In this document: positions 1 to 64,000 of the stretch, piece after piece | How the letters are laid out: each line of letters opens with the position of its first letter | Numbering within the stretch: position 1 is the stretch's first letter | Assembly: GCA_041651115.1 (NCBI GenBank) | Contig: JBAZJY010000002.1 | Coordinates: 73,846 to 137,845, forward strand | From: Candidatus Omnitrophota bacterium | Lineage (GTDB): Bacteria > Omnitrophota > Gorgyraeia > Gygaellales > Profunditerraquicolaceae | DNA length: 64,000 nt | Direction: 5' to 3' | The notes under the pieces: generated by a model | Database searches by the model: none | What the model was told of the DNA's origin: nothing | What the model saw: only the letters and a program-made list of their open reading frames with translations | Made by a program: the position numbers and the translations under genes

Positions 1-3000
1 AATGAATACGCTTCAGAGCTTATCCGGGAACTGATCATCCCAAAGCTTACCCGGGAAATAAATACTTCTAAGAAATACGCATCCCTCAGGCAGGTGTACT
101 ATTCTCTGATCCTGGCGCAATGGTTTAAAGCAAAATTCAATTCGGGCAGCGGCAAATATGAAAACCTCATAAATAGAAAAAACCTTTCCGGCCTGACTTC
201 GCAAATATTCTGGGATAAGCAATTTTACTTCCAGCAATATCAGGATTCATTCAATAAGGGCGAGTACAACCTGAAAGAAAATCGCTCCACTCCCTTTGGC
301 CAGACCATCCGCACCTATATGAGCGGCGGCCTTACCCTGGGCAATGAAATATCGTCAGCTATACAGGCTCAAACCATCGCTTCCAAACGCAGCAGCAGTC
401 CGCTTGCCAATAAAACTTTTAATCAGGCGGCAGAGATAGATGCAAACGGTAATATTAGGATAGCCGAAGGCAGTGTTTCTGCGCAAGAAGAGAATATCGC
501 TATTTTGCACGCGCTTATTAATCAGGGGCCTAAGGCATTTTTGTCCGGAGAAAAAGGCGATGAAAACAGGGATAGGGTAATCGGTATTGCCGAAAAATTT
601 GATTTCTACGTGGAGGAACTTTTAGACGAAGAGGATGAAGAAGATTTTTTTGAGTACGTTTTAGGGCTGGAAAAGCTGCTTAAGTTAAATCCCAGGGTCC
701 ATCAAGAGCCATCGGAGATGTTCGTCCATCTGGATAATCTTTCGCATAATCTGGGGCACATTAACAATCTTTTTAATATCGCGATCATAAGTTTCAATAA
801 AGTAGATGAAGTGGAATTAAGAACAGGGCAGATGAATATGTATCTTGCCGAGTACCAGGCCATAAGAAAACTGCTCTCCTGGGATGGCCTCAACAAAATT
901 AATCCGGAAGCCGTTAGCGACTTATTTACCGATACTATCCGTTATGTGGTGGGTTCGCGCGCGCTTTTTAAAGAAATAGGAGATATCTTAAATTCCAACA
1001 GGGACATGATAAGGGAAAAAGAAGAGGGACTGTATAGCCTGATAGACGGCTATCTGGAAAGAGCCAGGCTGGTTGATTCCGAATGCACCCATAATCTTGG
1101 GATCCTGAAACGGCTCAAGGAAGAAATATATGAGCCCGGAAAAAAAGAGCCGATTAACATTGGAGTTTCTGTCTACGAGGCTATTGAGCCATATTTGCAT
1201 AATGGCCATAGGGTCAAGTTTATTACGGATTTCCGGGATCAGGGAATGATGGTGCAGGCCAATGCTTTGCGCCTCTCCTATACATGGACTAATCTCATCG
1301 GGAATGCCATAGATGCCGTTAATAAATTCAAGCGTACTCCCGAAGGAAGAGGAGTCGATGGGATATTGACTGTTTCTGTCAGGCCGGTGCATACGGAGAA
1401 TACGGACATAATGGAAGTATCGTTTCAGGATAACGGCGGCGGTATTTCCAAGGCGATGAGCGAGAACGACAGGCTGTTTCTGCGCGGCGAATCCGACAAG
1501 CAGGGGGGCACAGGCAGGGGCCTTGCTTTGTGCAAAGAGGCTGCGGAATTTCACGGCGGGACTATAAGTGTTGAACCGAGGAGAGTGAGTGAATTTGACG
1601 ACAGGCCCGAGAAAACAGAAGATCCGAAGCGCGGCGCTAGATTTGTCATCCGCCTGCCCGTTGTTGCCAGCTCGCCGGTGGCTATAAGCGAGATCGCTCA
1701 AAAGGATAGCGATAAGATCACCCGGGAAGATAAGGCCGCCATGCTTAACCACGCGCGGCAAATGGATTTTTACGTCCAGCGCATAGAGGAAGAGAACGAT
1801 AGCCAAAACCTGAAAGCATATGCGACAGCGCTCGCAATTCTGGAAAAAGAAGGAGTTAAGCCGGCAGAAGGAGTTTACGCGGGCAAGCAAATAGATTTTA
1901 ACATCGTCAGCCACGATATCGGCCATATGATCATAGAAATGACCGTACTTCTCGGTATTTTGGAATTAGTGCCTGTAGAGAACGATCCGGCTGGTTATAA
2001 AAAGAGGGCATTGGAGCTGTGGGCTAAAATTCAGGCTTGGCAGGCAATCTTAGACTGGGAAAAAACCCTTGGCATTGCTCCCGGCATCCTCTCACGCATG
2101 ACAGAGGAGATTGGCAGCGATCTTGACAGCGTGGGCAATTTTTATAACGAGGTAAAAGATTATTTTAACCGGCATGTAGATAGTGAGATAGTGGCTGATT
2201 ATTCGGCGGCAGTAGACTTGCGCAGAGGAGAGAGAGAAATAATTGACTTTCTTCTTAGTGAGCTTAAGAACAACATATCAGATCCTTCAAGGGCCGCGGC
2301 CATAGATGAAAAATTTATTATCAATAAATTAGTGTGGTCTTATGAAAAACTAAAATCGGCTAACCTGAACTTTCAACTAAGGTTAAGAGCAGAAAATCTC
2401 CAAACATATGGAAACCCGCTGCGCGTTTATTCTATTTTTAAGAACCTGATCACTAATGCCGTAGATGAAGCAGCGGGGCTTGCCACTGGAAGCAAGTTTG
2501 TTAAAACGCCATCCGGTAAGTTTACAGAGGTTCGGCTTACCGATGAGCAGAAAAGGACTGTTGAAGAAAATAAAACCATCATTATCGCGAATAAGAACAT
2601 TAAAGAAGGCGACAAAGATTACGCGGAGTTCAGCATTGAAAACATAGCCTATATAACTCCGGAGATGAATGCGGAGTTATATGGCGGCAGAAAACTTTTT
2701 GCCAAAGGCCAAACCGGTAAAGAAAGCGGCACAGGCCTTGGCCTGGCCCTCATTGAAGAGATCGTTAAAGAGCACGGCGGAAGCGTTGATTATTACATTA
2801 AAGATATTCCCGGCGATGATACGCTTAAAAAGATACAATTTGTGGTAAAGCTGCCCGCGGTTTCCAGCTCGCCGGTCAGCGGCGATAAGGTTATCTTGAG
2901 CACGGCGGGAACAACAATCTCTTTATCTTCCGGAGACCAGGCCCGGATAGTAAGTGAGTTCCGGAGGCTGGCCAATCAAATTACTACGGAATTTTCGGAA

Positions 3001-6000
3001 GAAGATTTCCGCGAGAGCATGGGTTTAATTGTCGGCACGCATGAAAACGGAGCATATAGAATTACCAGGCTGGTTCCGATCACTGAGTTTGAAAAAGGCA
3101 GCAGCTATGATTTCCTTCTTCCCGGAAAGGCCCAGGTGATCCGGATCATTGAGAATGAACTGCGGAGCGGTGAACAGATCCTGGGTGATTACCATAATCA
3201 TTCTTATGAAAGACTGCGCAGTTTTCAGAAACCGGGCCCCAGTTCAGAGGATGCCATGGGAGGCGGATACTTGAATATTATCGGATACGAGAATAAGATC
3301 GCAAATAACCGCCTGAACATAGTTTTAGAGCCCGAATTGGACTTGGATAAGATAACCATGGATGAGCTGGCGAATTTTGACCCGTCTAATTCGCGGGTTA
3401 TCCTCTATCCTTACATATCGCCGAACAGGGGATTGGAGAGAAGGATTATCGAGCTGGATAAGATCTATTTGGATGCCTTGACAAAAGAAGTTAATTCCGG
3501 AGCGACCAGCTCGCCGATGAAATTGGGGGATCTTAAGAAATTAGCTCTCGGCGCAATGATGGCGTTTTATTTGTCCTGCTTGAGCTTCCATAACGTTAAT
3601 GCCCAAGTCAATGACACGCCGGCAATTGATTATTATTTTACCGTTAGCTCGCAGCTCCAGGATTCCATAAACAACTTAGTAAAGAAAGAGTTTTATGACA
3701 TAGTTTCGTTATCGCCAGACCAGATAAAGCAGCTGTTGACGGCAAAAGACCTTACGGAATTTAAGTCGGTGGCTGAATCTATGTTAGAGAAGAAGGGGTT
3801 AAGCCTGCCTTATTATGCACCGGAGGATATTGCGGATTTAGTATCTTCCTCAAAAACAGGGGACAGCGATATCCAGAGGCTAATCAGGATCAAAGGCGGC
3901 CTGAATTATCTCAGTCAGCATCATCCCTGGGTATTCAGGTTCGTTATGTTTAATGCCCAAAGAATAATTTTTGATTTTACTTATAATAAAAGCGGGGGAT
4001 ATGAAAATGAGCGCAAAATATATTACGGCGTTTTGCTTGACAACTATGCCATTGAAGAAATCGCCGCATTTCTGGCGCATGAGGCCGCGCATAGCTTCTT
4101 GGAGCTGATGGGAATGCCTGTAGGCGGGGCCGCAGGAGAGAGCGTTGCGATATATTTAGGTGATCTGATATTAAAAAACGCAAATATCAGGTTAGGCGCA
4201 GATAAATTTATCCTTAATTTGTCTTCTGAAGCGGCAAACAGAGGTCATTGGGGGCCGTGGCAAGATGCATATTATGAAGAAACCTATAATAAGGCCGGCA
4301 TTGAATTAAGGGATCATCTCAGGCACTTGGAATTTATTACTAAGCTGCCCGCAACATTGTTGGATATCATCATATTTGGCTCAAAAGACCAGTGGGAAAT
4401 TTATCCGGAATACAGGCGGCTGGGGCTCGATGCGCTTGGGGAGATATTAGAATCTGTTGAGTCGCAGCCGGTTGAAACCAAGGAATTCTTCGGAGTTTTA
4501 TTTGCCAACTATTTTGATGAATTGTGGAACGCGGGGGACGGGCTATATCGTGAATTGATACGCGCATATTTATTAAAAAACACAAACTACATCCCTGCGG
4601 CAAAACAACGGTTGATATTAGATGAGGTCGGCAATGCTCAAGTGGATGCCAGCTCGCCGGTGAAGGCTGCAGGGTTCTTGAAGACGACCGCGCTGTTATC
4701 AATGCTGTTTTTCCTGCCGGTGTTTGTCCAGCAGTCATTCAGCCAGAGCGCAAGGGCGCCTACCAATGTAGAGATGACGATATATATGTCGCGCGTAAAG
4801 GACCTTTCCGAGGCCAAAGACTTAGGCAGTTTATTAAAGATCATCAAAGACGATAAGGCCCATGCATTGTTTAAGATGCAGGCGATGGATGCCGTGCAGC
4901 GCATGCCTATGGTAATGAATAAGGCCTCGGACCTGATGAGGGCACTTGGCGCGATTGAAGACATTTATAATGATCCGCAGACCAGCAATCTAATAAACGG
5001 GAATACAGTCAGCTGGCTGGAACAGATCATGAAGAAATATGAAATTATCTGGTGGGGGGGTAAGGATACTCTCTTTGCGCCGATAGATGTTTATAAAGGC
5101 ACAGCAGAACTGATCCAGCAGATCGCTGCCGATCACCCGGATTTTATCAAGCCCGGGTCGTTGGCAGAATTCATCAGCAGGCAGCGCCAACCGCAGCTGC
5201 TTTATAAGCCGTGGCCGCATTATCCGGTTTATCAAAATCCGCAGTTTATCGCCGGGGTGCAAAAATATAACGCCGACACGCGGGAATACTATTCCATTTC
5301 CATGGCTGTTTATGACCTGCTGAATCTGGCCGGGGTAGGCTTAAGCGATACGACTATCAGCCAGGCAACGGATTATATTATGCAGCAGCGGCAGGCCTTT
5401 GGCCAACGGGTATTCTTTGATAAAGAGACCACAGCCATATTCATTGTTACCGAAGGAGAGGAATCTCAAAAGGACGTTGATCTGTTACGGGGCATTGCGC
5501 TGGACGCAGGAGTCTTGGAAGAAAATATCCATATTTTCCGGGGCATGAAAGATAAGCGTAAGCTCGCAACGCTTATTTCCGAGAGCACCGGGCCGCTAAC
5601 CATCGCCACAAATATGGAAGGGAATGAAGCGTCCTGGCGCATGGATCCCGAAGGCAATCAGCTTTCTTATGCAGAGTTTGCCAAATGGCTTGAGGCACGA
5701 AGTATTTTAACCAATGTAAATATTATTCTTGACGGCTGCCTGTCGACCAACCTTACAGAAGGGATGATCAATCTGCTTTACGATCCTTATGATCCTGCTT
5801 CCAAAGCAGCAGCTATCAGAAGGGGCCTGCCGACCGTAGTCTCAACTTCGGACGATAACCACCCTAGTTATGCGGACCAGCAAGGCCAGAGTTTCTTTTA
5901 TTCCGAGTTAAGCCTTATGCCGCGCGTTCCCGGAAAGCCGCTCCTGGGCAGGCAGATATTAGATACCGAGATTGCCGGATATAAACGGATGTTCGTTCTT

Positions 6001-9000
6001 GAAAATCCGCGCGTTTCGGTTTTTCTGCCGCTGGAGGGCAGGGAAGAGTTAGACCATATTTTCGGCGGCAAGACAAAATGGGGAAAAGTCTGGTTTTTCC
6101 CGATCGGCCAGGCTGAACCTAAGACCGATACGCTTAAGCCGGATGGCCTGCTGGCGCTCGGGCCAAAAGAAACCGTTACCAGCTCGCCGCTGAAGGCCGG
6201 CGGGTTCTTTAAAACAGCTGCGTTGGTATCAATGTTGGTGCTCCTGCCGGCATTGGGCCAGCCATTATTCGGCCAGCAAGCTGAACTTTTATCTACCGAT
6301 GCGCAAGGCCGCGCAGAGTTTAAGAACAATGTCTCTCTTACTTTGGCATCTTTAGGGGGAGCCGTTGATATTACGGCAGCTGCCGAGGCTGATCGCCCCC
6401 GTACATACAATTACAACCCTCAAACCGGGATGCTGGAGATTACATATGCTATTCCGGGATATGTCAATGTCAGCAAACCCAACGACGTAGTTACAATAAC
6501 CGCGCGAAAAATTGTTCCGCAGTTTGCCCTTATTACCGATGAATCGGGAAGCCAGGATAAAGAAGCCATGACCGAGCAGGGCCGTCAGTTCGCAAGAGTC
6601 CTGCAGTTTATCCAGAATAGATATCCTGGCATGCGCAATATCCGAATAAGCACGGTTACCGATCCCAACCCTCAAGTTTCCTCTTATTCCGGTGCAGCCG
6701 ATGCGCAAGATTATTTTAATCAGCCGGTATTCCAGAGCGACCCGTTACTGGGAGCCACGCATTTCGTAGAGGCAGTAAGAAATACAATCAAATCTTTTAA
6801 TAATAGCGCTCCGGGGATAATTTTAGCAGCCTCTTCAGATTTTGAACAGGATCCTTTGGCCAGAGGCAGTGATCCTGTAAAACCGGAAGATTTGAGAGCT
6901 CCTTTTTATGAAATGGCCGGTGAATTAGAGGAGCTTAATACCCACCTTTTTATTGCAACGCAAAATGCTGACAGTCAAAAGAACATCCGAATATTGACGG
7001 ATGAGTATCTTAAAAAGTGCGAGGCGGAGGGAAAGGCGCCGTATATTCATTACCAGGTTGTAGGCGCGGAAAATATGAGCGCCGCATTTACCTCTTTTAT
7101 CGCTGAATCTGATTTTCCTGAACAAATTCCTTTACCTACGCAGAATAAGGATATCAAGATAGATTTTCTTTCTTCTGGCCCCGGCGGGCAAGACGCCTCC
7201 GGAGCGGTCAACCCGCAACAGGGGTCCCTTGCCGGTAGTATAAAAATAAACGGAAGCACTTTAGTCCTAAAAGATTTATTTAAGGGATTAGGGGATGTTG
7301 ATTCCGCGCAGGTCGTTTTTTCGTATGAACCCCTGATAGTTCCGCTACCATTAACGCACACCCCGCAGGATATTTACCTGGTGAAAGATTATAGCGGCAG
7401 CGTCAGGGATATAAAGTGGAATGCTTTCCTGAAAGACTTACTTATTAAATTAAAAGAGAGAGGAGACCGGATTATCGGCGGGACATTCTTTGGCCCGGAA
7501 GTCATCTCGGTAGCCGGTTTTGATGGCGTTTTAAGCGCCGTGGAATCGCCCAGGGGTGGGTATACCCATGGCTGGGCGGCCTTAAAAAAGATCTTCCAGC
7601 AAATGGACGATATGCCCGATAATGCGACATTATATTTTATTTCAGACGGCGTATTTAATGACCGGGATTTTACTGACGGGGAGAAAGAACGGGTCAAGGA
7701 AAAATTCCTGCAGAAATTAAAGGATAAAAACATACGCTTTGTCTGGATCGCGCCCGAAAAGGCTTCTCCGGGCGTAACCAAATTTTTGTCAAATGCCGTT
7801 AATAACGGAAAAGCAGCGGACAATCTCCGGGCTTCTTTAAGCCCCTATGCCACGCTGTTGACATTTGCCGTTGCTACCAACCCGGACAGGGGAGTGGTGT
7901 TTTATAAAAACGAAGATACGATTTCCGGCCTGGCCGAAGCCACGGGGCTTTATAGCAGGAAAGTTATCGATGTCCCGGAAAAATTCCCCATAAGGCAGGT
8001 GCAAATATTGTTTCAGGATGAGGGGAAAGAAAAGCGGATAGTAGTAGATATGCAAGACACAGAAGAAAAGCCCGGTTCCAGCTCGCCGATCACCGAGTTA
8101 TCCGGCCAGCTGCCTGAAGAAGAAGCCGCGCAGCTGGAAATACCATTTGTATACCCCCAGAATGCGCCTACCGTCATCTTGCCGCTGAAACTCAACGGCG
8201 CTGATAAAAAAGAATTAATGGAATATAAGGGTACCCTGGAGATTTTAAAAGCGAAATTATCAAATTACCTTGAACATCCCGAATATCTTAAAGACAAAGG
8301 AAAGCTCGAAAGCGTTTTGCCTATCGCCAAAGAGGCAATCAGCGAATTTTTGGGAAAAGTAGCTGCTGCCGATAAGTTAAGGCCGGTTTATGATACCTTT
8401 GCCCGGGCGGATTTTGATGCTCCTATAAACACAGATTTTGGCGACCAGTTTAATGGTTTTGTTGCTTATGTTCAAATGGGGATAAACCAACTTGATTCGC
8501 AAGGATCCATTTCATCGCGTTTAATTTTGAGCCTGATAACTACGCTTACCCAAACCATTGAATTTTTAGAGAACGCAATTTTAATCTTTGAAAAACTCAC
8601 TGGCCCCTCAAAGAGCGAATTTAAAACCAAGCTGTCAAACGGAGGATCGGGAAGCCCTTCCGTCCTCATATTGGATCTCAATGACCTTTTAAGCAGTGTC
8701 GGCTCAGAGATCAGCTCGCCGGTAAAAACAGAAGCTACGAATGATAAGGGCGGTATTGATTTTAGGGCGTTGCCGGTTGTGACGCAGCCGGTTTTAGGGA
8801 CGGTTCTCAGCCAAGGAGAAAAACGTCCCCAAATGGGGACGCTTTTACCTTGGACTGAGAACCGTCCCTCTCTTGACCAGGAATTACAGCAGATTAGGAA
8901 GATGATTGATTCCGGAATTGTTCCCTCAAGCGAGAGAATCAAGGAATATGCGCAGACTTGCGGCAGCCAGGACATAGATAAAATATTATCTTGTATCGCG

Positions 9001-9159
9001 GATATCTTAAGACTGGAAGAAGAGCGGGTTGAGGAAACCGATCCGCAGTTAAGACAGTTGGTCATGGTGCTTGAATCGGATAAGCCGGCAAATGAGATGC
9101 AGCTGGCAGTAGCCGCGATCTCGTTTTCCGCGAAAGATCCGGTTCTGGTGAAACCTTAA
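1..9159 (+). CDS. Giant multidomain protein, 5'-partial (frame open from nt 1; >3,050 aa). It has two GHKL/HATPase_c ATPase modules, an HExxH zincin-like motif, a vWA domain with a DxSGS MIDAS motif, and SSP-punctuated modules with internal signal-peptide-like segments.
   Basis: Frame 1 is open from nt 1 to the TAA at 9157-9159; the ORF track starts it at an in-frame GTG at 94. HATPase_c N/G1/G2 boxes are visible twice (NLIGNAIDAV..DNGGGIS..GGTGRGLALCKE at ~1290-1540; NLITNAVDEA..GTGLGLALIEEIVKEHGG at ~2440-2770). HEAAH lies at 4078-4092, DYSGSV at 7387-7401, and SSP junctions at 1667, 2864, 3506, 4649, 6179, 8078 and 8712. Confidence 0.7.
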   Translation, partial: NEYASELIRELIIPKLTREINTSKKYASLRQVYYSLILAQWFKAKFNSGSGKYENLINRKNLSGLTSQIFWDKQFYFQQYQDSFNKGEYNLKENRSTPFGQTIRTYMSGGLTLGNEISSAIQAQTIASKRSSSPLANKTFNQAAEIDANGNIRIAEGSVSAQEENIAILHALINQGPKAFLSGEKGDENRDRVIGIAEKFDFYVEELLDEEDEEDFFEYVLGLEKLLKLNPRVHQEPSEMFVHLDNLSHNLGHINNLFNIAIISFNKVDEVELRTGQMNMYLAEYQAIRKLLSWDGLNKINPEAVSDLFTDTIRYVVGSRALFKEIGDILNSNRDMIREKEEGLYSLIDGYLERARLVDSECTHNLGILKRLKEEIYEPGKKEPINIGVSVYEAIEPYLHNGHRVKFITDFRDQGMMVQANALRLSYTWTNLIGNAIDAVNKFKRTPEGRGVDGILTVSVRPVHTENTDIMEVSFQDNGGGISKAMSENDRLFLRGESDKQGGTGRGLALCKEAAEFHGGTISVEPRRVSEFDDRPEKTEDPKRGARFVIRLPVVASSPVAISEIAQKDSDKITREDKAAMLNHARQMDFYVQRIEEENDSQNLKAYATALAILEKEGVKPAEGVYAGKQIDFNIVSHDIGHMIIEMTVLLGILELVPVENDPAGYKKRALELWAKIQAWQAILDWEKTLGIAPGILSRMTEEIGSDLDSVGNFYNEVKDYFNRHVDSEIVADYSAAVDLRRGEREIIDFLLSELKNNISDPSRAAAIDEKFIINKLVWSYEKLKSANLNFQLRLRAENLQTYGNPLRVYSIFKNLITNAVDEAAGLATGSKFVKTPSGKFTEVRLTDEQKRTVEENKTIIIANKNIKEGDKDYAEFSIENIAYITPEMNAELYGGRKLFAKGQTGKESGTGLGLALIEEIVKEHGGSVDYYIKDIPGDDTLKKIQFVVKLPAVSSSPVSGDKVILSTAGTTISLSSGDQARIVSEFRRLANQITTEFSEEDFRESMGLIVGTHENGAYRITRLVPITEFEKGSSYDFLLPGKAQVIRIIENELRSGEQILGDYHNHSYERLRSFQKPGPSSEDAMGGGYLNIIGYENKIANNRLNIVLEPELDLDKITMDELANFDPSNSRVILYPYISPNRGLERRIIELDKIYLDALTKEVNSGATSSPMKLGDLKKLALGAMMAFYLSCLSFHNVNAQVNDTPAIDYYFTVSSQLQDSINNLVKKEFYDIVSLSPDQIKQLLTAKDLTEFKSVAESMLEKKGLSLPYYAPEDIADLVSSSKTGDSDIQRLIRIKGGLNYLSQHHPWVFRFVMFNAQRIIFDFTYNKSGGYENERKIYYGVLLDNYAIEEIAAFLAHEAAHSFLELMGMPVGGAAGESVAIYLGDLILKNANIRLGADKFILNLSSEAANRGHWGPWQDAYYEETYNKAGIELRDHLRHLEFITKLPATLLDIIIFGSKDQWEIYPEYRRLGLDALGEILESVESQPVETKEFFGVLFANYFDELWNAGDGLYRELIRAYLLKNTNYIPAAKQRLILDEVGNAQVDASSPVKAAGFLKTTALLSMLFFLPVFVQQSFSQSARAPTNVEMTIYMSRVKDLSEAKDLGSLLKIIKDDKAHALFKMQAMDAVQRMPMVMNKASDLMRALGAIEDIYNDPQTSNLINGNTVSWLEQIMKKYEIIWWGGKDTLFAPIDVYKGTAELIQQIAADHPDFIKPGSLAEFISRQRQPQLLYKPWPHYPVYQNPQFIAGVQKYNADTREYYSISMAVYDLLNLAGVGLSDTTISQATDYIMQQRQAFGQRVFFDKETTAIFIVTEGEESQKDVDLLRGIALDAGVLEENIHIFRGMKDKRKLATLISESTGPLTIATNMEGNEASWRMDPEGNQLSYAEFAKWLEARSILTNVNIILDGCLSTNLTEGMINLLYDPYDPASKAAAIRRGLPTVVSTSDDNHPSYADQQGQSFFYSELSLMPRVPGKPLLGRQILDTEIAGYKRMFVLENPRVSVFLPLEGREELDHIFGGKTKWGKVWFFPIGQAEPKTDTLKPDGLLALGPKETVTSSPLKAGGFFKTAALVSMLVLLPALGQPLFGQQAELLSTDAQGRAEFKNNVSLTLASLGGAVDITAAAEADRPRTYNYNPQTGMLEITYAIPGYVNVSKPNDVVTITARKIVPQFALITDESGSQDKEAMTEQGRQFARVLQFIQNRYPGMRNIRISTVTDPNPQVSSYSGAADAQDYFNQPVFQSDPLLGATHFVEAVRNTIKSFNNSAPGIILAASSDFEQDPLARGSDPVKPEDLRAPFYEMAGELEELNTHLFIATQNADSQKNIRILTDEYLKKCEAEGKAPYIHYQVVGAENMSAAFTSFIAESDFPEQIPLPTQNKDIKIDFLSSGPGGQDASGAVNPQQGSLAGSIKINGSTLVLKDLFKGLGDVDSAQVVFSYEPLIVPLPLTHTPQDIYLVKDYSGSVRDIKWNAFLKDLLIKLKERGDRIIGGTFFGPEVISVAGFDGVLSAVESPRGGYTHGWAALKKIFQQMDDMPDNATLYFISDGVFNDRDFTDGEKERVKEKFLQKLKDKNIRFVWIAPEKASPGVTKFLSNAVNNGKAADNLRASLSPYATLLTFAVATNPDRGVVFYKNEDTISGLAEATGLYSRKVIDVPEKFPIRQVQILFQDEGKEKRIVVDMQDTEEKPGSSSPITELSGQLPEEEAAQLEIPFVYPQNAPTVILPLKLNGADKKELMEYKGTLEILKAKLSNYLEHPEYLKDKGKLESVLPIAKEAISEFLGKVAAADKLRPVYDTFARADFDAPINTDFGDQFNGFVAYVQMGINQLDSQGSISSRLILSLITTLTQTIEFLENAILIFEKLTGPSKSEFKTKLSNGGSGSPSVLILDLNDLLSSVGSEISSPVKTEATNDKGGIDFRALPVVTQPVLGTVLSQGEKRPQMGTLLPWTENRPSLDQELQQIRKMIDSGIVPSSERIKEYAQTCGSQDIDKILSCIADILRLEEERVEETDPQLRQLVMVLESDKPANEMQLAVAAISFSAKDPVLVKP

Positions 9160-9244
9160 AAGCGTATTGTTACGAAGCGGGGCGACCTGCCTGTTTGGTT
9201 TATCAGCCAAAGTAAGCCAAAGAGCGCGCCCCCTTTAATTTACG

Positions 9245-9279
9245 GGGGATAACTTTAGCCTTGACAAAGTTATCCCCCG
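9245..9279. promoter_or_regulatory. Perfect 13-bp inverted repeat (GGGGGATAACTTT-N9-AAAGTTATCCCCC) with the loop carrying a TTGACA -35-like hexamer. It may be an operator or the terminator of the giant gene.
   Basis: Read directly: gggggataacttt agccttgac aaagttatccccc. An upstream ccccc run (9230-9234) could pair with ggggg instead. Confidence 0.4.
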
Positions 9280-9289
9280 GTGGTAAACT
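9261..9289 (+). promoter_or_regulatory. Candidate sigma70-type promoter for the pyr operon (TTGACA-17-TAAACT).
   Basis: TTGACA at 9261-9266 is followed by a 17-nt spacer and TAAACT at 9284-9289. The -10 matches TATAAT at only 4/6 positions. Confidence 0.3.
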
Positions 9290-9342
9290 TATAAAAATTG
9301 AAGATAACCTTTAAGCTGGCTCTTGAGAAGTCGGCAAGGTGA

Positions 9343-9954
<612 letters not shown>

Positions 9955-9957
9955 ATT

Positions 9958-10905
9958 ATGACCTGGACAAAAAAAGATCTATTGGGCCTGGAATACCTAA
10001 GCCGCGAAGAACTGGAATTGATCCTGGCAACCGCGGAATCCTTTAAAGAAGTTTCCAGCCGCGAGATCAAAAAAGTCCCTGCCTTGCGCGGAAAGACCGT
10101 AGTGAATTTATTCTATGAGCCGTCTACGCGCACAAGGGTTTCTTTTGAGGTTGCCGCAAAAAGGCTGTCTGCCGACGTAATTAATATTGCCACGGAAACT
10201 TCCAGCGTAAAGAAAGGAGAAACGCTTATTGATACGGGTAAGAACATACAGGCGCTCAAGGCGGATATTATCGTGATGCGCCATAATTATTCCGGAGCAG
10301 CGGCAATGCTGGCGCGCAGCCTTGATATCAGCGTAGTTAATGCCGGAGACGGCTGGCATGAGCATCCTACGCAGGCGCTGCTGGATATTTTTACCCTGAA
10401 GGAAAAACTGGGAAAGATCGCAGGTTTAAACGTAACCATTGTTGGAGATATCGCCCATTCCCGCGTTGCCCGTTCAAACATCTGGGGTTTGACTAAGCTG
10501 GGCGCAAAAGTAACGGTTTGCGCCCCGGCCATGATTATCCCGCCGGCAATTGAGCAAATGGGGGCTTATGTTACCAGTGATATTGATAAAGCGCTTGCCT
10601 CTGCCGACGCAGTGAATGTCTTGCGCATGCAGTTTGAGCGCGATGAACAAAATGCCTTTCCAAAACAGTTGGAATATTTTAAGAATTTCGGGATCACCGT
10701 TGATCGCTTGAAAAAAGCAAAGAAAGACATCATCGTCATGCATCCCGGCCCGATCAATCGCGGCATTGAAATGTCCAGTGAAGTTGCAGACGGCGCCAAT
10801 TCCGTAATTTTAGAGCAGGTGACCAACGGCATTGCCGTGCGCATGGCAGTGCTTTTCTTGGTTGCCCAGGCAAGAGAGAAGGGTAATGCAAAAAATACTG
10901 ATTAA
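9958..10905 (+). CDS. pyrB: Aspartate carbamoyltransferase catalytic subunit.
   Basis: STRTRVSFE and HPTQALLD motifs; 315 aa. Confidence 0.92.
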   Translation: MTWTKKDLLGLEYLSREELELILATAESFKEVSSREIKKVPALRGKTVVNLFYEPSTRTRVSFEVAAKRLSADVINIATETSSVKKGETLIDTGKNIQALKADIIVMRHNYSGAAAMLARSLDISVVNAGDGWHEHPTQALLDIFTLKEKLGKIAGLNVTIVGDIAHSRVARSNIWGLTKLGAKVTVCAPAMIIPPAIEQMGAYVTSDIDKALASADAVNVLRMQFERDEQNAFPKQLEYFKNFGITVDRLKKAKKDIIVMHPGPINRGIEMSSEVADGANSVILEQVTNGIAVRMAVLFLVAQAREKGNAKNTD

Positions 10906-12169
10906 GAACGGCAAGGTTATTGACCCGGCGCAAAATATCAACGGAGAAACCCTGGATATCCTGGTGCAGTCCGGAAAAATAGCCAAGCTCGCTAAAAATA
11001 TTAAGGCAGATGCCGATAAAGTAATTGATGCCTCGGGAAAGATCGTCATGCCTGGTATCGTAGATATGCACGTGCATTTAAGGGAGCCGGGCAGGGAAGA
11101 TAAAGAAACCGTGGCCAGCGCTACAGCCGCGGCATTAAAGGGCGGGGTAACGTCGGTGCTGGCAATGCCGAATACCCAGCCGGCAATGGACACTAAAGAA
11201 AGCCTGATATTATTAAAGAAGATTGTTAGGGCTTCCGGCCTTTGTAATGTTTTTATCTGCGCTGCGATCACCAAGGAAAGGCAGGGCAAAGAATTAACCG
11301 ATATCCCAGGGCTTAATAAGTCAGGCGCGATCGCCATATCAGACGACGGCGCGTCAGTAGATGACGAAAACTTGTTTTTGGCAGCGATGAAAAAGGCAAA
11401 GGCCGCCGGTATCCCGGTGATCTGCCACTCCGAAGATAAAAAACTTTCCGGTAACGGTGTAGTTAACCGGGGGATCATCTCCACTAAACTTGGCTTGCGC
11501 GGAATTTCCAGAGAGTCGGAATATACAAGGGTTGAGCGCGATATTAAACTGGCAGAAAAGGCAAAGGCAACAATCCACATTGCTCATGTCAGCTGCCGGG
11601 AGTCAGTGGAGCTCATCAAGCAGGCGAAAAAAAGAGGGGTCAGGGTAACCGCGGAAACTGCCCCGCATTATTTTTCTTTGGACCAGGACGCGCTAGCTGG
11701 CTACGATACAAATCTTAAAATGAACCCGCCGCTTAGAGAGGCCGCGGATGTGGAGGCAATAAAGCAGGGGTTGAAGAGCGGGGTGATTGATGCGATCGCC
11801 TCTGACCATGCCCCGCATACAGAGAATGAAAAGGACATTGAATTTGACCGCGCTGAATTCGGGGTGATCGGCCTGGAAACCGAACTTGCCGCCGGCATTA
11901 CCGAGCTGGTGCAAAAAGGAGTCCTGGATTGGCCGGGCCTGGTAAAAAAATTCTGCCTTAATCCGGCAAAAATATTAGGTATAGACAGGGGTACTTTACA
12001 AATCGGCAAACCGGCAGATATCATGGTTGTTTCGCCCAAAGATGAATGGATAGTGCAAAAGCATGGACTCGCCTCCAAATCCAAGAACTCCGCGTTCATC
12101 GGCAAAAAACTAACCGGCGTTGCCGAGTATACTGTCTGCAACGGAAATATCGCATATCAAAGGCTGTAA
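10886..12169 (+). CDS. pyrC: Dihydroorotase.
   Basis: DMHVHLREPG and SDHAPH metal-binding motifs. The ATG at 10886 (MQKILIKNGKVIDP) overlaps the pyrB end; the track ORF begins earlier at an alternative start. Confidence 0.88.
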   Translation: MQKILIKNGKVIDPAQNINGETLDILVQSGKIAKLAKNIKADADKVIDASGKIVMPGIVDMHVHLREPGREDKETVASATAAALKGGVTSVLAMPNTQPAMDTKESLILLKKIVRASGLCNVFICAAITKERQGKELTDIPGLNKSGAIAISDDGASVDDENLFLAAMKKAKAAGIPVICHSEDKKLSGNGVVNRGIISTKLGLRGISRESEYTRVERDIKLAEKAKATIHIAHVSCRESVELIKQAKKRGVRVTAETAPHYFSLDQDALAGYDTNLKMNPPLREAADVEAIKQGLKSGVIDAIASDHAPHTENEKDIEFDRAEFGVIGLETELAAGITELVQKGVLDWPGLVKKFCLNPAKILGIDRGTLQIGKPADIMVVSPKDEWIVQKHGLASKSKNSAFIGKKLTGVAEYTVCNGNIAYQRL

Positions 12170-12174
12170 AAGCA

Positions 12175-12203
12175 TTGAATATCGCCCACAATAAAGCTAT
12201 AAT
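12175..12203 (+). promoter_or_regulatory. Near-consensus promoter (TTGAAT-17-TATAAT) ending 8 nt before the EndoQ ATG, implying a leaderless or near-leaderless transcript.
   Basis: ttgaat at 12175-12180, a 17-nt spacer, tataat at 12198-12203, and ATG at 12212. Confidence 0.45.
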
Positions 12204-12211
12204 ACTATTCT

Positions 12212-13453
12212 ATGGAATTTATCGCTGATTTCCACATTCACTCAAGATACTCGCGCGCCACATCCAAGGATATGGATGTCAAGCATCTGGCGGAATGGGC
12301 AAAATTAAAGGGCATCACCCTGATGGGCACGGGTGATTTTACCCATCATTTGTGGCTTGAAGAGCTAAGAAATAACTTAGAAGACCTTGGCAATGGCCTG
12401 TTCAAATATAATGATATACATTTTATCCTCACCAGCGAGATCAGCAGTATCTATTCCAAAAAGGGGAAGACCTACCGCATCCATAATATGGTCTTCAGCC
12501 CTTCGCTTAAGACTACGGATAAGATCAATTATAAGCTTTCACAGTGCGGCAACCTTGCTTCTGACGGCAGGCCGATACTGGGCTTAGACGCGGCAGAGCT
12601 TGCGCGTATTGTCTTCGATATTGACGAGAACTGCATGGTCGTTCCCGGCCATATCTGGACACCATGGTTTTCCCTCTTCGGGTCAATGTCCGGCTTTGAC
12701 CGCATTGAAGATTGCTTTGAAGACCAGGCGCCGAAGATCTTCGCTTTGGAAACCGGCCTCTCCAGCGACCCGGCAATGAACTGGCGTTTAAGCGCGCTGG
12801 ATAAGTTCACCTTGATCAGCAATTCCGACAGCCACAGCCCGTCAAAGATCGGCAGAGAAGCAAATGTATTTGACTGTGATCTGGATTATAAAACGATCCG
12901 GGAAGTGCTTAAGACCAAGGACCAAAAGAGGTTTTTATACACGATTGAATTTTTCCCGGAAGAGGGCAAATACCATTATGACGGCCACCGTAACTGCGAT
13001 ATCAGATGGTCACCTAAAGAAACAAAACAGCATAACGGGAAATGCCCTAAGTGCAACAAGCCGGTTACTGTGGGGGTGATGAATCGCGTTGACCAGCTGG
13101 CAGACCGGCCGGAAGGATATAAGCCGTCCAATAGCATTCCCTTTAAGAATCTTATCCCCTTTGAGGAGATCATTGCCGAGGCAAAGGGCGTGGCGTCCAC
13201 TTCTGTCAGCGTAGAGCGGGACTATCATAGCCTGCTTGCCAAATTTGGCACAGAATTCAATATTCTGCTGCGCGCATCAGAAGATGAACTGCGCAAGGGC
13301 CTGCCGTCAAAAGTCGCGGAAGGAGTTTTGCGGGTGCGCAAGGGCAAAGTGAATATTAACCCCGGGTTTGACGGAGAATACGGCAAAGTCGCCATTTTTG
13401 GCGAAAAAGATAAGCCGACAGCAGAAGGTGAAAAGCAATTAAGCTTGTTTTAG
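12212..13453 (+). CDS. Endonuclease Q (EndoQ) homolog. It has a PHP-like N-terminal domain and a C-terminal zinc finger.
   Basis: The N-terminus FIADFHIHSRYSRATSKDMDVKHLAEWAKLKGITLMGTGD closely resembles the archaeal EndoQ N-terminus. GKCPKCNKP is a Zn-finger near the C-terminus. Confidence 0.7.
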   Translation: MEFIADFHIHSRYSRATSKDMDVKHLAEWAKLKGITLMGTGDFTHHLWLEELRNNLEDLGNGLFKYNDIHFILTSEISSIYSKKGKTYRIHNMVFSPSLKTTDKINYKLSQCGNLASDGRPILGLDAAELARIVFDIDENCMVVPGHIWTPWFSLFGSMSGFDRIEDCFEDQAPKIFALETGLSSDPAMNWRLSALDKFTLISNSDSHSPSKIGREANVFDCDLDYKTIREVLKTKDQKRFLYTIEFFPEEGKYHYDGHRNCDIRWSPKETKQHNGKCPKCNKPVTVGVMNRVDQLADRPEGYKPSNSIPFKNLIPFEEIIAEAKGVASTSVSVERDYHSLLAKFGTEFNILLRASEDELRKGLPSKVAEGVLRVRKGKVNINPGFDGEYGKVAIFGEKDKPTAEGEKQLSLF

Positions 13454-13458
13454 TATAT

Positions 13459-13530
13459 GCGCCTGTGGCCCAACGGATAGGGCACTAGCCTCCGGAGCTG
13501 GTGGTACAGGTTCGATTCCTGTCAGGCGCA
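13459..13530 (+). tRNA. tRNA-Arg (anticodon CCG).
   Basis: Cloverleaf folded by hand: acceptor GCGCCTG/CAGGCGC, anticodon loop CTCCGGA, T-loop TTCGATT. No encoded CCA. Confidence 0.85.
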
Positions 13531-13541
13531 CTTTTATAACA

Positions 13542-13623
13542 GCGGGTCCTGTCTGCTGATTTACCCCGCTGCGCTCAAGCTTGCGCTTTCGCTCGCGGGG
13601 TCCCCCAATCAGCAGCCACCCGC
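13542..13623. repeat. Copy A of a structured ~85-nt intergenic repeat (long imperfect hairpin; central AAGCTTGCGCTTTCG loop). It is MITE-like or a small structured RNA.
   Basis: About 85% identical to 37638-37731. Internal arms pair as ctgctgatt/aatcagcag, accccg/cggggt and gcgggt/acccgc. It lies immediately 3' of tRNA-Arg. Confidence 0.6.
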
Positions 13624-13652
13624 GCTAACGAATAAGTGTTTATGAGAATGCC

Positions 13653-14105
13653 ATGACTAAGAAAATCATAGGGGTAATTGGCGGAAGACAGTGTAATAAG
13701 GAAGTGGAGCAAACAGCCATAAAATTAGGCAAAAAATTGGCTAAAGTGGCTGATTTACTTGTTTGTGGCGGTTTAAGTGGAGTAATGGAGGCGGTAAGCA
13801 AGGGTTTTAAGGCTGCAGGAGGCACAACCATAGGTATTCTACCGGGTTACCACAAGACCGAAGCTAATTCTTTTGTTGATATAGTCATTCCTACGGGAAT
13901 GGGATTAGCAAGAAATGTGCTGGTGGTCAAGGCAGCCGATGTTGTAGTAGCCTTGCCCGGAGAAGCAGGTACGCTTTCTGAAATCGCCTATTGCCTGCAA
14001 TTCGGCGTTCCCGTAGTAAGTTTTAATTCCTGGGATATCCCCGGCGTGATCAAGGCCAAAACTATTGAGCAAACAATCAAAGAAGTCAGGAAAAAGTTAA
14101 AATGA
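13653..14105 (+). CDS. LOG / TIGR00725-family Rossmann-fold protein (predicted nucleotide 5'-monophosphate nucleosidase-like).
   Basis: GGxxGxME core ([12 protein letters not shown]) and PGExGTLSE motif; 150 aa. Confidence 0.6.
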
Positions 14106-15724
14106 AAAAGAAAGTGATTATCTTAGGTGGCGGCCCGAACCGGATCGGCCAGGGCATTGAATTTGATTACTGCTGCTGCCACGCTTCCTATGCGCTTGAG
14201 GAAGAAGGCATTGAAAGTATTATGGTCAACTGTAATCCCGAGACCGTATCCACGGATTACGATACCTCTGACCGGCTGTATTTTGAACCGATAACAATAG
14301 AAGACGTGATGAACATTGTTGAATTGGAAAAGCCGATCGGCTTGATCGTGCAATTCGGCGGCCAGACCCCGCTTAACCTGGCAGTCGGCCTGCGCAAGTT
14401 GGGCGTGAATATCCTCGGTACCAGCGCAGACAGCATAGACATTGCCGAAGACCGTAAACGTTTTAAAGAAATGCTCCACAAGCTAAGCCTGTTGCAGCCG
14501 GATAACGGCACGGCGTTTAATTTCAAAGAGGCCGAAGCAGCGGCAAAGCGGATCGGTTATCCGGTGCTGGTGCGGCCTTCCTATGTGCTCGGCGGCAGGG
14601 CAATGGAGATAGTTTATGACGAATCTATGCTGGAAAAATTCATTGCCGAGGCGGCGCGGGTATCGGGCGAACATCCGGTATTGATCGATAAGTTCCTTGA
14701 AGATGCCATTGAAGTTGACGTGGACTTGATCGGCGACGGAGAAACTTTTGTCATCGGCGGGATCATGGAGCATATTGAAGAAGCGGGGATCCACTCCGGA
14801 GATTCGGCAATGGCCTTGCCGACATTTACCCTCTCCGGCGGGATTTTAAATAAAGTCAGGCAGGCAACATACGAAATGGCAAAAGAACTTAAGGTCAGAG
14901 GCCTGATGAATGTCCAGTATGCGGTTAAAGACGATAAAGTCTATGTGCTGGAGGTTAACCCGCGGGCATCGCGCACCGTTCCGTTCGTGTCTAAGGCGAT
15001 CGGCGTGCCACTGGCAAAACTGGCGACTAAAGTAATGATGGGGAAAAAACTAAAAGACTTCAAGTTTACCAAAGAAATTATCCCGGATTACTTTTCCGTT
15101 AAAGAATCGGTTTTCCCCTTCAGCCGCTTCTCCGGAGTAGATGTGATCCTGGGACCGGAAATGAAATCCACCGGAGAAGTAATGGGCATAGACAGTGATT
15201 TTGGCAGGGCGTATATCAAGAGCCAGTTGGCAGCCGGCCAGGATCTGCCGGTCAAGGGAAATGTTTTTATCTCGGTAAGAGACCGCGATAAGCGCGCGAT
15301 AGCTTTTATCGCTAAAAAACTACAAGACCTGGGATTCAAGATTCTTGCTACCTCCGGCACAGCTTCGGCGCTGGAGAAAAATGGCATTAAAGTCAAGGTC
15401 CTGCGTAAGATCGCCGAGGGCAGGCCGAATATATTGGATCTAATGAAAGACGGGAAGGTTCAGCTGGCGATCAACACGCCTTCAGGCAGGGTGCCGCGCC
15501 AGGATGAAGTGGCCATCCGTTCGCGCGTTATTCGTTACGGCATACCTTATACCACGACGATTTCCGGCGCCCAGGCAACTACAAATGGCATTGAGGCGCT
15601 GATGAAAAGGGGCCTGGATGTAAAGCCGCTGCAGGAATACCATAAAAAAATCAAAAGTCAAAAATCAAAAGTCAAAACAAGATGGCCTAAGGAAGATAAA
15701 AATGCCGGAACTTCCAGAAGTTGA
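14102..15724 (+). CDS. carB: Carbamoyl-phosphate synthase large subunit, C-terminal half (second ATP-grasp plus MGS-like domain). This is a split carB.
   Basis: Starts [28 protein letters not shown], which is the second repeat of CarB. An MGS-like domain (ILATSGTAS) sits at the C-terminus. The low-complexity tail overlaps fpg. Confidence 0.85.
15646..15673 (+). repeat. Tandem 14-bp duplication (AAAAATCAAAAGTC x2, 28 bp) in the carB 3' tail.
   Basis: Read directly. Removing one copy restores a TAA at 15688-15690 ahead of the fpg RBS. Confidence 0.6.
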
Positions 15725-16502
15725 GACAATAAAGAGGGAATTAGAACAGGTGTTGGCGGGTAAGAAGATCATCGACGTGATCGTCAATAACCCGAAGGTC
15801 ATCCGCGAGCCGAAGAAAGACGGTTTTGTCAAAGGCTTAAAAGGCGCCGGGATCAGGAATGTTTTAAGAAAAGCAAAGCTTTTGATCATTGAGCTTTCTA
15901 CCGGTAAATCCCTGGCCATTCATCTAAAAATGACCGGCCAGCTGATCTATCCGGGTAACGGCAAGTCCAGCAGGGTAAGCTTCAAGCTTTCCGACGGCAG
16001 ATTGCTGGATTTTAATGACCAGCGCCTGTTCGCGGAATTGCGGCTGGTTAATGACTGGCGCGCCTTAAAGTTCGTGCGGGAGTTGGGGCCTGAACCGTTT
16101 GATATTACCCGGGAACGTTTCAAGGCAATGCTTACCGATAAAAAAACAAAGATAAAGCCGCTGATCATGGACCAGCAATTCATTTCCGGTATCGGTAATC
16201 TGTATGCTGCCGAAGCGTTATTCAGGGCAAAGATAGATCCTTCGCGCCCGGCATGCAGCCTGAAAGATGCCGAAAAAGATTTGTTGTTTAAGGAAATAAA
16301 AGATACATTGAAAGAGGCGATAAAATACGGCGGCTCGTCCGTTGACCAATATGTGCGTTCAACGGGTAAGCCCGGCAATTACGCGAAATACCACCGGGTT
16401 TATGACCGCCTGGGCAAGCCTTGCCCAATATGTAAAACGCCGGTAAAGCGAATTGCCTTGGGTGGCAGGGGAACATATTTTTGCCCTAAATGCCAGAAAT
16501 AA
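15702..16502 (+). CDS. mutM: Formamidopyrimidine-DNA glycosylase.
   Basis: N-terminal MPELPEVE catalytic motif and a C-terminal zinc finger CPICKTP..CPKCQK. Confidence 0.9.
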
Positions 16503-16518
16503 CGGGAGCTAGCAGAAG

Positions 16519-17211
16519 ATGAAAAAACGTATTAAGATAAACGGAGTCATCATTTTTATCTGCGTCATCGCAATGATGCTTTTTCCTAATGTATTTTTGC
16601 GCATGAGCTTCAACAAGATAGATATTTTAACGGGCATACTAGGATTAGAGCTTATGTTTTTCGGGCTGCTGCTAAGGGTTTCCAGCCGCGGTTATAAATC
16701 CGAACTTTCCGTAGGGGGCAATAATCTTGTGCGCACCGGCCCATACTCGTTAGTAAGGAACCCGATGTACCTGGGTATTTGTTGCATTGCCCTCGGTATT
16801 ATCATGGTGCTATTCCAGTGGTGGACGCTGGCCGTATTCGGTATATTTTTTGCGTTGCGTTACCTTACCTTGATCCGGGTTGAAGAGAAAGGCCTTCTTG
16901 AAAAATTCGGACACCGTTACAGCGAATATCAGAAAGACGTGCCGCGGATATTGCCCAGGCTGAACACGCGGCTGAATAAGGACCTGCTGAATTGCCTGCC
17001 GTTAAAGCTGAGCTGGATAAAAAAAGAACTGAACAGCATTTTGATCATTGTCCCGGGGGTCTTAGGCATTGATATGTGGAAGAAATTCATATTATGCGAA
17101 AACGACCTCGCGCTGCCGTATTTTTTGATCCTTAGCTGGATAATCTGCGCGCTGATTGTCCTGGCAGCTGTTCTGGTAAAAAATTATGAAGGCTACCCAA
17201 AGCAAAAGTAA
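16519..17211 (+). CDS. Isoprenylcysteine carboxyl methyltransferase (ICMT) / phospholipid methyltransferase-family membrane protein.
   Basis: Multi-TM protein with the RTGPYSLVRNPMYLG family motif. Confidence 0.65.
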   Translation: MKKRIKINGVIIFICVIAMMLFPNVFLRMSFNKIDILTGILGLELMFFGLLLRVSSRGYKSELSVGGNNLVRTGPYSLVRNPMYLGICCIALGIIMVLFQWWTLAVFGIFFALRYLTLIRVEEKGLLEKFGHRYSEYQKDVPRILPRLNTRLNKDLLNCLPLKLSWIKKELNSILIIVPGVLGIDMWKKFILCENDLALPYFLILSWIICALIVLAAVLVKNYEGYPKQK

Positions 17212-17998
17212 GATCTTAAGCAATTTAAAAATATCCGGGAACTATTTTAAGCTCCAGGTTATCTGTCCTTGCGTTGCTGCTGCAGCTCGGCCCGGGCAGT
17301 TTGTGATGGTGCAGGTGAATAACGGCATTGAGCCGCTGCTGCGCCGGCCGCTGGGCGTGCATAGGCTTCCGGGGCAGAAAAAAAATATCGTAGAGCTGCT
17401 TTATGAAGTTGTGGGCAGGGGAACAGGTCTTCTTTCACGCAAAAAGCCAGGCGAAAGCATAGATATTATCGGCCCGCTGGGCAATGGCTTTGATTATGGG
17501 CCAGCCTACGGCCGGTACAGGCCGCAGGTTTTGGTAGCCGGGGGAATGGGGGTAGCGCCGTTAACTTTTCTTGCAGAAAAGTTAACGGAAGGCAAAAGGC
17601 AAAAGGCAAAAGGCAAAATTATAGTTCTGCTTGGGGCAAAGACCAAAGATCAGATTCTTTGTGAAAAAGAATTCAAAAAAATAGGTTGTGAAGTGAGGAT
17701 TGCTACCGATGATGGTTCGCGTGGATTTAAGGGCAGAGTTACCGATTTATTGAACCGCGAATTACGCACCACGGATTACGCACCGTGGACTATTTATGCC
17801 TGCGGGCCAGGGCCGATGTTAAGGGCAATATCCTGTTTGTCAAAAGACCGCAGCCTGCCTGCGCAGCTTTCTTTGGAAGCGCATATGAGCTGCGGCTTTG
17901 GCGCCTGTTTAGGCTGCGTGGTTAGTACTACCGGCGGATATAAAAGAGTATGTAAAGAAGGCCCGGTTTTTTCGGCCGAGGAAATTATCTGGGAATAA
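17186..17998 (+). CDS. pyrK: Dihydroorotate dehydrogenase electron-transfer subunit.
   Basis: FAD/NAD-binding fold with a C-terminal 2Fe-2S cysteine cluster CGFGACLGCVV. Confidence 0.85.
   Translation: MKATQSKSKILSNLKISGNYFKLQVICPCVAAAARPGQFVMVQVNNGIEPLLRRPLGVHRLPGQKKNIVELLYEVVGRGTGLLSRKKPGESIDIIGPLGNGFDYGPAYGRYRPQVLVAGGMGVAPLTFLAEKLTEGKRQKAKGKIIVLLGAKTKDQILCEKEFKKIGCEVRIATDDGSRGFKGRVTDLLNRELRTTDYAPWTIYACGPGPMLRAISCLSKDRSLPAQLSLEAHMSCGFGACLGCVVSTTGGYKRVCKEGPVFSAEEIIWE
17591..17618 (+). repeat. (GGCAAAA)x4 heptanucleotide tandem repeat inside pyrK.
   Basis: Read directly. It encodes KRQKAKGK in a linker that is longer than in typical PyrK. Confidence 0.8.
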
Positions 17999-18011
17999 AC
18001 TGGAGGGGCAC

Positions 18012-18371
18012 ATGACCCAAATAGCTTATATTCTTCTGGGTTTGGCTGCCGGGATCTTCGGCGGAATGTTCGGCATCGGCGGAGGCGCGATCCTCGTTCC
18101 TGCGCTGGTATACGTTTTCGGCCTGACGCAGCATCAGGCGCAAGGGACAACCCTGGCAGTAATGATTCCGCCGATCGGGCTGCTGGCGGCAATGCGTTAT
18201 TATTACGGCGGCAATGTAAAGCTGGGCATGGCAGGGTTTATTTGCGCTGGGTTTTTTATCGGCGGCCTGATCGGCGCCAACTTTGTGCAGGGCATATCTG
18301 CTCCACTGTTGAAAAAGCTATTCGGCACGTTCCTTCTGGTGGTGTCTTTGCATATGGTCATCGGAAAATAA
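18012..18371 (+). CDS. Half-size TSUP (TauE/SafE, DUF81) membrane protein with a single 4-TM repeat.
   Basis: GxGGG motif (FGIGGGAILVPAL); 119 aa, whereas canonical members are about 250 aa. Confidence 0.6.
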   Translation: MTQIAYILLGLAAGIFGGMFGIGGGAILVPALVYVFGLTQHQAQGTTLAVMIPPIGLLAAMRYYYGGNVKLGMAGFICAGFFIGGLIGANFVQGISAPLLKKLFGTFLLVVSLHMVIGK

Positions 18372-18372
18372 T

Positions 18373-19314
18373 ATGAAAACAAAAATTTCCGTTAATATCG
18401 GCAGGCTCAAATTAAAGAACCCGGTAATGGTTTCCTCCGGCACTTTCGGGTATGGGGAAGAATTCTCCGATTTTGTTGAGCTGAAAAAAATCGGGGCGAT
18501 CGTATCCAAGACCATCACTTTGAATCCGCGTAAAGGAAATCCTCCGCCGCGTACCTGCGAAACCCCGGGCGGCATGCTTAATTCCATTGGCCTGGAAAAT
18601 CCCGGGTTAAACGCATTTATCGGCGATAAACTGTCTGTTTTAGTTAAGACCGGAGCGCCGGTAATCGTGAGTATCGCCTCGGAATCCGGCATTGCTGAAT
18701 TTGTAAAATTGGCAGGATGCCTGGATAAGTTGAAAGAGGTTGCGGCAATAGAAGTAAATATATCCTGCCCGAACGTGCGAAGCGCAAAGCGTATGGCCAC
18801 CAGCGCTAAATTGATTTCGCAGGACCCCAAGGCAACCTATGAGACGATCAGGGCAATACGCAAAGTTACGGGAAAAACATTGATCGCTAAACTTTCGCCG
18901 AACGTTACCGATATTTCCGAGATTGCCCTTGCCAGTGAAGCGGCAGGCAGCGATGCAGTAAGCTTGATAAATACCTTGACCGGGATGAGTATTGACGTGG
19001 ATACGCGTAAGCCGAAGATCGCCTGCGTTACCGCAGGCTTGAGCGGCCCGGCGATCCGGCCGATTGCCGTAAGGATGGTCTGGGAGGTTTATCGCGCAAT
19101 AAAGCTACCGGTGATCGGCATGGGCGGCATTAACGATGTGAATAGCGCTTTAGAATTTCTCATTGCCGGAGCAAGCGCCGTGAGCATAGGCACGGCCAAT
19201 TTCATTAATCCCGGGGTAGCCGAAGAAATCATTTCCGGCCTCGGGCGATTTATGGTAAAAAATAAGATAACTGACATTAAGCAGCTTATCGGGAGCGTGA
19301 AGCTTGAAAAGTGA
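18373..19314 (+). CDS. pyrD: Dihydroorotate dehydrogenase catalytic subunit (class 1B).
   Basis: NPVMVSSGTFGYG N-terminus and TIM-barrel FMN motifs (GMGGI). Confidence 0.9.
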   Translation: MKTKISVNIGRLKLKNPVMVSSGTFGYGEEFSDFVELKKIGAIVSKTITLNPRKGNPPPRTCETPGGMLNSIGLENPGLNAFIGDKLSVLVKTGAPVIVSIASESGIAEFVKLAGCLDKLKEVAAIEVNISCPNVRSAKRMATSAKLISQDPKATYETIRAIRKVTGKTLIAKLSPNVTDISEIALASEAAGSDAVSLINTLTGMSIDVDTRKPKIACVTAGLSGPAIRPIAVRMVWEVYRAIKLPVIGMGGINDVNSALEFLIAGASAVSIGTANFINPGVAEEIISGLGRFMVKNKITDIKQLIGSVKLEK

Positions 19315-19978
19315 GATCATCCTGGCTTTAGACGTTGACGCGGCGCAAAAAGCAAAAAAAATTGCGGCAAGGCTTTATCCGAAGATAAAAATATTTAAGA
19401 TAGGCCTGCAGCTTTTTAGCGCTAGCGGCCCGGAGATGATCAAATATATCAACCGTAAAGGCGCAGCTGTTTTCCTGGACCTGAAATTATTTGATATTCC
19501 CAACACGGTTGCCAATGCTATCCGGCAGGCAGTGCGGCTAAGAGTCAAAATGCTCACTTTGCATATTTCCGGCGGAGAGGCAATGTTAAAAGCAGCCGTA
19601 GAAGCAGCCAAAAACGAAGCGCGCTCGCTTGGCGTAAAAAAACCGCTTTTGATCGGAGTAACTGTATTGACCAGCCAAAAAGCCTCTGCGGAAACAGTGC
19701 TAAGGATGGCAAAGGCAGGCCTTGCCTGCGGTTTAGACGGGATAGTCTGCTCTGCCCGCGAAGCAGCATATTTAAGGAAGAAAATAAAAAGCAGGTTTTA
19801 TATTATTACTCCAGGCATAAGGCCGGGTAATGCATGCACCGACGACCAGAAGCGCACTGCCACTGTCCGGGAAGCGGTTAAGGCAGGAAGTAATTTTTTA
19901 GTAATCGGCAGGCCGGTACTCAAAGCAAAAAATCCGCTGCTCGCGGTAAAAGAAGTCTTAGCAGAAATTGGAGAGTAG
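19304..19978 (+). CDS. pyrF: Orotidine-5'-phosphate decarboxylase.
   Basis: IILALDV..KIGLQLF..DLKLFDIPNTV motifs. TTG start overlapping the pyrD stop. Confidence 0.85.
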   Translation: MKSEIILALDVDAAQKAKKIAARLYPKIKIFKIGLQLFSASGPEMIKYINRKGAAVFLDLKLFDIPNTVANAIRQAVRLRVKMLTLHISGGEAMLKAAVEAAKNEARSLGVKKPLLIGVTVLTSQKASAETVLRMAKAGLACGLDGIVCSAREAAYLRKKIKSRFYIITPGIRPGNACTDDQKRTATVREAVKAGSNFLVIGRPVLKAKNPLLAVKEVLAEIGE

Positions 19979-19981
19979 ACA

Positions 19982-20590
19982 ATGGCAGAAGAAATCAAAA
20001 ATCTGATTGAGAAGATCCACAGCGAAGGAATACAGGCAGCTGAAGCCAAGGCCGCAGAGATTGAAAATAAGGCAAGAGAAGAAGCAGATGCCATCGTGAG
20101 CCGGGCAAAAGAAGAGGCGGAGGCAATGCTTTCCGCAGCCAAGGAACGGATCTCGCGCATGGAAGAAAAAAGCAAAACCCTGCTTACCCAGGCAGCAAGA
20201 GACCTCCTGCTTTCTTTGCGAAAAGAGATCAATGCTGTTTTGGGCCGCCTGGTCAACGCAGATGTGCGTTCTGCGTTAAACCCGGATGCGCTGCAAAGAA
20301 TAATCCTGGAGATGGTCAAGAATTATCCCGGAGGCCAAGAACAGGAAATTGTAATTTCCTTAAAGAAAGAAGATGCCGAACAGTTACAAAAACATTTCTT
20401 GGGCCGTCTCAAGGAAGAAACAAAGAGAAATATCGTGATCAAGCCTTCGGAAGATATCCTCGGCGGCTTTACTATCAGCTTTGACGCGGGAAAATCCCAA
20501 TTTGATTTTACCGATAAGGCGCTGGCAGAATACATCAGTTTATATCTTAAGCCGAATTTAAGCGGGATACTTAAAGAAGCGACTTCCTAA
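19982..20590 (+). CDS. atpE: V-type ATP synthase subunit E.
   Basis: About 200 aa, highly charged and helical (AEAKAAEIENKAREEAD..), positioned at the operon head. Confidence 0.7.
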   Translation: MAEEIKNLIEKIHSEGIQAAEAKAAEIENKAREEADAIVSRAKEEAEAMLSAAKERISRMEEKSKTLLTQAARDLLLSLRKEINAVLGRLVNADVRSALNPDALQRIILEMVKNYPGGQEQEIVISLKKEDAEQLQKHFLGRLKEETKRNIVIKPSEDILGGFTISFDAGKSQFDFTDKALAEYISLYLKPNLSGILKEATS

Positions 20591-20591
20591 A

Positions 20592-21125
20592 ATGAATTCT
20601 AATTACGTTTATTTGATTTCTCAATTGCCAATGCTGCATTTTAACGCAAAGCCGGCGCTTTCTTTTGAAAAGTTCATGGAGCTTTGCCAACGATTCATCC
20701 CGGAAAAAGACGCGCAGCGTCTAAGCAGCCTGCCGCAGCCGGATAGCTATGCCGGATCCAAGGAACAAGATCCGGTTATCCGGCAGTGGATTGACTTTGA
20801 CCTGTCTTTAAGGAACGACTTGGCAAAGATCCGCGCCAGCCGCAGGCATGTTGACCCTGCGGCCTACTTACGCGCCGGCGGCTTACGTGACGGCAGCGTA
20901 ATGCATGTTGTTAATGCCGCTCAAAGGAACCCTTCTCCTTTGGAAGCGGAGAGATTGCTTGATGAAGCAAGGTGGCATGAACTGGACGAGTTGGAAGCGG
21001 GCCGGTTTTTTGACTTTGGGGCTTTGGTGATCTACGCGTATAAATTGATCATCCTTATCCGCTGGGAAAAGATAGGCAGCGCGGACAAAGAAAAGATATT
21101 TGAAGAAACTCTTGTTAAAAATTAA
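20592..21125 (+). CDS. Hypothetical protein occupying the position of the conserved DUF2764-like gene in Chlamydia/spirochaete-type V-ATPase operons.
   Basis: Sits between atpE and atpA. No recognisable motif. Confidence 0.35.
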   Translation: MNSNYVYLISQLPMLHFNAKPALSFEKFMELCQRFIPEKDAQRLSSLPQPDSYAGSKEQDPVIRQWIDFDLSLRNDLAKIRASRRHVDPAAYLRAGGLRDGSVMHVVNAAQRNPSPLEAERLLDEARWHELDELEAGRFFDFGALVIYAYKLIILIRWEKIGSADKEKIFEETLVKN

Positions 21126-21138
21126 GGCGGGCTAAAAG

Positions 21139-22875
21139 ATGCGAGAAATAAGAAAAGGAAGGATTACGAAGATCAACGCTAACATGGTAAGCGCGCAGTT
21201 CAGCGACTTTGTCATGCAGAATGAAGTCGCTTATATTATCCACGGCCAAGAGCGCTTAAAAGCGGAAATCATCCGCGTGCGCGGCAACTCCGCGGAGATG
21301 CAGGTTTATGAAGCCACTACCGGCTTGAAACTCGGCGAAGAAGTTGAGTTCAGCGGAGAGCTGCTTTCCGTGGAATTGGGGCCGGGGTTACTGGGTCAGA
21401 TCTTTGACGGCCTGCAGAACCCACTTCCTTTGTTAGCGCAAAAATGCGGATTTTTCTTAAAACGCGGTATTTATATGGATCCCCTGGAAGACAAGCAGGA
21501 ATGGGAATTTACCCCGCTGGTTAAGCCGGGAGATAAGCTGCGCGCCGGAGAAAAGATCGGTTTTGTCCCGGAAAAAATATTTAAACATTATATCATGGTG
21601 CCGTTTGCTTTATCCGGCGTATTTGAAGTGGTGAATATTGCCGCGGCAGGCAAATATAATTTAAAGCAGCCGGTCGCGCAAATAAAGGACCAGAATGCCA
21701 AGGTTTTTGATATTTGCCTTTCCCAGGTCTGGCCGGTAAAGATGCCGATCAGGGCCTATGCGGAAAAACTCAGGCCGCAGGAGACTCTGGTTACCAAAAT
21801 GCGCCTGATCGATTCGCTCTTCCCGGTTGCCAAGGGCGGGACCTATTGCATCCCCGGCCCGTTTGGCGCGGGAAAAACCGTGCTGCAGCAATTGACCAGC
21901 CGCCATGCGGAAGTCGATATCGTGATCATTGCCGCATGCGGCGAACGCGCCGGAGAAGTCGTAGAAACTTTGAAGACCTTTCCGGAGATAACCGACCCGC
22001 GCACCGGCAAGCCATTAAGCGACCGCACGGTAATTATCTGTAATACCAGCTCTATGCCTGTGGCTGCCCGCGAATCAAGCGTTTACACTGCCGTAACCAT
22101 TGCCGAATATTACCGCCAGATGGGGCTGAATGTCCTGCTTCTGGCTGATTCCACGTCGCGCTGGGCGCAGGCAATGCGGGAAATGTCCGGCAGGCTGGAA
22201 GAGATCCCCGGCGAAGAAGCATTCCCCGCGTACCTTGAATCGCGCATTGCTTCTTTTTATGAAAGGGCAGGTCTGGTGCGGCTTTATGACGGCACAACCG
22301 GTTCAGTTACTATCGGAGGCACAGTCAGCCCGGCAGGCGGAAACTTTGAAGAACCGGTAACCCAGGCAACGCTAAAGGTCGTGGGCGCTTTTCACGGCCT
22401 TTCCCGGGAACGCTCCGATGCCAGAAGATACCCGGCAATCGACCCTTTGATCAGCTGGAGCAAGTATAAAAGCTTCATTTCCGATGACCGGGTCGCCTCC
22501 GGGCACGGTATCTTGCGTAAGAGCCATAATGTGGCGCAAATGATGAAGGTTATCGGCGAAGAAGGCACTGCCCTGGCCGATTACACGGATTATCTTAAGG
22601 GAGAATTTTTTGATTTTGTCTACCTGCAGCAAAATGCGTTTGACGCGGTGGATGAAGCCTCAGCCAAAGAACGGCAGGCATATATATTTGATTTTATCTA
22701 CGGGATCCTGAGCGCGGAACTTGTTTTTAAAGACAAAGAAGACGCGCTGCGTTTCTTCCAGAAATTACGTCAGCTTTTTAAAGGCTGGAACTCCGCCGGC
22801 TGGGAAAGCAGGGAATTCCATGAGGCGGAGGCGGAAATAAATAGTTTATTGAAAGAGAAAATAAAGGAAAAATAA
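21139..22875 (+). CDS. atpA: V-type ATP synthase catalytic subunit A.
   Basis: Walker [10 protein letters not shown]; 578 aa. Confidence 0.92.
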
Positions 22876-22876
22876 T

Positions 22877-24169
22877 ATGCAAAAAGTTTATACCAATATC
22901 ATCCAGATCGCCGGAGACGTGGTTACGGTTGAAGCGGAGGGGGTAGGGTATTCGGAGATTGCCCAGATCTTTACCCGCAACAGCGTTTCTTTGGCGCAGG
23001 TTATCCGTCTCGACGGGAAAAAGGTATTTTTACAGATCTTTGCCGGCAGCCGCGGAGTTTCCACCGGGGACAAGGTAAGGTTCTTAGGCCATGCCATGCG
23101 CGTTGCCAGCGGCGCAAATCTTCTAGGCCGCGTTTTTAACGGCAGCGGCCTGCCTTTGGATAACGGGCCGCAGCTGACAGACGAGATGATCGAGATCGGC
23201 GGGCCGCCGGTAAACCCGGTAAAAAGGATCATCCCGCGTAAAATGATCCGCACCGGTATCCCGATGATTGATGTTTTTAATTCGCTTGTCGAGTCGCAGA
23301 AACTGCCGATCTTTTCCATTGCCGGCGAGCCGTATAATGAATTGCTGGCGCGCATTGCCGTGCAGGCGGAAATCGACATCATTATCCTCGGCGGCATGGG
23401 CCTGAAATACGACGACTTCCTTTTCTTCCGCGATACGCTTGAAGAGCACGGCAGCCTTTCGCGCTCGATCATGTTCGTGCATACGGCAGCTGACCCGACA
23501 GTAGAGTGCCTGCTGGTGCCGGACATCAGCCTGGCAGTGGCGGAAAATTTTGCGCTGCAGGGGAAAAGGGTGCTTGTGCTTTTGACCGATATGACTAATT
23601 TCTGCGATTCTTTAAAAGAGATCGCCATTACCATGGAGCAGATCCCCTCTAACCGCGGATATCCGGGCGACCTATACAGCCAGCTTGCCAGCCGTTATGA
23701 AAAGGCAGTGGATTTTGACACTGCCGGATCGATCACCATCCTGGCGGCAACTACTATGCCCGGAGACGACGTCACGCATCCTGTCCCGGATAATACCGGC
23801 TACATTACCGAGGGCCAGTTTTATTTAAAGAACGGCGTGATCGAGCCTTTTGGGTCCTTAAGCCGTTTAAAGCAGCAGGTAAACGCTAAAACCCGCGACG
23901 ACCACCGGGTGATCATGGATATGATGATCCAGCTTTTTGCCAGCTACCGCGAAGCGCTGGAAAAACAATCCATGGGTTTCCAGATGAGTGCCTGGGATAA
24001 AAAGCTTCTGCAATACGGAAAGCTTTTTGAAGAAAAAATGATGTCTTTAAAAGTGAATATCCCTCTGGAAAAGGCGCTTGACCTGGGTTGGCAAATCATG
24101 GCAGATTGTTTCCAGCCTGAAGAAACCGGCATCAAAAAATCCATGATCGAGAAATATTGGCCAAAATGA
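22877..24169 (+). CDS. atpB: V-type ATP synthase subunit B.
   Basis: Degenerate P-loop region, A/B-family fold, 430 aa. Confidence 0.9.
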
Positions 24170-25482
24170 AGCCTTTTATTATCTCCTGTCTTGTGGTTTT
24201 ATCGTTTCTACGCATTCCTGCTTTTGCCGGCGAGGAAGATAAGCTTAACAAGGCCTGGCAGCATATCGCTGTAAATCGTCTATTTAGCCAGCAGCTTAGT
24301 TCCGAAGAAGCCATAGTCTGGCACCTTGATTATAATGGTTTTGCCGCGCTCGTTCCCGGCTGCCTGATGATTTTTGATTACGATAATGAAACCCCCGCTC
24401 CGCAGAATGATAAGAAATCCGAAACCGGCATTGTGGAAAGCCTGCTTACGGGAGTGATCAACCCCGAAGAAATCAAGGACCAGCCCGTAATATTTTTCTT
24501 TTCTCATGAGCATCCGGCGGAAAAGCTGATCAAACTGCTTAAATGGAAGGATGCGATCAAGGATGTGCTTTTTGTTTTGCCGGAGGGAATCTATTTAAAA
24601 TATGAGGAGCAAATCAAGGAGCTCAAGCAGGCAGACAGCGCCGATTTAAATAAAAAAGACGTTTTTAGCGTGATTAAACGCGTACTGCCAAACCACACAT
24701 ATGTTGTTAAGGGCAATACTATTTCAGTGCTTGAGCAGCAGGCGCCGCATCCGGGCGTGGAGTTTATCGTAGAGACTGCCAACGGCCTTACCATATATCA
24801 TTCGGGCTCCCTTCTCTGCCGGCATTGCCCGGATGTAGAGAACGAACGCATAGCCCTGGCAGTTTATTCGGACCTGCGCAGCCCCGCCGGAAACATTTTT
24901 CTGGCTGGTAACTGCGCTATCCCGGAATACGACATCGGGATAATCGGCGTAAGCGGGTTTAAGCCGGGGGGTTTTGAGGCAGAGATAGCCGGGCGGATAA
25001 AAGAGAAAAACTATTTATTGGAGAAAGATAAATTCTTTACCGAAAGAAATCCGTATTTTTGGGCTGATCTGGGAAATTTGCTTTGGGTTGAGCATGAAAC
25101 CAGCGCGATCAACGATTATTTCAAAAAAATAAAAGGCAATCCGGACATATTAAAGGACATAAAAAACGCCGTAGTCAGGAGATACGCCGAGTACATGGAT
25201 GACGTAAGACAATATTGCAGCCTGGAGACAACGCCCGATGAATGCGATGAGAAAATAAGCTACCGGAAATACGGAGGGATTTTTTATACCTTTAGTTCTG
25301 ATGTCCCAAGCTTTGCCCGGGGAGAATGCTTTCTTTTCAGCGCCGGCCATAAACCGGCCGGCGGAGAATACTTTTCCGGCTATTGGTCTTCCGAGGGATG
25401 GCCGTTATTCCCGCCAAACAGCATTTTATGGGATATTTTCCAGGAACATGGAATTAAGGATGTAGGCGATAATGAAAATTAA
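24166..25482 (+). CDS. Secreted hypothetical protein inserted within the V-ATPase operon.
   Basis: N-terminal signal peptide [21 protein letters not shown]. No recognised domain. The ATG overlaps the atpB stop (ATGA). Confidence 0.5.
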
Positions 25483-26086
25483 ATTAACTAAAGGCGAGTT
25501 AAAGCGGCAGCGCGATGCGTTAAGGCAATATCAGCGTTATCTGCCTACCTTACAGTTAAAAAAACAACAATTGCAGCTTGAGATCCTGCAGCAGCACAAT
25601 TTGCTGGAGGAAAGAAAACATGCCCTGGCAGGAAAAAAGAAGGCGGCGGCCAGCTGGGCCGGCTTGATCGTCGAGCAGAAGGAGGGCCTGCGTAATTTTA
25701 TTTTTCCGGAACGCGTGGCTACCGGCCAAAAAAATATTGCCGGAGTGGACATCCCGGTTTTTGAGAAACTTGAATTTAAGGCAGCGGATTATGATCTATT
25801 CCTTGAGCCTCTCTGGTTGGACGCGGCAATAGAGGCACTAAGGCAGATCGTCTCGCTGCAGGAAGAAATGAAGGTAATGGAAAAAGGCGTGGATATCTTA
25901 AAGCGTGAGCTACGCATCACCACGCAGCGGGTCAATTTGTTTGAGAAGGTAAAGATCCCCGAAGCGGAAGAGGCGATCAGGCTGATCAAGATCTATATCG
26001 GAGACCAGATGGCTAATGCCGTGGGCCGCTCTAAGATCGCCAAGGCAAAGATAGAAGCGAATGTTTTAGAGGAGGCACTGGTATGA
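25472..26086 (+). CDS. atpD: V-type ATP synthase subunit D.
   Basis: [36 protein letters not shown]-terminus. Confidence 0.85.
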   Translation: MKIKLTKGELKRQRDALRQYQRYLPTLQLKKQQLQLEILQQHNLLEERKHALAGKKKAAASWAGLIVEQKEGLRNFIFPERVATGQKNIAGVDIPVFEKLEFKAADYDLFLEPLWLDAAIEALRQIVSLQEEMKVMEKGVDILKRELRITTQRVNLFEKVKIPEAEEAIRLIKIYIGDQMANAVGRSKIAKAKIEANVLEEALV

Positions 26087-27852
26087 TCGTACCGATGAAA
26101 AAAACCACGGTCATTACCCAGCATAAAGATGCGCAGGAGGCTGTCGGGCAGCTGCGTAAACTCGGGCTGCTGCATGTTGAACACCAAAAGCCGCCGCAAA
26201 GCCAGGATATAAACATCCTGCAGGAAGATGCCGGATTAGTTAATGCCTGCCTTGAAGTTTTTGGCCAGGCTGGCTGCCAGGCAAATAATGTTATTGCTAA
26301 AACAGGGCTCGTTGATTGGAAAATAAAAGCAAGGCACGTTGTTGATTTATGGAAAAGATACGGCCACCTTGGTGATTTTTCAAATACGCTCAAGCACCAG
26401 ATCAATGAATGGCGGAAATGGGGTGATTTTGACCTGCAGAGATTACAGGAACTCCAGCAAAAAGGCATTTACCTTAAATTTTATCAGGTTCCTATCCGTC
26501 AACTAAAAGAATTCCCCCGGGAGGTTGTTATAGAGCAGGTATTTGTTACCGGAGGGCTTGCGCATTGCGTGGCGATTTCCACAAATAAATTTGAAGTGCC
26601 GTTCAAGGAGGTTAGCCTGCCTAAGCTGAGCCTTTCCGGGATGCTTGCCAAGCTTGAGGAAGATGAAAAAACGATGCAGGCGATAAAAAATGAGATCTGT
26701 CTTGCCGTAAGTTATGTCCCGGAGCTATTGGAGGTAAAAAAGAAGCTGGAAAAAGAGATTGAGTTCCAGCAGGCATTGGCAGGCATGGGAGAAAGCAGGG
26801 CAGTCGTTTATTTAACAGGATATATTCCGCGGGAATGCGAAGGCAAGATATTGGCAGAAGCAAAAATAAAAAAGTGGGGCATCTTGATCAGCGACCCGCA
26901 AGAAGATGATAATGTGCCGGTTTTGATCCGCAATCCCCGGTGGGTTTCTATTATCAGCCCAGTTTTCCGCATGTTGGAGATCGTGCCGGGGTATCGGGAA
27001 ATGGACATTAGCCGGTTATTTTTGGTATTCTTCGGTATCTTCTTCGGTATGTTAATCGGAGATTCCGGTTACGGCTTGATCTATGCAGCCGTCACTTTTT
27101 GGGCGCAGAGGAAGTTCGGTAAAAAAGTATCCAATAAAGCGATGTTTTTCCTCTTTTACGTTTTGAGTTTTTGCGCTATCATATGGGGGCTATTGACAGG
27201 AACATTTTTCGGGCAAGCCTGGTTATTGAAAGCCGGATACAGGCCGTTAATACCCGCCTTAAACGACGTAAAAAATATACAGGCATTTTGTTTTTTTCTC
27301 GGTGCACTACATCTTACATTAGCGCACTCATGGCAGGCGGCAATAAAGTTCCCTTCCTTAAAGGCGCTGGCCGACATCGGCTGGGTCTGTATCCTCTGGA
27401 CCGCTTATTTTCTGGCAAATGCGCTTATTTTAGGAGATGCTTTTCCGGGCTTCGGAAAGTGGCTGGTTAGCTGCGGCATCAGCCTCGTAGTTTTATTTAC
27501 CAGCCCGCAAAAAAATCTTTTAAAAACGATCGGCAGCGGGTTGGGGACTCTGGCGCTCAGCCTGATGAATAATTTCACCGACGTGGTTTCTTATGTGCGC
27601 CTTTTTGCCGTAGGCTTGGCAGGCGTAGCGATCGCCGATACTTTTAATTCTATGGCCGGCGGAGTTGTTTCCGCGAACTTTTTTTCGCTGTTATTGGCGG
27701 GGGTGATCATTCTGGCGGGGCATTTGTTAAATCTTTTACTGGGGCCGATGTCTGTTCTGGTGCATGGGGTGCGGCTTAATGTGCTGGAATTCAGCAGCCA
27801 CGCAGGCGTATCGTGGAGCGGGACAGCGTATAAGCCGCTCAAGCAGGATTAA
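26083..27852 (+). CDS. atpI: V-type ATP synthase subunit I (a-subunit; membrane).
   Basis: Soluble N-terminal half followed by a C-terminal multi-TM domain; 589 aa. Confidence 0.8.
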   Translation: MIVPMKKTTVITQHKDAQEAVGQLRKLGLLHVEHQKPPQSQDINILQEDAGLVNACLEVFGQAGCQANNVIAKTGLVDWKIKARHVVDLWKRYGHLGDFSNTLKHQINEWRKWGDFDLQRLQELQQKGIYLKFYQVPIRQLKEFPREVVIEQVFVTGGLAHCVAISTNKFEVPFKEVSLPKLSLSGMLAKLEEDEKTMQAIKNEICLAVSYVPELLEVKKKLEKEIEFQQALAGMGESRAVVYLTGYIPRECEGKILAEAKIKKWGILISDPQEDDNVPVLIRNPRWVSIISPVFRMLEIVPGYREMDISRLFLVFFGIFFGMLIGDSGYGLIYAAVTFWAQRKFGKKVSNKAMFFLFYVLSFCAIIWGLLTGTFFGQAWLLKAGYRPLIPALNDVKNIQAFCFFLGALHLTLAHSWQAAIKFPSLKALADIGWVCILWTAYFLANALILGDAFPGFGKWLVSCGISLVVLFTSPQKNLLKTIGSGLGTLALSLMNNFTDVVSYVRLFAVGLAGVAIADTFNSMAGGVVSANFFSLLLAGVIILAGHLLNLLLGPMSVLVHGVRLNVLEFSSHAGVSWSGTAYKPLKQD

Positions 27853-27879
27853 GTCAATTTTTAAAGAAGGGAGTCTGAT

Positions 27880-28326
27880 ATGTTGGAGCAATTCAAAGAT
27901 TTAGGCGCGATAACGGCTTTGGCTCTTTCTGCGTTCGGGTCAGCCCTTGGCGCCGGCGTTGCGGGGATGAGCGCAATCGGTGCATGGAAGAAAAATTTTT
28001 CCCAGAATAAACCGGCGTCCTTTATGATGGTGGCTTTTGTCGGCGCGCCGCTTACCCAGACGGTTTATGGCATGATCATTATGAATAGGATGGCCGAGAT
28101 CGCCAACAAAGGAACATACCTCTGGAGCGTCGGGATTTTCGCTGGCATTGCCATGGGGCTTTCTGCATACTGGCAGGGTAAATGCGCGGCAGCTGCCTGC
28201 GACGCCATGGGAGAAACAGGTAAGGGGTTTGGAAACTATATTGTTGTCCTGGGTATTATTGAAACCGTCGCGTTGTTCGTGATGGCGTTTACTTTAGGCG
28301 TCCTGGGAAAATTCGCCGGCGCATAA
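27880..28326 (+). CDS. atpK: V-type ATP synthase subunit K (proteolipid).
   Basis: Four predicted TM helices, with a conserved Glu in the last helix (GIIETVALF). Confidence 0.8.
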   Translation: MLEQFKDLGAITALALSAFGSALGAGVAGMSAIGAWKKNFSQNKPASFMMVAFVGAPLTQTVYGMIIMNRMAEIANKGTYLWSVGIFAGIAMGLSAYWQGKCAAAACDAMGETGKGFGNYIVVLGIIETVALFVMAFTLGVLGKFAGA

Positions 28327-28332
28327 AATATC

Positions 28333-28409
28333 GGGCGGTTAGTTCAGCTGGTTAGAACGTCTCTCTTACACAGAGAAGGTCAGGGGTCCGAGTCCTCTAC
28401 CGCCCACCA
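28333..28409 (+). tRNA. tRNA-Val (anticodon TAC), CCA encoded.
   Basis: Acceptor GGGCGGT/ACCGCCC, anticodon loop CTTACAC, T-loop TCCGAGT, 3' ACCA. Confidence 0.85.
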
Positions 28410-28419
28410 TAAATATTTG

Positions 28420-28448
28420 TTGCAAACAGCAGATTTTTAGTCTACAAT
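28420..28448 (+). promoter_or_regulatory. Promoter for tRNA-Asp (TTGCAA-17-TACAAT).
   Basis: ttgcaa at 28420-28425, a 17-nt spacer, tacaat at 28443-28448. The tRNA starts 16 nt downstream. Confidence 0.5.
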
Positions 28449-28464
28449 TAGCACCCTACGAATT

Positions 28465-28540
28465 GGGGTCGTGGTGTAGCCCGGTCTAACACGTCGCCCT
28501 GTCACGGCGAAGATCGCGAGTTCAAATCTCGTCGACCCCG
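28465..28540 (+). tRNA. tRNA-Asp (anticodon GTC).
   Basis: Acceptor GGGGTCG/CGACCCC, anticodon loop CTGTCAC, T-loop TTCAAAT. Confidence 0.88.
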
Positions 28541-28569
28541 TTGAAATTTTCCGACAAGGAAAATTTCAA
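28541..28569 (+). terminator. Perfect 12-bp hairpin (TTGAAATTTTCC-N5-GGAAAATTTCAA) immediately 3' of tRNA-Asp. It may be a processing site or terminator stem.
   Basis: Read directly. No T-run follows. Confidence 0.35.
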
Positions 28570-28648
28570 CGGCACTTGAGCGAACGATAGTGCGGCGGCA
28601 AGCCGCACAGTGAGCGAAAGTGCATGTTCCATTAACCTTCCCCACCAT

Positions 28649-29779
28649 ATGCAACCGCTGAAAATATTGTATGTGATCACGAAGCTTGAATTAGGCGGCG
28701 CGCAAAAACAACTATTGGCCCTGATCCGCGGCCTTGATAAAGATAAATTCCAACCATGCTTATTTACCGGCGATAGCGGCCTGCTGGATGAAGAGGCGGA
28801 CGCGATACCGGGGCTGGGAATAAAAAGGTCAAGCCGGCTTAAAAGGCAAATCAGCCCGCTTAACGATTGGCTGGCTTTATGTGAGATCCGGCGTTTCATT
28901 AAGGCAAACAACATAGATATCGTTCATACGCACAGCTCCAAGGCGGGGATCATCGGCCGCATTGCCGCAAAGCTTGCCAACGTAAAGATCATTATCCATA
29001 CCGTGCACGGGTGGAGTTTTAATGATTATCAAAATCCCCTGATCAGATGCGCGTATATATGGCTGGAAAAAATCACCGCAGGTTTTTCCCGCGCTTTGAT
29101 CGTTGTATCCGAGCACGACCGGCAAGAAGGATTAAAACAGGGCATTGGCAGGCCGGATAAATATTCTCTTATCCGTTACGGCATAGATCGCAATGAATTC
29201 ATCCCGGGATCGAACACGGGTGAATTAGCGGTATGCACGGTTTCCTGCCTTAAGCCGCAAAAGTCTCCGCAAGATTTTATACGGCTTGCCGCAAGTATAA
29301 CTAAGAAGTATAATAACGTAAGATTTATTATTGTTGGTGACGGTGTCTTGCGCAGGCAGATTGAAAAGATGATCAATAGTTTCGGCCTGCAGCAGAAAGT
29401 CAAACTTTGCGGATGGCAGCGCAACGTAGCCGAAATACTGGCAGCCGCCGATATTTTTGTCCTTACTTCGCTTTGGGAAGGCTTGCCGATTTCCGCGCTT
29501 GAGGCGCTTAGCTGCGGCCTGCCGGTTGTGGCAACCGACACCGGGGGAATATCCGAAATAATAGAAGAAGGCAGGAACGGTTTTCTTTGTCCCCGCCGGG
29601 ATATCGGGCAAATGGCGGAAAAATTGGAGAGGTTACTTAAAGATAGATCCATGAGAATAAAAATGGCAGCTGCGGCAAAAGAAAGCCTGACAGCAGATTT
29701 TGATATCAACGCGCTTGCGTTTAATACGCAAAAACTGTATGCAAGCTTATCCGGTTTGGGGAATTGTTGTCATGCTTAA
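28649..29779 (+). CDS. Glycosyltransferase family 4 (GT-B fold).
   Basis: EGLPISALEALSCGLPVVATDTGG motif. ATG at 28649 (MQPLKILYV); the track ORF starts upstream at 28610. Confidence 0.85.
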   Translation: MQPLKILYVITKLELGGAQKQLLALIRGLDKDKFQPCLFTGDSGLLDEEADAIPGLGIKRSSRLKRQISPLNDWLALCEIRRFIKANNIDIVHTHSSKAGIIGRIAAKLANVKIIIHTVHGWSFNDYQNPLIRCAYIWLEKITAGFSRALIVVSEHDRQEGLKQGIGRPDKYSLIRYGIDRNEFIPGSNTGELAVCTVSCLKPQKSPQDFIRLAASITKKYNNVRFIIVGDGVLRRQIEKMINSFGLQQKVKLCGWQRNVAEILAAADIFVLTSLWEGLPISALEALSCGLPVVATDTGGISEIIEEGRNGFLCPRRDIGQMAEKLERLLKDRSMRIKMAAAAKESLTADFDINALAFNTQKLYASLSGLGNCCHA

Positions 29780-30746
29780 ATATTTTGCCATAGCTCTGAT
29801 TGCTTTTTTCGCCGGTCACGCCGCGGTTATTATTTTAAGAAAGATCGGTGAAAAAAATAAGATCTTAATGCGCCACGGCATTCCGCAGGTCGGAGGCGTG
29901 GCAATGTTCGCAGGCTTCGCAGCCGCGGTCATGGCATGTTCCGCATTTTACTGCGGCCTGCCCCGGCAGGTCTTCGGAGCGTTTTTTGCTTCGCTGGTGA
30001 TGTTTTTGTTCGGGCTGGTAGATGACAAATACGAATTATCGGTGGCGGCGAAATTCCTGGCTCAGGTCATCAGCGCCTGCGTCCTTGTCCTCTTCGGCGT
30101 AAAAACAAAAATCGCGGGTATCCCGGATGCAGCCAACATGTTTATTACTTTCGTCTGGCTGCTGGGGATTGCCAATGCCTTTAACCACCTGGACATTATT
30201 GACGGATTAGCAGGTATATCCGCGCTGGCGGTAAGCGTTGTATTCTTTATCCTTTCTTCATCCGGCAACGATCCGGCAACGGCGTTCTTTTCTCTGGCCC
30301 TGGCAGGAAGCATTTTAAGCTTCCTGTTTTATAATTTTCCGCCGGCAAAAATATATATGGGCAATTCGGGAAGCCATTTTTTGGGGTTTGCCCTTGCTGC
30401 TGCGGCCCTGATGGTCAGCTATGCTTCCGCCGATAAAAAGATCGCCCTGCTCAGCCCGTTGTTTATCCTCGGCCTGCCGATCCTTGATACGAGTTTTTTG
30501 ATCTGGGTAAGGATAAAAAAACGCCGGCTGCCGTTTAATAAAAGCAATGACCACATTGCCATGAGGCTGGTTGCCGCAGGCTTCTCCGTTAAAAAAACGC
30601 TGTTGATCCTGTCTGCCGTAGGAATACTTTTTCCCATTTGCGGGCTGATCCTGGTAGTCCTGCCGGCCCCGTTTTCCGTATTCGTTGTTTTGGCAGCATT
30701 ATTAACGGCAGCAGTTTTTTCCGTAAAGATGTTCCGCAAGCGATAA
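29772..30746 (+). CDS. Polyprenyl-phosphate sugar-1-phosphate transferase (WecA/MraY family).
   Basis: DDxxD-like (GLVDDKYELS) and NAFNHLDIIDGLAG motifs; multi-TM. Confidence 0.85.
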   Translation: MLKYFAIALIAFFAGHAAVIILRKIGEKNKILMRHGIPQVGGVAMFAGFAAAVMACSAFYCGLPRQVFGAFFASLVMFLFGLVDDKYELSVAAKFLAQVISACVLVLFGVKTKIAGIPDAANMFITFVWLLGIANAFNHLDIIDGLAGISALAVSVVFFILSSSGNDPATAFFSLALAGSILSFLFYNFPPAKIYMGNSGSHFLGFALAAAALMVSYASADKKIALLSPLFILGLPILDTSFLIWVRIKKRRLPFNKSNDHIAMRLVAAGFSVKKTLLILSAVGILFPICGLILVVLPAPFSVFVVLAALLTAAVFSVKMFRKR

Positions 30747-32048
30747 ATGGCTAAAAAAAGGATCATTATTTTAGGCGCAGGCCTTGCCGGCTTAAGCGCT
30801 GCCTGGCACTTAGAGAGGCGCGGGATTGAACCCGTAATCTTTGAGCGGGAAAAAGAAGTGGGCGGCCTCTGCCATTCAAAATCAATAAGCGGATTCGTAT
30901 TTGATTACAGCGGCCACCTGCTGCATTTTAAAACCCGTTATGTTTTTGACCTGATTAAGCGGCTGCTGGGGCATAATCTGGTTGAGCACCGGCGCAGCGC
31001 GTGGGTTTATTTCCGCGGCCGGTATATCCGCTATCCGTTCCAGGCCAACCTCTATGGCTTGCCTCCACGCATTATCAGGGAATGTGTTGTCGGGTTTATG
31101 CGCAGCGCAGCGCCTGCCAGCCGCAGCTATGCCAATTTCCTTGACTGGATCAAGGGGAATCTCGGAGAAGGCATTGCCAAGCATTTCATGATCCCCTATA
31201 ACACAAAATTCTGGACTGTGCATCCGCGGAAATTGACCTGTGATTGGCTGGATGCTTTTATACCGGTCCCGGATTTCGCGCAGCTTATCCGGGGGGCAGT
31301 GGGAGCCAAAGATGAAGCCTTGGGCTATAACGAACGGTTCTGGTATCCTCGCGAAGGCGGTATACGCCAGCTACCTCTGGCATTTGCTTCCGGGATCAGG
31401 AACATCCATACTGCTTGCCCGGTTGCGGAGATCAACTTGCAAAAAAGGCAGCTGAAGCTGGAGTCCGGCGCCAAAGAAAAATTTGATTGGCTGGTATCAA
31501 CGGTAGCCCTGCCAGAACTGCCTTTCATGGTTAAAGATATGCCGGGCAGGATGCAGGGGATGTTTGCTAAACTAAAGTGGAATTCCGTAGTAAATTTAAA
31601 CCTCGGACTTGATAAAAAAGATAATTCCGGCAGGCATTGGGCGTATTTCCCCCAAAAAAATATTTGCTTTTTCAGGCTGGGTTTCCCGCATAATTTTTCC
31701 GACAGGGTCGCGCCTGCCGGGAAAAGTTCGCTGTACGCGGAAGTGGCTTATTCCCCCGATGCGCCGGTAAAAAAAGAATTGCTTAGCAAACGGATAAAAA
31801 ATGATCTGGTAAAGGCGGGGATCATCAATAGCCCGAAAGAAGCTTGCTGTGATGATATTAATGACATAAAATATGCCTATCCCATCCATGACCGTAATTA
31901 CCGGCCGGTAAGGGAGGGAATCCTGGATTTCTTAAAGCGTAACAAAGTAATCTCGTGCGGCCGTTACGGCTCGTGGCGTTATTTTTCCATGGAGGACGCT
32001 ATACTTGACGCCAGGGATGCGGTTGCTCTTCTATCAAAAAAAGCTTAA
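30747..32048 (+). CDS. FAD/NAD(P)-binding oxidoreductase (amine-oxidase / UDP-galactopyranose-mutase-like fold).
   Basis: N-terminal Rossmann motif IIILGAGLAGLSAAWHL..E..GG; 433 aa. Confidence 0.6.
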   Translation: MAKKRIIILGAGLAGLSAAWHLERRGIEPVIFEREKEVGGLCHSKSISGFVFDYSGHLLHFKTRYVFDLIKRLLGHNLVEHRRSAWVYFRGRYIRYPFQANLYGLPPRIIRECVVGFMRSAAPASRSYANFLDWIKGNLGEGIAKHFMIPYNTKFWTVHPRKLTCDWLDAFIPVPDFAQLIRGAVGAKDEALGYNERFWYPREGGIRQLPLAFASGIRNIHTACPVAEINLQKRQLKLESGAKEKFDWLVSTVALPELPFMVKDMPGRMQGMFAKLKWNSVVNLNLGLDKKDNSGRHWAYFPQKNICFFRLGFPHNFSDRVAPAGKSSLYAEVAYSPDAPVKKELLSKRIKNDLVKAGIINSPKEACCDDINDIKYAYPIHDRNYRPVREGILDFLKRNKVISCGRYGSWRYFSMEDAILDARDAVALLSKKA

Positions 32049-32052
32049 AGTA

Positions 32053-33651
32053 ATGAAGCATAAATACGCCTTCCTGTTGATCCTTTTGATCGCCTTCCAC
32101 GCGGTGAATAACTACGTTTGGCTCAAGCAAGATAATGAAAGTTTGGCGAAAGACACCGCCAGCCACGTCAACCGCATAATCTCTATCCGCGAAGAATTAC
32201 AGAATATCGACCTTTTTAGAGAGAAGATCCCGGAAGAACCCGGCCCGTTAGCCACCGTCTTTGCTCCGGGAAGCGCGTGCTGGCCGCAATTCTTCCATTT
32301 TATTGCCGCTTTAATATCCTTTGGCTGCAAGGACATCCTGTTTTGTATCAGGTTTTACAACATGTTGTATTTTGCCCTCCTTGTCGTCGCGGTTTACTTC
32401 CTCGGGAAAAAACTGTTCAATCCCCAGGCCGGCATGCTTGCCGCGTGCATTATCTCTTTTTATCCGGGCGTATTCGGCCTTTCCCGCAAATGCGGCCTTG
32501 ATTTTCCGCTGATAGCTTTTATTTGCGTAGTTGCCTATTTCCTGCTTAACTGCGATAATTTTCAGAAGCGCCTGCCGAGCATATTATTCGGGGTAAGCTT
32601 AGGGGTAGCAACTTTTTTCAAAGTGCAAATCCTGATTTTTATCGCCGGCCCTTTAGCATACGTAGCGCTCAAGGGGCTTATCTATGGCAGAGATAAGAAG
32701 GGTTGTTTTTCCAACCTTTTCTTTTCGCTGGCGCTGGCAGCTGCCATATCCCTGATTTGGTGGAACCGGATCTTTTTTATCGAAGCCCCGGAAGCCAATG
32801 CCTACGCGAAATTAGTTTTTAAATATTTCTCGATTAACGTGCCGCTGCAGATGCGCAAATATTTTGAAGCGCTCTATATCCATATGTCTCCGCTTTTTTC
32901 TGCGGCATTTTTGCTGGGTTTGTTCTTGTGTTTCCGCAAGGCAAGCAGGGATGCGATGTTCTTCCTTGGCTGCTGGATCATACCGCCGTATCTTTTCTTT
33001 TCCGGGATGCTGCCGTACAATAACCAGAGATATATCTTTCCCGTATTTGGCGCGCTTACCCTGATCTCGGCCATGGGATTAATGCAGATCCCCGCCAAAA
33101 AAACAAAGCGCTTTTTAATCGCCTCCCTGTTGATCCTCGGTATCGTGCAGTTTTTCCTGGTAAGCTACCGGGGCGCTCTTGAGCCGTTCGTTTTTACTTC
33201 TGAATTCGGGCAGCCGCCCGAAAAGAATAATCACCGAGCGGTTATGGAAAAGTTCAATTGGATAATCGAAACAGACTGCCCCGGCCAGAAAAGGATCGCC
33301 ATTATCGAGGAGCAATACTTTAAGACGGATTTCTGCATACGCCTCGGATATTTATTAAAGGTGCTGAATAAAGAGAATAAAGTTTTTTTAAGCGCCGGGG
33401 GATTTATCGTTCCGCGTTTCCAGGTTTCAAAAGAATTCCTGGATAATGTAAATGATTTCCAGTTTTTGATCGCCTTTTCCGAAAATGAAGAAGGCCCCGA
33501 CTTTTCCGGGCTGCTGGCGTCTTCTATCAGCGCTGAGCGGGAGGCGGTATTGAAAGTGATGGAGCAATTCAAGTCTTACATGGTCATGGAAAGGGCCATG
33601 CTCCTGCCTGATGAAATCTATGTTTTTCTCTTGAGGCGGCAAGAAGATTAA
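32053..33651 (+). CDS. Multi-pass membrane glycosyltransferase, GT-C superfamily (ArnT/PMT-like).
   Basis: About 12 predicted TM segments, a large C-terminal soluble domain, and its location in a glycan cluster. Confidence 0.55.
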   Translation: MKHKYAFLLILLIAFHAVNNYVWLKQDNESLAKDTASHVNRIISIREELQNIDLFREKIPEEPGPLATVFAPGSACWPQFFHFIAALISFGCKDILFCIRFYNMLYFALLVVAVYFLGKKLFNPQAGMLAACIISFYPGVFGLSRKCGLDFPLIAFICVVAYFLLNCDNFQKRLPSILFGVSLGVATFFKVQILIFIAGPLAYVALKGLIYGRDKKGCFSNLFFSLALAAAISLIWWNRIFFIEAPEANAYAKLVFKYFSINVPLQMRKYFEALYIHMSPLFSAAFLLGLFLCFRKASRDAMFFLGCWIIPPYLFFSGMLPYNNQRYIFPVFGALTLISAMGLMQIPAKKTKRFLIASLLILGIVQFFLVSYRGALEPFVFTSEFGQPPEKNNHRAVMEKFNWIIETDCPGQKRIAIIEEQYFKTDFCIRLGYLLKVLNKENKVFLSAGGFIVPRFQVSKEFLDNVNDFQFLIAFSENEEGPDFSGLLASSISAEREAVLKVMEQFKSYMVMERAMLLPDEIYVFLLRRQED

Positions 33652-33661
33652 GGCGCGGCAT

Positions 33662-34552
33662 ATGGCTAGCCCATATTTCAGCATCATTATCCCTTTTTAT
33701 AATAAAGAAAAGTCTCTTGATACCTGCTTGAGGTCTTTAGCGCTGCAGGATTTCCCTAAAGATAACTATGAGGTCATCTGCGTAGATAACAATTCTACGG
33801 ACGGTTCGGCTGCCATAGTCAAAAAATATGGCAACATAAAAATAATCGAAGAGAAGATACAAAATGTCTATGCCGCCAGGAATACCGGGATAGGGAATTC
33901 ATCCGGCTCAACCGTGGTCTTTACCGACGCGGATGTGGAGGTACCGGTTGATTGGCTCTCCAATATTTATTCCGCAATGCAAAAGAATAAATATGATATA
34001 CTCATCGGCTGGTATTGGCCGGCCCGGCCCATCAGGCTGCTGCAAATACACAGCCTGCTGCTTTGCGAGAGGATAAAGAAGGCGGTAAAAGACAAAGATA
34101 CCTCTATGGTTACTGCCGGAGCGATCTGCCTTATCATCAAAAAGGAAATATTCCTGAAAGAAGGGTTGTTCTTTGATAATTCCAACAGCGAGGATATGTA
34201 TTTTACGATAAGATGTATGTCGGCCGGCTACAACGTGGGATTTGAAGAAAAGATCGCGGTAAAACGCAATGATATTGATTCTATAGGAATCTTTGTGTTG
34301 AAGAATTTTATATACGGCTGCTCCAATGCCCTGGACATAAAAGACAGGCTTCTCTTTTCGGGAAAGCTCAAATATATGTTCATTACCGTAAAATTCATGT
34401 TTAAATATTTTCCGGTAGGCATGGGCCTGTTGCTGTTTACCTTTTCCTTTTTCTCCGGCTATGTTTTAAGCAAAACCCGGATATTGTCTCCGCAAGACTT
34501 GTCCCGCCTGGTGCAGCGCTACACGCGGTTCATCAGCAAAAACGCCGTATAA
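33662..34552 (+). CDS. Glycosyltransferase family 2.
   Basis: SIIIPFYN..VICVDNNSTDGS..FTDADV (DxD) motifs. Confidence 0.8.
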   Translation: MASPYFSIIIPFYNKEKSLDTCLRSLALQDFPKDNYEVICVDNNSTDGSAAIVKKYGNIKIIEEKIQNVYAARNTGIGNSSGSTVVFTDADVEVPVDWLSNIYSAMQKNKYDILIGWYWPARPIRLLQIHSLLLCERIKKAVKDKDTSMVTAGAICLIIKKEIFLKEGLFFDNSNSEDMYFTIRCMSAGYNVGFEEKIAVKRNDIDSIGIFVLKNFIYGCSNALDIKDRLLFSGKLKYMFITVKFMFKYFPVGMGLLLFTFSFFSGYVLSKTRILSPQDLSRLVQRYTRFISKNAV

Positions 34553-34556
34553 CGTA

Positions 34557-35702
34557 TTATTTCATCCAATCCGTGTGCAGGCCCGGGTTAAATTCCAATT
34601 CCATCGGCTGGTGCACGGACGTCCGGGTCATATTGCAATACCAGCGGTTGCGCGTCATTCCGCAGTGATAATAAGATTTCCTTGCCCTTAGCGCCTGGTA
34701 TTTTTCATTGTTCCATATCGTCCGGAAATCTCCGCCTGCGTATTTGCCCATCTTAATGTTACCCTGGCAGCAGCTCATTACCGTGCCGTCGGTCCTGAAA
34801 ATCGTCCCCATCCACGGGTATGGGCATTTCCCGCGGTAAGGATTATATTTTTCAAGATAGGGCATGGCATATTGATCAATATCAATGCTAAAGTCATCCC
34901 AGTTATTATTTTTTTCCAATTCTATTCCTCCGATCCGTTTCTGGCAGGAAAACCTTATTTTGTTGGCGTCGGCAAAGGCCTCGGCCTCCGTAAATACTTT
35001 ATACGCCTTATCCGCTATCGCGGAGAGCTGGAATTCTCTTTGGAATACGCCCATGTCGCAATTGTTGAGAAAAATGTCATTTATCCCGCGCGCTTTGAGG
35101 AACTCCATTATTTTCGGCACTTCATCAATATTAAAAGGAGAACAAGTGGTAGCAATGCGGATATGGAAACGCGGGTTCTTTATTTTTTCCCGGAAGGAGA
35201 TATATTTTTCTATATTAGCGATGACCTTTGTGAATTCAGCTCCCCGCCGTATCTTTTCGTAAAGCGCGGGCGTAGCCGCGTCCAGCGAGATGTTTACAAA
35301 GAAGCCTAGTTCTACGAGCATCCGGATGACCCCTTCTTTGGTATTTACGGCATTGGTGAATATTTTCGGCAGGAAATCATATTTGGCGCAGGTCTCGGCC
35401 ATTTTAGGGAAATTAACCGCCATGGTCGGCTCTCCGACGAGAAAAAGGTTAACTTCCGAGGCGTAAGGGAAAAGCTCCTTTTCTATTTTCTGGAACAGTT
35501 CCAGCGGCATCTCTTTTTTGTCCTGGCGCCTCTTCGGCCAGCACATGATGCAGTCCAGGTCGCACCTCTGCGTAGGCTCGACAAAAAGCCTGAAAGGATA
35601 GGATTGGAGTACCTGCTTTTTCTGCCGCGCCTCTTCGATGTTCAGGACGGCGTTTTTGTATGCGGCAGTAGCTTTAAATTGTTCCGTGGTTAATATGGCC
35701 AT
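34557..35702 (-). CDS. Radical SAM protein with a SPASM-like C-terminal cysteine cluster.
   Basis: CDLDCIMCW (CxxxCxxC) near the N-terminus plus C-terminal CxxC..C clusters. It is the only convincing minus-strand gene. Confidence 0.8.
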   Translation of the reverse strand: MAILTTEQFKATAAYKNAVLNIEEARQKKQVLQSYPFRLFVEPTQRCDLDCIMCWPKRRQDKKEMPLELFQKIEKELFPYASEVNLFLVGEPTMAVNFPKMAETCAKYDFLPKIFTNAVNTKEGVIRMLVELGFFVNISLDAATPALYEKIRRGAEFTKVIANIEKYISFREKIKNPRFHIRIATTCSPFNIDEVPKIMEFLKARGINDIFLNNCDMGVFQREFQLSAIADKAYKVFTEAEAFADANKIRFSCQKRIGGIELEKNNNWDDFSIDIDQYAMPYLEKYNPYRGKCPYPWMGTIFRTDGTVMSCCQGNIKMGKYAGGDFRTIWNNEKYQALRARKSYYHCGMTRNRWYCNMTRTSVHQPMELEFNPGLHTDWMK

Positions 35703-35763
35703 GAGCCCGATTATACATCGTTTCGGCAGGTTGCGGAATTATTTTTATGCGCTGCCTAAACTC

Positions 35764-35792
35764 TTGATATTTAAGCCCGGTGTTGTATAATA
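35764..35792 (+). promoter_or_regulatory. Consensus-like promoter for tRNA-Leu (TTGATA-16-TATAAT).
   Basis: ttgata at 35764-35769 and tataat about 16 nt downstream. The tRNA begins roughly 30 nt later. Confidence 0.5.
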
Positions 35793-35820
35793 ACCCTGCC
35801 CAATCTTTAAGGAAAGCTAC

Positions 35821-35901
35821 GCGCGGGTGGTGGAATGGCAGACACGCTACTTTGAGGGGGTAGTGGGGCGACCTGTGAGGGTTCAACTCCCTCCCCGCGC
35901 A
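35821..35901 (+). tRNA. tRNA-Leu (anticodon GAG), long variable arm.
   Basis: Acceptor GCGCGGG/CCCGCGC, anticodon loop TTGAGGG, long variable arm, T-loop TTCAACT. Confidence 0.8.
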
Positions 35902-35916
35902 TAAATTTATAGTCTT

Positions 35917-36249
35917 ATGGGGGAACCGATGGTTACGATAGAAGACTTCCGGAAATTAGAACTAAAAGTCGCTGAAATCAAGGAAGTTAATGATCATCCC
36001 AACGCAGACCGCCTGTATGTGATCACCGTTGACTTGGGCGATAAAACCAAGCAGATCGTTGCCGGGATCCGGGCGTCGTATCAGAAAGAAGACCTGATCG
36101 GCAAACAGGTCGTGGTTATTGATAATCTTGAGCCGGCAATGCTGCGCGGCGTGGAAAGCCAGGGCATGCTCCTGGCTGCTTCTGATGAAGAAGGCATTGC
36201 CGTTGTCAGCCCGCTTAGGAAAGTAAAGTTAGGCAGCATCGTCAAATAA
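35917..36249 (+). CDS. tRNA-binding protein (CsaA / Trbp111 / EMAP-II-like OB-fold).
   Basis: LDLRVAEI-type motif (ELKVAEIKEVNDHPNADRLYV) and the typical 110-aa size. Confidence 0.8.
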   Translation: MGEPMVTIEDFRKLELKVAEIKEVNDHPNADRLYVITVDLGDKTKQIVAGIRASYQKEDLIGKQVVVIDNLEPAMLRGVESQGMLLAASDEEGIAVVSPLRKVKLGSIVK

Positions 36250-36734
36250 TGAGGCAGCTCCTGCCGAAAGAAGCTTGTTTAAAATGCCAGGGCTGCTGCC
36301 GGTTTGCTGAGGCGGCAACTATCTGGGCGCCCGCCCTTTTGGATAAAGAAATAAAAACCCTCCTAAAGAAAAACGCAGCCGCGTTCATTTCCCCCGGGAA
36401 GAAGCTTAAGCCCGTTGCCTCTAAAGATAAAAATATTTTTCTCTGTCCGTTTTTAAACTGCAGCGATAATCAATGTAAGATTTACTCTCTAAGGCCGCTT
36501 GAATGCCGGCTTTATCCGTTCCTGATTAACCGTAGCAGCGGCAAGATCTATCTTGCGGTTGACCGTAATTGCCCTTTTGTCAGTGAAAAAATGGAAAGTA
36601 AACCGTTTAAGGATTACGCCGCTTATTTGGCGCGCCTCTTAAACGGCAGGGCCTTCCGGAAATTATTAAAAGACAATCCGCAGATCATCCAGGCGTATCC
36701 GCAAGTAACGAACATTGCCCGGATAAAGGTATAG
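36249..36734 (+). CDS. YkgJ-family (UPF0153) cysteine-cluster protein.
   Basis: CLKCQGCCRF and CPFL..C..CKIY..RPLECRLYPF motifs. Confidence 0.7.
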   Translation: MRQLLPKEACLKCQGCCRFAEAATIWAPALLDKEIKTLLKKNAAAFISPGKKLKPVASKDKNIFLCPFLNCSDNQCKIYSLRPLECRLYPFLINRSSGKIYLAVDRNCPFVSEKMESKPFKDYAAYLARLLNGRAFRKLLKDNPQIIQAYPQVTNIARIKV

Positions 36735-36736
36735 CA

Positions 36737-37639
36737 ATGAAATTAAAGAAACTCCGGCTGCAGGATAAATCTTTATTTGTCAGGTTCCTTAATTTACGCG
36801 GGCAGGGAAAAGAGTTGTCGGTTTTCGCGTTCGCCAACATCTATATCTGGAAAAAGCTTTATGATATCCGCTGGATAGTTATTGGTGAATGCCTGTGCGT
36901 ATTTTTTATAGACAGGATCGGCGCGTTTTTATACCTGCCTCCGCTGGGCAGGCAGATAAGCCGTAAGAGCGTAGATCCGGCGTTCAGGATCATGGATAGC
37001 TTTAATTCCAATAAGGAAATTTCCCGCATTGAAAACATAGAAGAGGCGGATATCGCCTTATTTAAAGAACTTGGCTATGCGTGCGAATATAAATCCAGCG
37101 ATTATGTCTGTAGCCGGATTAGCCTTGCCGGATTATCCGGAGATAAATTCAAGCCCAAGCGCGCGGCATATAATTATTTTGTGAAGCATTATAAATACGA
37201 ATACCTGCCATTTTCTCCGCGTTATAAGGCCGGATGCCTGGAATTATTCAGGCTTTGGCAGGAACAACGCGCCGGCGCAAGCAGTGACAAGATCTATCGC
37301 GGCATGATCGAAGACAGCCTCGGATGCCTGAAGATACTTTTTGCCGCCTGTCGCAAGCTTGATATCACCGGCAGGATAGTCAGGGTTGAAGGAAAGATCA
37401 AGGCATTCAGCTTTGGTTATCGGCTGAACCGGGAAACTTTTTGTATTCTTTATGAGATAACCGACCTTTCCATTAAAGGAATAGCGCAATTCATTTTCCG
37501 CGAATTCTGCTCCGAGTTGAAAAAATTCCGTTACATTAATATCATGGATGATTCCGGGCTTGAGAACCTAAAAAAAGTAAAGCTTTCGTATCGCCCTGTA
37601 AAATTAGTACCTGCATATATTGCAAGGAGGCATAAGTAA
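36737..37639 (+). CDS. Hypothetical protein, possibly DUF2156 (MprF C-terminal-like aminoacyl-tRNA-dependent transferase fold).
   Basis: SVFAFANIYIWKKLY resembles the family's F.NLY.W N-terminal signature. About 300 aa. Assignment made from motif memory only. Confidence 0.4.
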   Translation: MKLKKLRLQDKSLFVRFLNLRGQGKELSVFAFANIYIWKKLYDIRWIVIGECLCVFFIDRIGAFLYLPPLGRQISRKSVDPAFRIMDSFNSNKEISRIENIEEADIALFKELGYACEYKSSDYVCSRISLAGLSGDKFKPKRAAYNYFVKHYKYEYLPFSPRYKAGCLELFRLWQEQRAGASSDKIYRGMIEDSLGCLKILFAACRKLDITGRIVRVEGKIKAFSFGYRLNRETFCILYEITDLSIKGIAQFIFREFCSELKKFRYINIMDDSGLENLKKVKLSYRPVKLVPAYIARRHK

Positions 37640-37731
37640 TTGCGGGTCCTGCCTGCCGATTTACCCCGTCCTCACTGAAAGCTTGCGCTTTCGTTCGGTC
37701 GGGGTCCCCAAATCAGCAGTCACCCGCAATT
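37638..37731. repeat. Copy B of the structured intergenic repeat, with perfect 10-bp terminal inverted repeats AATTGCGGGT/ACCCGCAATT.
   Basis: Aligns with 13542-13623 and overlaps the stop codon of the upstream gene. Confidence 0.6.
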
Positions 37732-37743
37732 ACTATCGTACCT

Positions 37744-38565
37744 ATGAATAAGAATATCGACGCAGTAGAATTCACGATTTTTGATACCGAAACTACCGGC
37801 CTTGACCCGTCATTAGGCGATCGGATAGTTGAGATCGCCGCCGTGCGCAGGAAAGGCAAAGAAAAGTTAGCTGAATTTCAAACTTTGATTAACCCCGGAA
37901 GACAGATATCAGCCGCCGCCTTTAAGGTAAATCATATTACTCCGGAAATGCTTAAAGACGCGCCGCAAGCGGCAGAGGTGATGCCGAAATTTTTGGATTT
38001 TATCCGCGGCACCTGCCTTTGTTCTTATAATGCCGGCTTTGATATTGAATTCCTGAATAATGAATTGGCGCTTTGCCGGGCAGGCAGCCTGGATGAGGTC
38101 GTTGCCGCGGATATTCTAAAAATGGCAAGGCGGCTTTTGCCCGGCCTGGAGCGCTACGCATTGTGGTTTGTGGCGGATAAGCTGGGGGTAAAAATGCAGC
38201 AGGAGCACCGCGCAATGTCCGACGTGGCAATGACCATACAGGTCTTTGATAAGCTTAACGCGATACTGGAGGCAAAAGGTGTCCTGGATTTCCATAATTT
38301 TTCCGGATTGTTCGGGTTGAAGTCGCAGCTCCTGGATGACCTGACCAATCAGAAACTTGCCCAGATACAGCAGGCGCTGGACCTGAAATTAAAGATCAAG
38401 ATAAAATATCTTTCCGGCTCAAGCGCCGCAGTAACCGAGCGCGAAGTGATCCCTAAAGAAGTCCGCAAGGAATACAACCATTATTACCTGATCGGGTACT
38501 GCTGTTTAAAAAAAGAAGAACGTTCTTTCCGCGTTGATGGCATACTACATCTTGAAGTCGTATAA
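37744..38565 (+). CDS. DEDD-family 3'-5' exonuclease (DnaQ / Pol III epsilon-like) with a C-terminal extension containing a WYL-like motif.
   Basis: Exo I motif FDTETTGLD, Exo II/III motifs (YNAGFDIEFL; HRAMSDV). The C-terminus carries RSFRVDGILHLEV. Confidence 0.75.
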   Translation: MNKNIDAVEFTIFDTETTGLDPSLGDRIVEIAAVRRKGKEKLAEFQTLINPGRQISAAAFKVNHITPEMLKDAPQAAEVMPKFLDFIRGTCLCSYNAGFDIEFLNNELALCRAGSLDEVVAADILKMARRLLPGLERYALWFVADKLGVKMQQEHRAMSDVAMTIQVFDKLNAILEAKGVLDFHNFSGLFGLKSQLLDDLTNQKLAQIQQALDLKLKIKIKYLSGSSAAVTEREVIPKEVRKEYNHYYLIGYCCLKKEERSFRVDGILHLEVV

Positions 38566-39913
38566 ATTAAGCCTTCCGGTTTTGAATATTTTCGCAGCCT
38601 TGAGCCGGCAAAGGCATTGTTTTTTCCTGGACTCCAGCCTTAATTCCGGCGGCTTAGGCAGGTTTTCCTTTTTGGGCGCTGACCCTTATTTTGTTTTAAG
38701 GACGGATAATAAAAATCCTTTTGCAATAATGCGGCAGTTGCTTGAATGCGGCAGCGCGGCATCTTATCGTAAAAATATCCCGTTCTGGGCGGGGGCAGTG
38801 GGTTATTTGTCTTATGACCTGGGGTTCACGCTGGAGGGCAGCGTTAAAAAAAGAAAAAAGCCTGCCTCCGGAGTTCCGGAATGCGTTTTTGGCTTCTATA
38901 ATACCGCGGTGATCGTTGATCATTATAAGCGGCTGCTTTATGTTTTGTCGCTCGGGCTGCCTGAGAAAAAATCTTCTTTGGTTAAGAAACTGGCAGAACT
39001 TAATTTTAAAAAGCTCCGCAGCTTGCTGGCGCAGGCAGAAACCCGCAGGCATGCCGGTGGGCCGGATGAACTTTTAGGGCACCAGCCGGCGCGGATAAAT
39101 TCGGATTTCAGCCGTAACGATTATATCAAAGCCGTAAAACTGGCAAAAGAATATATCCGCCGCGGCGACATTTATCAAGTCAACCTTAGCCAGCAGTTCA
39201 ACGCGCGATCCGGCCTTTCCGGCCAGGAGATTTACCGCAGGCTGCGGCTTGCCAGCCCGGCTTGTTTTAGCGCGTATTTTGACGCCGGAGATTTTCAGAT
39301 CATCAGTTCTTCTCCGGAAAGGTTCCTCAAACTGGAAAGAGGCGCGGTTTCCACGCGGCCGATGAAAGGCACGCGGCCGCGCGCGGACCAGCCGCTGCTG
39401 GATAAAAAACACAGGCAGGAGCTTTTAGCCAGCGCCAAGGACAAAGCAGAATTGCTGATGATCGTAGATCTAGAGAGGAATGACCTGGGCAGGGTGTGCG
39501 ATTATGGCTCGGTAACTGCCCCGCGTTTAAGGCAGCTGGAAAAATACCGCACGGTATTCCAGACAACTGCTACGGTAACCGGTTCCCTGCATAAAACCAA
39601 AGACCGGCTTGACCTTTTAGAGGCCTGCTTTCCCGGAGGCTCGATCACCGGCTGCCCAAAGATCCGCGCGATGGAAATAATCGAGGAATTGGAGCCTGCG
39701 CGCCGCGGTATCTATACCGGCAGCCTCGGCTATTTAAGTTTTTCCGGGGGTATGGATTTTAATATCATGATCCGCACCATCCTTAAAAAAGGCGACAGGT
39801 TAAGTTTCGGAGCAGGCGGCGGGATTGTTGCCGATTCAGACCCGGCTGCAGAGTACGAAGAAACGCTGATTAAGGCAAAAGGCATGTTTGAAGCGATCGG
39901 CAGGCAGGTATAA
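38537..39913 (+). CDS. pabB: Aminodeoxychorismate synthase component I (chorismate-binding, TrpE/PabB family).
   Basis: C-terminal chorismate-binding motifs (RGIYTGSLGYL; GAGGGIVADSDP). Paired with a downstream class-IV aminotransferase-fold gene. Start uncertain. Confidence 0.7.
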   Translation: MAYYILKSYKLSLPVLNIFAALSRQRHCFFLDSSLNSGGLGRFSFLGADPYFVLRTDNKNPFAIMRQLLECGSAASYRKNIPFWAGAVGYLSYDLGFTLEGSVKKRKKPASGVPECVFGFYNTAVIVDHYKRLLYVLSLGLPEKKSSLVKKLAELNFKKLRSLLAQAETRRHAGGPDELLGHQPARINSDFSRNDYIKAVKLAKEYIRRGDIYQVNLSQQFNARSGLSGQEIYRRLRLASPACFSAYFDAGDFQIISSSPERFLKLERGAVSTRPMKGTRPRADQPLLDKKHRQELLASAKDKAELLMIVDLERNDLGRVCDYGSVTAPRLRQLEKYRTVFQTTATVTGSLHKTKDRLDLLEACFPGGSITGCPKIRAMEIIEELEPARRGIYTGSLGYLSFSGGMDFNIMIRTILKKGDRLSFGAGGGIVADSDPAAEYEETLIKAKGMFEAIGRQV

Positions 39914-39914
39914 T

Positions 39915-40661
39915 ATGGAAGAAATAGATTTTGGCATTTTTGAAACAATGCGTTCCCGTAACAAGAAAATCATTTATTTTAACCGGCATCTGGAGCGGAT
40001 GAGAAAATCCGCAAAGGCCCTCGGCTTAAGCATTCCGTACTCATCGGCAGAGATAAAACGCCTTATTGCAGAAGCAGTTAAGCAATGCAGGGCCAAAGAC
40101 GTCCGCCTGCGATTAGTTCTTTGTGCCGGCAAGGGAAAGAGCAGGTTGACGGTCTCGGCAAAAAAATATCAGCCGCCTGCTCCGGAAAAATATAAGCGAG
40201 GTTACTCCGTCTGTATTTCCGATTTAAGACAGGCAGAAAATTCTTTTCTTGCGCGCCTGAAGCTGGTAAGCCGGATACCCTACGAGCTTTCCTATCGGCA
40301 GGCAAAGGACAAGAATTTCGACGAAGCGATCATCCTGAATAACCGCGGCTATATTTGCGAGGCAAGCCGCAGCAATATATTTTTTATAAAAGGCAGCACC
40401 CTATTTACTCCCTCGCTTGAATGTTCCTGTTTGCCGGGCATCAGCCGCCGGGTAGTTTTTGATATCGCCGCAAAAAACAAGATCCCGGTATATGAAGGAA
40501 AATTCACCATCGCTGACCTAGCCAATGCCGACGCGGCGTTCCTTACCAATTCCCTGATCGGGGTCATGCCGCTGACAAAAATAGAGAACAAGCCGATAAA
40601 TAAGCGCCGTCCCCATCCGTTAATCCGCCTCTTTATGCATCGCTACGCCAGCCTTGTTTAG
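39915..40661 (+). CDS. pabC: Aminodeoxychorismate lyase / class IV aminotransferase-fold protein.
   Basis: Fold IV size and motifs (NIFF..G); adjacent to pabB. Confidence 0.65.
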   Translation: MEEIDFGIFETMRSRNKKIIYFNRHLERMRKSAKALGLSIPYSSAEIKRLIAEAVKQCRAKDVRLRLVLCAGKGKSRLTVSAKKYQPPAPEKYKRGYSVCISDLRQAENSFLARLKLVSRIPYELSYRQAKDKNFDEAIILNNRGYICEASRSNIFFIKGSTLFTPSLECSCLPGISRRVVFDIAAKNKIPVYEGKFTIADLANADAAFLTNSLIGVMPLTKIENKPINKRRPHPLIRLFMHRYASLV

Positions 40662-40681
40662 AGCCATGGTTTCTGTTATAA
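40647..40681 (+). promoter_or_regulatory. Candidate promoter with an extended -10 (TTGTTT-17-TGTTATAAT) upstream of the lipoprotein gene.
   Basis: Read directly. RBS GGAGG lies before the ATG at 40706. Confidence 0.3.
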
Positions 40682-40705
40682 TTTAGGCTAAATTACGGAG
40701 GTATC

Positions 40706-43075
40706 ATGCCCTTAAGATTACTTTTAGCCGCGTTTATTTTTGTCAATCTGGCCGGATGCAACGCAAAAACCGACCTAGACGAAGCGCGGCAGGCAGTGCA
40801 GCAGTCCAATGTTTCATACATCCGCGCCGCAAAAGCTTATCAAGCCGCGATTTCCCGCGCTAAAGGCAGCGAACAATTAAACCAACTGCATTTTGAACTT
40901 GGCCGGCTCTATCACAGCCGCGGCGATCTAAAAGCCGCTGTTGAAGAGCTCAAAAAAACAAGCCGGCCTGAGGCAGCCAAGCTTATTGCGCTTTCTTATT
41001 TTCGGTTGGGAGACTTTACCGACGCGCTGGAGGCGTTCAATAATCTTAAAGAGCCCGACGACGAAACGCGCTATTACCACGGCCTGACCTGCGAGCGGCT
41101 TAATCTTTATGACCAGGCATTGGATATTTACCGCCAAATAAAGGCAGGACAATTTTCGCGGCTTGCCTCCGGACGCGCCGGCATGATCGAAAGGAAGGCC
41201 GGTCCGGCGTTGATCAAGGATATTGACCCGCGAGCCGCCAAAATAATCGCCGGGGCGCCGGCAGACGAAGAGTACCCTCAGGCAGGGGGACTGATTTTAT
41301 CCTGCGACGAGCGCATTGAAGTTACCGATAAAGATACCCAGATCGCCAGCCTGCATTATATAATTAAAATACTTAACGAGCGCGGCAAAGAAGATTTTTC
41401 CGAAGCCCAGATAGAGTATGATACCACCTATGAGAAGATCGAGTTGGAATATGCCCGCACGATCAAGCCCGACGGCACGGTTGTGGACGTGGGCAGCCGC
41501 CATATCCGCGATGTTTCCAGATACCTGAATTTCCCGCTTTACAGCAATGTCCACGTTTATATTATTTCTTTTCCCGAGATCGCCGAAGGCGCGGCAGTAG
41601 AGTATAAGCTTAAGATCTACCGTAATAAATTGATCAACAAAAACGACTTTGTACTGGATTACCCCCTGCAGACATCTGCCCCGGTGATTTCCGCGGATTT
41701 CTTGCTGGCTGTTCCGGCATCAAGCGATATAAATATAAAAACGCTGAATGAAAAATACAATAATTTTAACGCCGACCTAAAGCCGGCGATTGAACAAACT
41801 TCCGGGCGTAAGGTTTATCGCTGGCAGTTTAAGAACATTCCCCAGATCATCCCCGAAACAGACATGCCGGCAGCAGTCCAGATTAATCCGACGATCCTTA
41901 TTTCTACCTTTAAAACCTGGGAAGATATCCATAAGTGGTGGTGGGCATTGGCTAAGGACAAAATAAAGGCCGACGAAGCAACAAAAAACAAGGCCCGCGA
42001 ATTAACGCAGAAAGTTTCCTCGGAAGAAGAAAAGATCCGGGCAATATACAATTTTTGTGCGCAAAAAATACGTTATGTTGCGGTTGAATACGGCCAGGCA
42101 GGCTATGAGCCGCATAAGGCAGAGGATATCTTCCGGAACAAATACGGCGACTGCAAGGACCAGGCAATACTCCTGGTAACAATGCTTAAGGAGATAGGCG
42201 TAGAAGCATATCCCGTATTGATCCCCACGCGCGAGGCTTATAACCTGGATCCGGATTTTCCTTCTATGATGTTCAACCACTGCATTGCCGCCGTAGTGCT
42301 TGAGGATAAAGTCGTATTTCTTGACCCTACGGCTGAAACCTGTTCTTTCGGCGACCTGCCTGCGGATGACCAAAACCGGCAGGTGCTCATATTTAAAGAC
42401 GGAAAATACGAGATCGCGGCCACGCCGCTTTATCCGGCCGGGCACAATTCAGCCAAGCAGGTCATAGAGATAAAGATCCACAGCGAAGAGAATATTGCCG
42501 CTGAAAAAACAGTTTTCACGCACGGCATGTACGACCAGGCCCAGCGCTATTGGCTGTTATATACCCCTCCGCAGCTGGTTGAAGAAGTGCTGAAACAAAA
42601 GATACAGGAAATTTCCATCGGCAGCCAGCTTGAAAATTACAATATTGATAATTTAAACGACCTGAATAAACCGGTAGTCCTGAAATATGCTTTTAAAGGC
42701 AAAGAATACCTTACTGTCGCGGGGAAGTTAATGATCCTGCCGCAGTTGACAGGGATTGATTCCGGCATTGTTGCAAAGGACAGCCGCCGTTTCCCTATTG
42801 ATTTTAACGTCCTGGAAAGCAAGGAAACGGATTTTAGTATTGCATTACCGGACGGTTTTAAGGTCAAGTATATGCCTGAGAGCGTCAGCGAAGACAGCCC
42901 GTGGCTGAAGTTCAGCGCCGCTTACAGGCAGGACGGCAAGAATATATATTTTCTGCAAAGAATGGAAATGAAAAATACGCTTGTAACTGAAACGGAATAC
43001 CCCGCATTCAAAAATTTTATTGAGCGGCTGGCAAAAAAGATCAAGCAAAGGATCGTGTTGGAAAGGAACAAGTAG
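40706..43075 (+). CDS. Lipoprotein with N-terminal TPR-like repeats, a DUF3857-like region and a transglutaminase-like cysteine-protease core.
   Basis: Lipobox LAGC at the signal-peptide end; YGDCKDQAILLVTMLKEIGVEAYPVLI matches the transglutaminase-core Cys motif. Confidence 0.65.
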   Translation: MPLRLLLAAFIFVNLAGCNAKTDLDEARQAVQQSNVSYIRAAKAYQAAISRAKGSEQLNQLHFELGRLYHSRGDLKAAVEELKKTSRPEAAKLIALSYFRLGDFTDALEAFNNLKEPDDETRYYHGLTCERLNLYDQALDIYRQIKAGQFSRLASGRAGMIERKAGPALIKDIDPRAAKIIAGAPADEEYPQAGGLILSCDERIEVTDKDTQIASLHYIIKILNERGKEDFSEAQIEYDTTYEKIELEYARTIKPDGTVVDVGSRHIRDVSRYLNFPLYSNVHVYIISFPEIAEGAAVEYKLKIYRNKLINKNDFVLDYPLQTSAPVISADFLLAVPASSDINIKTLNEKYNNFNADLKPAIEQTSGRKVYRWQFKNIPQIIPETDMPAAVQINPTILISTFKTWEDIHKWWWALAKDKIKADEATKNKARELTQKVSSEEEKIRAIYNFCAQKIRYVAVEYGQAGYEPHKAEDIFRNKYGDCKDQAILLVTMLKEIGVEAYPVLIPTREAYNLDPDFPSMMFNHCIAAVVLEDKVVFLDPTAETCSFGDLPADDQNRQVLIFKDGKYEIAATPLYPAGHNSAKQVIEIKIHSEENIAAEKTVFTHGMYDQAQRYWLLYTPPQLVEEVLKQKIQEISIGSQLENYNIDNLNDLNKPVVLKYAFKGKEYLTVAGKLMILPQLTGIDSGIVAKDSRRFPIDFNVLESKETDFSIALPDGFKVKYMPESVSEDSPWLKFSAAYRQDGKNIYFLQRMEMKNTLVTETEYPAFKNFIERLAKKIKQRIVLERNK

Positions 43076-43079
43076 TTTT

Positions 43080-45011
43080 ATGGAAAGCAGCGCCTTATCG
43101 CAGCAGTCCCGCAAATATATCCGTTTGGACTCGGTATTCCCGGTTGAATTTCAGGTAATCGGGTTAGACGACGCAACCCGGATGTCCGAATGGCTGCAGG
43201 GTTTTACCCGTAACGTCAGCAAAGGCGGCATTTGCCTTGAAGTAAACCGCCTGCCTGCTGATGTGGCGGCGCTCTTGCGCAGCCGGCAAGCGAAATTGTC
43301 GTTAAAAATAGAAATGCCTGTTTTACGCAGCCCCGTTCCCGCCGTTGCCAACATCGTCTGGATAAAAGAGCCGGAGGGCCATGATCAGAAGTATGTGATC
43401 GGCTTAAGCTATGAAGAGATTGACAGGTGCCAGAATTCAAAGATCATGTTCCAGGCGCGGCTGAAAAAAATAATCCTTCCCGTAGCCGCAGCGATCATCC
43501 TGATCTTGGCATCTGCCTTTTTACTGGGCACTTACTTTAATATGAAATTGGTCCGCGGCAACAAAGCTGCCGTGGAGCAGCTTGTTAAGACCATCCAGGA
43601 ATCAAGCTTTGCCAAGCAAAAAATAAGAGAGATCACCGGAGACCGGGAGGAGTTGCTGTCAAAGATCCAGGCTCTGCAGTTGCGCATAGAAACGGTTGAA
43701 AACGAGAAAGCAAGAGCCGAACAGGAAAAGATCGTGCAGGCCGGGTTCAGCCCGGATATCCACGTGGGAAAGCTGATGCAAGAAAAGTCAGCGCTGGAGG
43801 ATAGCCTTATCCGGCTGCAGCAGAAAGAGAGCGCGATCGCCGAAGAATTGCTGCAGCTTGACCAACGCAAGGCCAGGCTTGAGAAAACGAATCTGGATAA
43901 AATGTACCACTGGCTGGCGATCCATCAAAACCACCGCACCGGCCTGGTAATGAGCTTTGAAGGAGACGGCGAGCTGACCAATTGGGCGTTTGTTTATGAC
44001 CAGTCCCTGGCAGCCCAGGCGTATTTAATTTTATCCGATTTTGAACGGGCAAAAAAAGTGCTGGCCTTTTTTGCCAAGAAAGCGCAAAGGAGCGACGGAT
44101 TATTTTATAACGCTTATTATTCCAACGATTCCACTCCCGCAGAATTTACCGTGCATTGCGGCCCAAACCTCTGGCTGGGCATCGCGATCATCCAGTATTC
44201 CGAGAAGACAAAAGACAACACGTTCATGAAGCTGGCAGAAGAGATCGCGCAGGCGATCATCAGGCTGCAAATGGAAGATCAGGACGGCGGGTTAAGGGGC
44301 GGGCCAAATGTCGAATGGTATTCTACGGAGCATAACCTTGACGCTTACGCGTTTTTTAACATGCTTTATAAGCGCACGGGTAAAAGTCAATATCGCGACA
44401 GCCGGGATAAAATACTGCATTGGCTGAATATACATACTTACGATAAGGAGGATGTCCCGGTCATCCGCGGCAAGGGCGATGCTACGATTGCCACAGATAC
44501 TTATGCCTGGTCCATTGCCGCCATCGGGCCGCAAAAACTGGAAGAGATCGGCATGAATCCCGATATGATCATGGATTTTGCCGAGAAGAACTGCGCGGTG
44601 GAGGTAGATTATATCCGGCCGGAAGGCAAGGCCGTCAAGATCAAGGGTTTTGATTTTGCCCCGCAGAGGCACCTTGGCCGGGGCGGAGTTGTTTCTGCGG
44701 AATGGACCTCGCAGATGGTCATATCCTTTAAGATCATGGCTGATTTTTACTATAAGAAAAAAATGCCGGCTAAGGCGCGCGGTTATGAATTAAAGGCTGA
44801 CAATTACCTGACCGGCCTCGGCAATATGATCATTTCCAGCCCTTCTCCGTCGGGGCAAGGCGACAGCTGCCTGCCTTACGCAACTCAGGAAAACGTAGAT
44901 ACCGGCCACGGCTGGATGACGCCTAAGGGTAAGACTACCGGATCGGTAGCCGGCACAGCATATACACTTTTTGCGTATTATAATTATAATCCGCTGAAGC
45001 TGAAAGAATGA
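43080..45011 (+). CDS. PilZ-domain protein with a TM segment, a coiled coil and a C-terminal (alpha/alpha)6-barrel-like domain.
   Basis: RxxxR (RKYIR) and N/DxSxxG (RNVSKGG) c-di-GMP-binding motifs. One TM (ILPVAAAIILILASAFLL) and a long heptad region. Confidence 0.6.
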   Translation: MESSALSQQSRKYIRLDSVFPVEFQVIGLDDATRMSEWLQGFTRNVSKGGICLEVNRLPADVAALLRSRQAKLSLKIEMPVLRSPVPAVANIVWIKEPEGHDQKYVIGLSYEEIDRCQNSKIMFQARLKKIILPVAAAIILILASAFLLGTYFNMKLVRGNKAAVEQLVKTIQESSFAKQKIREITGDREELLSKIQALQLRIETVENEKARAEQEKIVQAGFSPDIHVGKLMQEKSALEDSLIRLQQKESAIAEELLQLDQRKARLEKTNLDKMYHWLAIHQNHRTGLVMSFEGDGELTNWAFVYDQSLAAQAYLILSDFERAKKVLAFFAKKAQRSDGLFYNAYYSNDSTPAEFTVHCGPNLWLGIAIIQYSEKTKDNTFMKLAEEIAQAIIRLQMEDQDGGLRGGPNVEWYSTEHNLDAYAFFNMLYKRTGKSQYRDSRDKILHWLNIHTYDKEDVPVIRGKGDATIATDTYAWSIAAIGPQKLEEIGMNPDMIMDFAEKNCAVEVDYIRPEGKAVKIKGFDFAPQRHLGRGGVVSAEWTSQMVISFKIMADFYYKKKMPAKARGYELKADNYLTGLGNMIISSPSPSGQGDSCLPYATQENVDTGHGWMTPKGKTTGSVAGTAYTLFAYYNYNPLKLKE

Positions 45012-45640
45012 ACAAGGAGCTGAACTCTATTTATAATAAGTTATACAAGGCCTTTGGCCCGCAGAAATGGTGGCCGGCAGAAACAGCTTTTGAGGTGATG
45101 GTGGGAGCGATCCTCACCCAGAATACCAGCTGGACTAACGTGGAAAAAGCGATTGCCAGCCTAAAAAAACATAAAGCGCTGGATTCGCGCAAGCTGCGCC
45201 GCCTAAGCCACAAGCAGTTAAGCCGGCTGATTAAGCCGGCAGGTTACTATAACATTAAGGCAAAACGGCTGAAGAATTTTCTTGATTTCTTATTCGGCGC
45301 GTATAAGGCCGACATCAGAAAAATGTCAGCTGTTGACACCGATATTTTGCGCGGGCAATTGCTGTCGGTAAACGGCATTGGCCCGGAAACAGCGGATTCA
45401 ATCCTGCTTTATGCCTTGAACAAGCCGGTGTTCGTAGTCGATGCTTACACTAAGAGGATCATCGGCAGGCACAAGCTGATAAAAGAGTCTAGCGGATACG
45501 ACGAGGTGCAGAAGCTGTTTATGTCCGGCCTTAAGAAGGAAGAAAAAATATTTAACGAATATCACGCGCTTCTGGTAAAATTAGCTAAGGACTTCTGTTT
45601 AAAGTCAAAGCCAAAATGCGAAAAATGCCCGATAAAATAA
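45008..45640 (+). CDS. HhH-GPD superfamily base-excision DNA glycosylase (endonuclease III-related).
   Basis: HhH motif LLSVNGIGPETADSIL, a catalytic Asp (VVDAY) and a C-terminal Cys cluster. Confidence 0.7.
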   Translation: MNKELNSIYNKLYKAFGPQKWWPAETAFEVMVGAILTQNTSWTNVEKAIASLKKHKALDSRKLRRLSHKQLSRLIKPAGYYNIKAKRLKNFLDFLFGAYKADIRKMSAVDTDILRGQLLSVNGIGPETADSILLYALNKPVFVVDAYTKRIIGRHKLIKESSGYDEVQKLFMSGLKKEEKIFNEYHALLVKLAKDFCLKSKPKCEKCPIK

Positions 45641-46965
45641 AAAAAGAAAAAAGCCGGCTATGGAAAAGATTATACCGGGATTTTTCTTTAGGCCCTGCCA
45701 GGATAGAAAGGTTCATCAGCCAGATGCACGCGGAAATGGATGCCGGGCTGGCCGGCAGGAAAAGTTCGCTGGAGATGCTGCCGGCATTCGTGGATATCCC
45801 GTCGGGAAAAGAAAAGGGAAGGTTTATCGCCCTTGACCTGGGAGGCACAAACTTTCGCTTGCTTGAACTCCGGCTTAAAGGAAACGGCAGGATAAAAAAG
45901 CTTAAAGAAAAAAAATTCATCTTAAAAGATAGTTACATTAAGGGCAACGGAGAAGAGCTTTTTGATTTTTTTGCCGGCTGCATCAAAGATTTTTCCGGCA
46001 GCGCGAGCTGCGACATCGGATTCACTTTTTCTTTTCCGGTCAGACAGAAGGCCGTTGCTTCAGGCATACTTTTATATTGGACAAAGGGGTTTTCCGCCAC
46101 AGGCGTTGTCGGTAAAGACGTGGTAGCCATGCTTAATGAAGCACTGGCACAAAAGGGGCTAACAGGCATAAAAGTTTCCGCGCTGGTCAATGATACCGTA
46201 GGCACGCTGGTTAGCCGGGCTTATCAAGACCATAGCTGTGATACCTCGGTGATCCTGGGCACAGGGACAAATGCCTGTTACCGCGAAAAATTTTCCCGTA
46301 TTGCCAAATGGAAGGGCGCAGGAACAAAAAGCGGCTATATGCTGGTGAATACGGAGTGGGGGAATTTCAATAAGGTTGATGTTACGGTTTATGACCGCAT
46401 GCTTGATAACGCCTCGGAAAATCCCGGCTATCATCTTTTAGAAAAAATGATTTCCGGTATGTACCTGGGAGAACTTGTCCGGCTGGTCATGTTGGATACG
46501 GCAAAGCAGGGTATTTTATTTTGCGGCAAAATGCCCGCGGTATTAAGATCAAGGCGTAGTTTTAAAACCGAAAACATGTCTTGCATTGCCGCTGATCAGA
46601 CCGCCAGCCTGGTAAAAACCGAAGCATTATTACGCAAGCTGGGGGTTATTGGTTCATCTTACGCAGATCGCAGGCAGATCAAAGAAATATGCAACTTAAT
46701 AGCCAGCCGCAGCGCCCTCTTAAGCGCAGCTGCTCTGGCGGCAATAATTTTAAAAGTTGATCCGCGCGTCTTGCGCAAACACACGGTTGCTGTTGACGGG
46801 ACAGTATACGAAAAATACCCGGGCTTTGCCAAAAAGATCAGGGTCGGGCTAGGGCAGATACTCGGCAACAAGGCCAAAAAAATAAAAATAGCTTTAACCA
46901 AAGACGGTTCAGGCACAGGCGCTGCAATTATTGCCGCAATATCAAAGGAGGAAGGTTATGCGTAA
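45616..46965 (+). CDS. Hexokinase-family sugar kinase (eukaryote-type).
   Basis: Signature LEMLPAFV..GKEKGRFIALDLGGTNFRLL plus other hexokinase motifs (e.g. GTGTNACY). Confidence 0.8.
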   Translation: MRKMPDKIKKEKSRLWKRLYRDFSLGPARIERFISQMHAEMDAGLAGRKSSLEMLPAFVDIPSGKEKGRFIALDLGGTNFRLLELRLKGNGRIKKLKEKKFILKDSYIKGNGEELFDFFAGCIKDFSGSASCDIGFTFSFPVRQKAVASGILLYWTKGFSATGVVGKDVVAMLNEALAQKGLTGIKVSALVNDTVGTLVSRAYQDHSCDTSVILGTGTNACYREKFSRIAKWKGAGTKSGYMLVNTEWGNFNKVDVTVYDRMLDNASENPGYHLLEKMISGMYLGELVRLVMLDTAKQGILFCGKMPAVLRSRRSFKTENMSCIAADQTASLVKTEALLRKLGVIGSSYADRRQIKEICNLIASRSALLSAAALAAIILKVDPRVLRKHTVAVDGTVYEKYPGFAKKIRVGLGQILGNKAKKIKIALTKDGSGTGAAIIAAISKEEGYA

Positions 46966-47638
46966 GTTGATCATTACCCTGGCGATCATTTTAAGTTTAA
47001 CGGCGGTATCTTATGCGGCGCCTTGTTACGGCACAAAACTGCCCGAAAAACACAAATTCTTTGCCAGTTTTGAATCGTATTCTCTTTTTAAGCGGTATCT
47101 GGAAGACAGCCAGGGCAAAGTACGTTCGCAGCAGCAATTTTACGGCATGTCTTTCGGCGTATTTGACTGGCTTTCCATTGACCTGAAGGCAGGGGGCGGC
47201 AATGTTAAGCAGCATCCCCTTGGCAGCGACGAAGTAGATTATTCATCCAGCTTTGCCGGAGGATACGGCTTGCGCGTAAAATTCTTTGACAAAAATAATA
47301 TGAAGGCGGTCCTGGGGTTCCAGCATATCTGCGTCCACCCCAAAAGCACGCATTTGGGCGACATAAGGAATAAAACGATCCTGGATGATTGGCAATGGTC
47401 ATTGCTCGGGTCCTATGGGTTCAAACACTTGACGCCATATCTGGGCGTAAGGTGGTCAAGGGTTGATTATATCCACTGGGTAGGCGATAATAAAAAACGC
47501 GTGATGTCGGATTTTACCAAAAGCGTGGGTCTGGTCTATGGTTTTGACATCCTTTTAACAGAAAAATTCTGGCTCAACATCGAAGGTTCCAGCTTTGACA
47601 GCGACGCATTAGCAGTCAGCATAAATTACGCGTTTTAA
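46958..47638 (+). CDS. Putative outer-membrane beta-barrel protein.
   Basis: Signal peptide, alternating amphipathic strands, and a C-terminal aromatic residue (..INYAF). Confidence 0.45.
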   Translation: MRKLIITLAIILSLTAVSYAAPCYGTKLPEKHKFFASFESYSLFKRYLEDSQGKVRSQQQFYGMSFGVFDWLSIDLKAGGGNVKQHPLGSDEVDYSSSFAGGYGLRVKFFDKNNMKAVLGFQHICVHPKSTHLGDIRNKTILDDWQWSLLGSYGFKHLTPYLGVRWSRVDYIHWVGDNKKRVMSDFTKSVGLVYGFDILLTEKFWLNIEGSSFDSDALAVSINYAF

Positions 47639-47642
47639 GATT

Positions 47643-47718
47643 AGGGACGGTTCTGGGCCAAAGCGAAAAGTGTCCCCAAAAGCAAGACACTTTTCCCTTT
47701 GTCCGCAGAACCGTCCCT
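47643..47718 (+). terminator. Nested perfect hairpins (outer 13-bp AGGGACGGTTCTG/CAGAACCGTCCCT; inner 8-bp AAAGTGTC/GACACTTT). A terminator or structured regulatory RNA between the OMP gene and the M20 peptidase gene.
   Basis: Read directly. Confidence 0.4.
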
Positions 47719-47729
47719 ACCACGACTTT

Positions 47730-48851
47730 ATGATAAATAAACAGAGGTTAGTAAGATTATTGCAGCAGTTGATCCGCATAGATTCGCAGAATCCCGGGTC
47801 AACGGAAAAAGAGATCGCGTTTTTTGTTGCCGGGTACCTGCGCAAGCTCGGCCTGGTTACCAGGATATACGCGTTTAAAAAAGACCGCTCAAATTTGCTC
47901 GCCTACCTGAAAGGCCGCGGCAGCAAATCGCTTTTGATCACGCCCCATCTTGACACTGTACCCGCGGGAAGGAACTGGAACTTTTTGCCCTTTGGCGCAA
48001 CGATCAAAAATAACCGGATATACGGCCTGGGCGCTACCGATTGCAAATGCAATCTTGCCGCAGGCATGGAAGCGATTAATAGTTTAGTTGAAGATAAGGA
48101 AGTTTTAGATTATAATCTGGTCTTTGCCGCTACGGCAGATGAAGAGACCGGCTCGGATCGCGGCCTGATACCGCTGATAAATAAAGGCATATTAAAGCCG
48201 GACGCGGCGGTAGTATTGGACGCAGATGACTTTGAGATCGTGGTCGCGCAAAAAGGCCTGATCCATTTAAAGGTAAAAATTTCCGGTAAAAAAGCGCATG
48301 GCGCTTATCCGTGGCGCGGAATCAATGCCATTGCGATTGCCGTGGATATTTTGAAAGACCTCAAGGCGTATAAGTTTAAATATACGAAGAATAAATACCT
48401 GAAGCCGCCGACGGTAAATATCGGCACGATCCGTGGCGGGGACAAGGTTAACATCGTTGCCGATTGGTGCGAATTTGAATTGGATTTCCGTTTTTTGCCG
48501 GGGATGCGCGCGGAAAAGATCATCAGTGATCTAAAAAAGATCATCGGCAGGCGTGCCAGGAAATATAAAATTGAAATCTCCGGCATACAAAAAGATTATC
48601 GCATAGACAGCAGGCATCCTTTAGTAAGCAGCCTTAGCGCCGCGTTCAAGCGCTGCGGTATCAGGCCGGATGTTTCCGGCTCAGAAGGCGCGACCACGAT
48701 AACGTTCTTTCAGGATAAAAATATCCCGGCGATTGCCACGGGCTTCGGGGCAGCGGGATGCGCGCATACGGTTGACGAATACGTAAAGATTGAAGACCTT
48801 TATAAGGGCAGCCGCGCACTGGAAGAATTTTTAAAAAGGTATAAATTCTGA
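47730..48851 (+). CDS. M20-family metallopeptidase (ArgE/DapE-like).
   Basis: Metal-binding motifs HLDTVP and ADEETG, and a dimerisation domain. Confidence 0.8.
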   Translation: MINKQRLVRLLQQLIRIDSQNPGSTEKEIAFFVAGYLRKLGLVTRIYAFKKDRSNLLAYLKGRGSKSLLITPHLDTVPAGRNWNFLPFGATIKNNRIYGLGATDCKCNLAAGMEAINSLVEDKEVLDYNLVFAATADEETGSDRGLIPLINKGILKPDAAVVLDADDFEIVVAQKGLIHLKVKISGKKAHGAYPWRGINAIAIAVDILKDLKAYKFKYTKNKYLKPPTVNIGTIRGGDKVNIVADWCEFELDFRFLPGMRAEKIISDLKKIIGRRARKYKIEISGIQKDYRIDSRHPLVSSLSAAFKRCGIRPDVSGSEGATTITFFQDKNIPAIATGFGAAGCAHTVDEYVKIEDLYKGSRALEEFLKRYKF

Positions 48852-48871
48852 ATTTACGCAAGGAGAAACTC

Positions 48872-49837
48872 ATGGAAGGTATTAAAATCATCAAGCGGCC
48901 GAAATTAAAAGACCCTTATCTTATTGTTGCCTGGCCGGGAATGGGCGAAGTGGCGTTTAAATCAGCGCACTACCTCGTAGAAACGCTCAAGGCGGAAGAA
49001 TGCGCAGAGCTATTGGCGGATGAATTCTTTTATCCTACCTCAAGCAACGTTAAGAGCGGGGTATTAAGCCTGCCTGACCTGCCGAGCGGCAAGTTCTATT
49101 ACTGGAAAAATAAATCCGGCAAGAACGACATTGTCATCTTTATGAGTAATGCCCAGCCTGACCTTTCCGGCTCAGAGTTATATTGCGAGCGGATACTTGC
49201 TTATGCCAAGCATATTAAAGTAAAGGCTTTGATCGGCATCGCGGCAATGCCGCAGCCGGTGGAGCATACGCAGCAGCCCAATGTCTGGGTAACCGCGACT
49301 TCCGCGGACCAGATCAACAGCTTAAAAAAATACGAGCTGGATATCCTTGCCGACGGCCAGATCAGCGGCATGAACGGCCTGTTCCTCGGCATTGCCAAAC
49401 GCGAAGGATTCCAGGGATTCTGCCTGTTGGGTGAGATACCGCTTTATACCATCCAGATTGAAAATCCTAAAGCCAGCTGCGCGGTATTGGAGGCTTTGGC
49501 AAAAATACTGGGTATCCAGATCGATCTTAGCAGCCTGCTGACACAGGCACACATCATGGAAGAAGAGATCAATAAGCTCATGGATTATCTGAAGCTCGGC
49601 ACTCCGCTGGGGCCCATCGGAGAAGAGGAGATCGAAAAAATAAAAAAATCCCTTAGCCAGCTTACCAAGCTTCCGGCTTCGGTCAAGGAAAAGATCGACG
49701 GGCTCTTTAACCAGGCAAAGACGGATATCAGCAAAGCCGGAGAACTTAAGCGGGAGCTGGATAAATGGAACGTGTACAAGGAATACGAGGACCGTTTCCT
49801 TGACCTGTTCAAGAAAAAAAAGGACAACAGCAACTAA
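48872..49837 (+). CDS. PAC2-family protein (proteasome-assembly-chaperone-like fold).
   Basis: N-terminus PYLIVAWPGMGEVAFKSAHYLV matches the PAC2 signature. It has a C-terminal charged extension. Confidence 0.55.
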   Translation: MEGIKIIKRPKLKDPYLIVAWPGMGEVAFKSAHYLVETLKAEECAELLADEFFYPTSSNVKSGVLSLPDLPSGKFYYWKNKSGKNDIVIFMSNAQPDLSGSELYCERILAYAKHIKVKALIGIAAMPQPVEHTQQPNVWVTATSADQINSLKKYELDILADGQISGMNGLFLGIAKREGFQGFCLLGEIPLYTIQIENPKASCAVLEALAKILGIQIDLSSLLTQAHIMEEEINKLMDYLKLGTPLGPIGEEEIEKIKKSLSQLTKLPASVKEKIDGLFNQAKTDISKAGELKRELDKWNVYKEYEDRFLDLFKKKKDNSN

Positions 49838-49849
49838 CCCGGCGGAAAA

Positions 49850-50464
49850 ATGATCAAGGCAGCGATCTTTGATTTAGGCAACGTGTTGATCAACTTTGAC
49901 CACCGCATTGCGGTCATAAAAATCGCTCCCCTCTGCGCCATGCAGGAAGAGGAGATCTACAATTTTTTCTTTGACTCGCCGCTTACCGGCCTGTTTGAAG
50001 AAGGCAAGATCGACGCCCTGGAGTTTTTCTCGGAAGTAAAAAAATCCCTGCAACTCAAGATTGGTTATGATGAGTTCCTGCCGGTATGGAACGAGATCTT
50101 TTTTCTTACCGAATCCAACCGCAGCGTATATGGCCTGGCGGAAAAATTGAGGAAGAAATATAAGACCGCGCTCCTTTCCAATATTAACTCCCTGCATTTT
50201 GATTATCTGAGAGAGAATTTTCCCATCTTTGGCCCTTTTCATAATTTGCTCCTTTCTTTTGAGATGAAGCTTAAAAAACCCGACGCCGGTATTTATAAAA
50301 AAACGCTGGAAACCCTCGGCGTATTGCCCCACGAGGCCTTTTACACCGACGACCGACCGGAGCTTATTGAGAGCGCGGCCGGGCTGGGCATACAGGCTTT
50401 TGTATTTAAAGGAGTTGAGCAGTTAAAGGATGACCTGCTCGCTGCGGGCGTAGAGATCGGCTGA
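49850..50464 (+). CDS. HAD-superfamily hydrolase (subfamily IA).
   Basis: Motif I FDLGNVL and motif II/III/IV placement. Confidence 0.75.
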   Translation: MIKAAIFDLGNVLINFDHRIAVIKIAPLCAMQEEEIYNFFFDSPLTGLFEEGKIDALEFFSEVKKSLQLKIGYDEFLPVWNEIFFLTESNRSVYGLAEKLRKKYKTALLSNINSLHFDYLRENFPIFGPFHNLLLSFEMKLKKPDAGIYKKTLETLGVLPHEAFYTDDRPELIESAAGLGIQAFVFKGVEQLKDDLLAAGVEIG

Positions 50465-51204
50465 TGAAAACGGCTAAGTTCCAACCCAGGTTTTACCGGC
50501 AATGGCTAACCGCAAAAGGATTATTTAAAACAGGCGTCAGGGTAAAAGAGACCGACCTGATGATCTTATCCGATAAGCCGATAGACCGCGATTTTTGCGC
50601 AGAGAGAATAAGTTTTTACCGCAGCCAGATAGAAAACTATATTGCCAAAGACCCGAGGTTTTCATCCAGCCTAAAGCCGCTGGCAGTAGAATTGAAAGCA
50701 GCGCCGATAATAAAAAAAATGGCCGTTGCGGCAAGACTGGCCGGTGTCGGGCCCATGGCGGCAGTTGCCGGAGCGCTTGCCGAATGTTTAGGCAGGGATC
50801 TTTTAAGGCGCGGAGCAAAAGATATTATCATTGAGAACGGTGGGGATATTTTTCTGAAGATTTCCCGGCCCTGCAAGGCAGCAATTTACAGCGGCCGGTC
50901 AAAGCTATGGAGCGGCCTCGGCATTGAAATCATGCCGCAAAAAAAAGCAATGGGGGTCTGCGCATCAAGCGCTACGATCGGCCATTCGCTTAGTTTTGGG
51001 CAGGCAGAGAGCGTGGTGATCCTGGCAAAGGATGCCTTTCTTGCCGACGCAGCAGCCACGGCAACCTGCAACCGCACGCAGGGTAAAAACAGTTTAGGGC
51101 AGGCATTGGGGTTTGCCCGTTCAATAAAAGGGGTTTTTGGGGCAGTGGTTATCTTTAAAAATAACCTGGCATGTTTTGGGAAAGGGTTTAGATTAGCCAA
51201 ATGA
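50464..51204 (+). CDS. Hypothetical protein (UPF0280-like).
   Basis: About 246 aa. Weak recollection of the family; no decisive motif. Confidence 0.35.
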   Translation: MKTAKFQPRFYRQWLTAKGLFKTGVRVKETDLMILSDKPIDRDFCAERISFYRSQIENYIAKDPRFSSSLKPLAVELKAAPIIKKMAVAARLAGVGPMAAVAGALAECLGRDLLRRGAKDIIIENGGDIFLKISRPCKAAIYSGRSKLWSGLGIEIMPQKKAMGVCASSATIGHSLSFGQAESVVILAKDAFLADAAATATCNRTQGKNSLGQALGFARSIKGVFGAVVIFKNNLACFGKGFRLAK

Positions 51205-51854
51205 ACCGTCCGCCGGATATCTCCATCAACAGGCTTGCAGTTTACCTAAGGTTCCTTGAAGGTTTTGTGGAAGAAAAGGGCGCGGATTCCACGATCAACT
51301 CAGAGGAGCTGGCAAGGTTTCTTGACATAAACCCCCATCAGATACGCAAAGACCTTTCCTATTTCGGAAAATTCGGCGAAAGGGGAAAGGGGTACCGCGC
51401 CGAAGAGCTGCGGGATAAATTACGCAAGATACTCGGCCTGGAAAAAAAATGGAACCTTTGCCTTTGCGGCATGGGCAATTTAGGAAGCGCCTTGTTCGCT
51501 TACGGGGGTTTCAGGCAGCTGCATTTGGATATTGTCGCGGTATTTGATAATGACCCGCATAAGATCGGCGAATCGGTCAAGGGGGTAAAAATATTCGCCC
51601 CCGATAAGATCAGCCGCGTGGCAAAACAGCTGCACATTGACATCGCGATCATTGCCGTGCCGCCGCAGGCAGCGCAGGCAGTAACCGATAAATTGATCAC
51701 CGCCGGGGTAAGGGCGATACTGAATTTCGCTCCGGTCAAGCTCAACGTCCCCGCATCGGTGAAGCTGCGCAACGTTGATCTCTCGACGCAGCTGATCAAC
51801 CTTACTTATTTCCTCTCTTGCGTCAAAACACTTGACAAAAACAAGATATTGTGA
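51201..51854 (+). CDS. rex: Redox-sensing transcriptional repressor Rex.
   Basis: Winged-helix N-terminus (INSEELARFLDINPHQIRKDLSYFGKFG..GYRAEEL) followed by a Rossmann domain (CLCGMGNLG). Confidence 0.85.
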   Translation: MNRPPDISINRLAVYLRFLEGFVEEKGADSTINSEELARFLDINPHQIRKDLSYFGKFGERGKGYRAEELRDKLRKILGLEKKWNLCLCGMGNLGSALFAYGGFRQLHLDIVAVFDNDPHKIGESVKGVKIFAPDKISRVAKQLHIDIAIIAVPPQAAQAVTDKLITAGVRAILNFAPVKLNVPASVKLRNVDLSTQLINLTYFLSCVKTLDKNKIL

Positions 51855-51947
51855 TAAAAAAATAATATCAGCGCAATATTTTGCGCGGCTTAAATAATAT
51901 TTTGGAGGGTAAATTAATAAAATTGGAAAAATCAGGTAAAGGATTAA

Positions 51948-51980
51948 GGGCTCAAGATTCGTGGAGCCCTTATTTTATTT
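51948..51980 (+). terminator. Intrinsic-terminator-like hairpin (GGGCTC-N10-GAGCCC plus T-rich tract) ending about 3 nt before the ATG of the next gene. This is a possible attenuator.
   Basis: Read directly. A 6-4-6 palindrome GCGCAATATTTTGCGC lies just upstream (~51880). Confidence 0.4.
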
Positions 51981-51983
51981 AAG

Positions 51984-52973
51984 ATGCTTACCGTCGGCTT
52001 GACTTACGACTTAAAAAGCGATTACGAGTTTAAAAAAGGTGATCCACCGGACGCAAACGCGGAGTTTGACCATCCTTCGACAATAGACGTGATCGCAAAC
52101 GCGATCAGGTCCCAGGGCGTTAAAGTAAAAAAGATCGGTAATGCCGCAAACCTCCTTGAGCAGATCAATGACCTTAACGTGGCGATCGTTTTTAATATCT
52201 CTGAAGGCATCTCCGGCAGGAACCGGGAATCGCAGGTGCCGATACTCCTGGAAATGGCGGGTATTCCTTTTGTCGGCGCGGACGCCCTGACGCTTTCACT
52301 CACCCTTGATAAGATCATGGCGAAAAAGATCTTCATCGCCGAAAACATCCCCACCCCGAAATTCCGCGAGATAAAAAATACAGACTCGCTTTCCGACTCC
52401 GACCATCTGAAATTTCCCCTGATCGTAAAGCCGCGCTTTGAAGGTTCGTCAAAAGGCCTAAGCGAGAGTTCGCGCGTGGAAACTCCCGAAGAACTGGAAA
52501 AGCAGGCGGGATATATAATTAATACCTATAAACAGCCGGCATTGATCGAAGAATTCATTTCCGGCCAGGAATTCACCGTGGCAGTCGTGGGCAATGACCC
52601 GCCGGAAGTCCTGCCTGTGGTGCAGATAAAAATCGACGGGAAATTGCAATTGAACGATAAATTCTATACCTTCGCGCGTATCACTTCCAATCGCCTTGAA
52701 TATACCTGCCCGGCGCACATAGACGCAGGCCTGAACAAAAAAATTTCCGACCTGGCTTTAAAAACCTATAATGCGGTTGAGTGCCAAGATTTCGGCAGGG
52801 TTGATTTCCGGGTAGATAAGGACGGCAGGCCATACGTGCTGGAAATAAACCCATTGCCGTCTTTGTCCACCGAAGACGTATTTCCGCTCGTAGCCAAACA
52901 GATCGGCCTGACTTACGAGCAGATCATCGGCAGGATCTTAAGCAGCGCTTTAAAAAGGCATAACCTAAAATAA
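51984..52973 (+). CDS. ATP-grasp ligase, D-Ala-D-Ala-ligase-like family (not canonical Ddl).
   Basis: ATP-grasp motifs (LIVKP..GSSKG; EEFI.G.E.TV; VLEINPLP). Confidence 0.75.
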   Translation: MLTVGLTYDLKSDYEFKKGDPPDANAEFDHPSTIDVIANAIRSQGVKVKKIGNAANLLEQINDLNVAIVFNISEGISGRNRESQVPILLEMAGIPFVGADALTLSLTLDKIMAKKIFIAENIPTPKFREIKNTDSLSDSDHLKFPLIVKPRFEGSSKGLSESSRVETPEELEKQAGYIINTYKQPALIEEFISGQEFTVAVVGNDPPEVLPVVQIKIDGKLQLNDKFYTFARITSNRLEYTCPAHIDAGLNKKISDLALKTYNAVECQDFGRVDFRVDKDGRPYVLEINPLPSLSTEDVFPLVAKQIGLTYEQIIGRILSSALKRHNLK

Positions 52974-53996
52974 ATGAAAATCGCGCTGACCTATAATTTA
53001 AAAGAAAAGGACGAGACAAAACCTCCGGATTATTTTTCCGAATTTGATTCGGAGGAAACGATAAACGCGATCATCTCGGCGATTCGCAACCGCGGCCATG
53101 AAGTGTGCGGCGTAAACGCCGGACAGGAAAACCTTTTTTCGTATTTTAAAAGGAACCGCGTGGATATGGTATTTAATATCGCCGAGGGCAGGGCGGGAAA
53201 ATTCCGCGAATCAGAGATCCCGGCAATACTGGATTACCTTGATATCCCCTACACCGGCTCAAATACATTTTCCCTTGCCCTTGCTTTGAATAAAGCGGTG
53301 ACTAAAAAAATCCTCAAGGCAGAGAATATTCCTACCCCGCAATTCCAGGTATTTTCAAAAGGAAACGAAGACCTTGACCAGGCGTTAAAATTCCCCCTTA
53401 TCGTCAAGCCGAATTGCGAAGGCTCTGCCAAGGGCATTAACGCTTCAAACGTTGTCAATTCCAAAGACGGCTTGTACAAAAAAGCCGAGGAAATCATCGG
53501 CCTCTATAAACAGGAGGTGCTGGTTGAAGAATTTATCCACGGCAAGGAATTGACTGTGGGCGTGCTTGAGAACGGCAAGGCCACGGCGCTGCCGATCTTA
53601 GAGATCGATTTTACCGCCTGCGTTAAGAGCGGTGAATATTTTTACAGCTGGCGGATGAAAGAATTTCAGGGCAATGCCGAGCTTGGCCTGATGCCTAATT
53701 TTTACTGCCCGGCGCGGCTGGACAAAGAGACTGAAGCAAAAGTAAAAGAGATTGCTATCAGGACGCATCAGGCAGTAGGATGCTTTGACATCTCCCGCAC
53801 GGATATCAGGCTGGATGAAAATAATGTGCCCTATGTGCTGGAAATAAACCCTTTGCCCGGGCTTGACCCCAAAGAATCTAATTTCCCGATCATGGCATAT
53901 GCAGCCGGGATGAAATACGACGAGCTTATAGATGCGATACTCACCAGCGCTGCCGAGCGCTATTTCGGTAAAAAAGCAATCAGCCGGAATAATTAA
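52974..53996 (+). CDS. Second ATP-grasp ligase, paralogous to the preceding gene.
   Basis: Same motif set (LIVKPN.EGSAKG; EEFI.G.ELTV; VLEINPLPG). Confidence 0.75.
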   Translation: MKIALTYNLKEKDETKPPDYFSEFDSEETINAIISAIRNRGHEVCGVNAGQENLFSYFKRNRVDMVFNIAEGRAGKFRESEIPAILDYLDIPYTGSNTFSLALALNKAVTKKILKAENIPTPQFQVFSKGNEDLDQALKFPLIVKPNCEGSAKGINASNVVNSKDGLYKKAEEIIGLYKQEVLVEEFIHGKELTVGVLENGKATALPILEIDFTACVKSGEYFYSWRMKEFQGNAELGLMPNFYCPARLDKETEAKVKEIAIRTHQAVGCFDISRTDIRLDENNVPYVLEINPLPGLDPKESNFPIMAYAAGMKYDELIDAILTSAAERYFGKKAISRNN

Positions 53997-54013
53997 GAGG
54001 AGGGAAAGATTAA

Positions 54014-55198
54014 TTGAGTAACCTATTGACGGTTGAAACAAAAGCGCAGCAGGAAGCTGTAACGCCGCCACGCCAATCAAGAAAGTCCCTGGATTATCAA
54101 CAGATCAGCCTTTATAAAGACGTTAATCCCCTGGACTGGGAAGATTGGCATTGGCAGATCAAGCACCGCATCCGCGCAAAAGAAGAACTGTCGCAGGTAA
54201 TTAAATTAACTCCCGAAGAAGAAGAAGGCTTAAAAAAGGCAAGCGGAAGGCTGTCATTGGCAATCACCCCTTATTGGGCGACTTTGATTGACCCGGATGA
54301 CCCGGATTGCCCGCTACGCCGGCAATCCGTGCCGGTAAAAACGGAATTCGTGGTCTCTCCGCATGAAATGGTTGATCCTTGCGCAGAAGACCGTGATTCC
54401 CCTGCTCCGCATCTTGTGCACAGGTATCCGGACAGGGTCCTGCTCCTGGCTACTGACCACTGCGCAATGTATTGCCGCCATTGCACCAGAAGAAGGCTGG
54501 TAGGCGAACGCAGCATTGAAGAAACTGATTTTTCCACCCGTTTTGACGCGGCGATAGATTATATTAAAGCCAACCGCAAGATCCGCGACGTGCTGATCTC
54601 CGGCGGAGATCCCTTAACGCTGGAAGACGATCAATTGGAGAACCTGCTGCAGAAAATACGCTCTATTTCCCACGTGGAATTCCTGCGCATCGGTACCCGG
54701 GTCCCGGTAACCCTGCCGCAGCGCATCACGGAAAAACTAGCAACAATGCTGAAAAAATATTCGCCCGTGTGGATGAGCATACATTTTAACCATCCAAAAG
54801 AAATAACCAAGCGCTGCAAACTCGCCTGCGATATGCTTTCTGATTCAGGCATACCCTTGGGCAGCCAGAGCGTGCTTTTAAAAGGCATTAATGACCGGCC
54901 GTATATCATGAAAAAGCTGGTGCAGGAGCTCTTGCAGATCAGGGTAAGGCCGTATTATATTTACCAGTGCGATCCGGTAAAAGGCACGCAGCATTTCCGC
55001 ACTCCCGTGGCAGTAGGCATCAACATTATGGAAAAACTGCGCGGCCATACTTCCGGTTATGCAGTGCCTACCTATGTGATTGACGGGCCGGGCGGCGGCG
55101 GTAAGATCCCCGTAGGCCCGAATTACATCCTTTCGCAGGCAAAAGGCAAGTACGTGCTGCGTAATTACAAAGGAAAGATCTACACCTACCTGGAATAA
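54014..55198 (+). CDS. Lysine 2,3-aminomutase family (KamA-like) radical SAM / PLP enzyme.
   Basis: CAMYCRHCTRRR (CxxxCxxC) and the KamA-type C-terminus (YVIDGPGGGGKIPV). TTG start with a strong RBS. Confidence 0.85.
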   Translation: MSNLLTVETKAQQEAVTPPRQSRKSLDYQQISLYKDVNPLDWEDWHWQIKHRIRAKEELSQVIKLTPEEEEGLKKASGRLSLAITPYWATLIDPDDPDCPLRRQSVPVKTEFVVSPHEMVDPCAEDRDSPAPHLVHRYPDRVLLLATDHCAMYCRHCTRRRLVGERSIEETDFSTRFDAAIDYIKANRKIRDVLISGGDPLTLEDDQLENLLQKIRSISHVEFLRIGTRVPVTLPQRITEKLATMLKKYSPVWMSIHFNHPKEITKRCKLACDMLSDSGIPLGSQSVLLKGINDRPYIMKKLVQELLQIRVRPYYIYQCDPVKGTQHFRTPVAVGINIMEKLRGHTSGYAVPTYVIDGPGGGGKIPVGPNYILSQAKGKYVLRNYKGKIYTYLE

Positions 55199-55202
55199 CC
55201 GC

Positions 55203-55231
55203 TTGACCCCCCACATCCCCAGAGATATAAT
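55203..55231 (+). promoter_or_regulatory. Strong promoter (TTGACC-17-TATAAT) with a ~100-nt 5'UTR containing a CCATAGC-N4-GCTATGG hairpin.
   Basis: Read directly upstream of the EF-G-like gene. Confidence 0.5.
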
Positions 55232-55334
55232 AAGTCCATAGCATACGCTATGGGATGGGAATGACATAAGCTGCTGGTATTGATACTCTTTTCTCCCTCT
55301 ATTAATAACTTCCTATTAAAAAAGGAGTGCTAAT

Positions 55335-57266
55335 ATGGACGCTAAGAACAAGAGAAGTATCATCCTTTTGGGCCACTCACATTCCGGAAAAACAAGCTTG
55401 GCAGAAAGCCTGCTTTTCCGGTGTAAAGCCACCAGCCGAAAGGGCAGCGTTTTAGAAGGCAATACGGTCAGCGATTACGGCTGGGATGAGATTGAGCGTA
55501 AGATCTCCATCAACGACAGCTTTATGTTCTGCGATTTCCAGAATACCCGCATCCAGGTCATAGATTCCCCCGGTTATATTGATTTCTTTGGCGAAGTAAT
55601 TGCCGGCATCCGCGCCGCAGATAACGCGGTGGTAGTAATTGACGCGATAGAGGGCGTGCAGATAGGCACGGAAAAGGCATGGGCGCTTGCAGAAGAACTC
55701 TCTATGCCGCGGCTCATTTTTGTCAATAAATCCGATCTTGACGGCATAGATAATAACAAAGTGATCGCGGATATTAAGGCTTCGCTTTCCAAAAAGGCAA
55801 TCCCCTTAGATGACGGGGTGGAACTGATCGAACTGGTTGCTGAAAGCGATGACGCTCTCCTGGAAAAATACCTTGCGCAGGGAAGTCTTTCGCCTGAAGA
55901 AGTAAACATCGGTTTGCGCAAGGCAGTTGCCAATGCCAAGGTCTTTCCCATAATTTTCGGCTCGGCGCTGAAAGATTCAGGCATTGAAGGCCTGCTTCAG
56001 GCAATAAAAGATTACTGCGCTGCGCCTGATGAGCGGCCTAGCCCGGAGCTGGTTGAGGGCCAGCTTACTTTAAAGCCGGATGCGCCATTTTCCGGGTTCG
56101 TATTTAAAAGTATCATTGATCCTTATGTCGGGCAGCTAAGCCTGGTAAAGATCTTTTCCGGTAAACTCGCGGCAAATTCCAGTTTTTACAATAATACCCA
56201 GAAAACATCAGAACGTTTCGGCCAGATTTACCTGCCCCAAGGCAAGGAACAGCGTTCAATAGATTTTGCGGATTGCGGCGATATTATCGCCATCCCCAAA
56301 TTAAAGCAAACGCACACTTCCGATTCTTTGTGCGAGCAGGCACATCCGGTAACTTTTAAGCCGATGGCCTTCCCTGAGCCAATGATGTCTGCTTCGGTAA
56401 AGCCGCGTTCGCGCCAGGACGAAGAAAAAATTTCCCAGTCTACGGCAAAATTAACTGCCGAAGACCCGACGATAAAAGTATACCGCGACCCGGAGACTAA
56501 AGAAGAGATCATCTCCGGTTTAGGCGACCTGCATTTGAACGTTGCCGTGGGCAGGCTCAAAAAACGGTTTAACGTGGAAGTTGACCTTGGCACGCCCAAA
56601 GTCCCGTATAAAGAAACAGTTACCAAGACAGTGCGCATGCAGGGCAAATACAAGCGCCAGTCCGGAGGAAGAGGCCAGTACGGCGATGTCTGGATTGAAG
56701 TGAGGCCGCTTGAGCCGGGCAAGGGATTTGAATTCGTGGATAAGATCTACGGGGGCGCGATCCCGCGTAACTTTATTCCGTCGGTAGAAAAAGGCGTGCG
56801 CCAGGCAATGGCTGAAGGCGTGGTTGCCGGATATCCGGTGGTAGATATGCAGGTGGTGCTGCAGGACGGCTCGTATCATGAAGTTGATTCATCGGACATG
56901 GCATTTCAGATTGCCGGGTCAATGGCGTTGAGAAAGGCGACAATGGAAGCGCATCCTGCGCTACTTGAGCCGATCATGGAAGTGGAAGTTTATATCCCGG
57001 AAGATTTCGTGGGGCAGGTTTCCGGTGACCTTAATTCCCGGCGCGGCAGGCCGCTGGGCATGGAAGTAAAAGGCAAGACCAATATTGTCAAGGCGCAGGT
57101 GCCCTTGGCAGAAATGTTCACTTACGGTAATGACTTGCGTTCAATGACTCAAGGTAAAGGCACGTTCACGATGAAATTCCTGCATTATGAACAAGTGCCT
57201 GCGAAGATCGCAAATAACATTATCAGCAGGTATCAGGCGCAAGCCAAAAAAGACGAGCAGGAATAA
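55335..57266 (+). CDS. Elongation factor G-like translational GTPase paralog with a divergent G1 box.
   Basis: Five-domain EF-G-like architecture (643 aa). G1 is GHSHSGKTS rather than AHIDAGKTT. DxxG (DSPGY) and NKxD (NKSD) are present. Confidence 0.85.
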   Translation: MDAKNKRSIILLGHSHSGKTSLAESLLFRCKATSRKGSVLEGNTVSDYGWDEIERKISINDSFMFCDFQNTRIQVIDSPGYIDFFGEVIAGIRAADNAVVVIDAIEGVQIGTEKAWALAEELSMPRLIFVNKSDLDGIDNNKVIADIKASLSKKAIPLDDGVELIELVAESDDALLEKYLAQGSLSPEEVNIGLRKAVANAKVFPIIFGSALKDSGIEGLLQAIKDYCAAPDERPSPELVEGQLTLKPDAPFSGFVFKSIIDPYVGQLSLVKIFSGKLAANSSFYNNTQKTSERFGQIYLPQGKEQRSIDFADCGDIIAIPKLKQTHTSDSLCEQAHPVTFKPMAFPEPMMSASVKPRSRQDEEKISQSTAKLTAEDPTIKVYRDPETKEEIISGLGDLHLNVAVGRLKKRFNVEVDLGTPKVPYKETVTKTVRMQGKYKRQSGGRGQYGDVWIEVRPLEPGKGFEFVDKIYGGAIPRNFIPSVEKGVRQAMAEGVVAGYPVVDMQVVLQDGSYHEVDSSDMAFQIAGSMALRKATMEAHPALLEPIMEVEVYIPEDFVGQVSGDLNSRRGRPLGMEVKGKTNIVKAQVPLAEMFTYGNDLRSMTQGKGTFTMKFLHYEQVPAKIANNIISRYQAQAKKDEQE

Positions 57267-57313
57267 TTCCCGCCGCTTTTAACTAATCTGCGTAAGAAGA
57301 AAGGAACGATTAC

Positions 57314-58018
57314 GTGAAAATAGGAATTTTTGGCATTGAAGGATTTTATCAAGGCAAGGCTAACATCATTGACAGCCGCGTAAAAGCCCTGAAAGTAATG
57401 TTTAATTCTCCCAAAGAGGTTTATATTCAGGCTGACGTGGTGATTGATGCGGATAAATTAGTTGAAGCTGACGGGATTATTGCTCCGGAAAGCGCGAAAC
57501 TGGATTTGATCGTTAATGATATGGAGTTTGTAGAGACGAGGCTCGGACGGGCAACTGATGATCTGGAAAAAGGCTTGTTTACCCGCTTCAAGGAATTGCT
57601 GGATAAAGAAAAGTTCCTTTCTGAGGCGCAGCTTGGTGAAGACGAAAAGAAGCTGATTGCCGGTTACTCTCTGTTAACGATCAAGCCGGTTTATCTTGCT
57701 AAACCTGAAGAGATAGAGAATAAAGAGAAGCTGCTTTTTAATGCGTATTATTGCTTTGGCTATATTTCCTTTTTTACTGCCGGTGATAAAGACGCGCATT
57801 CATGGCCGATCAAGAAAGGCGCGAATGCCTGGGAGGCATCCGGGGCAATTCATTCAGATATTCAGAAGGGCTTTATCCGCGCGGAAGTTGTGAGCTACAA
57901 TGACCTCACTGCCGACGGCAGCCTTTCCAAGGCGCGTTCCAGTAATCACATTCGCCTTGAAATGAAGGAATATATCGTCCAAGACGGCGATTATATCGTC
58001 TTTAGGTGTAATAAATAA
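57314..58018 (+). CDS. YchF/Obg-like protein with a degenerate P-loop and a C-terminal TGS domain.
   Basis: N-terminus MKIGIFGIEGFYQGKA lacks GxxxxGK[ST]. The C-terminus QDGDYIVFRCN is TGS-like. GTG start; 234 aa versus about 363 for YchF. Confidence 0.5.
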   Translation: MKIGIFGIEGFYQGKANIIDSRVKALKVMFNSPKEVYIQADVVIDADKLVEADGIIAPESAKLDLIVNDMEFVETRLGRATDDLEKGLFTRFKELLDKEKFLSEAQLGEDEKKLIAGYSLLTIKPVYLAKPEEIENKEKLLFNAYYCFGYISFFTAGDKDAHSWPIKKGANAWEASGAIHSDIQKGFIRAEVVSYNDLTADGSLSKARSSNHIRLEMKEYIVQDGDYIVFRCNK

Positions 58019-58071
58019 CTGTTAGTTTTAGCTTCTCCTTTCGTCTATTAACATAGAAAGGAGAGGCAATC

Positions 58072-58617
58072 ATGAAAGAACTGGTTCCGGAAGAGATCAT
58101 TGAGCGTAAGATTTTTTTGATTCGTGGGCAAAAGGTGATGCTAAGCACGCATCTGGCAGAATTATATGGCGTAGAAGCCAAAGTGCTTATTCAGGCGGTC
58201 AAGCGTAATATTAAAAGATTCCCGGAAGATTTTATGTTTCAACTTACTTGGCGGGAGGCTTTATGTTTGAAGTCACAAATTGTGACTTCAAGTTCAAGGT
58301 CACAATTTGTGACCTTGGGAAAAGGTAAGAATATTAAATATTTACCCTACGCTTTTACCGAACAGGGAGTTGCAATGCTTTCCAGTGTATTGAGAAGCGA
58401 TAGGGCGGTTCAGGTGAATATTGCTATTATGCGGGCTTTCGTAAAATTACGGCAGTTTTTATCTGCGCATAAGGAGCTTACGCATAAATTGGATGAGTTG
58501 GAACGCCGGGTTGCAATGCATGACGGCAAGATTAAGGATATATTTGAGGCAATAAGGCAGCTTATGGCGGCGCCGGTTGAAGAAAAGAGAAAGATCGCCG
58601 GCTTTAGCCGTATATAG
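58072..58617 (+). CDS. ORF6N-domain protein (phage antirepressor / KilA-N-related family).
   Basis: IERKIFLIRGQKVMLSTHLAELYGVEAKVLIQAVKRNIKRFPEDFMFQLT is a near-canonical ORF6N N-terminus. Confidence 0.8.
   Translation: MKELVPEEIIERKIFLIRGQKVMLSTHLAELYGVEAKVLIQAVKRNIKRFPEDFMFQLTWREALCLKSQIVTSSSRSQFVTLGKGKNIKYLPYAFTEQGVAMLSSVLRSDRAVQVNIAIMRAFVKLRQFLSAHKELTHKLDELERRVAMHDGKIKDIFEAIRQLMAAPVEEKRKIAGFSRI
58270..58316. repeat. Two tandem perfect palindromes (AAGTCACAAATTGTGACTT; AAGGTCACAATTTGTGACCTT) inside the ORF6N coding sequence.
   Basis: Read directly. They encode a duplicated SQIVTS/SQFVTL peptide. Confidence 0.6.
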
Positions 58618-58853
58618 CAACGTTCTTTCGCAATTTTGCGTCTGGCTTGTCTTGGCTTTTCGCAGGGACGCTCGCCCCGCCCAGCGTGCGCCTAACAAGA
58701 CGTTTTATATAACTCAATAATTCCCAAGGTATTATAAAACAAATCCGGGTTAATTCCGGAGATACGATATCTAATTGCAGCGTTTAAGCGGATGGATTGG
58801 GTTGGTTTGGAGCAGGGCGTAGGAGGCTTGGAGCCAGCCGGAGAAAGGAAGGT

Positions 58854-59327
58854 ATGCGTAAATTATTGACGAGTGTAATTTTATTATTATCTGTCGCAAG
58901 CCTTACAGCTCAAGCACGGGATAGTGATATAAAACTTTTGGGTTTTGAGAGTAGAAGTACAGGTTCTGTCACGGGGCGGGCCGATCCTGATAAGCCAGGA
59001 TTTTATTACGCTGAGGCTCCAAGGATAAGAGAAAAGAAGGTGGAATCCGGAGTATTAGTTATTACCGTAGCTAACATTTTCGCAAATTGTGCTCAGAAAT
59101 TTGAAGGTAGTATTGAAGTCAAAAGTGGTATTTTAAACCTTAAGTATATAGAAAAAGAAATGAACTGGAAAGAAATGATGCTTTGTAAAGGACAGCACAA
59201 TTTAATTTATAAAATAGAAGGAATCAAGGATATTGATCGTTATAAATTTCAATTAAACGGGGAAGACATAGATTCATCAATAAAATATACTGATGGAATT
59301 CGGACAGCCACCGCTCCTCATCAATAA
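58854..59327 (+). CDS. Small secreted hypothetical protein.
   Basis: Signal peptide MRKLLTSVILLLSVASLTAQA; RBS GGAGAAAGGAAGG. Confidence 0.45.
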   Translation: MRKLLTSVILLLSVASLTAQARDSDIKLLGFESRSTGSVTGRADPDKPGFYYAEAPRIREKKVESGVLVITVANIFANCAQKFEGSIEVKSGILNLKYIEKEMNWKEMMLCKGQHNLIYKIEGIKDIDRYKFQLNGEDIDSSIKYTDGIRTATAPHQ

Positions 59328-59355
59328 AATAATTCCGGGGACAGGGTACTTAATT

Positions 59356-60153
59356 ATGGGTATATTTAGAGGGCGGGTGATCGGGGTAACTGTGGTTCTG
59401 GCGGCGTTGTTGTTCGCGCCTTCTGCCGCCTTCACCGAGGAGCCGGCAGGAGAAGAATTTTTTGACGGCCTCCTGGGCCAGCTGGATAGTATGGATGTTT
59501 CAGTCAGAAAAAAAGCAGTCATTGAGCTGGCAAGCCAGATGCGGCGCAGCACGATAAACCCCAATCTTCCGAAAGCCAAGATAAGCGCAAGGCTTCAGGA
59601 ATTTATCGGGGAAGAGAAGGTAAAATCCATAAAAACACAAGCCATCCAGGCATTGGTCTATTATGACCAGCAAGAAGGAAAGCTTGATTATCTATCGGTT
59701 TTCCGGGATTTTCTTTCCTGCGTTGATGATACAAATATTTCTTTCCGCGACTCCGGGCTTATGGATGATATCCTTCAGGAAATTTTCAGCTTTGCCTGCA
59801 TAAAGGATGGCAAAAAACTAAGAGACGATATTTACGCTTTGCTTTGCAGCCAGATCAAAAACGGAACCTCCGAGCGCCGGCTGCGGAACCTGATCCGGAT
59901 CGTGGCTAAGGCATTCTATTATGATGAATTCAGGGACGATCGGCCGGCTGATCTCTTTGCCGTGATCGCCAAGGCCATATCCACAAACTCACAGTATTAT
60001 TTGTCGGATTATGCTGCCGGGATCCTTTTGCTTAATTATATCGGCGATTCTAAAATGCGCGACGGAAAAATCATCGTTGATATGGCTTTGCGAAGCTCGG
60101 ATAATGCAACGCGCTATGTGGCAACCCGGATCGCAGAGGAGTTGGAACAATAA
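59356..60153 (+). CDS. Secreted hypothetical alpha-helical (HEAT/ARM-like) repeat protein.
   Basis: Signal peptide followed by a repetitive helical sequence. Confidence 0.4.
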   Translation: MGIFRGRVIGVTVVLAALLFAPSAAFTEEPAGEEFFDGLLGQLDSMDVSVRKKAVIELASQMRRSTINPNLPKAKISARLQEFIGEEKVKSIKTQAIQALVYYDQQEGKLDYLSVFRDFLSCVDDTNISFRDSGLMDDILQEIFSFACIKDGKKLRDDIYALLCSQIKNGTSERRLRNLIRIVAKAFYYDEFRDDRPADLFAVIAKAISTNSQYYLSDYAAGILLLNYIGDSKMRDGKIIVDMALRSSDNATRYVATRIAEELEQ

Positions 60154-60195
60154 AAGTAAAACGTTAGGGACAGTCCCTATAAGACAGGAGAGGAA

Positions 60196-61752
60196 ATGGT
60201 TAAAATCAAGCGGGCGTTGATCAGCGTGTCGGATAAAACGGGAGTATTGGAACTGGCAAAAACCTTGAATAAATTCGGCGTGGAAATTCTTTCTACCGGC
60301 GGCACGGCAAAAATGATACGCGACCACGGTATTGCGGTAAAAGAAGTATCCGAGTACACCGGATTCCCCGAAATGTTAGACGGCAGGGTAAAGACCCTGC
60401 ATCCGCGGATCCATGGCGGCTTACTTGCCTTAAGAGACAAAGAGGAACATATGCGCGCATTAAAAAACCATGATATCGGCCTGATTGATATGGTGGTGGT
60501 TAACTTATATCCCTTCGAGCAAACGATCAATAAACCCGGGGTAACCATTGAAGAAGCCATTGAGAACATTGATATCGGCGGTCCGAGCATGCTGCGCTCT
60601 GCGGCAAAGAATGCCAGGTCAGTGGCAGTAGTCTGCAATCCTTCGCGCTACGGCCAGATCATTGATGAGCTGAATAGAAATGACGGCTATCTTCCTACGA
60701 AACTGATGCGCGAGTTAGGTCTGGAGGTATTTAAGACAACCAGCCATTATGACGGGATAATCTATAATTATTTTAAAAATCAATATGATCCGGGAGTAAA
60801 AAGCGCATTCCCTGCTCAAATGTCCATTAGTTTTGATAAACTGCAAGACCTGCGTTACGGCGAGAACCCGCATCAAAAAGCAGCCTTTTATAAGTTGGCA
60901 AACGAGGCAGCAGGATTGACTGCAATGAAGCAGCTTTGGGGTAAAGAGTTGTCGTTTAATAACATCCTTGACCTGAATGCCGCGGTAAATATCGTCAAGG
61001 AATTCGCGCTTCCGGCAGTAGTATTCATTAAACACAATAATCCCTGCGGCGTTGCCGAAAATAAAGATATGCTTAAGGCATACCGCGATGCCTGGAGCTG
61101 TGATAAGCTTTCCGCATTTGGCGGGGTATTAAGCATTAATAGAAAGGTTGATCTTGCTTTGGCAAAGTTAATTGCCAAGAGCGGGTTCCTGGAATGTATT
61201 GTTTGCCCGGGCTTTGTCCCGAATGCGCTTGAACTATTAAAAGCCAAGAAAAATTTAAGGCTTTTGGAACTTCCGGGCATGCTGGACAAGACCGCAGGCC
61301 TTGATTTTAAAAAAGTAAACGGCGGCTTATTACTGCAGGATGAAGATAGCCTGACGCTGGACGAGAACAACCTGAAGGTGGTAACTAAAATAAAGCCGAC
61401 AAAAGCGCAGATGGAATCACTCCTCTTTGCCTGGAAAGTGGCAAAACACGTTAAGTCAAACGCGATTATCCTTACCCGCGGCACAAAGACTGTGGGTATT
61501 GGCGCAGGCCAGATGTCGCGTGTTGATTCGGTATTTATCTCCACGAAGAAAGCCGGCAAATTAGCCCTTGGCTCTGTGCTTGCTTCAGACGCCTTCTTTC
61601 CCAAAGAAGACGCGATCCAACTGGCTGCCAAATACAAGATCAAGGCGATCATTCAGCCGGGCGGCTCCATTGCGGATGAACAGATCATCAAAATGGCTGA
61701 TAAACACAAGATCCCGATGGTTACAACCGGCATCAGGCATTTCCGCCACTAA
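60196..61752 (+). CDS. purH: Bifunctional AICAR transformylase / IMP cyclohydrolase.
   Basis: MGS-like N-terminus (ALISVSDKTG..LSTGGTAK) and the AICARFT domain; 518 aa. Confidence 0.92.
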   Translation: MVKIKRALISVSDKTGVLELAKTLNKFGVEILSTGGTAKMIRDHGIAVKEVSEYTGFPEMLDGRVKTLHPRIHGGLLALRDKEEHMRALKNHDIGLIDMVVVNLYPFEQTINKPGVTIEEAIENIDIGGPSMLRSAAKNARSVAVVCNPSRYGQIIDELNRNDGYLPTKLMRELGLEVFKTTSHYDGIIYNYFKNQYDPGVKSAFPAQMSISFDKLQDLRYGENPHQKAAFYKLANEAAGLTAMKQLWGKELSFNNILDLNAAVNIVKEFALPAVVFIKHNNPCGVAENKDMLKAYRDAWSCDKLSAFGGVLSINRKVDLALAKLIAKSGFLECIVCPGFVPNALELLKAKKNLRLLELPGMLDKTAGLDFKKVNGGLLLQDEDSLTLDENNLKVVTKIKPTKAQMESLLFAWKVAKHVKSNAIILTRGTKTVGIGAGQMSRVDSVFISTKKAGKLALGSVLASDAFFPKEDAIQLAAKYKIKAIIQPGGSIADEQIIKMADKHKIPMVTTGIRHFRH

Positions 61753-63119
61753 TGACTTATCCGCAGGCGATCAGCTACCTTGGATCGTTAATCAATTACG
61801 AAAGATTCAGCGGCTGGGCCTATAGGGAATCTTTTAGGCTGGAGCGCTTCCGGGATTTTTTGCATAGCATCGGCGATCCGCAAGCCGGGTTAAAATGCGT
61901 GCATGTTGCCGGCAGCAAAGGAAAGGGCTCTACCTGCGCGTTCATCAGCTATGTTTTGCGCAGGTTAGGATATAATGTCGGGCTTTATACCTCTCCGCAC
62001 TTATCAGATTTCCGGGAAAGAATACGCATATTAGGTGTCAGGTGTCAGGTGTCAGGTGTCAGGCAAGGTGGGGATTTTGAAGGGATGATCCCCAGGAAAG
62101 ACCTGGCGCGGTTAGTAACCGGGCTTAAGCCGGCAATAGATAAATTTCATCGGGCTAAAAAGCATGAGCCGCTGTCTTTTTTTGAAGTTTATACGGCGCT
62201 GGCGTTTATTTATTTTAAAGAAAAGAAAGTTGATTTCGCGGTTTTAGAAACAGGCCTTGGCGGAAGACTGGATGCCACTAATACGGTTGACCCGCTGGTA
62301 TGCGTGATCACGCCGATCAGTTATGAGCATACACAGCAATTAGGCAATACGCTTAAAGCGATTGCCGGGGAAAAAGCAGGGATCATTAAATCCAAAAGAT
62401 CCATCGTGATCAGCGCGGAGCAAAAAGAAGAAGTCGCCAGAGTGATCAGGGAAAGATGCAAGCACACAGGCGCAAGATTATATCGGGTTGGGAAAGATAC
62501 AAAGTATAAAGAAAACAGAAATGGAAGTTTCACGGTCCGGGGGATTAAAGCCGGCTACTCCGGATTAAGGATCAGGCTTTTAGGCCCGCATCAAATGGCT
62601 AATGCCAGCGCTGCCATTGCAGCAGTAGAAGCGTTGGGTTTTTACGGCAGTAAAGCTGCCGGTTCTATCAGGCAAGGGCTTTATGAGACGGTTTGGCCGG
62701 GAAGATGCGAGGTTATTTTGCGCAGGCCGACAATTGTTTTAGACGGCGCGCAAAACAGCGCTTCAGCCGGAGTTTTAAAGAAGGCGATCAGGGAGAACTT
62801 CTCCGCCGCAGGCGGATCCGCCTCCGGCGGAAAGTATAAGAAACTGATCCTTGTGCTGGGCATTTCCAGCGATAAGGATATCAAAGGCATTTGCCGGCAG
62901 TTCCGCGGCTTTGTTGACAGGGTTATCCTTACTAAAGCTGATAACCCGCGAGCAATAGATCCGGAAAAGCTGGCAGGAAATTTTTGCGGTAAAGAAATTT
63001 TTATCACAAAAAACGTTAAGGAAGCAGGGAGATTAGCCTTAATGCTTGCCGGCCAGGAGGATTTAATTGTCGTGACCGGTTCTTTATTTGTGGTCGGAGA
63101 ATTCAGGGATGAAAGATAA
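61752..63119 (+). CDS. folC: Folylpolyglutamate synthase / dihydrofolate synthase.
   Basis: P-loop HVAGSKGKGST and Mur-ligase-family motifs. Confidence 0.88.
   Translation: MTYPQAISYLGSLINYERFSGWAYRESFRLERFRDFLHSIGDPQAGLKCVHVAGSKGKGSTCAFISYVLRRLGYNVGLYTSPHLSDFRERIRILGVRCQVSGVRQGGDFEGMIPRKDLARLVTGLKPAIDKFHRAKKHEPLSFFEVYTALAFIYFKEKKVDFAVLETGLGGRLDATNTVDPLVCVITPISYEHTQQLGNTLKAIAGEKAGIIKSKRSIVISAEQKEEVARVIRERCKHTGARLYRVGKDTKYKENRNGSFTVRGIKAGYSGLRIRLLGPHQMANASAAIAAVEALGFYGSKAAGSIRQGLYETVWPGRCEVILRRPTIVLDGAQNSASAGVLKKAIRENFSAAGGSASGGKYKKLILVLGISSDKDIKGICRQFRGFVDRVILTKADNPRAIDPEKLAGNFCGKEIFITKNVKEAGRLALMLAGQEDLIVVTGSLFVVGEFRDER
62044..62073 (+). repeat. (GGTGTCA)x4 heptanucleotide tandem repeat inside folC.
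   Basis: Read directly. It encodes GVRCQVSGVR, an insertion-like segment. Confidence 0.8.
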
Positions 63120-64000
63120 GAGATTAGTTTTGGTTGCGGCAAGTTTTTTGGCTTTATTCCTTGAGCTTAGCCTTATCCGCTGGCTTCCCGCCCATGTTTT
63201 TTCCCTGGCTTTCTTTTCCAATATTGTCCTGATTGCTGCTTTCCTTGGCCTTGGCCTGGGCTTTATGGCGGCAAATTTAAGGCAGGAATTATTTGATTAT
63301 TTTATTTTTATTTTAGCCTGTTTCGTGTGTCTTGCCCTGGCCTTACGCGACCTGCGCATTGAAATTCCCTTTAACAACCAGACATGGCTATGGAGCTATG
63401 TTACGGGCAACAAGGGCCAGGCTTCTTTATTAAAAGTTTCCATTAGCCAGGCGATTGCCATAATTTTTGCCGCTGCCGCGCTGGTATTTATTCCGGTTGG
63501 CCAAAAGATCTGCCGGCTGATGAAAGAATTCAAGCCCTTGCCGGCCTATTCGTGGAATATCTTCGGAAGTTTGCTGGGGATCGTTATTTTCGCTGCCTTA
63601 TCGGTATTTTCCGCGCCGGCTTATCTGTGGTTTGCCATAATCGGGGCAATTGCTGTTTTGGTGATGAATAAGAAGCGGTTTTTGATTTCCAGTGTGTTGG
63701 TTATAGCCGCAGTAGCAATAGTTTTAAAATTTGTTGAAAAAGATACTTTATGGTCTCCGTATTACGCAATTAGAACCATAGTCAGCCCGTATAATGACGT
63801 TGCTGTTTATGTAAATCGTATGCCGCATCAAGTAGCGGTAAATTTTGAAAAAAATAAAGAGTTATACGAAAAATATTTACTTGCTTATCAATGGTTCAAA
63901 CCAAAGAAGATATTAATCATGGGCTCGGGCACAGGCAATGATGTTTTTGCCGCTTGGCAGGCAGGAGCAGAACATATTGATGCCGTAGAGATTGACCCGG
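63109..64000 (+). CDS. Membrane-anchored spermidine/spermine-synthase-family protein (3'-partial, runs off the window).
   Basis: ATG at 63109 with no stop to the window end. N-terminal multi-TM region, then ILIMGSGTGNDV..AVEIDP (SpeE-like SAM-fold motif). Confidence 0.6.
   Translation, partial: MKDKRLVLVAASFLALFLELSLIRWLPAHVFSLAFFSNIVLIAAFLGLGLGFMAANLRQELFDYFIFILACFVCLALALRDLRIEIPFNNQTWLWSYVTGNKGQASLLKVSISQAIAIIFAAAALVFIPVGQKICRLMKEFKPLPAYSWNIFGSLLGIVIFAALSVFSAPAYLWFAIIGAIAVLVMNKKRFLISSVLVIAAVAIVLKFVEKDTLWSPYYAIRTIVSPYNDVAVYVNRMPHQVAVNFEKNKELYEKYLLAYQWFKPKKILIMGSGTGNDVFAAWQAGAEHIDAVEIDP

Follow-up and report, generated by a model that had tools for sequence, protein, structure and literature searches.

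How is a bacterial open reading frame (ORF) of more than three thousand codons to be understood: as one very large protein, as several genes joined by mistake, or as a string of units with separate histories? The question arises at the start of a 64,000-nucleotide stretch of DNA (the window) from a Candidatus Omnitrophota bacterium. As an initial annotation of this DNA had reported, the frame is uninterrupted: frame 1 of the plus strand is free of stop codons from nt 1 to 9156 and ends with TAA at 9157-9159, which gives 3,052 codons in the window. That annotation placed the N-terminus upstream, and there it lies. An identical protein, P0001, is 3,295 aa long, and its residue 244 is the first within the window; the window holds the 3' 93% of the gene, and the 243 residues that precede it include a Sec-type signal peptide. 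The genome had been described as Omnitrophota-like, in agreement with the name Candidatus Omnitrophota that the identical protein carries at NCBI, as do the records of most related loci.

The gene order at this locus is dnaA-gyrBA-glmS-rsmI-X-pyrRBC, where X is the giant ORF. Its gene is a bacterial chromosomal one that adjoins the replication origin and has rsmI and pyrR as neighbours. Tandem DNA repeats were sought in the ORF and none were found.

The best explanation of this protein is that it belongs to a large, multi-copy Omnitrophota family of modular proteins, here named capped cargo arrays, whose modules are exchanged and whose chain would be cut at the module junctions. Taken jointly, these three propositions have about an even chance of being right.

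Conserved ends of a variable family

The layout is a signal peptide with a head of about 355 aa, followed by a variable string of modules and a tail of about 145 aa (Table 1). After the signal peptide, the head carries the motifs FWVNLRPD, IPTLTRPWIVP and RxYxSGG; over residues 1-355 of P0001, 119 of 120 homologues are 55-67% identical. The tail consists of a disordered stretch with GGIDFRALP, a variable linker and a five-helix bundle of about 90 aa with conserved Cys residues. It aligns with 118 of the 120 homologues, and GGID/LP is invariant in alignment A2. In contrast to these caps, which are found in nearly all homologues, the cargo is common to merely four to eight of the 120.

Do the caps resemble any known protein? 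For the head, no structural relative was detected in the PDB and no fold is known, PDB profile searches for cap relatives gave matches at chance level or repeat-like ones, and the structural relatives of the tail are generic helical bundles only.

Among genomes taken one per species there are 425 related loci, several per genome and with very different cargo, and metagenomes add more than 389 further loci with caps. A metagenome search for near-identical strains with a recent cargo swap gave a best relative with a head 67% identical. The length of family members varies from about 800 to more than 4,900 aa. One of the small members, P0121 (926 aa), has a head, an HExxH module as its single cargo, and a tail.

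Table 1. Features of the giant ORF in window coordinates
Feature	Position (nt)	Strand	Remarks
N-terminal cap, last 134 aa	1-402	+	cap is residues 1 to ~355 of P0001; signal peptide upstream of window
Head-end motif RTYMSGG	310-330	+	family-invariant R-x-Y-x-S-G-G; short linker and first junction follow
First junction SSSPL, SSP part	394-402	+	closes N-terminal cap segment
Module 1, histidine-kinase-like	403-1677	+	helical N-terminal part and complete HATPase_c; closes with junction ASSPV
Module 1 H-box-like SHNLGH	742-759	+	aa 248
Module 1 N box NLIGNAIDA	1291-1317	+	
Module 1 G1 box QDNGGGI	1426-1446	+	
Module 1 G2 box GGTGRGLAL	1504-1530	+	
Junction 10-mer CAGCTCGCCG, first copy	1668-1677	+	encodes xSSP; last 10 nt ahead of new module
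CAGCTCGCCG, all copies in ORF	starts 1668, 2865, 3507, 4650, 6180, 8079, 8712	+	exact matches
Module 2, full-length paralogue of module 1	1678-2874	+	by BLASTP and Pfam HATPase_c
Module 2 SHDIGH	1909-1926	+	aa 637
Module 2 N box NLITNAVDE	2443-2469	+	
Module 2 IENIAYI	2635-2655	+	in place of G1 box
Module 2 G2 box SGTGLGLAL	2725-2751	+	
Module 3, JAMM/MPN+-like metalloprotease unit	2875-3516	+	motif residues and weak Prok-JAB match
Module 3 Glu motif FRESMGLIVG	3007-3036	+	
Module 3 HNH	3193-3201	+	
Module 3 PGPSSED	3232-3252	+	
Module 4, putative zincin-type metallopeptidase	3517-4659	+	signal-peptide-like start, then HEAAH domain
Module 4 signal-peptide-like start	3517-3606	+	MKLGDLKKLALGAMMAFYLSCLSFHNVNA then Q; read by inspection
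Module 4 HEAAH	4078-4092	+	aa 1360-1364
Module 4 conserved GE	4129-4143	+	16 residues past HEAAH
Module 5, clan-CD (caspase/legumain-like)	4660-6189	+	signal-peptide-like start, helical region, clan-CD domain
Module 5 signal-peptide-like start	4660-4746	+	VKAAGFLKTTALLSMLFFLPVFVQQSFS then Q; read by inspection
Module 5 NMEGNE	5611-5628	+	Glu-Gly where catalytic His-Gly is expected
Module 5 LDGCLS	5728-5745	+	Cys kept
Module 6, orphan region with putative vWA	6190-8088	+	signal-peptide-like start first
Module 6 signal-peptide-like start	6190-6276	+	LKAGGFFKTAALVSMLVLLPALGQPLFG then Q; read by inspection
Module 6 second, weaker vWA-like stretch TDESGS	6535-6552	+	by eye alone
Module 6 putative vWA residues KDYSGS, GYTHG, ISDGVFND	7384-7401, 7558-7572, 7639-7662	+	
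Module 7, no family match	8089-8721	+	common to P0011 only
C-terminal cap	8722-9159	+	window aa 2908-3052; stop codon 9157-9159
GGIDFRALP	8749-8775	+	invariant; in disordered stretch of tail

Junctions between modules

What marks the border between one module and the next? Every module starts directly after an [A/S]SSP[V/L/I] junction, and the ORF has eight of these; a six-frame translation of the window contains the pattern [AST]SSP[VLIM] eight times, every time in this ORF. Pfam domain ends adjoin the junctions: the junctions at aa 557 and 956 follow the two HATPase_c domains, whose ends are at aa 554 and about 952. In two other family members (L002 and P0115), kinase-like, GT4 and enolase-like domains are bracketed by junctions. 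Across the family, SSP was observed 436 times against 66 expected, and [ASTVG]SSP[VLIMA] has a frequency of 0.72 per 1,000 aa in family ORFs compared with 0.010 in the ORFs that neighbour them at those loci. Among the 120 top homologues, 72 have at least one xSSPx and 48 (~40%) have none; thus, the motif cannot be essential for every member.

The junctions are also alike as DNA. Seven of the eight share the identical 10-mer CAGCTCGCCG; from codon usage alone, the same 9-mer at seven of eight sites has p~7e-11. Apart from the seven plus-strand copies in the ORF there is one exact copy in the remaining 55 kb (minus strand, nt 43967), and with up to one mismatch there are 17 matches compared with 4.7 expected. 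DNA similarity between the boundaries of modules 4/5 and 5/6 begins exactly at CCAGCTCGCCG. The identity of the codons at seven junctions suggests a role at the DNA level, in recombination or gene conversion, rather than a protease site. As a general rule, a purely DNA-level motif was rejected, since the Ser and Pro codons at SSP vary in other family members and the sevenfold codon identity is peculiar to the present gene.

Could the junctions be places where separate genes begin? Translation starts inside the ORF were considered and rejected: the junction contexts are GC-rich and do not have the A-rich or Shine-Dalgarno context of the real starts in the window, and family-wide the residue after SSP is V, L, I or A, which is not the start-codon set. 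The same contexts bear on the idea that assembly or gene calling has joined adjacent genes, by frameshift errors or a chimeric join. The modules do resemble separate genes, three of them with signal peptides, and the module start is ATG in one case and GTG in two. Against such a join are 9,156 nt without a stop codon, uniform composition, and the same sequence on two contigs on record, one of which was examined. The head-cargo-tail layout recurs in hundreds of relatives that were assembled independently, so that the ORF is not an artefact of this kind; the probability left to one is negligible. Several fused genes had been named initially as an outcome that would overturn the giant-ORF reading. 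In an evolutionary sense the phrase is apt, for the ORF is a string of gene-like units, but as an artefact of assembly or frameshift it does not hold.

The cargo modules

Like two-component sensor histidine kinases, modules 1 and 2 have a HATPase_c domain and, upstream of it, a helical region with an invariant H-box-like His. HATPase_c is matched at window aa 422-554 in module 1 (Pfam E=2e-16, 60.9 bits) and at about aa 804-952 in module 2 (E=4.9e-10, 40.3 bits), with a gathering score of 26.4. The concern that the boxes read by eye might be spurious is removed by these matches, and the GHKL ATPase domains are real. Module 1 also matches PDB catalytic domains of WalK/YycG and PrrB; BLASTP aligns it with module 2 over about 400 aa (24% identity, E=3e-20). 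The description of both as complete GHKL modules is correct for module 1, which has its N, G1 and G2 boxes, but not for module 2, in which QDNGGG is replaced by IENIAY. Because its G1 box is replaced, module 2 may be a pseudokinase and is probably inactive.

The initial statement that there is no H-box or receiver stands as far as Pfam is concerned, with no HisKA or receiver match, but H[DEN]LxH is invariant in seven of seven aligned modules. Typical histidine kinases have about 110 residues between the His and the N box. The present modules differ from these enzymes in having about 180, in matching no Pfam HisKA and in the missing G1 box of module 2. A further difference is that the protein has no sensor, transmembrane or receiver domain (no Response_reg match), and a check of the locus found no response regulator adjoining the ORF.

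Module 3 is the JAMM-like unit. In alignment A3, the E...HxH...SxxD motif has four invariant residues (E47, H107, S123 and D126) and a fifth, H109, that six of seven members share. Prok-JAB matches the module with 18.4 bits (cut-off 25, E=0.002), and a below-gathering match (E~2e-3) is found in six of the seven; a PDB profile search with the module returned 2kks alone, at E=0.25.

The HEAAH motif noted at the outset is present in module 4 and is kept as HE[AT]xH in four of five relatives, and the Glu 16 residues past it in all five. Alignment with P0121, P0136, P0137 and P0139 shows conservation of HE[AT]xH..GG..GE..A and HWGxWQD. The sole Pfam signal is a weak match to DUF2268 (E=0.13) and no peptidase family was matched. 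These motifs make module 4 a putative metallopeptidase of the zincin type, in a family not described before.

In module 5, the position of the catalytic His is HG in all 12 homologues aligned there and EG in the present copy. All homologues that reach the Cys position keep the Cys, within C[FY]SY in all except P0132 (CRSY), and one homologue has a weak match to Peptidase_C13 (E=0.0065). Judged from the alignment, module 5 belongs to a clan-CD fold family and is probably inactive, since the catalytic His has been lost.

The vWA domain that had been reported in what is now module 6 is a putative one: DxSxS/T/D residues can be read by eye, but VWA_CoxE scores 23.2 bits, below its cut-off of 26.4 (E=5.2e-5). 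The two vWA-like stretches have no detectable similarity to one another. Module 6 has no PDB sequence match, and no homologues came from a search that also missed the parent protein. BLASTP similarity of P0011 reaches upstream of its C-terminal cap into module 7; that module was considered as an extended tail and rejected, since P0011 is the only other protein to have it. As first described, most of the non-GHKL sequence has no family assignment.

Features that had not been recorded before are the JAMM module, the clan-CD caspase-like module, the three internal signal-peptide-like segments, the SSP junction and the caps.

Exchange of modules between loci

Is the combination of domains in this protein an architecture in its own right? 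The combination of GHKL, zincin and vWA had been put forward as a new one, and this claim does not survive comparison: the domains sit in separate, self-contained modules that are recombined or missing in relatives. The JAMM module recurs with 57-61% identity in P0002, P0003 and P0004, at positions 907, 1251 and 408. It precedes a kinase-like module in P0004 and follows one in the present protein, and it is not found in most family members. In L056, the order is head-HK-...-M5-M6, and no counterpart of HK2, M4 or the JAMM module could be detected.

The same rsmI-X-pyrR locus is found at least 26 times, with the caps in common. The 26 syntenic loci share glmS and/or rsmI upstream; eight also have pyrB-pyrC downstream, seven of these with pyrR. 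In 21 of the 26, alignment extends to the caps only, except for L056 and one weak M5-like match in L050. In the closest species, the flanking proteins are 78-91% identical (five of six at 88-91%), and DNA collinearity ends at codon 353, the end of the head, and returns in the tail. The caps and the place in the chromosome have stayed fixed, and all of the cargo between the caps has been replaced from one species to another. It is largely established that the modules are the unit of evolution, being duplicated, reordered, inserted and replaced at junctions.

These comparisons bear on the reading implied by the initial annotation, a single large signalling protein in the form of an unorthodox sensor histidine kinase, with the protease-like and vWA domains as sensory or output parts. 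The two kinase-like modules, the conserved H-box-like His and the complete ATP-binding boxes of module 1 fit this reading, and vWA and protease domains co-occur with signalling ATPases in other systems. However, the modules are found independently, in other orders and with unrelated partners, positional orthologues have none of the domains, and three modules have export signals of their own. Together with the missing receiver and response regulator, the comparative data bring this reading close to refutation, as co-conservation of HK, HExxH and vWA is not seen; it is very improbable.

Another possibility is that the protein is a secreted multi-effector delivery protein similar to MARTX or polymorphic toxins, with the caps as delivery devices and the cargo as effectors that act on host or prey. 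The SSP junction would then be an analogue of the VENN or Leu-linker boundaries, used for effector swap and release. The wholesale replacement of cargo at a fixed locus has the style of an arms race. The cargo of the family (kinase-like, protease-like, glycosyltransferase, acetyltransferase, J-domain and HEAT) resembles effector repertoires, and many cargo types have cytoplasmic substrates yet lie behind a signal peptide. The proposal that Omnitrophota are host-dependent or predatory (PMC10066038) also counts in favour. The metabolic-enzyme-like cargo is divergent, with low bit scores that are not of housekeeping grade: in P0115, the scores of the enolase-, transketolase- and transaldolase-like modules are far under those expected of canonical enzymes. 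On these low scores, the use of housekeeping-enzyme cargo as proof of a cytoplasmic function was rejected.

In MARTX toxins, a variable set of effector modules lies between conserved N- and C-terminal regions; the modules are exchanged through recombination and freed by cleavage of the linkers between them. The capped arrays likewise have constant ends around exchanged modules, an analogy of mechanism only. Hallmarks of MARTX proteins are RTX repeats, a type I secretion signal at the C-terminus and a conserved clan-CD cysteine protease domain (CPD), and they have no Sec signal peptide. None of the three hallmarks was found in the present protein, in which RTX and CPD have no Pfam match and a Sec signal peptide is present. 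Unlike the CPD, the caspase-like module is a piece of cargo that is not conserved and is without its catalytic His. In polymorphic toxins (CdiA, Rhs/YD), a short motif (VENN; PxxxxDPxGL) at the border of the constant and variable parts is the point of exchange, and here too a short conserved peptide motif is found at the border where modules are exchanged. Polymorphic toxins have one variable C-terminal toxin and a downstream immunity gene; by contrast, the capped arrays have many modules between two constant ends, a conserved C-terminus and pyrR downstream.

The delivery reading is further weakened by the genes present. No secretion-system, RTX-repeat, CPD or immunity gene was found within the protein or at adjacent genes, and a PADLOC scan for anti-phage defence systems had no match. 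Clustering of the flanking ORFs of 79 loci, in search of a conserved neighbouring protease or secretion system, returned housekeeping synteny alone. Internal signal peptides would be unexpected in a protein delivered into another cell, and module 5 has lost its catalytic His and module 2 its G1 box. Delivery of effectors is unlikely.

Possible processing of the chain

If the modules are independent in evolution, are they also independent as proteins? It is proposed that a capped array is a polyprotein whose chain is cut at or beside the SSP junctions. The modules with signal peptides, once freed, would be exported individually, while the JAMM module and the kinase-like modules, which depend on ATP, would remain cytoplasmic. 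The head and tail would serve as fixed "bookends", between which a bacterium with a small genome could exchange whole sets of proteins at one locus. This proposal of a bacterial chromosomal polyprotein, cleaved at SSP into independent proteins of which some are exported by formerly internal signal peptides, is drawn from sequence and is offered tentatively.

At SSP+1, modules 4, 5 and 6 have by inspection a basic n-region, a hydrophobic core and an end with a small residue before Q. They resemble the N-terminal signal peptide of the family (GFA before Q). If the chain stayed uncut, three successive N-in signal sequences could not all be inserted, which counts for cleavage, as does the fact that in a cut chain all eight units would be in the compartment predicted from their type. 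Other observations count against it. Only 15 of 118 internal hydrophobic peaks are located directly after a junction, and if the products were independent it would not be clear why every gene keeps a conserved head and tail at its ends. The JAMM module cannot be the general processing enzyme, since it is missing from most members.

An alternative is that the chain stays whole as a membrane-threaded multi-enzyme scaffold, a reading given for longer Omnitrophota proteins (10.64898/2026.06.07.730766). The entire 3,295-aa chain would lie in the inner membrane, with the signal peptide and the three internal segments as transmembrane anchors, SSP as a flexible linker, and modules alternating between the cytoplasmic and periplasmic faces. 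The 3,295-aa protein has four hydrophobic segments, no protease is conserved across the family, and the conserved head and tail fit better with a chain in one piece. With a cleaved or N-in signal peptide, however, this topology would place about 1,400 aa that have no further hydrophobic segment (the head, the two kinase-like modules and the JAMM module) outside the cytoplasm and away from ATP, and modules 4 and 6, which look exported, would face the cytoplasm. By the author's count, three of the eight units would be where their type predicts. In charge pattern and c-region, all three internal segments match N-in signal peptides. An uncut scaffold is rather unlikely.

Cleavage at the junctions, the preferred reading, recalls the polyproteins of viruses. 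In flaviviruses, for example, several proteins come from one ORF, and internal signal peptides send some of them across a membrane; signal peptidase cuts behind these peptides and a second protease cuts on the cytosolic side. The capped arrays also have several protein-like units in one ORF and internal signal-peptide-like segments, with cleavage being predicted here. They differ in being a bacterial chromosomal gene family near a replication origin.

Relation to the giant proteins of Omnitrophota

Giant proteins of this phylum have been described in two preprints (West-Roberts et al. 2023, 10.1101/2023.11.21.568195; Nielsen & Lui 2026, 10.64898/2026.06.07.730766). In the long multi-enzyme proteins, HATPase_c, methyltransferase, GNAT and HAD are the commonest domains, and the giant proteins have an N-terminal signal peptide and periodic hydrophobic segments. 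Their post-translational cleavage is suspected, and the cleavage points are stated not to be known (West-Roberts et al. 2023; Nielsen & Lui 2026). The capped protein shares with them the phylum, the tiling of unrelated Pfam domains along one chain, and a signal peptide with hydrophobic segments. It differs in size: the surveys take proteins of at least 10,000 aa (at least 30,000 in the 2023 preprint), compared with 3,295 aa. Class 1 of the 2026 preprint (at least 10,000 aa, many Pfams, signal peptide or transmembrane segment) does not include it by length or by Pfam count, as only one Pfam family is above threshold. The conserved head and tail, the SSP junction and the syntenic replacement of cargo are mentioned in neither preprint. 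The capped cargo arrays are an undescribed family.

Omnitrophota are marked out by their long multi-enzyme ORFs, and the literature is explicit that whether and where they are cut is not known. The polyprotein reading, if true, would represent a new mode of bacterial gene organisation and expression, and would supply the cleavage points missing from the giant-protein papers. If the junctions are cleavage sites, one ORF would stand for several proteins, gene counts and functional annotation in the phylum would need revision, and the paradox of ATP-dependent enzymes "outside" the cell would be resolved. The idea would then be open to a direct test by expression of a small member such as P0121. 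If the junctions are uncut, the motif and caps still define a hypervariable gene family, probably one of host interaction. The capped arrays offer a tractable handle: the family is of modest size (0.8-5 kaa) with a recognisable head and tail, its short junction motif coincides with domain borders, and the syntenic locus lets the turnover of cargo be followed. By record title, its members are labelled Omnitrophota almost throughout, with a minority given as "uncultured Planctomycetales" or just "bacterium".

The giant gene and its family

Frame 1 of the forward strand is free of stops from nt 1 to nt 9156, and a database search returned an identical full-length protein of 3,295 aa (P0001, named 'MAG: ATP-binding protein [Candidatus Omnitrophota bacterium]' by NCBI), both of which bear out the initial annotation of a real giant ORF. 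Its N-terminus lies upstream, as had been supposed, since the window begins at residue 244 of P0001; the gene start and neighbours were read from the encoding contig. Base composition is even along the ORF, and no tandem repeats were found in it. An antisense ORF of 312 aa lies inside the gene and further ones of 100-200 aa are present; all are assumed to be by-products of the long open frame.

Giant ORFs were also noted at the outset as an Omnitrophota trait, and this is documented. They were noted in a 2023 paper (PMC10066038), and two preprints (10.1101/2023.11.21.568195; 10.64898/2026.06.07.730766) report Omnitrophota proteins of great length that combine a mixture of enzymes with signal peptides and periodic hydrophobic segments; both suspect cleavage, at points given as unknown. 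As a giant ORF with GHKL domains in Omnitrophota, the gene is therefore one more case of a known phenomenon.

What is conserved in this protein? Among the 120 best homologues, an N-terminal cap (head, residues 1 to ~355) aligned in 119 and a C-terminal cap (tail, the last ~145 residues) in 118, while the cargo between them is common to only 4-8. These homologues span 1,700-4,940 aa, and nearly every named one bears the label Omnitrophota. The Pfam domains precomputed for them form an extremely diverse set: methyltransferases, metallophosphoesterases, GNAT, HAD, DnaJ, M48, HEAT, guanylate kinase, NDK, HPr, phosphomannomutase, and enolase-like and transketolase-like domains. When one genome per species was scanned, 425 head-encoding loci came up, several per genome, with ORFs of ~800 to >3,700 aa, and a metagenome scan added >389 loci. 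Small members carry one cargo, for example HEAT repeats or a J domain. Neither cap matches a Pfam or NCBIfam family. In the tail, a five-helix bundle comes after a disordered stretch with GGIDFRALP, and a fold search with the tail gave generic matches only.

Two observations concern individual proteins. A GGIDF-type motif lies close to the C-terminus in P0122 (424 aa), P0126, P0135, P0151, and P0164, which lack the head motifs. In P0122, which consists of a JAMM module and a tail, the motif is clearly that of the tail; thus, either the tail can stand without a head or gene calls are truncated. P0115 (3,196 aa, from another genome) joins transaldolase-, aminotransferase-, transketolase-, and enolase-like modules in one chain. 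All have unusually low Pfam scores, which points to divergent copies rather than standard enzymes of central metabolism.

The capped family resembles the giant proteins of the preprints in its mixed enzyme content; text searches of both preprints turned up neither conserved caps nor a junction motif. The organisation of caps, junctions, and cargo, together with cargo turnover at a syntenic locus, appears to be new, and the family offers a concrete, testable handle on how the long ORFs of Omnitrophota are built and possibly processed.

Cargo exchange at a fixed locus

Three other members carry the JAMM module at 57-61% identity, but its position and its order relative to the histidine-kinase-like (HK) module differ there, and P0121 consists of the head, an HExxH module, and the tail. 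The strongest evidence for exchange at the junctions comes from synteny. The gene order is dnaA, dnaN, dciA, gyrB, gyrA, glmS, an rsmI-like methylase, the giant gene, pyrR, pyrB, pyrC. Either or both of glmS and rsmI lie upstream at 26 of 79 genome loci; at 8 of those 26, pyrB-pyrC also lie downstream, in 7 cases with pyrR. At 21 syntenic loci only the caps align with P0001 (head 57-65% identity, tail 40-54%), the exceptions being L056, where an HK-like module and the beginnings of modules 5 and 6 also align, and L050, with a weak match to module 5 (25% identity). In the closest species (L002) the flanking proteins are 78-91% identical and the DNA ~79% identical, and collinearity breaks off where the head ends, at codon 353, and returns in the tail. 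The gene there encodes 1,457 aa, and its cargo is a kinase-like module and a GT4 glycosyltransferase, with borders abutting SSP sites; among the other syntenic members are some with GT9 or GNAT cargo.

These comparisons show the architecture itself, that the modules are autonomous and shuffled, and that cargo is replaced wholesale while caps and locus stay fixed. The novel single-protein architecture proposed initially gives way to this modular-family reading. Could the protein be an effector carrier of the MARTX or polymorphic-toxin kind? The cargo is effector-like, highly divergent, and hypervariable, but secretion, RTX, CPD, and immunity components are all absent from the protein and the adjacent genes, and we regard this as quite improbable.

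Just upstream of the window are dnaA-dnaN-dciA-gyrB-gyrA, so that it sits beside the likely replication origin. Its long ORFs are nearly all on the + strand and the cumulative GC skew climbs almost throughout the 64 kb, consistent with a leading-strand replichore.

The SSP junctions

Each cargo module starts directly after a junction motif, [A/S]SSP[V/L/I]. A six-frame translation of the window contains the broader pattern [AST]SSP[VLIM] at eight sites, all of them in the giant ORF, and these divide the protein into units of 145-633 aa; by Pfam, both HATPase_c domains stop 3-4 residues short of a junction. Across the family the SSP tripeptide is 6.6-fold enriched, and the motif is ~70-fold denser in family ORFs than in the genes next to them at these loci; it is absent from 48 of the 120 homologues.

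Seven of the eight junctions are encoded by the identical 10-mer CAGCTCGCCG, which has one further copy in the window, on the opposite strand. Given the ORF's own codon usage, the chance of such agreement among the junctions is ~7e-11. Neither codon bias nor protein-level selection accounts for the identical codons within the gene; in other family members the Ser and Pro codons at junctions are mixed. Internal translation starts at the junctions are unlikely because their contexts look unlike the real starts of the genome.

The cargo modules

The domain list of the initial annotation proved partly right. Pfam finds the two expected GHKL ATPase modules as HATPase_c domains, and among solved structures histidine-kinase catalytic domains come closest to them. 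Paralogy between modules 1 and 2 extends end to end (24% identity, E=3e-20). In an alignment of the pair with five related modules taken from other proteins, all seven share invariant N and G2 boxes, and five have DNG as the G1 box. Both had been called complete, but module 2 has lost its G1 ATP-binding box and looks catalytically dead. No canonical H-box had been apparent, but H[DEN]LxH, which resembles the kinase H-box, is invariant in all seven (SHNLGH in module 1, SHDIGH in module 2).

Module 3 has a JAMM signature, E...HxH...SxxD, conserved across seven relatives, six of which weakly match Pfam Prok-JAB. The HExxH motif was confirmed as HEAAH at aa 1360-1364; in the small family of this module 4, HE[AT]xH, a Glu 16 residues on, and HWGxWQD are all conserved. 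The second half of module 5 falls in a family that conserves a His-Gly and, within a C[FY]SY motif, a Cys, together the predicted dyad of clan-CD proteases; one member weakly matches Peptidase_C13. In module 5 itself Glu replaces the catalytic His, which is kept in 12 of 12 relatives, and this caspase-like module looks catalytically dead. When modules 3-5 were searched against 1.84 billion representative proteins, only 53 relatives were found, nearly all within other long modular proteins. The vWA domain stands as a putative one in the orphan module 6: a VWA_CoxE match exists, but at 23.2 bits it falls below the Pfam cut-off of 26.4, and PDB sequence searches and a homologue search added no support. 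That homologue search, a word-index one, gave zero hits for module 6, which is weak evidence since it also missed the exact-match parent P0001. Module 7 matched no family.

In each of modules 4, 5, and 6, a basic stretch begins immediately after SSP and leads into a hydrophobic core ending in a small residue and Gln (VNA/Q, SFS/Q, and LFG/Q). The family's own signal peptide at the N-terminus is built alike (GFA/Q), and the pattern also follows SSP in other members. In modules 5 and 6 the signal-peptide-like heads (KAAGFLKTTALLSML... and KAGGFFKTAALVSML...) share ~75% DNA identity over 100 nt, and beyond them the modules are unrelated. Between the 4/5 and 5/6 boundaries the similarity starts exactly at CCAGCTCGCCG, with none upstream. 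A piece made of junction and signal peptide may therefore move, or be homogenised, as its own unit.

Is the chain cleaved?

The reading we favour is that the giant chain would be cut at or near the SSP junctions into separate units, all eight of which would then reach the compartment predicted by their type. A rival, which the 2026 preprint adopts for longer proteins, is an uncut membrane-threaded scaffold. If the chain stayed whole behind its signal peptide, the ATP-dependent HK modules and the JAMM module would lie outside the cytoplasm and two of the three 'exported-type' modules inside, and three successive N-in-type signal segments cannot all insert in one uncut chain; we consider such a scaffold unlikely. 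Cleavage is itself weakened by the 40% of homologues without the motif and by the retention of head and tail on every gene, which it does not explain. The codon identity of the junctions, a hint of a DNA-level role, also counts against it, as does the lack of a known protease or cleavage product for the capped family. A literature search found nothing on polyproteins in Omnitrophota.

The gap before pyrR and the tRNA genes

What lies between the giant gene and pyrR resembles a pyr attenuator, and Rfam reports no family there at gathering score. Four tRNA genes lie further downstream.

Coordinates of features in the window
Feature	Position (nt)	Detail
Antisense ORF	988-1926	- strand
Identical-codon junctions	1668, 2865, 3507, 4650, 6180, 8079, 8712	AGC TCG CCG preceded by C
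Lost G1 box, module 2	2635-2655	
Signal-peptide-like head, module 5	4650-4750	
Glu in place of catalytic His, module 5	5611-5628	
Signal-peptide-like head, module 6	6180-6280	
Stop codon of giant ORF	9157-9159	TAA, + strand
Gap, giant gene to pyrR	9160-9414	255 nt
Perfect inverted repeat	~9243-9278	13-bp stem, GGGGGATAACTTT...AAAGTTATCCCCC; overlaps TTGACA/TAAACT promoter-like site
Terminator-like hairpin and T-run	9379-9412	ends 2 nt short of pyrR start codon
tRNA genes Arg-CCG, Val-TAC, Asp-GTC, Leu-GAG	13459-13531, 28333-28541, 35821-35901	all + strand

Follow-up and report, generated by a model that had tools for sequence, protein, structure and literature searches.

The question raised by this locus is why one ten-letter word should recur unchanged at seven joints of a single gene. 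The window (the whole stretch of DNA analysed, 64,000 nucleotides) begins inside this giant gene, whose frame is open from the first base; the true start lies 729 nt upstream, which corrects the original prediction, and the full product (P0001) has 3,295 aa. The gene is called at the same length, with 100 % identity to P0001, on the source contig (ENA ERZ27247363 k141_3084633). Its parts are as follows.

1–9159, + strand: giant gene, 5′ end cut by the window, frame 1 open from base 1, stop codon at 9157–9159
1–330, + strand: final 110 residues of the N-terminal cap (...LRQVYYSLILAQWFK...YMSGG; alignments A1 and A2)
394–402, + strand: first SSP after the cap, non-canonical AGC-AGT-CCG (from the translation)
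403–1668, + strand: module 1, histidine-kinase-like, with HATPase_c at its end (Pfam HATPase_c, E 2.4e-16)
1668–1677, + strand: junction 1, C-AGC-TCG-CCG (..VVA SSP V..)
1678–2865, + strand: module 2, second histidine-kinase-like protein (Pfam HATPase_c, E 4.9e-10, to profile position 108/111)
2865–2874, + strand: junction 2, C-AGC-TCG-CCG (..AVS SSP V..)
2875–3507, + strand: module 3, JAB/JAMM-like candidate metalloprotease (E...HNH...PGPSSED)
3507–3516, + strand: junction 3, C-AGC-TCG-CCG (..GAT SSP M..)
3517–4650, + strand: module 4, an orphan with a signal-peptide-like start (MKLGDLKKLALGAMMAFYLSCLSFHNVNAQ), containing HEAAH (from the translation)
4650–4659, + strand: junction 4, C-AGC-TCG-CCG (..VDA SSP V..)
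4649–4746, + strand: first copy of the repeat formed by junction and leader (SSPVKAAGFLKTTALLSMLFFLP...; aligned to copy 2)
4660–6180, + strand: module 5, signal-peptide-like leader, without a known domain
6180–6189, + strand: junction 5, C-AGC-TCG-CCG (..TVT SSP L..)
6179–6276, + strand: second copy of the repeat formed by junction and leader (SSPLKAGGFFKTAALVSMLVLLP...; aligned to copy 1)
6190–8079, + strand: module 6, signal-peptide-like leader followed by weak VWA similarity (sub-threshold match to Pfam VWA_CoxE, E 5.2e-5)
8079–8088, + strand: junction 6, C-AGC-TCG-CCG (..PGS SSP I..)
8089–8712, + strand: module 7, 208 aa, without an assigned domain
8712–8721, + strand: junction 7, C-AGC-TCG-CCG (..SEI SSP V..), the base before it being T instead of C
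8722–9156, + strand: C-terminal cap, comprising KGGIDFRALP, a disordered linker and a bundle of five helices (..PSSERIKEY..ILRLEEE..; alignment A3)

The 10-mer CAGCTCGCCG is present seven times on the + strand (at 1668, 2865, 3507, 4650, 6180, 8079 and 8712), against 0.18 copies expected in 9 kb from dinucleotide-preserving shuffles, none of which (0/100) reached eight; one extra copy on the minus strand (43967–43976) is at chance level. The 11-mer CCAGCTCGCCG is found at six sites (1667, 2864, 3506, 4649, 6179 and 8078; 0.04 expected), and the seventh, at 8711, reads TCAGCTCGCCG. All seven copies are in phase with the giant ORF as xxC-AGC-TCG-CCG, encoding Ser-Ser-Pro (SSP), and the next residue is, in order, V, V, M, V, L, I and V. 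The seven identical junctions reported in the original prediction are thus confirmed, as is its additional SSP near nt 391 with different codons. Its view that such uniformity is unlikely by chance is borne out when codon frequencies are taken from the gene minus its junctions: the probability of AGC, TCG and CCG is then 0.021 per SSP, and their use at seven of eight sites has P ~1.4e-11. Nor is the word common elsewhere, the 8-mer GCTCGCCG occurring seven times in the giant gene and not at all on the + strand of the remaining 55 kb of the window; the original prediction thus withstood the refutation that it had itself proposed. The codons preceding SSP (GCC, TCC, ACC, GCC, ACC, TCC and ATC) specify four different amino acids and all end in C (P ~1e-3). 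Because the block is out of codon register, reaching into the last base of the codon before it, which varies, the repeat is not a by-product of codon bias; the data support a DNA-level unit for which codon bias alone is insufficient.

The modules that the word separates end and begin close to it. The HATPase_c profile ends 5–6 residues short of junctions 1 and 2, position 109 of 111 being reached in module 1 five residues before the junction; the homologous copy of module 2 in P0005 lies between ASSPL and GSSPA, and the counterpart of module 3 starts at SSPV in P0002, P0003 and P0004. Six of seven homologues of module 3 give weak Prok-JAB matches (best E 0.0015, under the Pfam cut-off), with the E, HxH and SxxD residues conserved. 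Module 4 has no match in Pfam, NCBIfam or PDB, and module 7 weakly resembles the final piece of cargo in P0011, whose end is ASSPI. Signal-peptide-like sequence follows straight after the junction in modules 4, 5 and 6. The homology reported downstream of the copies at 4649 and 6179 is confirmed (77 % identity over 98 nt, 4649–4746 against 6179–6276), and the last 39 nt are common to both kinase modules; beyond these the modules are mutually unrelated, so that the suggestion of very recent module duplication is not supported. An origin by chance or composition, either from a selected Ser-Ser-Pro with ordinary codon bias or as the remnant of a recent tandem duplication of one module, could appeal to these shared segments and to AGC and CCG being the commonest Ser and Pro codons of the giant gene (TCG, at 18 %, is not rare). 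It is nevertheless refuted by the shuffles, by the codon-usage probability and by the 23-fold enrichment of the spelling in 79 other loci described below, and with the modules otherwise unrelated we regard it as exceedingly improbable.

The giant gene is a member of a very large, unannotated Candidatus Omnitrophota family in which a variable string of cargo lies between conserved N-terminal (~350 aa) and C-terminal (~130 aa) caps, the first with a signal-peptide-like start and the second small and helical. A search with the N-cap profile finds at least 7,252 representative clusters (50 % identity), every match at residues ~1–340, and among GTDB species representatives there are 413 loci, with several paralogues per MAG. 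The caps are the sole common parts of 197 giant homologues, whose Pfam cargo is heterogeneous; the C-cap region is aligned by 117 of 119 homologues and forms the end of no fewer than 39 among 47 complete ORFs. Neither cap model (AF2 pLDDT 83.5 for the N-cap, 78 for the C-cap) has a fold match in the PDB or resembles a protease. The cargo modules resemble complete proteins, including kinases, methyltransferases, glycolytic enzymes and proteins that themselves bear a Sec- or TAT-like leader; TAT-like RR leaders lie after junctions in loci L019 and L036, and homologous modules of other members also break at junctions.

About half of the family have their modules joined by a five-residue peptide, A-[S/G/A]-S-[P/A]-[V/I/L/M], with diverse codons, and the 10-mer is the DNA spelling of this junction peptide. 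The other half or so have few or no junction motifs, and the junction is therefore not essential to the architecture. The peptide pattern occurs 1.7 times per 1000 aa against 0.42 expected, with a count that grows with protein length, and P0029 and P0031 retain SSP with diverse codons; the junction peptide is probably kept by selection. We note that the family-wide constant, absent from the original prediction, is the peptide A-[SGA]-S-[PA]-[VILM] in many codon sets.

The spelling follows rules of its own. The sequence AGCTCGCCG is used at 15 % of the SSP[VILM] sites in the 79 other loci where 0.65 % is expected, and the pattern [AG]GCTCG[CG]CG has a density per 100 kb of 15.5 on the sense strand of family ORFs (63/65 in frame), against 0.7 on the antisense strand and 1.7 outside these ORFs. 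Preferred, or 'house', spellings are gene-specific (within-gene 9-mer identity 0.156, against 0.033 when permuted, the observed value being reached in 0/2000 permutations), paralogues in one genome differ in theirs, and where a lineage has DGG junctions, GACGGCGG behaves in the same way. These gene-specific spellings, together with the departure from codon register, uphold the earlier proposal of a DNA-level element. Of the cap-proximal junction-like sites in relatives, 23/69 have AGC or AGT for the second Ser, and the bimodality of the junction-like sites is inflated because the set includes chance matches.

Such regularities could indicate that the 10-mer is itself a selected nucleic-acid signal (the recombinase core site of an in-frame cassette system, an mRNA cleavage or binding site, or a methyltransferase target) and that SSP is its mere translation. 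This possibility, which we consider doubtful, would account for the identity of all seven copies, including four synonymous positions and the C of the variable preceding codons, and for the strand- and frame-specific effect. Non-synonymous differences upstream with zero synonymous ones inside the block are the reverse of neutral decay, variants elsewhere are single-nucleotide neighbours (AGC/GGC/GCC, CCG/GCG) whose residue changes follow from the nucleotide ones, and DGG junctions are likewise marked by a GC-rich, codon-specific block. However, in six orthologue pairs the junction third positions are identical in 97/134 cases (72 %), against a background of 4587/5716 (80 %); synonymous sites of junction codons thus drift like those of other codons, at the background pace or faster, with no extra constraint, and selection for a nucleotide motif is not supported. 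Many junctions, moreover, retain SSP with quite different codons, paralogues of one genome differ in spelling, no shared RNA structure is found at the junctions (z-scores −0.01 to 1.3), the junction flanks show no inverted repeats and lose conservation after ~15 nt, and there is no recombinase nearby. It is very unlikely that the codon triplet acts on translation kinetics, pausing the ribosome at a domain boundary to allow folding or cleavage of the preceding module before the following one appears. The sites do coincide with domain boundaries, and TCG is the rarest Ser codon family-wide (10 %) and 4-fold enriched at the second Ser, but in the giant gene the triplet consists of the commonest Ser and Pro codons and an 18 % TCG, the invariant block extends into the variable preceding codon, house spellings differ between paralogues served by one tRNA pool, and the orthologues are without synonymous constraint.

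Related genes of 87–95 % identity differ by whole modules, with breakpoints at junctions. P0029 and P0031, whose DNA is 95 % identical, differ by a 2.5-kb indel of two modules; this indel, the single one inspected base by base, retains only ~4 nt of microhomology and is without identical flanking junction copies, which counts against a copied joint. In P0018 and P0032, GSP forms the exact start and end of the homology blocks. Both the idea of a module-shuffling junction and the expectation that relatives would differ there in module number are upheld by these comparisons. The giant gene is part of the core chromosome, close to dnaA, at a locus (glmS, TP_methylase, the giant gene, pyrR, pyrB) where five members are found with different cargo. 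Against exchange at junctions, no recombinase or mobile-element genes are present within 10 kb on either side, and paralogues of one MAG gave no sign of having recently exchanged sequence. Module GC3 (0.45–0.58) is close to that of neighbouring genes (0.53–0.58); the modules are therefore not fresh imports, and seven still-identical joints are harder to explain by recency alone.

We think it somewhat probable that the word is a joint in the DNA that is copied along with each insertion or exchange of modules, and that it also encodes a selected linker and possibly a cleavage site. Modules would be inserted, deleted or exchanged in frame at the junctions, either by recombination through short shared sequence or by some site-directed process, and the junction would travel as a DNA block; new joints would therefore be born with the canonical spelling, approximately GCC-RGC-TCG-SCG-GTG, and would later drift at synonymous sites.

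Several known systems share parts of this arrangement. MARTX toxins have conserved N- and C-terminal regions around an effector array that varies among close strains, with cleavage between modules releasing the effectors. The giant gene similarly brackets a variable array with conserved ends, but its cargo is largely of housekeeping type, its junction is a fixed five-residue motif, and no RTX or glycine-rich repeats, cysteine protease domain or type I secretion genes were found in the gene or locus. Integron cassettes are separate genes, with attC sites that are imperfect inverted repeats of 57–141 bp and an IntI integrase gene adjoining the array; the likeness is in a variable cargo series at one locus with a short recurring DNA site between units, whereas here the cargo is an in-frame fusion, no integrase is seen nearby and the junction flanks show no inverted-repeat site. 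Viral polyproteins with short protease sites and 2A 'StopGo' sequences likewise place a short recurring motif between proteins encoded by one ORF, although the setting here is a bacterial chromosome, cleavage is putative and the product has no D(V/I)ExNPGP motif. Polymorphic toxins (for this class, see PMC3482391) carry junction motifs, VENN in CdiA and PxxxxDPxGL in Rhs, the latter also a cleavage site. In these toxins, too, a conserved region is set off from exchangeable modules by a short conserved peptide, and recombination with other cassettes takes place at that boundary, but a single variable C-terminal toxin is followed by an immunity gene where this family strings together as many as a dozen modules; FHA, YD and Rhs repeats and VENN and DPxGL motifs are all absent from the giant gene. 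The polyvalent proteins of phages and conjugative elements combine 2–15 disparate domains, with embedded peptidases predicted to release them (Iyer et al., 2017; PMC5512222); they are encoded by mobile elements, unlike the chromosomal giant gene, and neither caps nor a junction motif are described for them.

Comparable, too, are the Omnitrophota multi-enzyme 'very long proteins' (bioRxiv 10.64898/2026.06.07.730766, 2026) and giant genes (West-Roberts et al., 2023; bioRxiv 10.1101/2023.11.21.568195), which belong to the same phylum, have an N-terminal signal peptide and tile unrelated Pfam enzyme domains (methyltransferase, HATPase_c, GNAT, phosphomannomutase and others) along one polypeptide, and for which post-translational cleavage has been suggested. 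Those studies deal with proteins of at least 10,000 or 30,000 aa, classed by Pfam content and topology, against 3,295 aa here, and in the sections considered they describe no conserved N- or C-terminal caps, junction peptide, DNA-level joint or turnover of modules at junctions. The 2026 preprint reads its long proteins as multi-enzyme giants with signal-peptide-plus-TM topologies, and by analogy the giant gene product might be a membrane-anchored protein that is never cleaved, the junction being a tolerated flexible linker and the internal 'signal peptides' transmembrane anchors. In favour of this, no universal protease was found and half of the family is without junction motifs, but we consider it unlikely: an unconstrained linker would not retain A-S-S-P-[VILM] in hundreds of genomes despite codon drift, and ATP-dependent kinase modules stand right after the exported N-cap with no hydrophobic segment between. 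Also against it, a Tat export leader requires a free N terminus, as would the TAT-like leaders that follow junctions.

Under the preferred reading of a copied joint, the junction peptide would be an inter-module linker and, as its likeliest role, a site of processing where the polyprotein would be divided into individual proteins. Candidate proteases for this putative cleavage are the embedded JAMM-like and HExxH modules, although the JAMM-like module is present in few members only, its Pfam match is sub-threshold and neither cap is protease-like, which counts against cleavage. The use of one spelling at all seven joints may point to recent rearrangement or homogenisation at a hypervariable locus.

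The giant gene contains seven exact copies of the 10-mer CAGCTCGCCG, extended by a leading C to an 11-mer at six of the seven sites. In dinucleotide-preserving shuffles 0.18 copies of the 10-mer are expected and none of 100 shuffles reaches eight; the expectation for the 11-mer is 0.04. The copies and the other listed features of the window are as follows.

1668, 2865, 3507, 4650, 6180, 8079 and 8712, + strand: exact matches to the 10-mer CAGCTCGCCG
2875-3507: module 3 of the giant gene, with conserved E...HxH...PGPSxxD, typical of JAMM/MPN+ metalloproteases
3517-4650: module 4 of the giant gene, with a signal-peptide-like start and a HEAAH motif
13459-13531, 28333-28541 and 35821-35901: four tRNA genes (Arg-CCG, Val-TAC, Asp-GTC and Leu-GAG), unremarkable

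All seven copies share the frame of the giant ORF, in which xxC-AGC-TCG-CCG encodes Ser-Ser-Pro followed by V, V, M, V, L, I and V respectively, and every copy-to-copy distance is a multiple of three. The original prediction had pointed to identical AGC-TCG-CCG codons at seven junctions and to an eighth SSP with other codons, and both points stand: the sole other SSP of the ORF, at nt 394, is spelled AGC-AGT-CCG, and with a chance of canonical spelling of 0.021 per SSP (the gene's codon usage, junction codons removed) the probability of finding seven of eight so spelled is about 1.4×10−11 under the gene's own codon usage. The preceding codons (GCC, TCC, ACC, GCC, ACC, TCC and ATC) specify four amino acids and all seven end in C (P about 10−3); because the repeated block takes in the third base of this variable codon, the repeat unit is nucleotide-defined and out of codon register. 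Nor is the word common elsewhere, a possibility raised at the outset, since the 8-mer GCTCGCCG, found seven times in the giant gene, is absent from the + strand of the remaining 55 kb. An extra copy of CAGCTCGCCG at 43967-43976 on the minus strand, antisense to a + strand ORF (43020-45011), is at chance level.

The ORF is already open at window base 1 and, as a correction to the original description, the gene starts 729 nt upstream and encodes a product (P0001) of 3,295 aa, annotated by NCBI as 'ATP-binding protein' of a Candidatus Omnitrophota MAG; the window derives from a 487-kb metagenomic contig (ENA ERZ27247363). The V-initiated product of window 94-9156, looked up as an exact sequence, gave no match, and a metagenome scan with module 5 found no close relatives of this gene. 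The gene lies about 10 kb from dnaA-dnaN-gyrB-gyrA-glmS and is flanked by a TP_methylase gene and pyrR-pyrB-pyrC. The genes for P0001 and for its homologues P0059, P0018, P0029 and P0031 occupy one locus (TP_methylase, giant gene, pyrR-pyrB) with differing cargo, and the slot glmS - TP_methylase - giant gene - pyrR - pyrB is shared by at least five genomes (window 1-9159 and loci L081, L083, L084 and L085, that in L081 also being about 10 kb from dnaA). With entirely different cargo in each genome, the gene is hypervariable, and its neighbourhood is core and origin-proximal. Genes of the pyrimidine-biosynthesis type lie in a row downstream of it (9415-20590: pyrR-like, aspartate carbamoyltransferase, dihydroorotase, a carbamoyl-phosphate synthase large-chain fragment, a dihydroorotate dehydrogenase pair and OMP decarboxylase); Fpg-, PEMT- and TauE-like genes interrupt the row, and V-type ATPase subunit E-like genes come after it. 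The only Rfam matches in the window are the four tRNAs.

P0001 and its homologues follow one plan, with a variable cargo of unrelated domains between two conserved caps. The N-cap occupies about 350 aa at the extreme N terminus; it opens with a signal-peptide-like stretch and has the motifs FWVNLRPD, LQLKKDT, TLTRPWIVP, LRQVYYSLILAQWFK and YMSGG; residues 1-353 of P0001 match its profile with an E-value of 1.5×10−168, and the last 110 residues of the cap lie inside the window. The C-cap, about 130 aa at the very C terminus, comprises KGGIDFRALP, a disordered stretch and a five-helix bundle; window 8722-9156 aligns with this part of 117 of 119 homologues, and the C-cap terminates at least 39 of 47 complete ORFs. 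The cargo of P0001 (two HATPase_c modules, a JAB-like module, a VWA-like module and three orphan modules) is different in every homologue. Among 5.8 billion proteins searched there were 197 homologues, of which the 120 listed are 1,700-4,900 aa long and share only 4-7 % of the query; their Pfam cargo includes methyltransferases, metallophosphoesterases, enolase, transketolase, phosphomannomutase, NDK, HPr, GNAT, M48 peptidase and DnaJ. The N-cap profile matches at least 7,252 clusters at 50 % identity (E ≤ 10−10, 1.84 billion representatives), and in the best 150 matches listed it always covers residues about 1-340 of proteins about 450-7,391 aa long. GTDB species representatives hold 413 N-cap loci, several per MAG and essentially all in Omnitrophota. 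Neither Pfam nor NCBIfam has a model for the family. Two contigs from viral collections also carry an N-cap: in the IMG/VR contig L086 (1938-7530 and 9220-10176) phage tail genes encoding minor tail protein L and tip attachment protein J lie about 1.7 kb upstream of it, and in L087 it is preceded by radical-SAM genes; these may represent a prophage neighbour or misclassified contigs.

The junctions of the window all fall at places that would be the natural end of one protein and the start of the next. Both HATPase_c domains run to their Pfam profile end, which lies five to six residues short of junctions 1 and 2; signal-peptide-like starts directly follow the junction in modules 4, 5 and 6, and twin-arginine-like leaders follow junctions in the related loci L019 and L036. 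Modules that P0001 has in common with other members also break at junctions: the JAB-like module starts at SSPV in the homologues P0002, P0003 and P0004, and the kinase module of P0005 is bordered by ASSPL and GSSPA. Modules 5 and 6 begin with a common leader of ~31 aa (4649-4746 and 6179-6276), K-A-x-G-F-[FL]-K-T-x-A-L-x-S-M-L..LP..Q..F.Q; the homology originally noticed at these two copies is genuine, extending over 98 nt at 77 % identity, and beyond it the two modules are unrelated. A similar leader follows a junction of P0003, and the element may serve this family as a sorting signal of its own, not as a generic signal peptide. A metagenome scan with a 19-mer (junction plus leader) gave at least 120 matches, all of them chance matches in short ORFs and nearly all on high-GC contigs. 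The junctions do not mark every domain border of the family, since residues 555-2501 of the homologue P0115 (1,947 aa) contain transaldolase, aminotransferase and transketolase domains that are not separated by any junction motif.

Among the 120 listed homologues, 55 have junctions of the SSP type and 7 of an Asp-Gly-Gly (DGG) type, the latter including P0059, the positional orthologue at the same locus, and 58 have few or no recognisable junctions. The logo of 136 canonical sites reads A (63 %) - S/G/A - S - P/A - V/L/I/M (85 %), its flanks being unconstrained; the pattern occurs at four times its compositional expectation, and its count grows with protein length. P0029 and P0031 keep S-S-P at ten to twelve junctions with all three codons varying (TCT/TCA/TCC/AGT, TCG/TCT/TCC/TCA and CCG/CCC/CCT/CCA), a pattern that argues for selection on the junction peptide. 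Over-represented tripeptides of junction-poor members (DFP, VPG, SPD etc.) proved to be internal domain repeats, not junctions.

On top of this peptide selection there is a DNA-level layer. AGCTCGCCG accounts for 15 % of the SSP[VILM] sites of 79 other loci, where 0.65 % would be expected; the second Ser codon of these sites is TCG in 42 % (10 % in the background), and the base before the junction is C in 57 %. The relaxed motif [AG]GCTCG[CG]CG occurs in sense orientation in family ORFs at 15.5 per 100 kb, 63 of 65 occurrences being in frame, compared with 0.7 per 100 kb antisense and 1.6-1.7 outside family ORFs. Individual genes tend towards a 'house' spelling of their own: AGCTCGCCG in the giant gene, GGCTCGCCG in L036 and L030, AGCTCGGCG in L015 and L069, AGTTCGGCG in L040, GCTTCGCCG in L010 and TCT-TCN-CCN in P0029. 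The identity of junction 9-mers inside genes is 0.156, against 0.033 when permuted (0 of 2000 permutations), and this holds without the window gene; the spelling can differ among paralogues of one MAG. The DGG lineages behave in the same way, with GACGGCGG at 8 of 12 and 9 of 13 junctions (L083 3001-15975 and L082 423-8108), GAC and GGC being minority codons there. The first Ser favours AGY and the second TCN, codon families that are not interconvertible by synonymous change, as descent from one ancestral spelling would predict. We note that SSA-type (TCGGCGG) and DGG-type (ACGGCGG) joints have a common core, CGGCGG, in different reading frames; as to whether DGG and SSP types form clades, the N-cap nearest-neighbour comparison is too coarse to resolve them.

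Alignments of near-identical genes show that modules are turned over exactly at the junction. P0029 and P0031, with 95 % identity in DNA, are distinguished by a 2.5-kb two-module block, their homology stopping within three bases of ..ET|SSP and restarting at T-SSP. Between P0018 and P0032 (87 % identical) one block of homology starts exactly at [A/S]GSPLQNK and another stops exactly at ..AGSP, and P0088 and P0113 (90 % identical) have exchanged cargo between junction-proximal points. The best-supported reading is that the 10-mer is the DNA joint of in-frame module exchange and that the encoded peptide is a selected inter-module linker; joints would arise with the canonical spelling and drift afterwards. 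No natural gene splits were seen at junctions, and ORFs that end early resemble frameshifts or bear a variant C-cap.

Recency alone does not readily account for seven joints that are still identical, since the GC3 of the modules (0.45-0.58) is like that of neighbouring genes (0.53-0.58) and the modules are thus not fresh imports; in addition, the one indel followed base by base lacks identical joints at its flanks. For these reasons we retain, as an unlikely alternative, a lineage-specific nucleotide constraint or homogenisation that keeps the seven joints identical. The orthologues speak against it: in six orthologue pairs junction third positions are no better kept than others, being identical at 97 of 134 positions (72 %), compared with 4,587 of 5,716 (80 %) elsewhere at identical amino acids, and these alignments give no sign of nucleotide-level selection at junctions. 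At some orthologous junctions 5-7 of the 15 nt are different, and these junctions have apparently been 'reset' to the canonical spelling.

Several other roles for the repeated word were considered and rejected. An RNA element is not indicated, as folds of ±40 nt at all seven junctions share no structure and none is unusually stable. Translation restart at each module is contradicted by the codons after the junctions (GTA, GTT, GTG, ATA, CTT etc.), mostly not start codons, so that this position encodes an aliphatic residue and not a start; the seven upstream flanks, read by eye, contain no recurring Shine-Dalgarno-like sequence. A rare-codon pause is a weak candidate, AGC and CCG being the commonest codons in the giant gene, and alternative stop codons are discounted by the use of TCG, AGC and CCG along the whole ORF.

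The natural ends of the modules, together with the Sec- and TAT-like leaders after junctions, lead us to infer that the junction peptide may be a processing site that releases the modules. Such processing would explain how enzymes of cytoplasmic type, ATP-dependent kinases and leaders of the Sec/TAT type can coexist in one ORF behind an exported N-cap. The JAMM-like module and the HEAAH-containing orphan module could be regarded, weakly, as candidate proteases, and the HEAAH of module 4 is possibly a zincin-type site. Only about 8 of 120 members have the JAMM-like module, which is bordered by junctions in them; all its Pfam Prok-JAB matches are below the gathering score, and as a query of the 5.8-billion-protein collection it returned no match; module 4 has no detected homologue in Pfam, NCBIfam, the PDB or the same collection. 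No protease resemblance was found in the N-cap or C-cap. A bolder proposal, which we regard as improbable, combines dedicated cassette exchange at a ~10-15-nt core in capped carriers with use of the same site as a polyprotein cut signal, A-S-S-P|V. Whole-protein modules would then be inserted, removed and swapped in frame at C-AGC-TCG-CCG or its variants, and cutting at A-S-S-P|V would yield separate enzymes and exported proteins.

Giant multi-enzyme genes are characteristic of the Omnitrophota. The systems closest in logic to the present one are polymorphic toxins, in which VENN or DPxGL motifs delimit swappable ends, MARTX toxins, whose ends are conserved, whose effector arrays vary and whose effectors are separated by cleavage, integron cassette arrays and viral polyproteins. 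The polyvalent proteins of phages and plasmids (PMC5512222) are also among the closest. Wherever a defining feature of these systems could be compared, the giant gene departs from it. In integrons the IntI tyrosine recombinase adjoins the array, whereas none is found within 10 kb of the giant gene, where there are no recombinase or mobile-element genes and the genes are dnaA, dnaN, gyrB, gyrA, glmS, the TP_methylase gene, pyrR, pyrB, pyrC and others; and unlike the imperfect inverted repeats of attC, the borders here share 10-15 nt and no common fold (with RNA energy parameters). No segment of the giant gene has a Pfam or NCBIfam match to MARTX RTX/glycine-rich repeats or cysteine protease domain, and the VENN or PxxxxDPxGL motif and the FHA or YD repeats of CdiA/Rhs proteins are absent from its translation and Pfam scans. 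The junction logo, A-[SGA]-S-[PA]-[VILM] with unconstrained flanks, also differs from a 2A-like D(V/I)ExNPGP border. The available portions of two preprints report Omnitrophota giant multi-enzyme proteins of at least 10,000 aa (West-Roberts et al., 2023, bioRxiv 10.1101/2023.11.21.568195; bioRxiv 10.64898/2026.06.07.730766) and make no mention of caps, junctions or joints. The 'multi-enzyme metabolic' long proteins of the 2026 preprint resemble P0001 in having many distinct Pfam families along one polypeptide, but its threshold of at least 10,000 aa exceeds both the 3,295 aa of P0001 and the about 450-7,391 aa of the family among the best 150 matches listed. Searches of the literature outside subscription journals turned up no account of the caps, the junction, the DNA joint or the family. 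The giant gene is a member of an undescribed capped family and not of any known family with which it was compared.

With these observations the giant genes of Omnitrophota gain an anatomy of two conserved caps, whole-protein modules and one short junction. Metaproteomes, metatranscriptomes and long-read metagenomes that already exist would allow direct tests of both processing and recombination. Should the junction prove to be a processing site, the real products of thousands of unannotated giant ORFs could be derived by computational splitting, and the apparent paradox of cytoplasmic enzymes and Sec/TAT leaders in one 'secreted' polypeptide would be resolved. If a recombination system recognises the joint, this would be a new way of in-frame gene assembly, and should cassette exchange and cutting at one site both prove true, a bacterial chromosome would be seen to combine integron-like DNA logic with virus-like polyprotein logic.

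Follow-up and report, generated by a model that had tools for sequence, protein, structure and literature searches.

The closest described counterparts of the gene analysed here are the giant proteins of Omnitrophota, which carry about one hydrophobic segment per 1,000 residues (for example 42 in 39,678 aa and 147 in 147,155 aa) and for which post-translational cleavage has been proposed, with the question of whether it happens left open and the cleavage points stated as unknown (West-Roberts et al. 2023 10.1101/2023.11.21.568195; 2026 10.64898/2026.06.07.730766; Seymour et al. 2023 PMC10066038). Our gene, from the same phylum, shares with these proteins (the 'Archaeovorin' type included) a long ORF, many unrelated and poorly annotated domains, kinase- and peptidase-type domains, and a hydrophobic segment roughly every 500-1,000 residues, but has 3,295 codons as against >7,000 to 147,000. 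The Ser-Ser-Pro (SSP) junction described below, its identity at the DNA level, the head and tail domains, and the internal Sec, Tat and lipoprotein signals are not described in the Omnitrophota giant-protein literature examined.

Other modular systems offer partial parallels. MARTX toxins of Vibrio hold a variable effector array between conserved N- and C-terminal regions, and their effectors, which lack signal peptides, are released by cuts in the inter-module linkers made by a clan CD cysteine protease domain. Our gene likewise has constant ends around variable, unrelated modules, and the module met most often here has a clan CD fold; unlike MARTX, it has no RTX or glycine-rich repeats and no sign of type I secretion but an N-terminal Sec signal, its own clan CD-fold domain lacks the catalytic His, and three of its modules have signal-like starts. 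In viral polyproteins of the Flaviviridae type, one ORF yields several mature proteins with short lineage-specific junction motifs, and internal signal sequences send the next part across the membrane, to be cut by signal peptidase. One ORF, short lineage-specific junctions and internal signals recur here, but in a cellular, bacterial gene whose junction is conserved at codon level and has a single hydrophobic segment, in contrast to the paired stop-transfer and signal segments of the viruses. The motifs VENN of CdiA and PxxxxDPxGL of Rhs lie at the boundary of constant and variable parts and are thought to be recombination points, in Rhs also a self-cleavage site; a short conserved motif is similarly placed in our gene, which differs in having many junctions, a constant C-terminal end and no immunity gene after it. 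Gingipain/HagA of Porphyromonas is a secreted polyprotein of related adhesin modules, without internal signal peptides, that clan CD proteases cut at repeated Arg or Lys junctions. A bacterial secreted polyprotein with repeated junction residues is what we tentatively propose here too, but with SSP as the junction, unrelated modules and internal signal-like segments.

A head-cargo-tail gene with a recurring Ser-Ser-Pro junction

The gene lies at the left edge of the window, by which we mean the whole 64,000-nucleotide stretch analysed (Table 1). It is a chain of unrelated modules with one recurring SSP junction, each SSP sitting at the boundary of recognisably different modules, and it belongs to a large Omnitrophota family whose members place hypervariable cargo between a secreted head and a GGIDFRxLP tail, both conserved: the head recurs in 83 related loci and the tail in 55 (tblastn), the inner modules of our gene in 0 or 1. 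All named homologues of the head are Candidatus Omnitrophica or Omnitrophota. An ordinary signal peptide (MPKKIKKIISIILCFCFLFNQAGFAQA), lying upstream of the window, opens the head; Pfam and PDB searches returned no match for the head domain, nor did Pfam, NCBIfam and PDB for the tail. Among the cargo, the HExxH module matched no Pfam family, and module 5, whose caspase/legumain-fold domain retains the catalytic Cys and has Glu in place of the catalytic His, is by these residues a predicted caspase-fold pseudo-protease. The genes downstream belong to pyrimidine biosynthesis, with no immunity gene.

Table 1. Features of the gene in window coordinates
Feature	Position	Strand	Remarks
Host ORF, last 3,052 codons and stop of the 3,295-codon head-cargo-tail gene	1..9159	+	frame 1; 5' end beyond window edge; stop codon 9157-9159; full product P0001, ENA ERZ27247363 k141_3084633
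Head domain, C-terminal part, conserved	1..402	+	homologues in related loci
First junction SSP	394..402	+	divergent codons AGC AGT CCG
Cargo module 1, histidine-kinase-type ATPase (HATPase_c)	403..1677	+	no signal-like start
Junction 10-mer CAGCTCGCCG, A-SSP-V	1668..1677	+	exact 10-mer
Cargo module 2, second HATPase_c	1678..2874	+	no signal-like start
Junction 10-mer CAGCTCGCCG, S-SSP-V	2865..2874	+	exact 10-mer
Cargo module 3, weak JAB/JAMM-like	2875..3516	+	18.4 bits for Prok-JAB, cut-off 25 not reached; HNH 3193-3201, 12-residue spacer, then PSSED
Junction 10-mer CAGCTCGCCG, T-SSP-M	3507..3516	+	exact 10-mer; SSP codons 3508-3516
Cargo module 4, HExxH module	3517..4659	+	HEAAH 4078-4092
SP1 MKLGDLKKLALGAMMAFYLSCLSFHNVNA	3517..3603	+	signal-peptide-like, weakest of three
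Junction 10-mer CAGCTCGCCG, A-SSP-V	4650..4659	+	exact 10-mer; SSP codons 4651-4659
Cargo module 5, helical region and caspase/legumain-fold domain	4660..6189	+	fold domain 5320-6189; NMEGN 5611-5625 (Glu for His); LDGCLS 5728-5745 (Cys)
SP2 VKAAGFLKTTALLSMLFFLPVFVQQSFSQSA	4660..4752	+	signal-peptide-like
Junction 10-mer CAGCTCGCCG, T-SSP-L	6180..6189	+	exact 10-mer; SSP codons 6181-6189
Cargo module 6, VWA-like	6190..8088	+	VWA_CoxE 23.2 bits, slightly under cut-off
SP3 LKAGGFFKTAALVSMLVLLPALGQPLFGQQA	6190..6282	+	signal-peptide-like
Junction 10-mer CAGCTCGCCG, S-SSP-I	8079..8088	+	exact 10-mer
Cargo module 7	8089..8721	+	no recognisable family, no signal-like start
Junction 10-mer CAGCTCGCCG, I-SSP-V	8712..8721	+	exact 10-mer
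Tail domain, conserved	8722..9156	+	GGIDFRALP 8749-8775

The ORF contains eight SSP tripeptides where its composition predicts 0.69-0.74 (Poisson P = 1.2e-6), and seven of the eight are spelled by the identical 10-mer; from the codon usage of the gene, AGC-TCG-CCG is expected for only ~2% of SSPs. Across 78 related head genes, SSP density is 1.20 per 1000 aa, and the remaining ORFs of these loci have 0.28. The family junction reads [A/S]-S-S-P-[V/L/I] or, more broadly, [A/S/T]-S-S-P-[V/L/I/M], with an aliphatic residue at +1 in 139 of 161 sites (86%) and Glu and Gly rare there, and junction serines in these genes use AGY as well as TCN codons, indicating that the peptide itself is under selection.

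At the DNA level, junctions are uniform inside a gene and lineage-dependent: our gene has seven copies of CAGCTCGCCG and L034 nine, while L063 has ten of CGCCGCCTCGCCG, L065 four of GCCAGCTCGGCG and L055 eight of AAAGACGGCGG. The peptides themselves vary by lineage (ASSP, AASP, ASSA, KDGG). The sequence AGCTCGCCG supplies the codons of 36 of 162 junction SSPs but of none of the 59 SSPs that lie in other ORFs, and neighbouring paralogous head-tail genes have the same junction 11-mer in common. This combination of identity within genomes and difference between lineages points to in-frame cassette shuffling. Between orthologues the junctions drift (ASSSI in P0099 and VSSPI in P0108; SSSP and SGSP), which counts against an essential cleavage site, and in some relatives the junction is embedded in longer S/P/A-rich stretches.

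Signal-peptide-like segments behind the junctions

The original prediction held that three of the SSPs are directly followed by segments resembling secretion signals, each with a basic n-region, a hydrophobic core and an AxA-like site. This was borne out for all three, whose peptides agree exactly with those first reported; the SSP sites are real, but had been placed two nucleotides early, at 3506, 4649 and 6179 (the codons begin at 3508, 4651 and 6181). SP1, SP2 and SP3 begin at the residue immediately after SSP, with n-regions of net charge +2 each (MKLGDLKK, VKAAGFLK and LKAGGFFK, respectively), an uncharged run of 23-24 residues, a 13-residue hydrophobic core and a small-residue c-region ending in candidate cleavage sites (SP1 VNA↓Q; SP2 SFS↓Q or QSA↓R; SP3 ALG↓Q or QQA↓E). 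They resemble the true N-terminal signal of the protein in charge, core length and uncharged run, and that signal has a 23-residue uncharged run and a 13-residue Kyte-Doolittle mean of 2.67; the best such means are 1.80 for SP1, which is marginal in hydrophobicity, 2.56 for SP2 and 2.48 for SP3. A scan of all 3,295 residues gives just four places with a 13-residue hydropathy of at least 1.9, namely the N-terminal signal, a helix in the second kinase-like module, SP2 and SP3, the last two peaks beginning 8 and 5 residues past SSP. Over 19 residues the means of SP1-SP3 are just 1.4-1.8, making the cores short for a membrane helix. This assessment uses sequence features, not SignalP or DeepTMHMM.

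SP2 and SP3 share 51% identity across 41 residues (E = 6e-8). Beyond the AxA-like site the resemblance is lost, the mature parts being unrelated; paralogy limited to the signal part is, as far as sequence comparison goes, the behaviour of a separable export tag. Comparison with relatives, as originally suggested, showed that homologous modules keep a signal-like start at 27-42% identity, an argument for continuing selection: P0002 has SSPVAIASFKKMNLIVATALSLLVSTGFDINAQ ahead of its HExxH module (40% identity), and the homologues of the VWA-like module in P0003, P0004 and P0020 have signal-like N-termini too. Relatives also carry internal twin-arginine signals (SRRNFLK, SRRGFLK, TRRGFLG twice, and TRRDFMK; ~0.03 expected by chance, a rough estimate). 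Two of these reach 21 bits with Pfam TAT_signal, two come directly after SSP, and in L057 a lipobox-type signal stands right behind SSP. Family-wide, however, no more than 6 of the 49 internal hydrophobic segments fall in the 30 residues that follow an SSP (3.3-fold enriched, P ~0.01), two of the six being from our gene, and this small share counts against a polyprotein. Most likely, SP1-SP3 are real Sec-type export signals of the modules they precede (HExxH, caspase-fold and VWA-like, respectively).

Cleavage, anchoring and shuffling as explanations

The reading we favour, with somewhat less than even confidence, is that the product is a polyprotein and is cleaved at the junction or close to it. 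An operon-like set of proteins would be translated as a single chain and cut at or beside SSP; a cut after Pro would create new N-termini beginning M/V/L-K, modules exposing a signal there would be exported, and those without one (the two kinase-type ATPases and the JAB-like module) would remain cytoplasmic. The junction motif, its enrichment and DNA spelling, the signal features with their conservation, and the Tat and lipoprotein signals of relatives are observed; cleavage, its site, its timing and its enzyme we infer. Left uncut, the chain would insert SP2 in the wrong orientation under the positive-inside rule, and its N-terminal signal would export two ATP-dependent kinase-type modules. 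The enzyme would probably act in trans. The initial suggestion that the modules are released by the HExxH domain of the gene itself finds no support: tblastn recovered 0 homologues of this module in 79 loci, and P0099 and P0114, small family members that do have SSP junctions, lack any peptidase module. Judged by this distribution, the HExxH module is not a general junction-cutting enzyme; the lack of conservation of our gene's peptidase-like modules among SSP-rich relatives is also a counterpoint to the polyprotein reading, as are the missing catalytic His of the caspase-fold module and the marginal hydrophobicity of SP1. If the reading is right, this gene suggests that large Omnitrophota genes may encode several proteins in one chain that are later separated.

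The other option raised originally, a large uncut membrane-anchored protein in which SP1-SP3 are transmembrane or signal-anchor helices and SSP a flexible linker, we regard as possible but unlikely. Ordinary membrane proteins often carry internal signal-anchor sequences, published surveys score the hydrophobic segments of Omnitrophota giant proteins as transmembrane helices, Ser/Pro-rich linkers are frequent in multidomain extracellular proteins, the longer S/P/A-rich stretches of some relatives would fit a linker, and cleavage is our inference. However, SP1-SP3 are all N-in/C-out, with the positive charge on the N side, which precludes an alternating multi-pass topology in one uncut chain; their ~13-residue cores, ending in Pro or Gly and a polar small-residue c-region, are short for a membrane span; the Tat- and lipobox-type signals of relatives make poor sense as internal anchors; kinase-type ATPase, phosphoglycerate kinase and enolase modules, following the N-terminal signal, would end up outside the cytoplasm; and a linker needs no identical codons. 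Polarity, core length, conservation and the relatives' signals make the polyprotein, if only indirectly, the better supported of the two.

A protease site needs no identical codons either, so part of the junction signal has another cause. That cause may be sought in the DNA, the junction being a device for, or scar of, in-frame cassette shuffling among paralogous head-tail genes and the signals relics without a present role. The gene-specific junction DNA, the shared 11-mer, the distribution of AGCTCGCCG, the hypervariable cargo and the drift between orthologues all favour shuffling, and polymorphic toxins (CdiA VENN) provide a precedent for a motif at a swap point. Against it, signal features survive in diverged homologous modules, which speaks for continuing selection, the peptide is selected too (in its +1 residue and its mixed serine codons), the 10-mer comes with no recombinase, inverted repeats or conserved flanks, and no module insertion or deletion with junction breakpoints was observed. 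As a full account we consider it rather improbable, but shuffling can coexist with the polyprotein reading. Conservation at nucleotide level would also suit a mechanism in RNA or translation that yields each module on its own, by internal initiation at the codon that follows the junction, by cleavage of the mRNA at the 10-mer, or by frameshifting, termination and reinitiation; the codons after the three signal-bearing junctions are ATG, GTG and CTG, and overlap an out-of-frame TGA (ATGA, GTGA, CTGA), as in coupled genes. Yet no Shine-Dalgarno-like sequence lies at working distance from the junctions, whereas the true genes in the window have ATG starts preceded by A-rich or GGAG leaders; a non-start codon (GTC, GTA, ATC, GCN) is frequent at +1; family-wide, junctions show no excess of out-of-frame stops (0.45, background 0.40); cut mRNA would leave messages without stop codons; and an Rfam search of the window returned only tRNAs. 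Separate synthesis of this kind is very improbable. In favour of the polyprotein reading, module-plus-tail is in one relative (L067) a separate gene, starting at TAG-ATG with the frame unchanged, and a split form of the polyprotein arrangement thus exists.

Architecture of the large gene and its family

The frame of the large gene is open from the first base of the window, and the full gene is carried by a 487-kb metagenome contig (ENA ERZ27247363 k141_3084633), reached through an exact-protein match of a small downstream gene, on which the called product has 3,295 residues. An exhaustive protein search returned this full sequence (P0001), whose N-terminus is an ordinary signal peptide, MPKKIKKIISIILCFCFLFNQAGFAQA. 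The part encoded in the window contains eight Ser-Ser-Pro (SSP) tripeptides, against 0.7 predicted from composition (Poisson P = 1.2e-6), and these divide the protein into unlike units, with modules 1-7 forming the cargo between a conserved head domain and a C-terminal tail domain. Three of the SSPs had been singled out in the original prediction as preceding signal-like segments; the peptides behind them match those quoted there exactly, and the observation is real and beyond chance. Downstream lies a pyrimidine biosynthesis cluster (PyrR-like phosphoribosyltransferase, aspartate carbamoyltransferase, dihydroorotase, a carbamoyl-phosphate synthase large-chain fragment and dihydroorotate dehydrogenase), and the genes adjoining the large gene include no protease, secretion or immunity gene.

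Features of the window and units of the large-gene product, the units in N- to C-terminal order
Feature	Window position	Strand	Remark
Large-gene ORF	1-9159	+	frame 1; stop codon at 9157-9159
Junction 10-mer	1668-1677
Junction 10-mer	2865-2874
Junction 10-mer	3507-3516
Junction 10-mer	4650-4659
Junction 10-mer	6180-6189
Junction 10-mer	8079-8088
Junction 10-mer	8712-8721
SSP ahead of SP1	3508-3516
SSP ahead of SP2	4651-4659
SSP ahead of SP3	6181-6189
SP1	3517-3603		signal-like segment opening module 4 (HExxH)
SP2	4660-4752		signal-like segment opening module 5 (caspase-fold)
SP3	6190-6282		signal-like segment opening module 6 (VWA-like)
Caspase-fold domain	5320-6189		C-terminal 290 residues of module 5
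Pyrimidine biosynthesis cluster	9415-19314
Stray 10-mer	43967-43976	-	inside another ORF
Unit 1			head domain, C-terminal end
Units 2 and 3			two histidine-kinase-type ATPase modules
Unit 4			JAB-like module, weak match
Unit 5			HExxH module
Unit 6			510-residue module
Unit 7			VWA-like module
Unit 8			211 residues, without any family match
Unit 9			tail, 145 residues, includes GGIDFRALP

Neither the head nor the tail domain has relatives in Pfam, NCBIfam or the PDB, and a scan of the genome contigs with the whole protein gave an unrelated HATPase as its sole match. The JAB-like module 3 scores 18.4 bits against Prok-JAB (Pfam), below the cut-off of 25, and carries HNH followed by PSSED, with a longer spacer than is usual for the HxH...S..D motif. 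Module 5 ends in a predicted caspase/legumain-type fold (AlphaFold pLDDT 76, pTM 0.78); this model is alignment-based, single-sequence AlphaFold reaching only pLDDT 36. The best 50 PDB matches listed by Foldseek are caspases, metacaspases, legumains and a CHAT protease, with E-values down to 1e-5. Homologues of the domain retain a His-Gly...Cys dyad; here the Cys is invariant and the His of the HG motif is replaced by Glu (NMEG), so this copy is probably inactive. Active-looking versions, mostly behind HEAT-like repeats, account for about 28 of the 34 non-self matches in an exhaustive search.

The head domain has 340 homologues, and every named homologue of the N-terminal head belongs to Candidatus Omnitrophica or Omnitrophota. 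Scanning metagenomes with the head alignment yielded 79 loci at 54-68% identity, in which many head genes have lengths from 1,000 to over 3,700 codons. When the modules of the large gene were used as tblastn queries, the head matched 83 loci, the tail 55 (tail 42-52% identity), and the inner modules none of the related loci save for one JAB-like match; the family is therefore one of constant head and tail with hypervariable cargo. Relatives carry, among other cargo, HEAT repeats, phosphoglycerate kinase and an enolase N-domain. The C-terminal tail domain of the family carries the motif GGID[FL]RxLP, for which a text search (GGIDF or GGIDL) returned nothing relevant. Head genes contain 1.20 SSPs per 1,000 residues, other ORFs of the same loci 0.28, with a junction consensus of [A/S/V/G/T]-S-S-P-[V/L/I/A/M] whose +1 position is aliphatic at 139 of 161 sites. 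Such a junction usually precedes the tail by 5-25 residues, and junctions drift among orthologues. The large gene shares with the family a short recurrent junction motif separating unrelated modules, together with the conserved head and tail.

At the DNA level, seven of the eight SSPs in the large gene are spelled by one 10-mer, CAGCTCGCCG, whose flanking sequences differ and are unrelated among junctions. By the gene's own codon usage, AGC-TCG-CCG would be expected for only about 2% of SSPs. One other exact copy exists in the 64 kb; with a chance expectation of about 0.1 copies, it is probably a chance match. Across the family, AGCTCGCCG spells 36 of 162 junction SSPs, from at least seven different genomes, versus none of 59 SSPs elsewhere. 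A k-mer scan of related genes revealed junctions that are particular to each gene, DNA-identical within it and different between lineages: CGCCGCCTCGCCG (AASPV; 10 copies, locus L063), CCGCCTCGCCG (5 copies, L023), GCCAGCTCGGCG (ASSA; 4 copies, L065) and AAAGACGGCGG (KDGG; 8 copies, L055). Within-gene identity of junction DNA likewise holds for L034, L016, L070 and L071, and two homologous proteins have recurrent peptides of their own (APGEG in P0008, SSSG in P0031). At L055, L070 and L073 the 11-mer of a gene recurs in its paralogous head-tail neighbours, never on the opposite strand. The junction peptide itself is under selection, because low-GC relatives mix AGY and TCN codons for SSP.

Signal-like segments behind the junctions

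SP1, SP2 and SP3 each have an n-region of net charge +2 and 23-24 uncharged residues in a row, and their best 13-residue Kyte-Doolittle means are 1.80, 2.56 and 2.48; the protein's real N-terminal signal reaches 2.67 with a run of 23. With a 19-residue span the means drop to 1.4-1.8, making the cores short for a membrane helix and in keeping with the roughly 7-15 residues of a Sec h-region. Of the three, SP1 is the weakest. At least 1.9 over 13 residues is attained at just four sites of the entire protein, namely the N-terminal signal, an internal helix of the second kinase-like module, SP2 and SP3. Of the AxA-like cleavage sites proposed originally, that of SP1 (VNA↓Q) is canonical, whereas the sites marked in SP2 and SP3 carry Gln at -3, and the best -3/-1 fits there lie elsewhere, at SFS↓Q and ALG↓Q, in what would by sequence be a small-residue c-region. 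A twin-arginine motif was found in none of the three. SP2 and SP3 share 51% identity across 41 residues (E = 6e-8); their likeness stops at the AxA-like site, and the domains behind the two segments are mutually unrelated.

Within a continuous ORF, the segments start at residues 1416, 1797 and 2307, and would become N-terminal only through a cut at the junction. Each of the three is N-positive; if the chain stayed uncut, insertion of SP2 would have to break the positive-inside rule, and the N-terminal signal of such a chain would also carry out two ATP-dependent kinase-type modules.

Comparison with orthologues, proposed earlier as a check, bore out the signal-like starts. P0002 consists of a head, an SSP, a signal-like segment (VAIASFKKMNLIVATALSLLVSTGFDINAQ), an HExxH module 40% identical to module 4, a further SSP and the tail, and the VWA-like homologues in P0003, P0004 and P0020 likewise open with a segment that is first basic, then hydrophobic and finally of AQ type. 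Other relatives bear other signal types. Internal twin-arginine signals, in which S/T-R-R-x-F-L-K precedes a moderately hydrophobic segment and then an AxA site, occur in L009, L031, L048, L081 and L016, two of them directly behind an SSP; two such segments score 20.8 and 21.2 bits on Pfam TAT_signal, below its cut-off of 22.7. In L057 an SSP is followed by IKKPSIFALAPIILSALLSLSSC, a lipoprotein-type signal. Together, conservation, the likeness of SP2 to SP3, the signals of relatives and topology suggest that SP1-SP3 are real signals. A limit is that, family-wide, just 6 of the 49 hydrophobic segments found internally fall in the 30 residues behind an SSP, versus 1.8 expected (P ~0.01).

Cleavage, shuffling or an intact chain

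The most likely reading, which we favour tentatively, is that the large gene encodes a polyprotein-like product whose modules bear their own export signals, such that several mature polypeptides would arise from one ORF. A conserved motif stands at each boundary, and it drifts in orthologues. The candidate proteases within the gene are the JAB-like, HExxH and caspase-fold modules, none of them conserved in SSP-rich relatives. Self-release by the HExxH domain, as suggested in the original prediction, is unsupported, because the HExxH and JAB-like modules are missing from SSP-rich relatives and the caspase-fold copy is probably inactive. We consider it less likely that the product is instead an uncut membrane protein, the reading closest to published work on Omnitrophota giant ORFs, which describes many predicted transmembrane helices; the short cores and N-positive ends of SP1-SP3 sit poorly with it. 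A purely DNA-level role for the junction seems slightly less likely again. A DNA-level role in shuffling cassettes in frame fits the codon identity, the sharing among paralogues, the hypervariable cargo and the junction drift; no recombination event was observed. Such a role can coexist with cleavage.

Several further explanations were rejected. Against frameshifting with termination and reinitiation at the junction, out-of-frame stops are not enriched over 159 junctions (0.45 vs 0.40); in the large gene such a stop does lie no more than five codons from the first Ser codon at 4 of 7 10-mer junctions and 5 of 8 SSPs overall, a local pattern explained by M/V/L-Lys starts. As a general mechanism, internal initiation fails on the lack of Shine-Dalgarno-like sequences at working distance and on many non-start +1 codons. 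Codon bias does not account for the 10-mer, given its low expectation and its absence from SSPs outside family genes. The pattern recurs across JGI, ENA and NCBI assemblies and a k=141 assembly is not misled by a 10-nt repeat, which excludes an assembly artefact. Under the standard bacterial code the ORF stays open, with TCG, AGC and CCG ordinary codons elsewhere, which excludes an alternative genetic code; and a conserved RNA or DNA structure is opposed by the unrelated flanks, Rfam giving tRNAs only.

Extending the favoured polyprotein reading to the phylum, it is possible, if rather doubtful, that Omnitrophota possess true cellular polyproteins: operons collapsed into single ORFs, in which a genome-specific junction would serve both as cut site and as in-frame cassette-shuffling site among paralogous genes, some modules carrying their own Sec, Tat or lipoprotein signals. 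If so, many 'transmembrane helices' of the 10,000-150,000-residue Omnitrophota giant proteins would be module signal peptides. If cleavage and cassette shuffling are both real, secreted proteins would be organised and diversified in a manner that is, to our knowledge, undescribed in bacteria.

Whether very long Omnitrophota proteins are single chains or are cut is open in the literature, where proteolysis has been suggested as possible with cleavage points unknown; the missing points have blocked analysis, and one paper on giant ORFs dismisses internal signal-peptide calls as artefacts of sequence chunking. The papers examined on these ORFs make no mention of the junction motif, and a literature search gave no paper combining "Omnitrophota" with "polyprotein". 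The motif, four-fold enriched in the gene family, identically spelled within a genome and sometimes followed by a Sec-, Tat- or lipoprotein-type signal, would, as a marker of module boundaries, offer concrete sites to seek in existing or future proteomic data, supply a rule for splitting proteins into structure-prediction units, and alter the reading of predicted membrane topology. We file the large gene as akin to polyproteins and modular effector arrays. It differs from MARTX toxins, which use type I secretion and carry glycine-rich RTX-type repeats at both ends: no module gave such a Pfam or NCBIfam match, and P0001 begins with a Sec-type signal.

Variant arrangements among head genes

Head genes also occur in other configurations. 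In P0114, P0128 and L007:10001-11913, a secreted head is joined through SSP-type junctions to cytoplasmic glycolytic enzymes (phosphoglycerate kinase, enolase N-domain). Tandem head-tail genes are found at L055, L070, L073, L082/L083 and L021, one tail ending just ahead of the next head. A single in-frame stop (TAG or TAA) interrupts an otherwise continuous head-to-tail frame in L012, L059, L052 and L067, the last with an ATG directly after it; these stops may be recent nonsense mutations, natural two-gene splits or read-through sites. P0008 (3,668 aa) contains, by eye, an intein-like stretch (CVSADTLLPI ... GIFAHNT) between two copies of its junction, APGEGEG. Finally, among further large modular proteins (P0034 and P0005) a more distant head type and a GGIDLNPANMNL-type C-terminus are seen, with a signal-like segment directly behind the head, so the architecture may reach past this head family.
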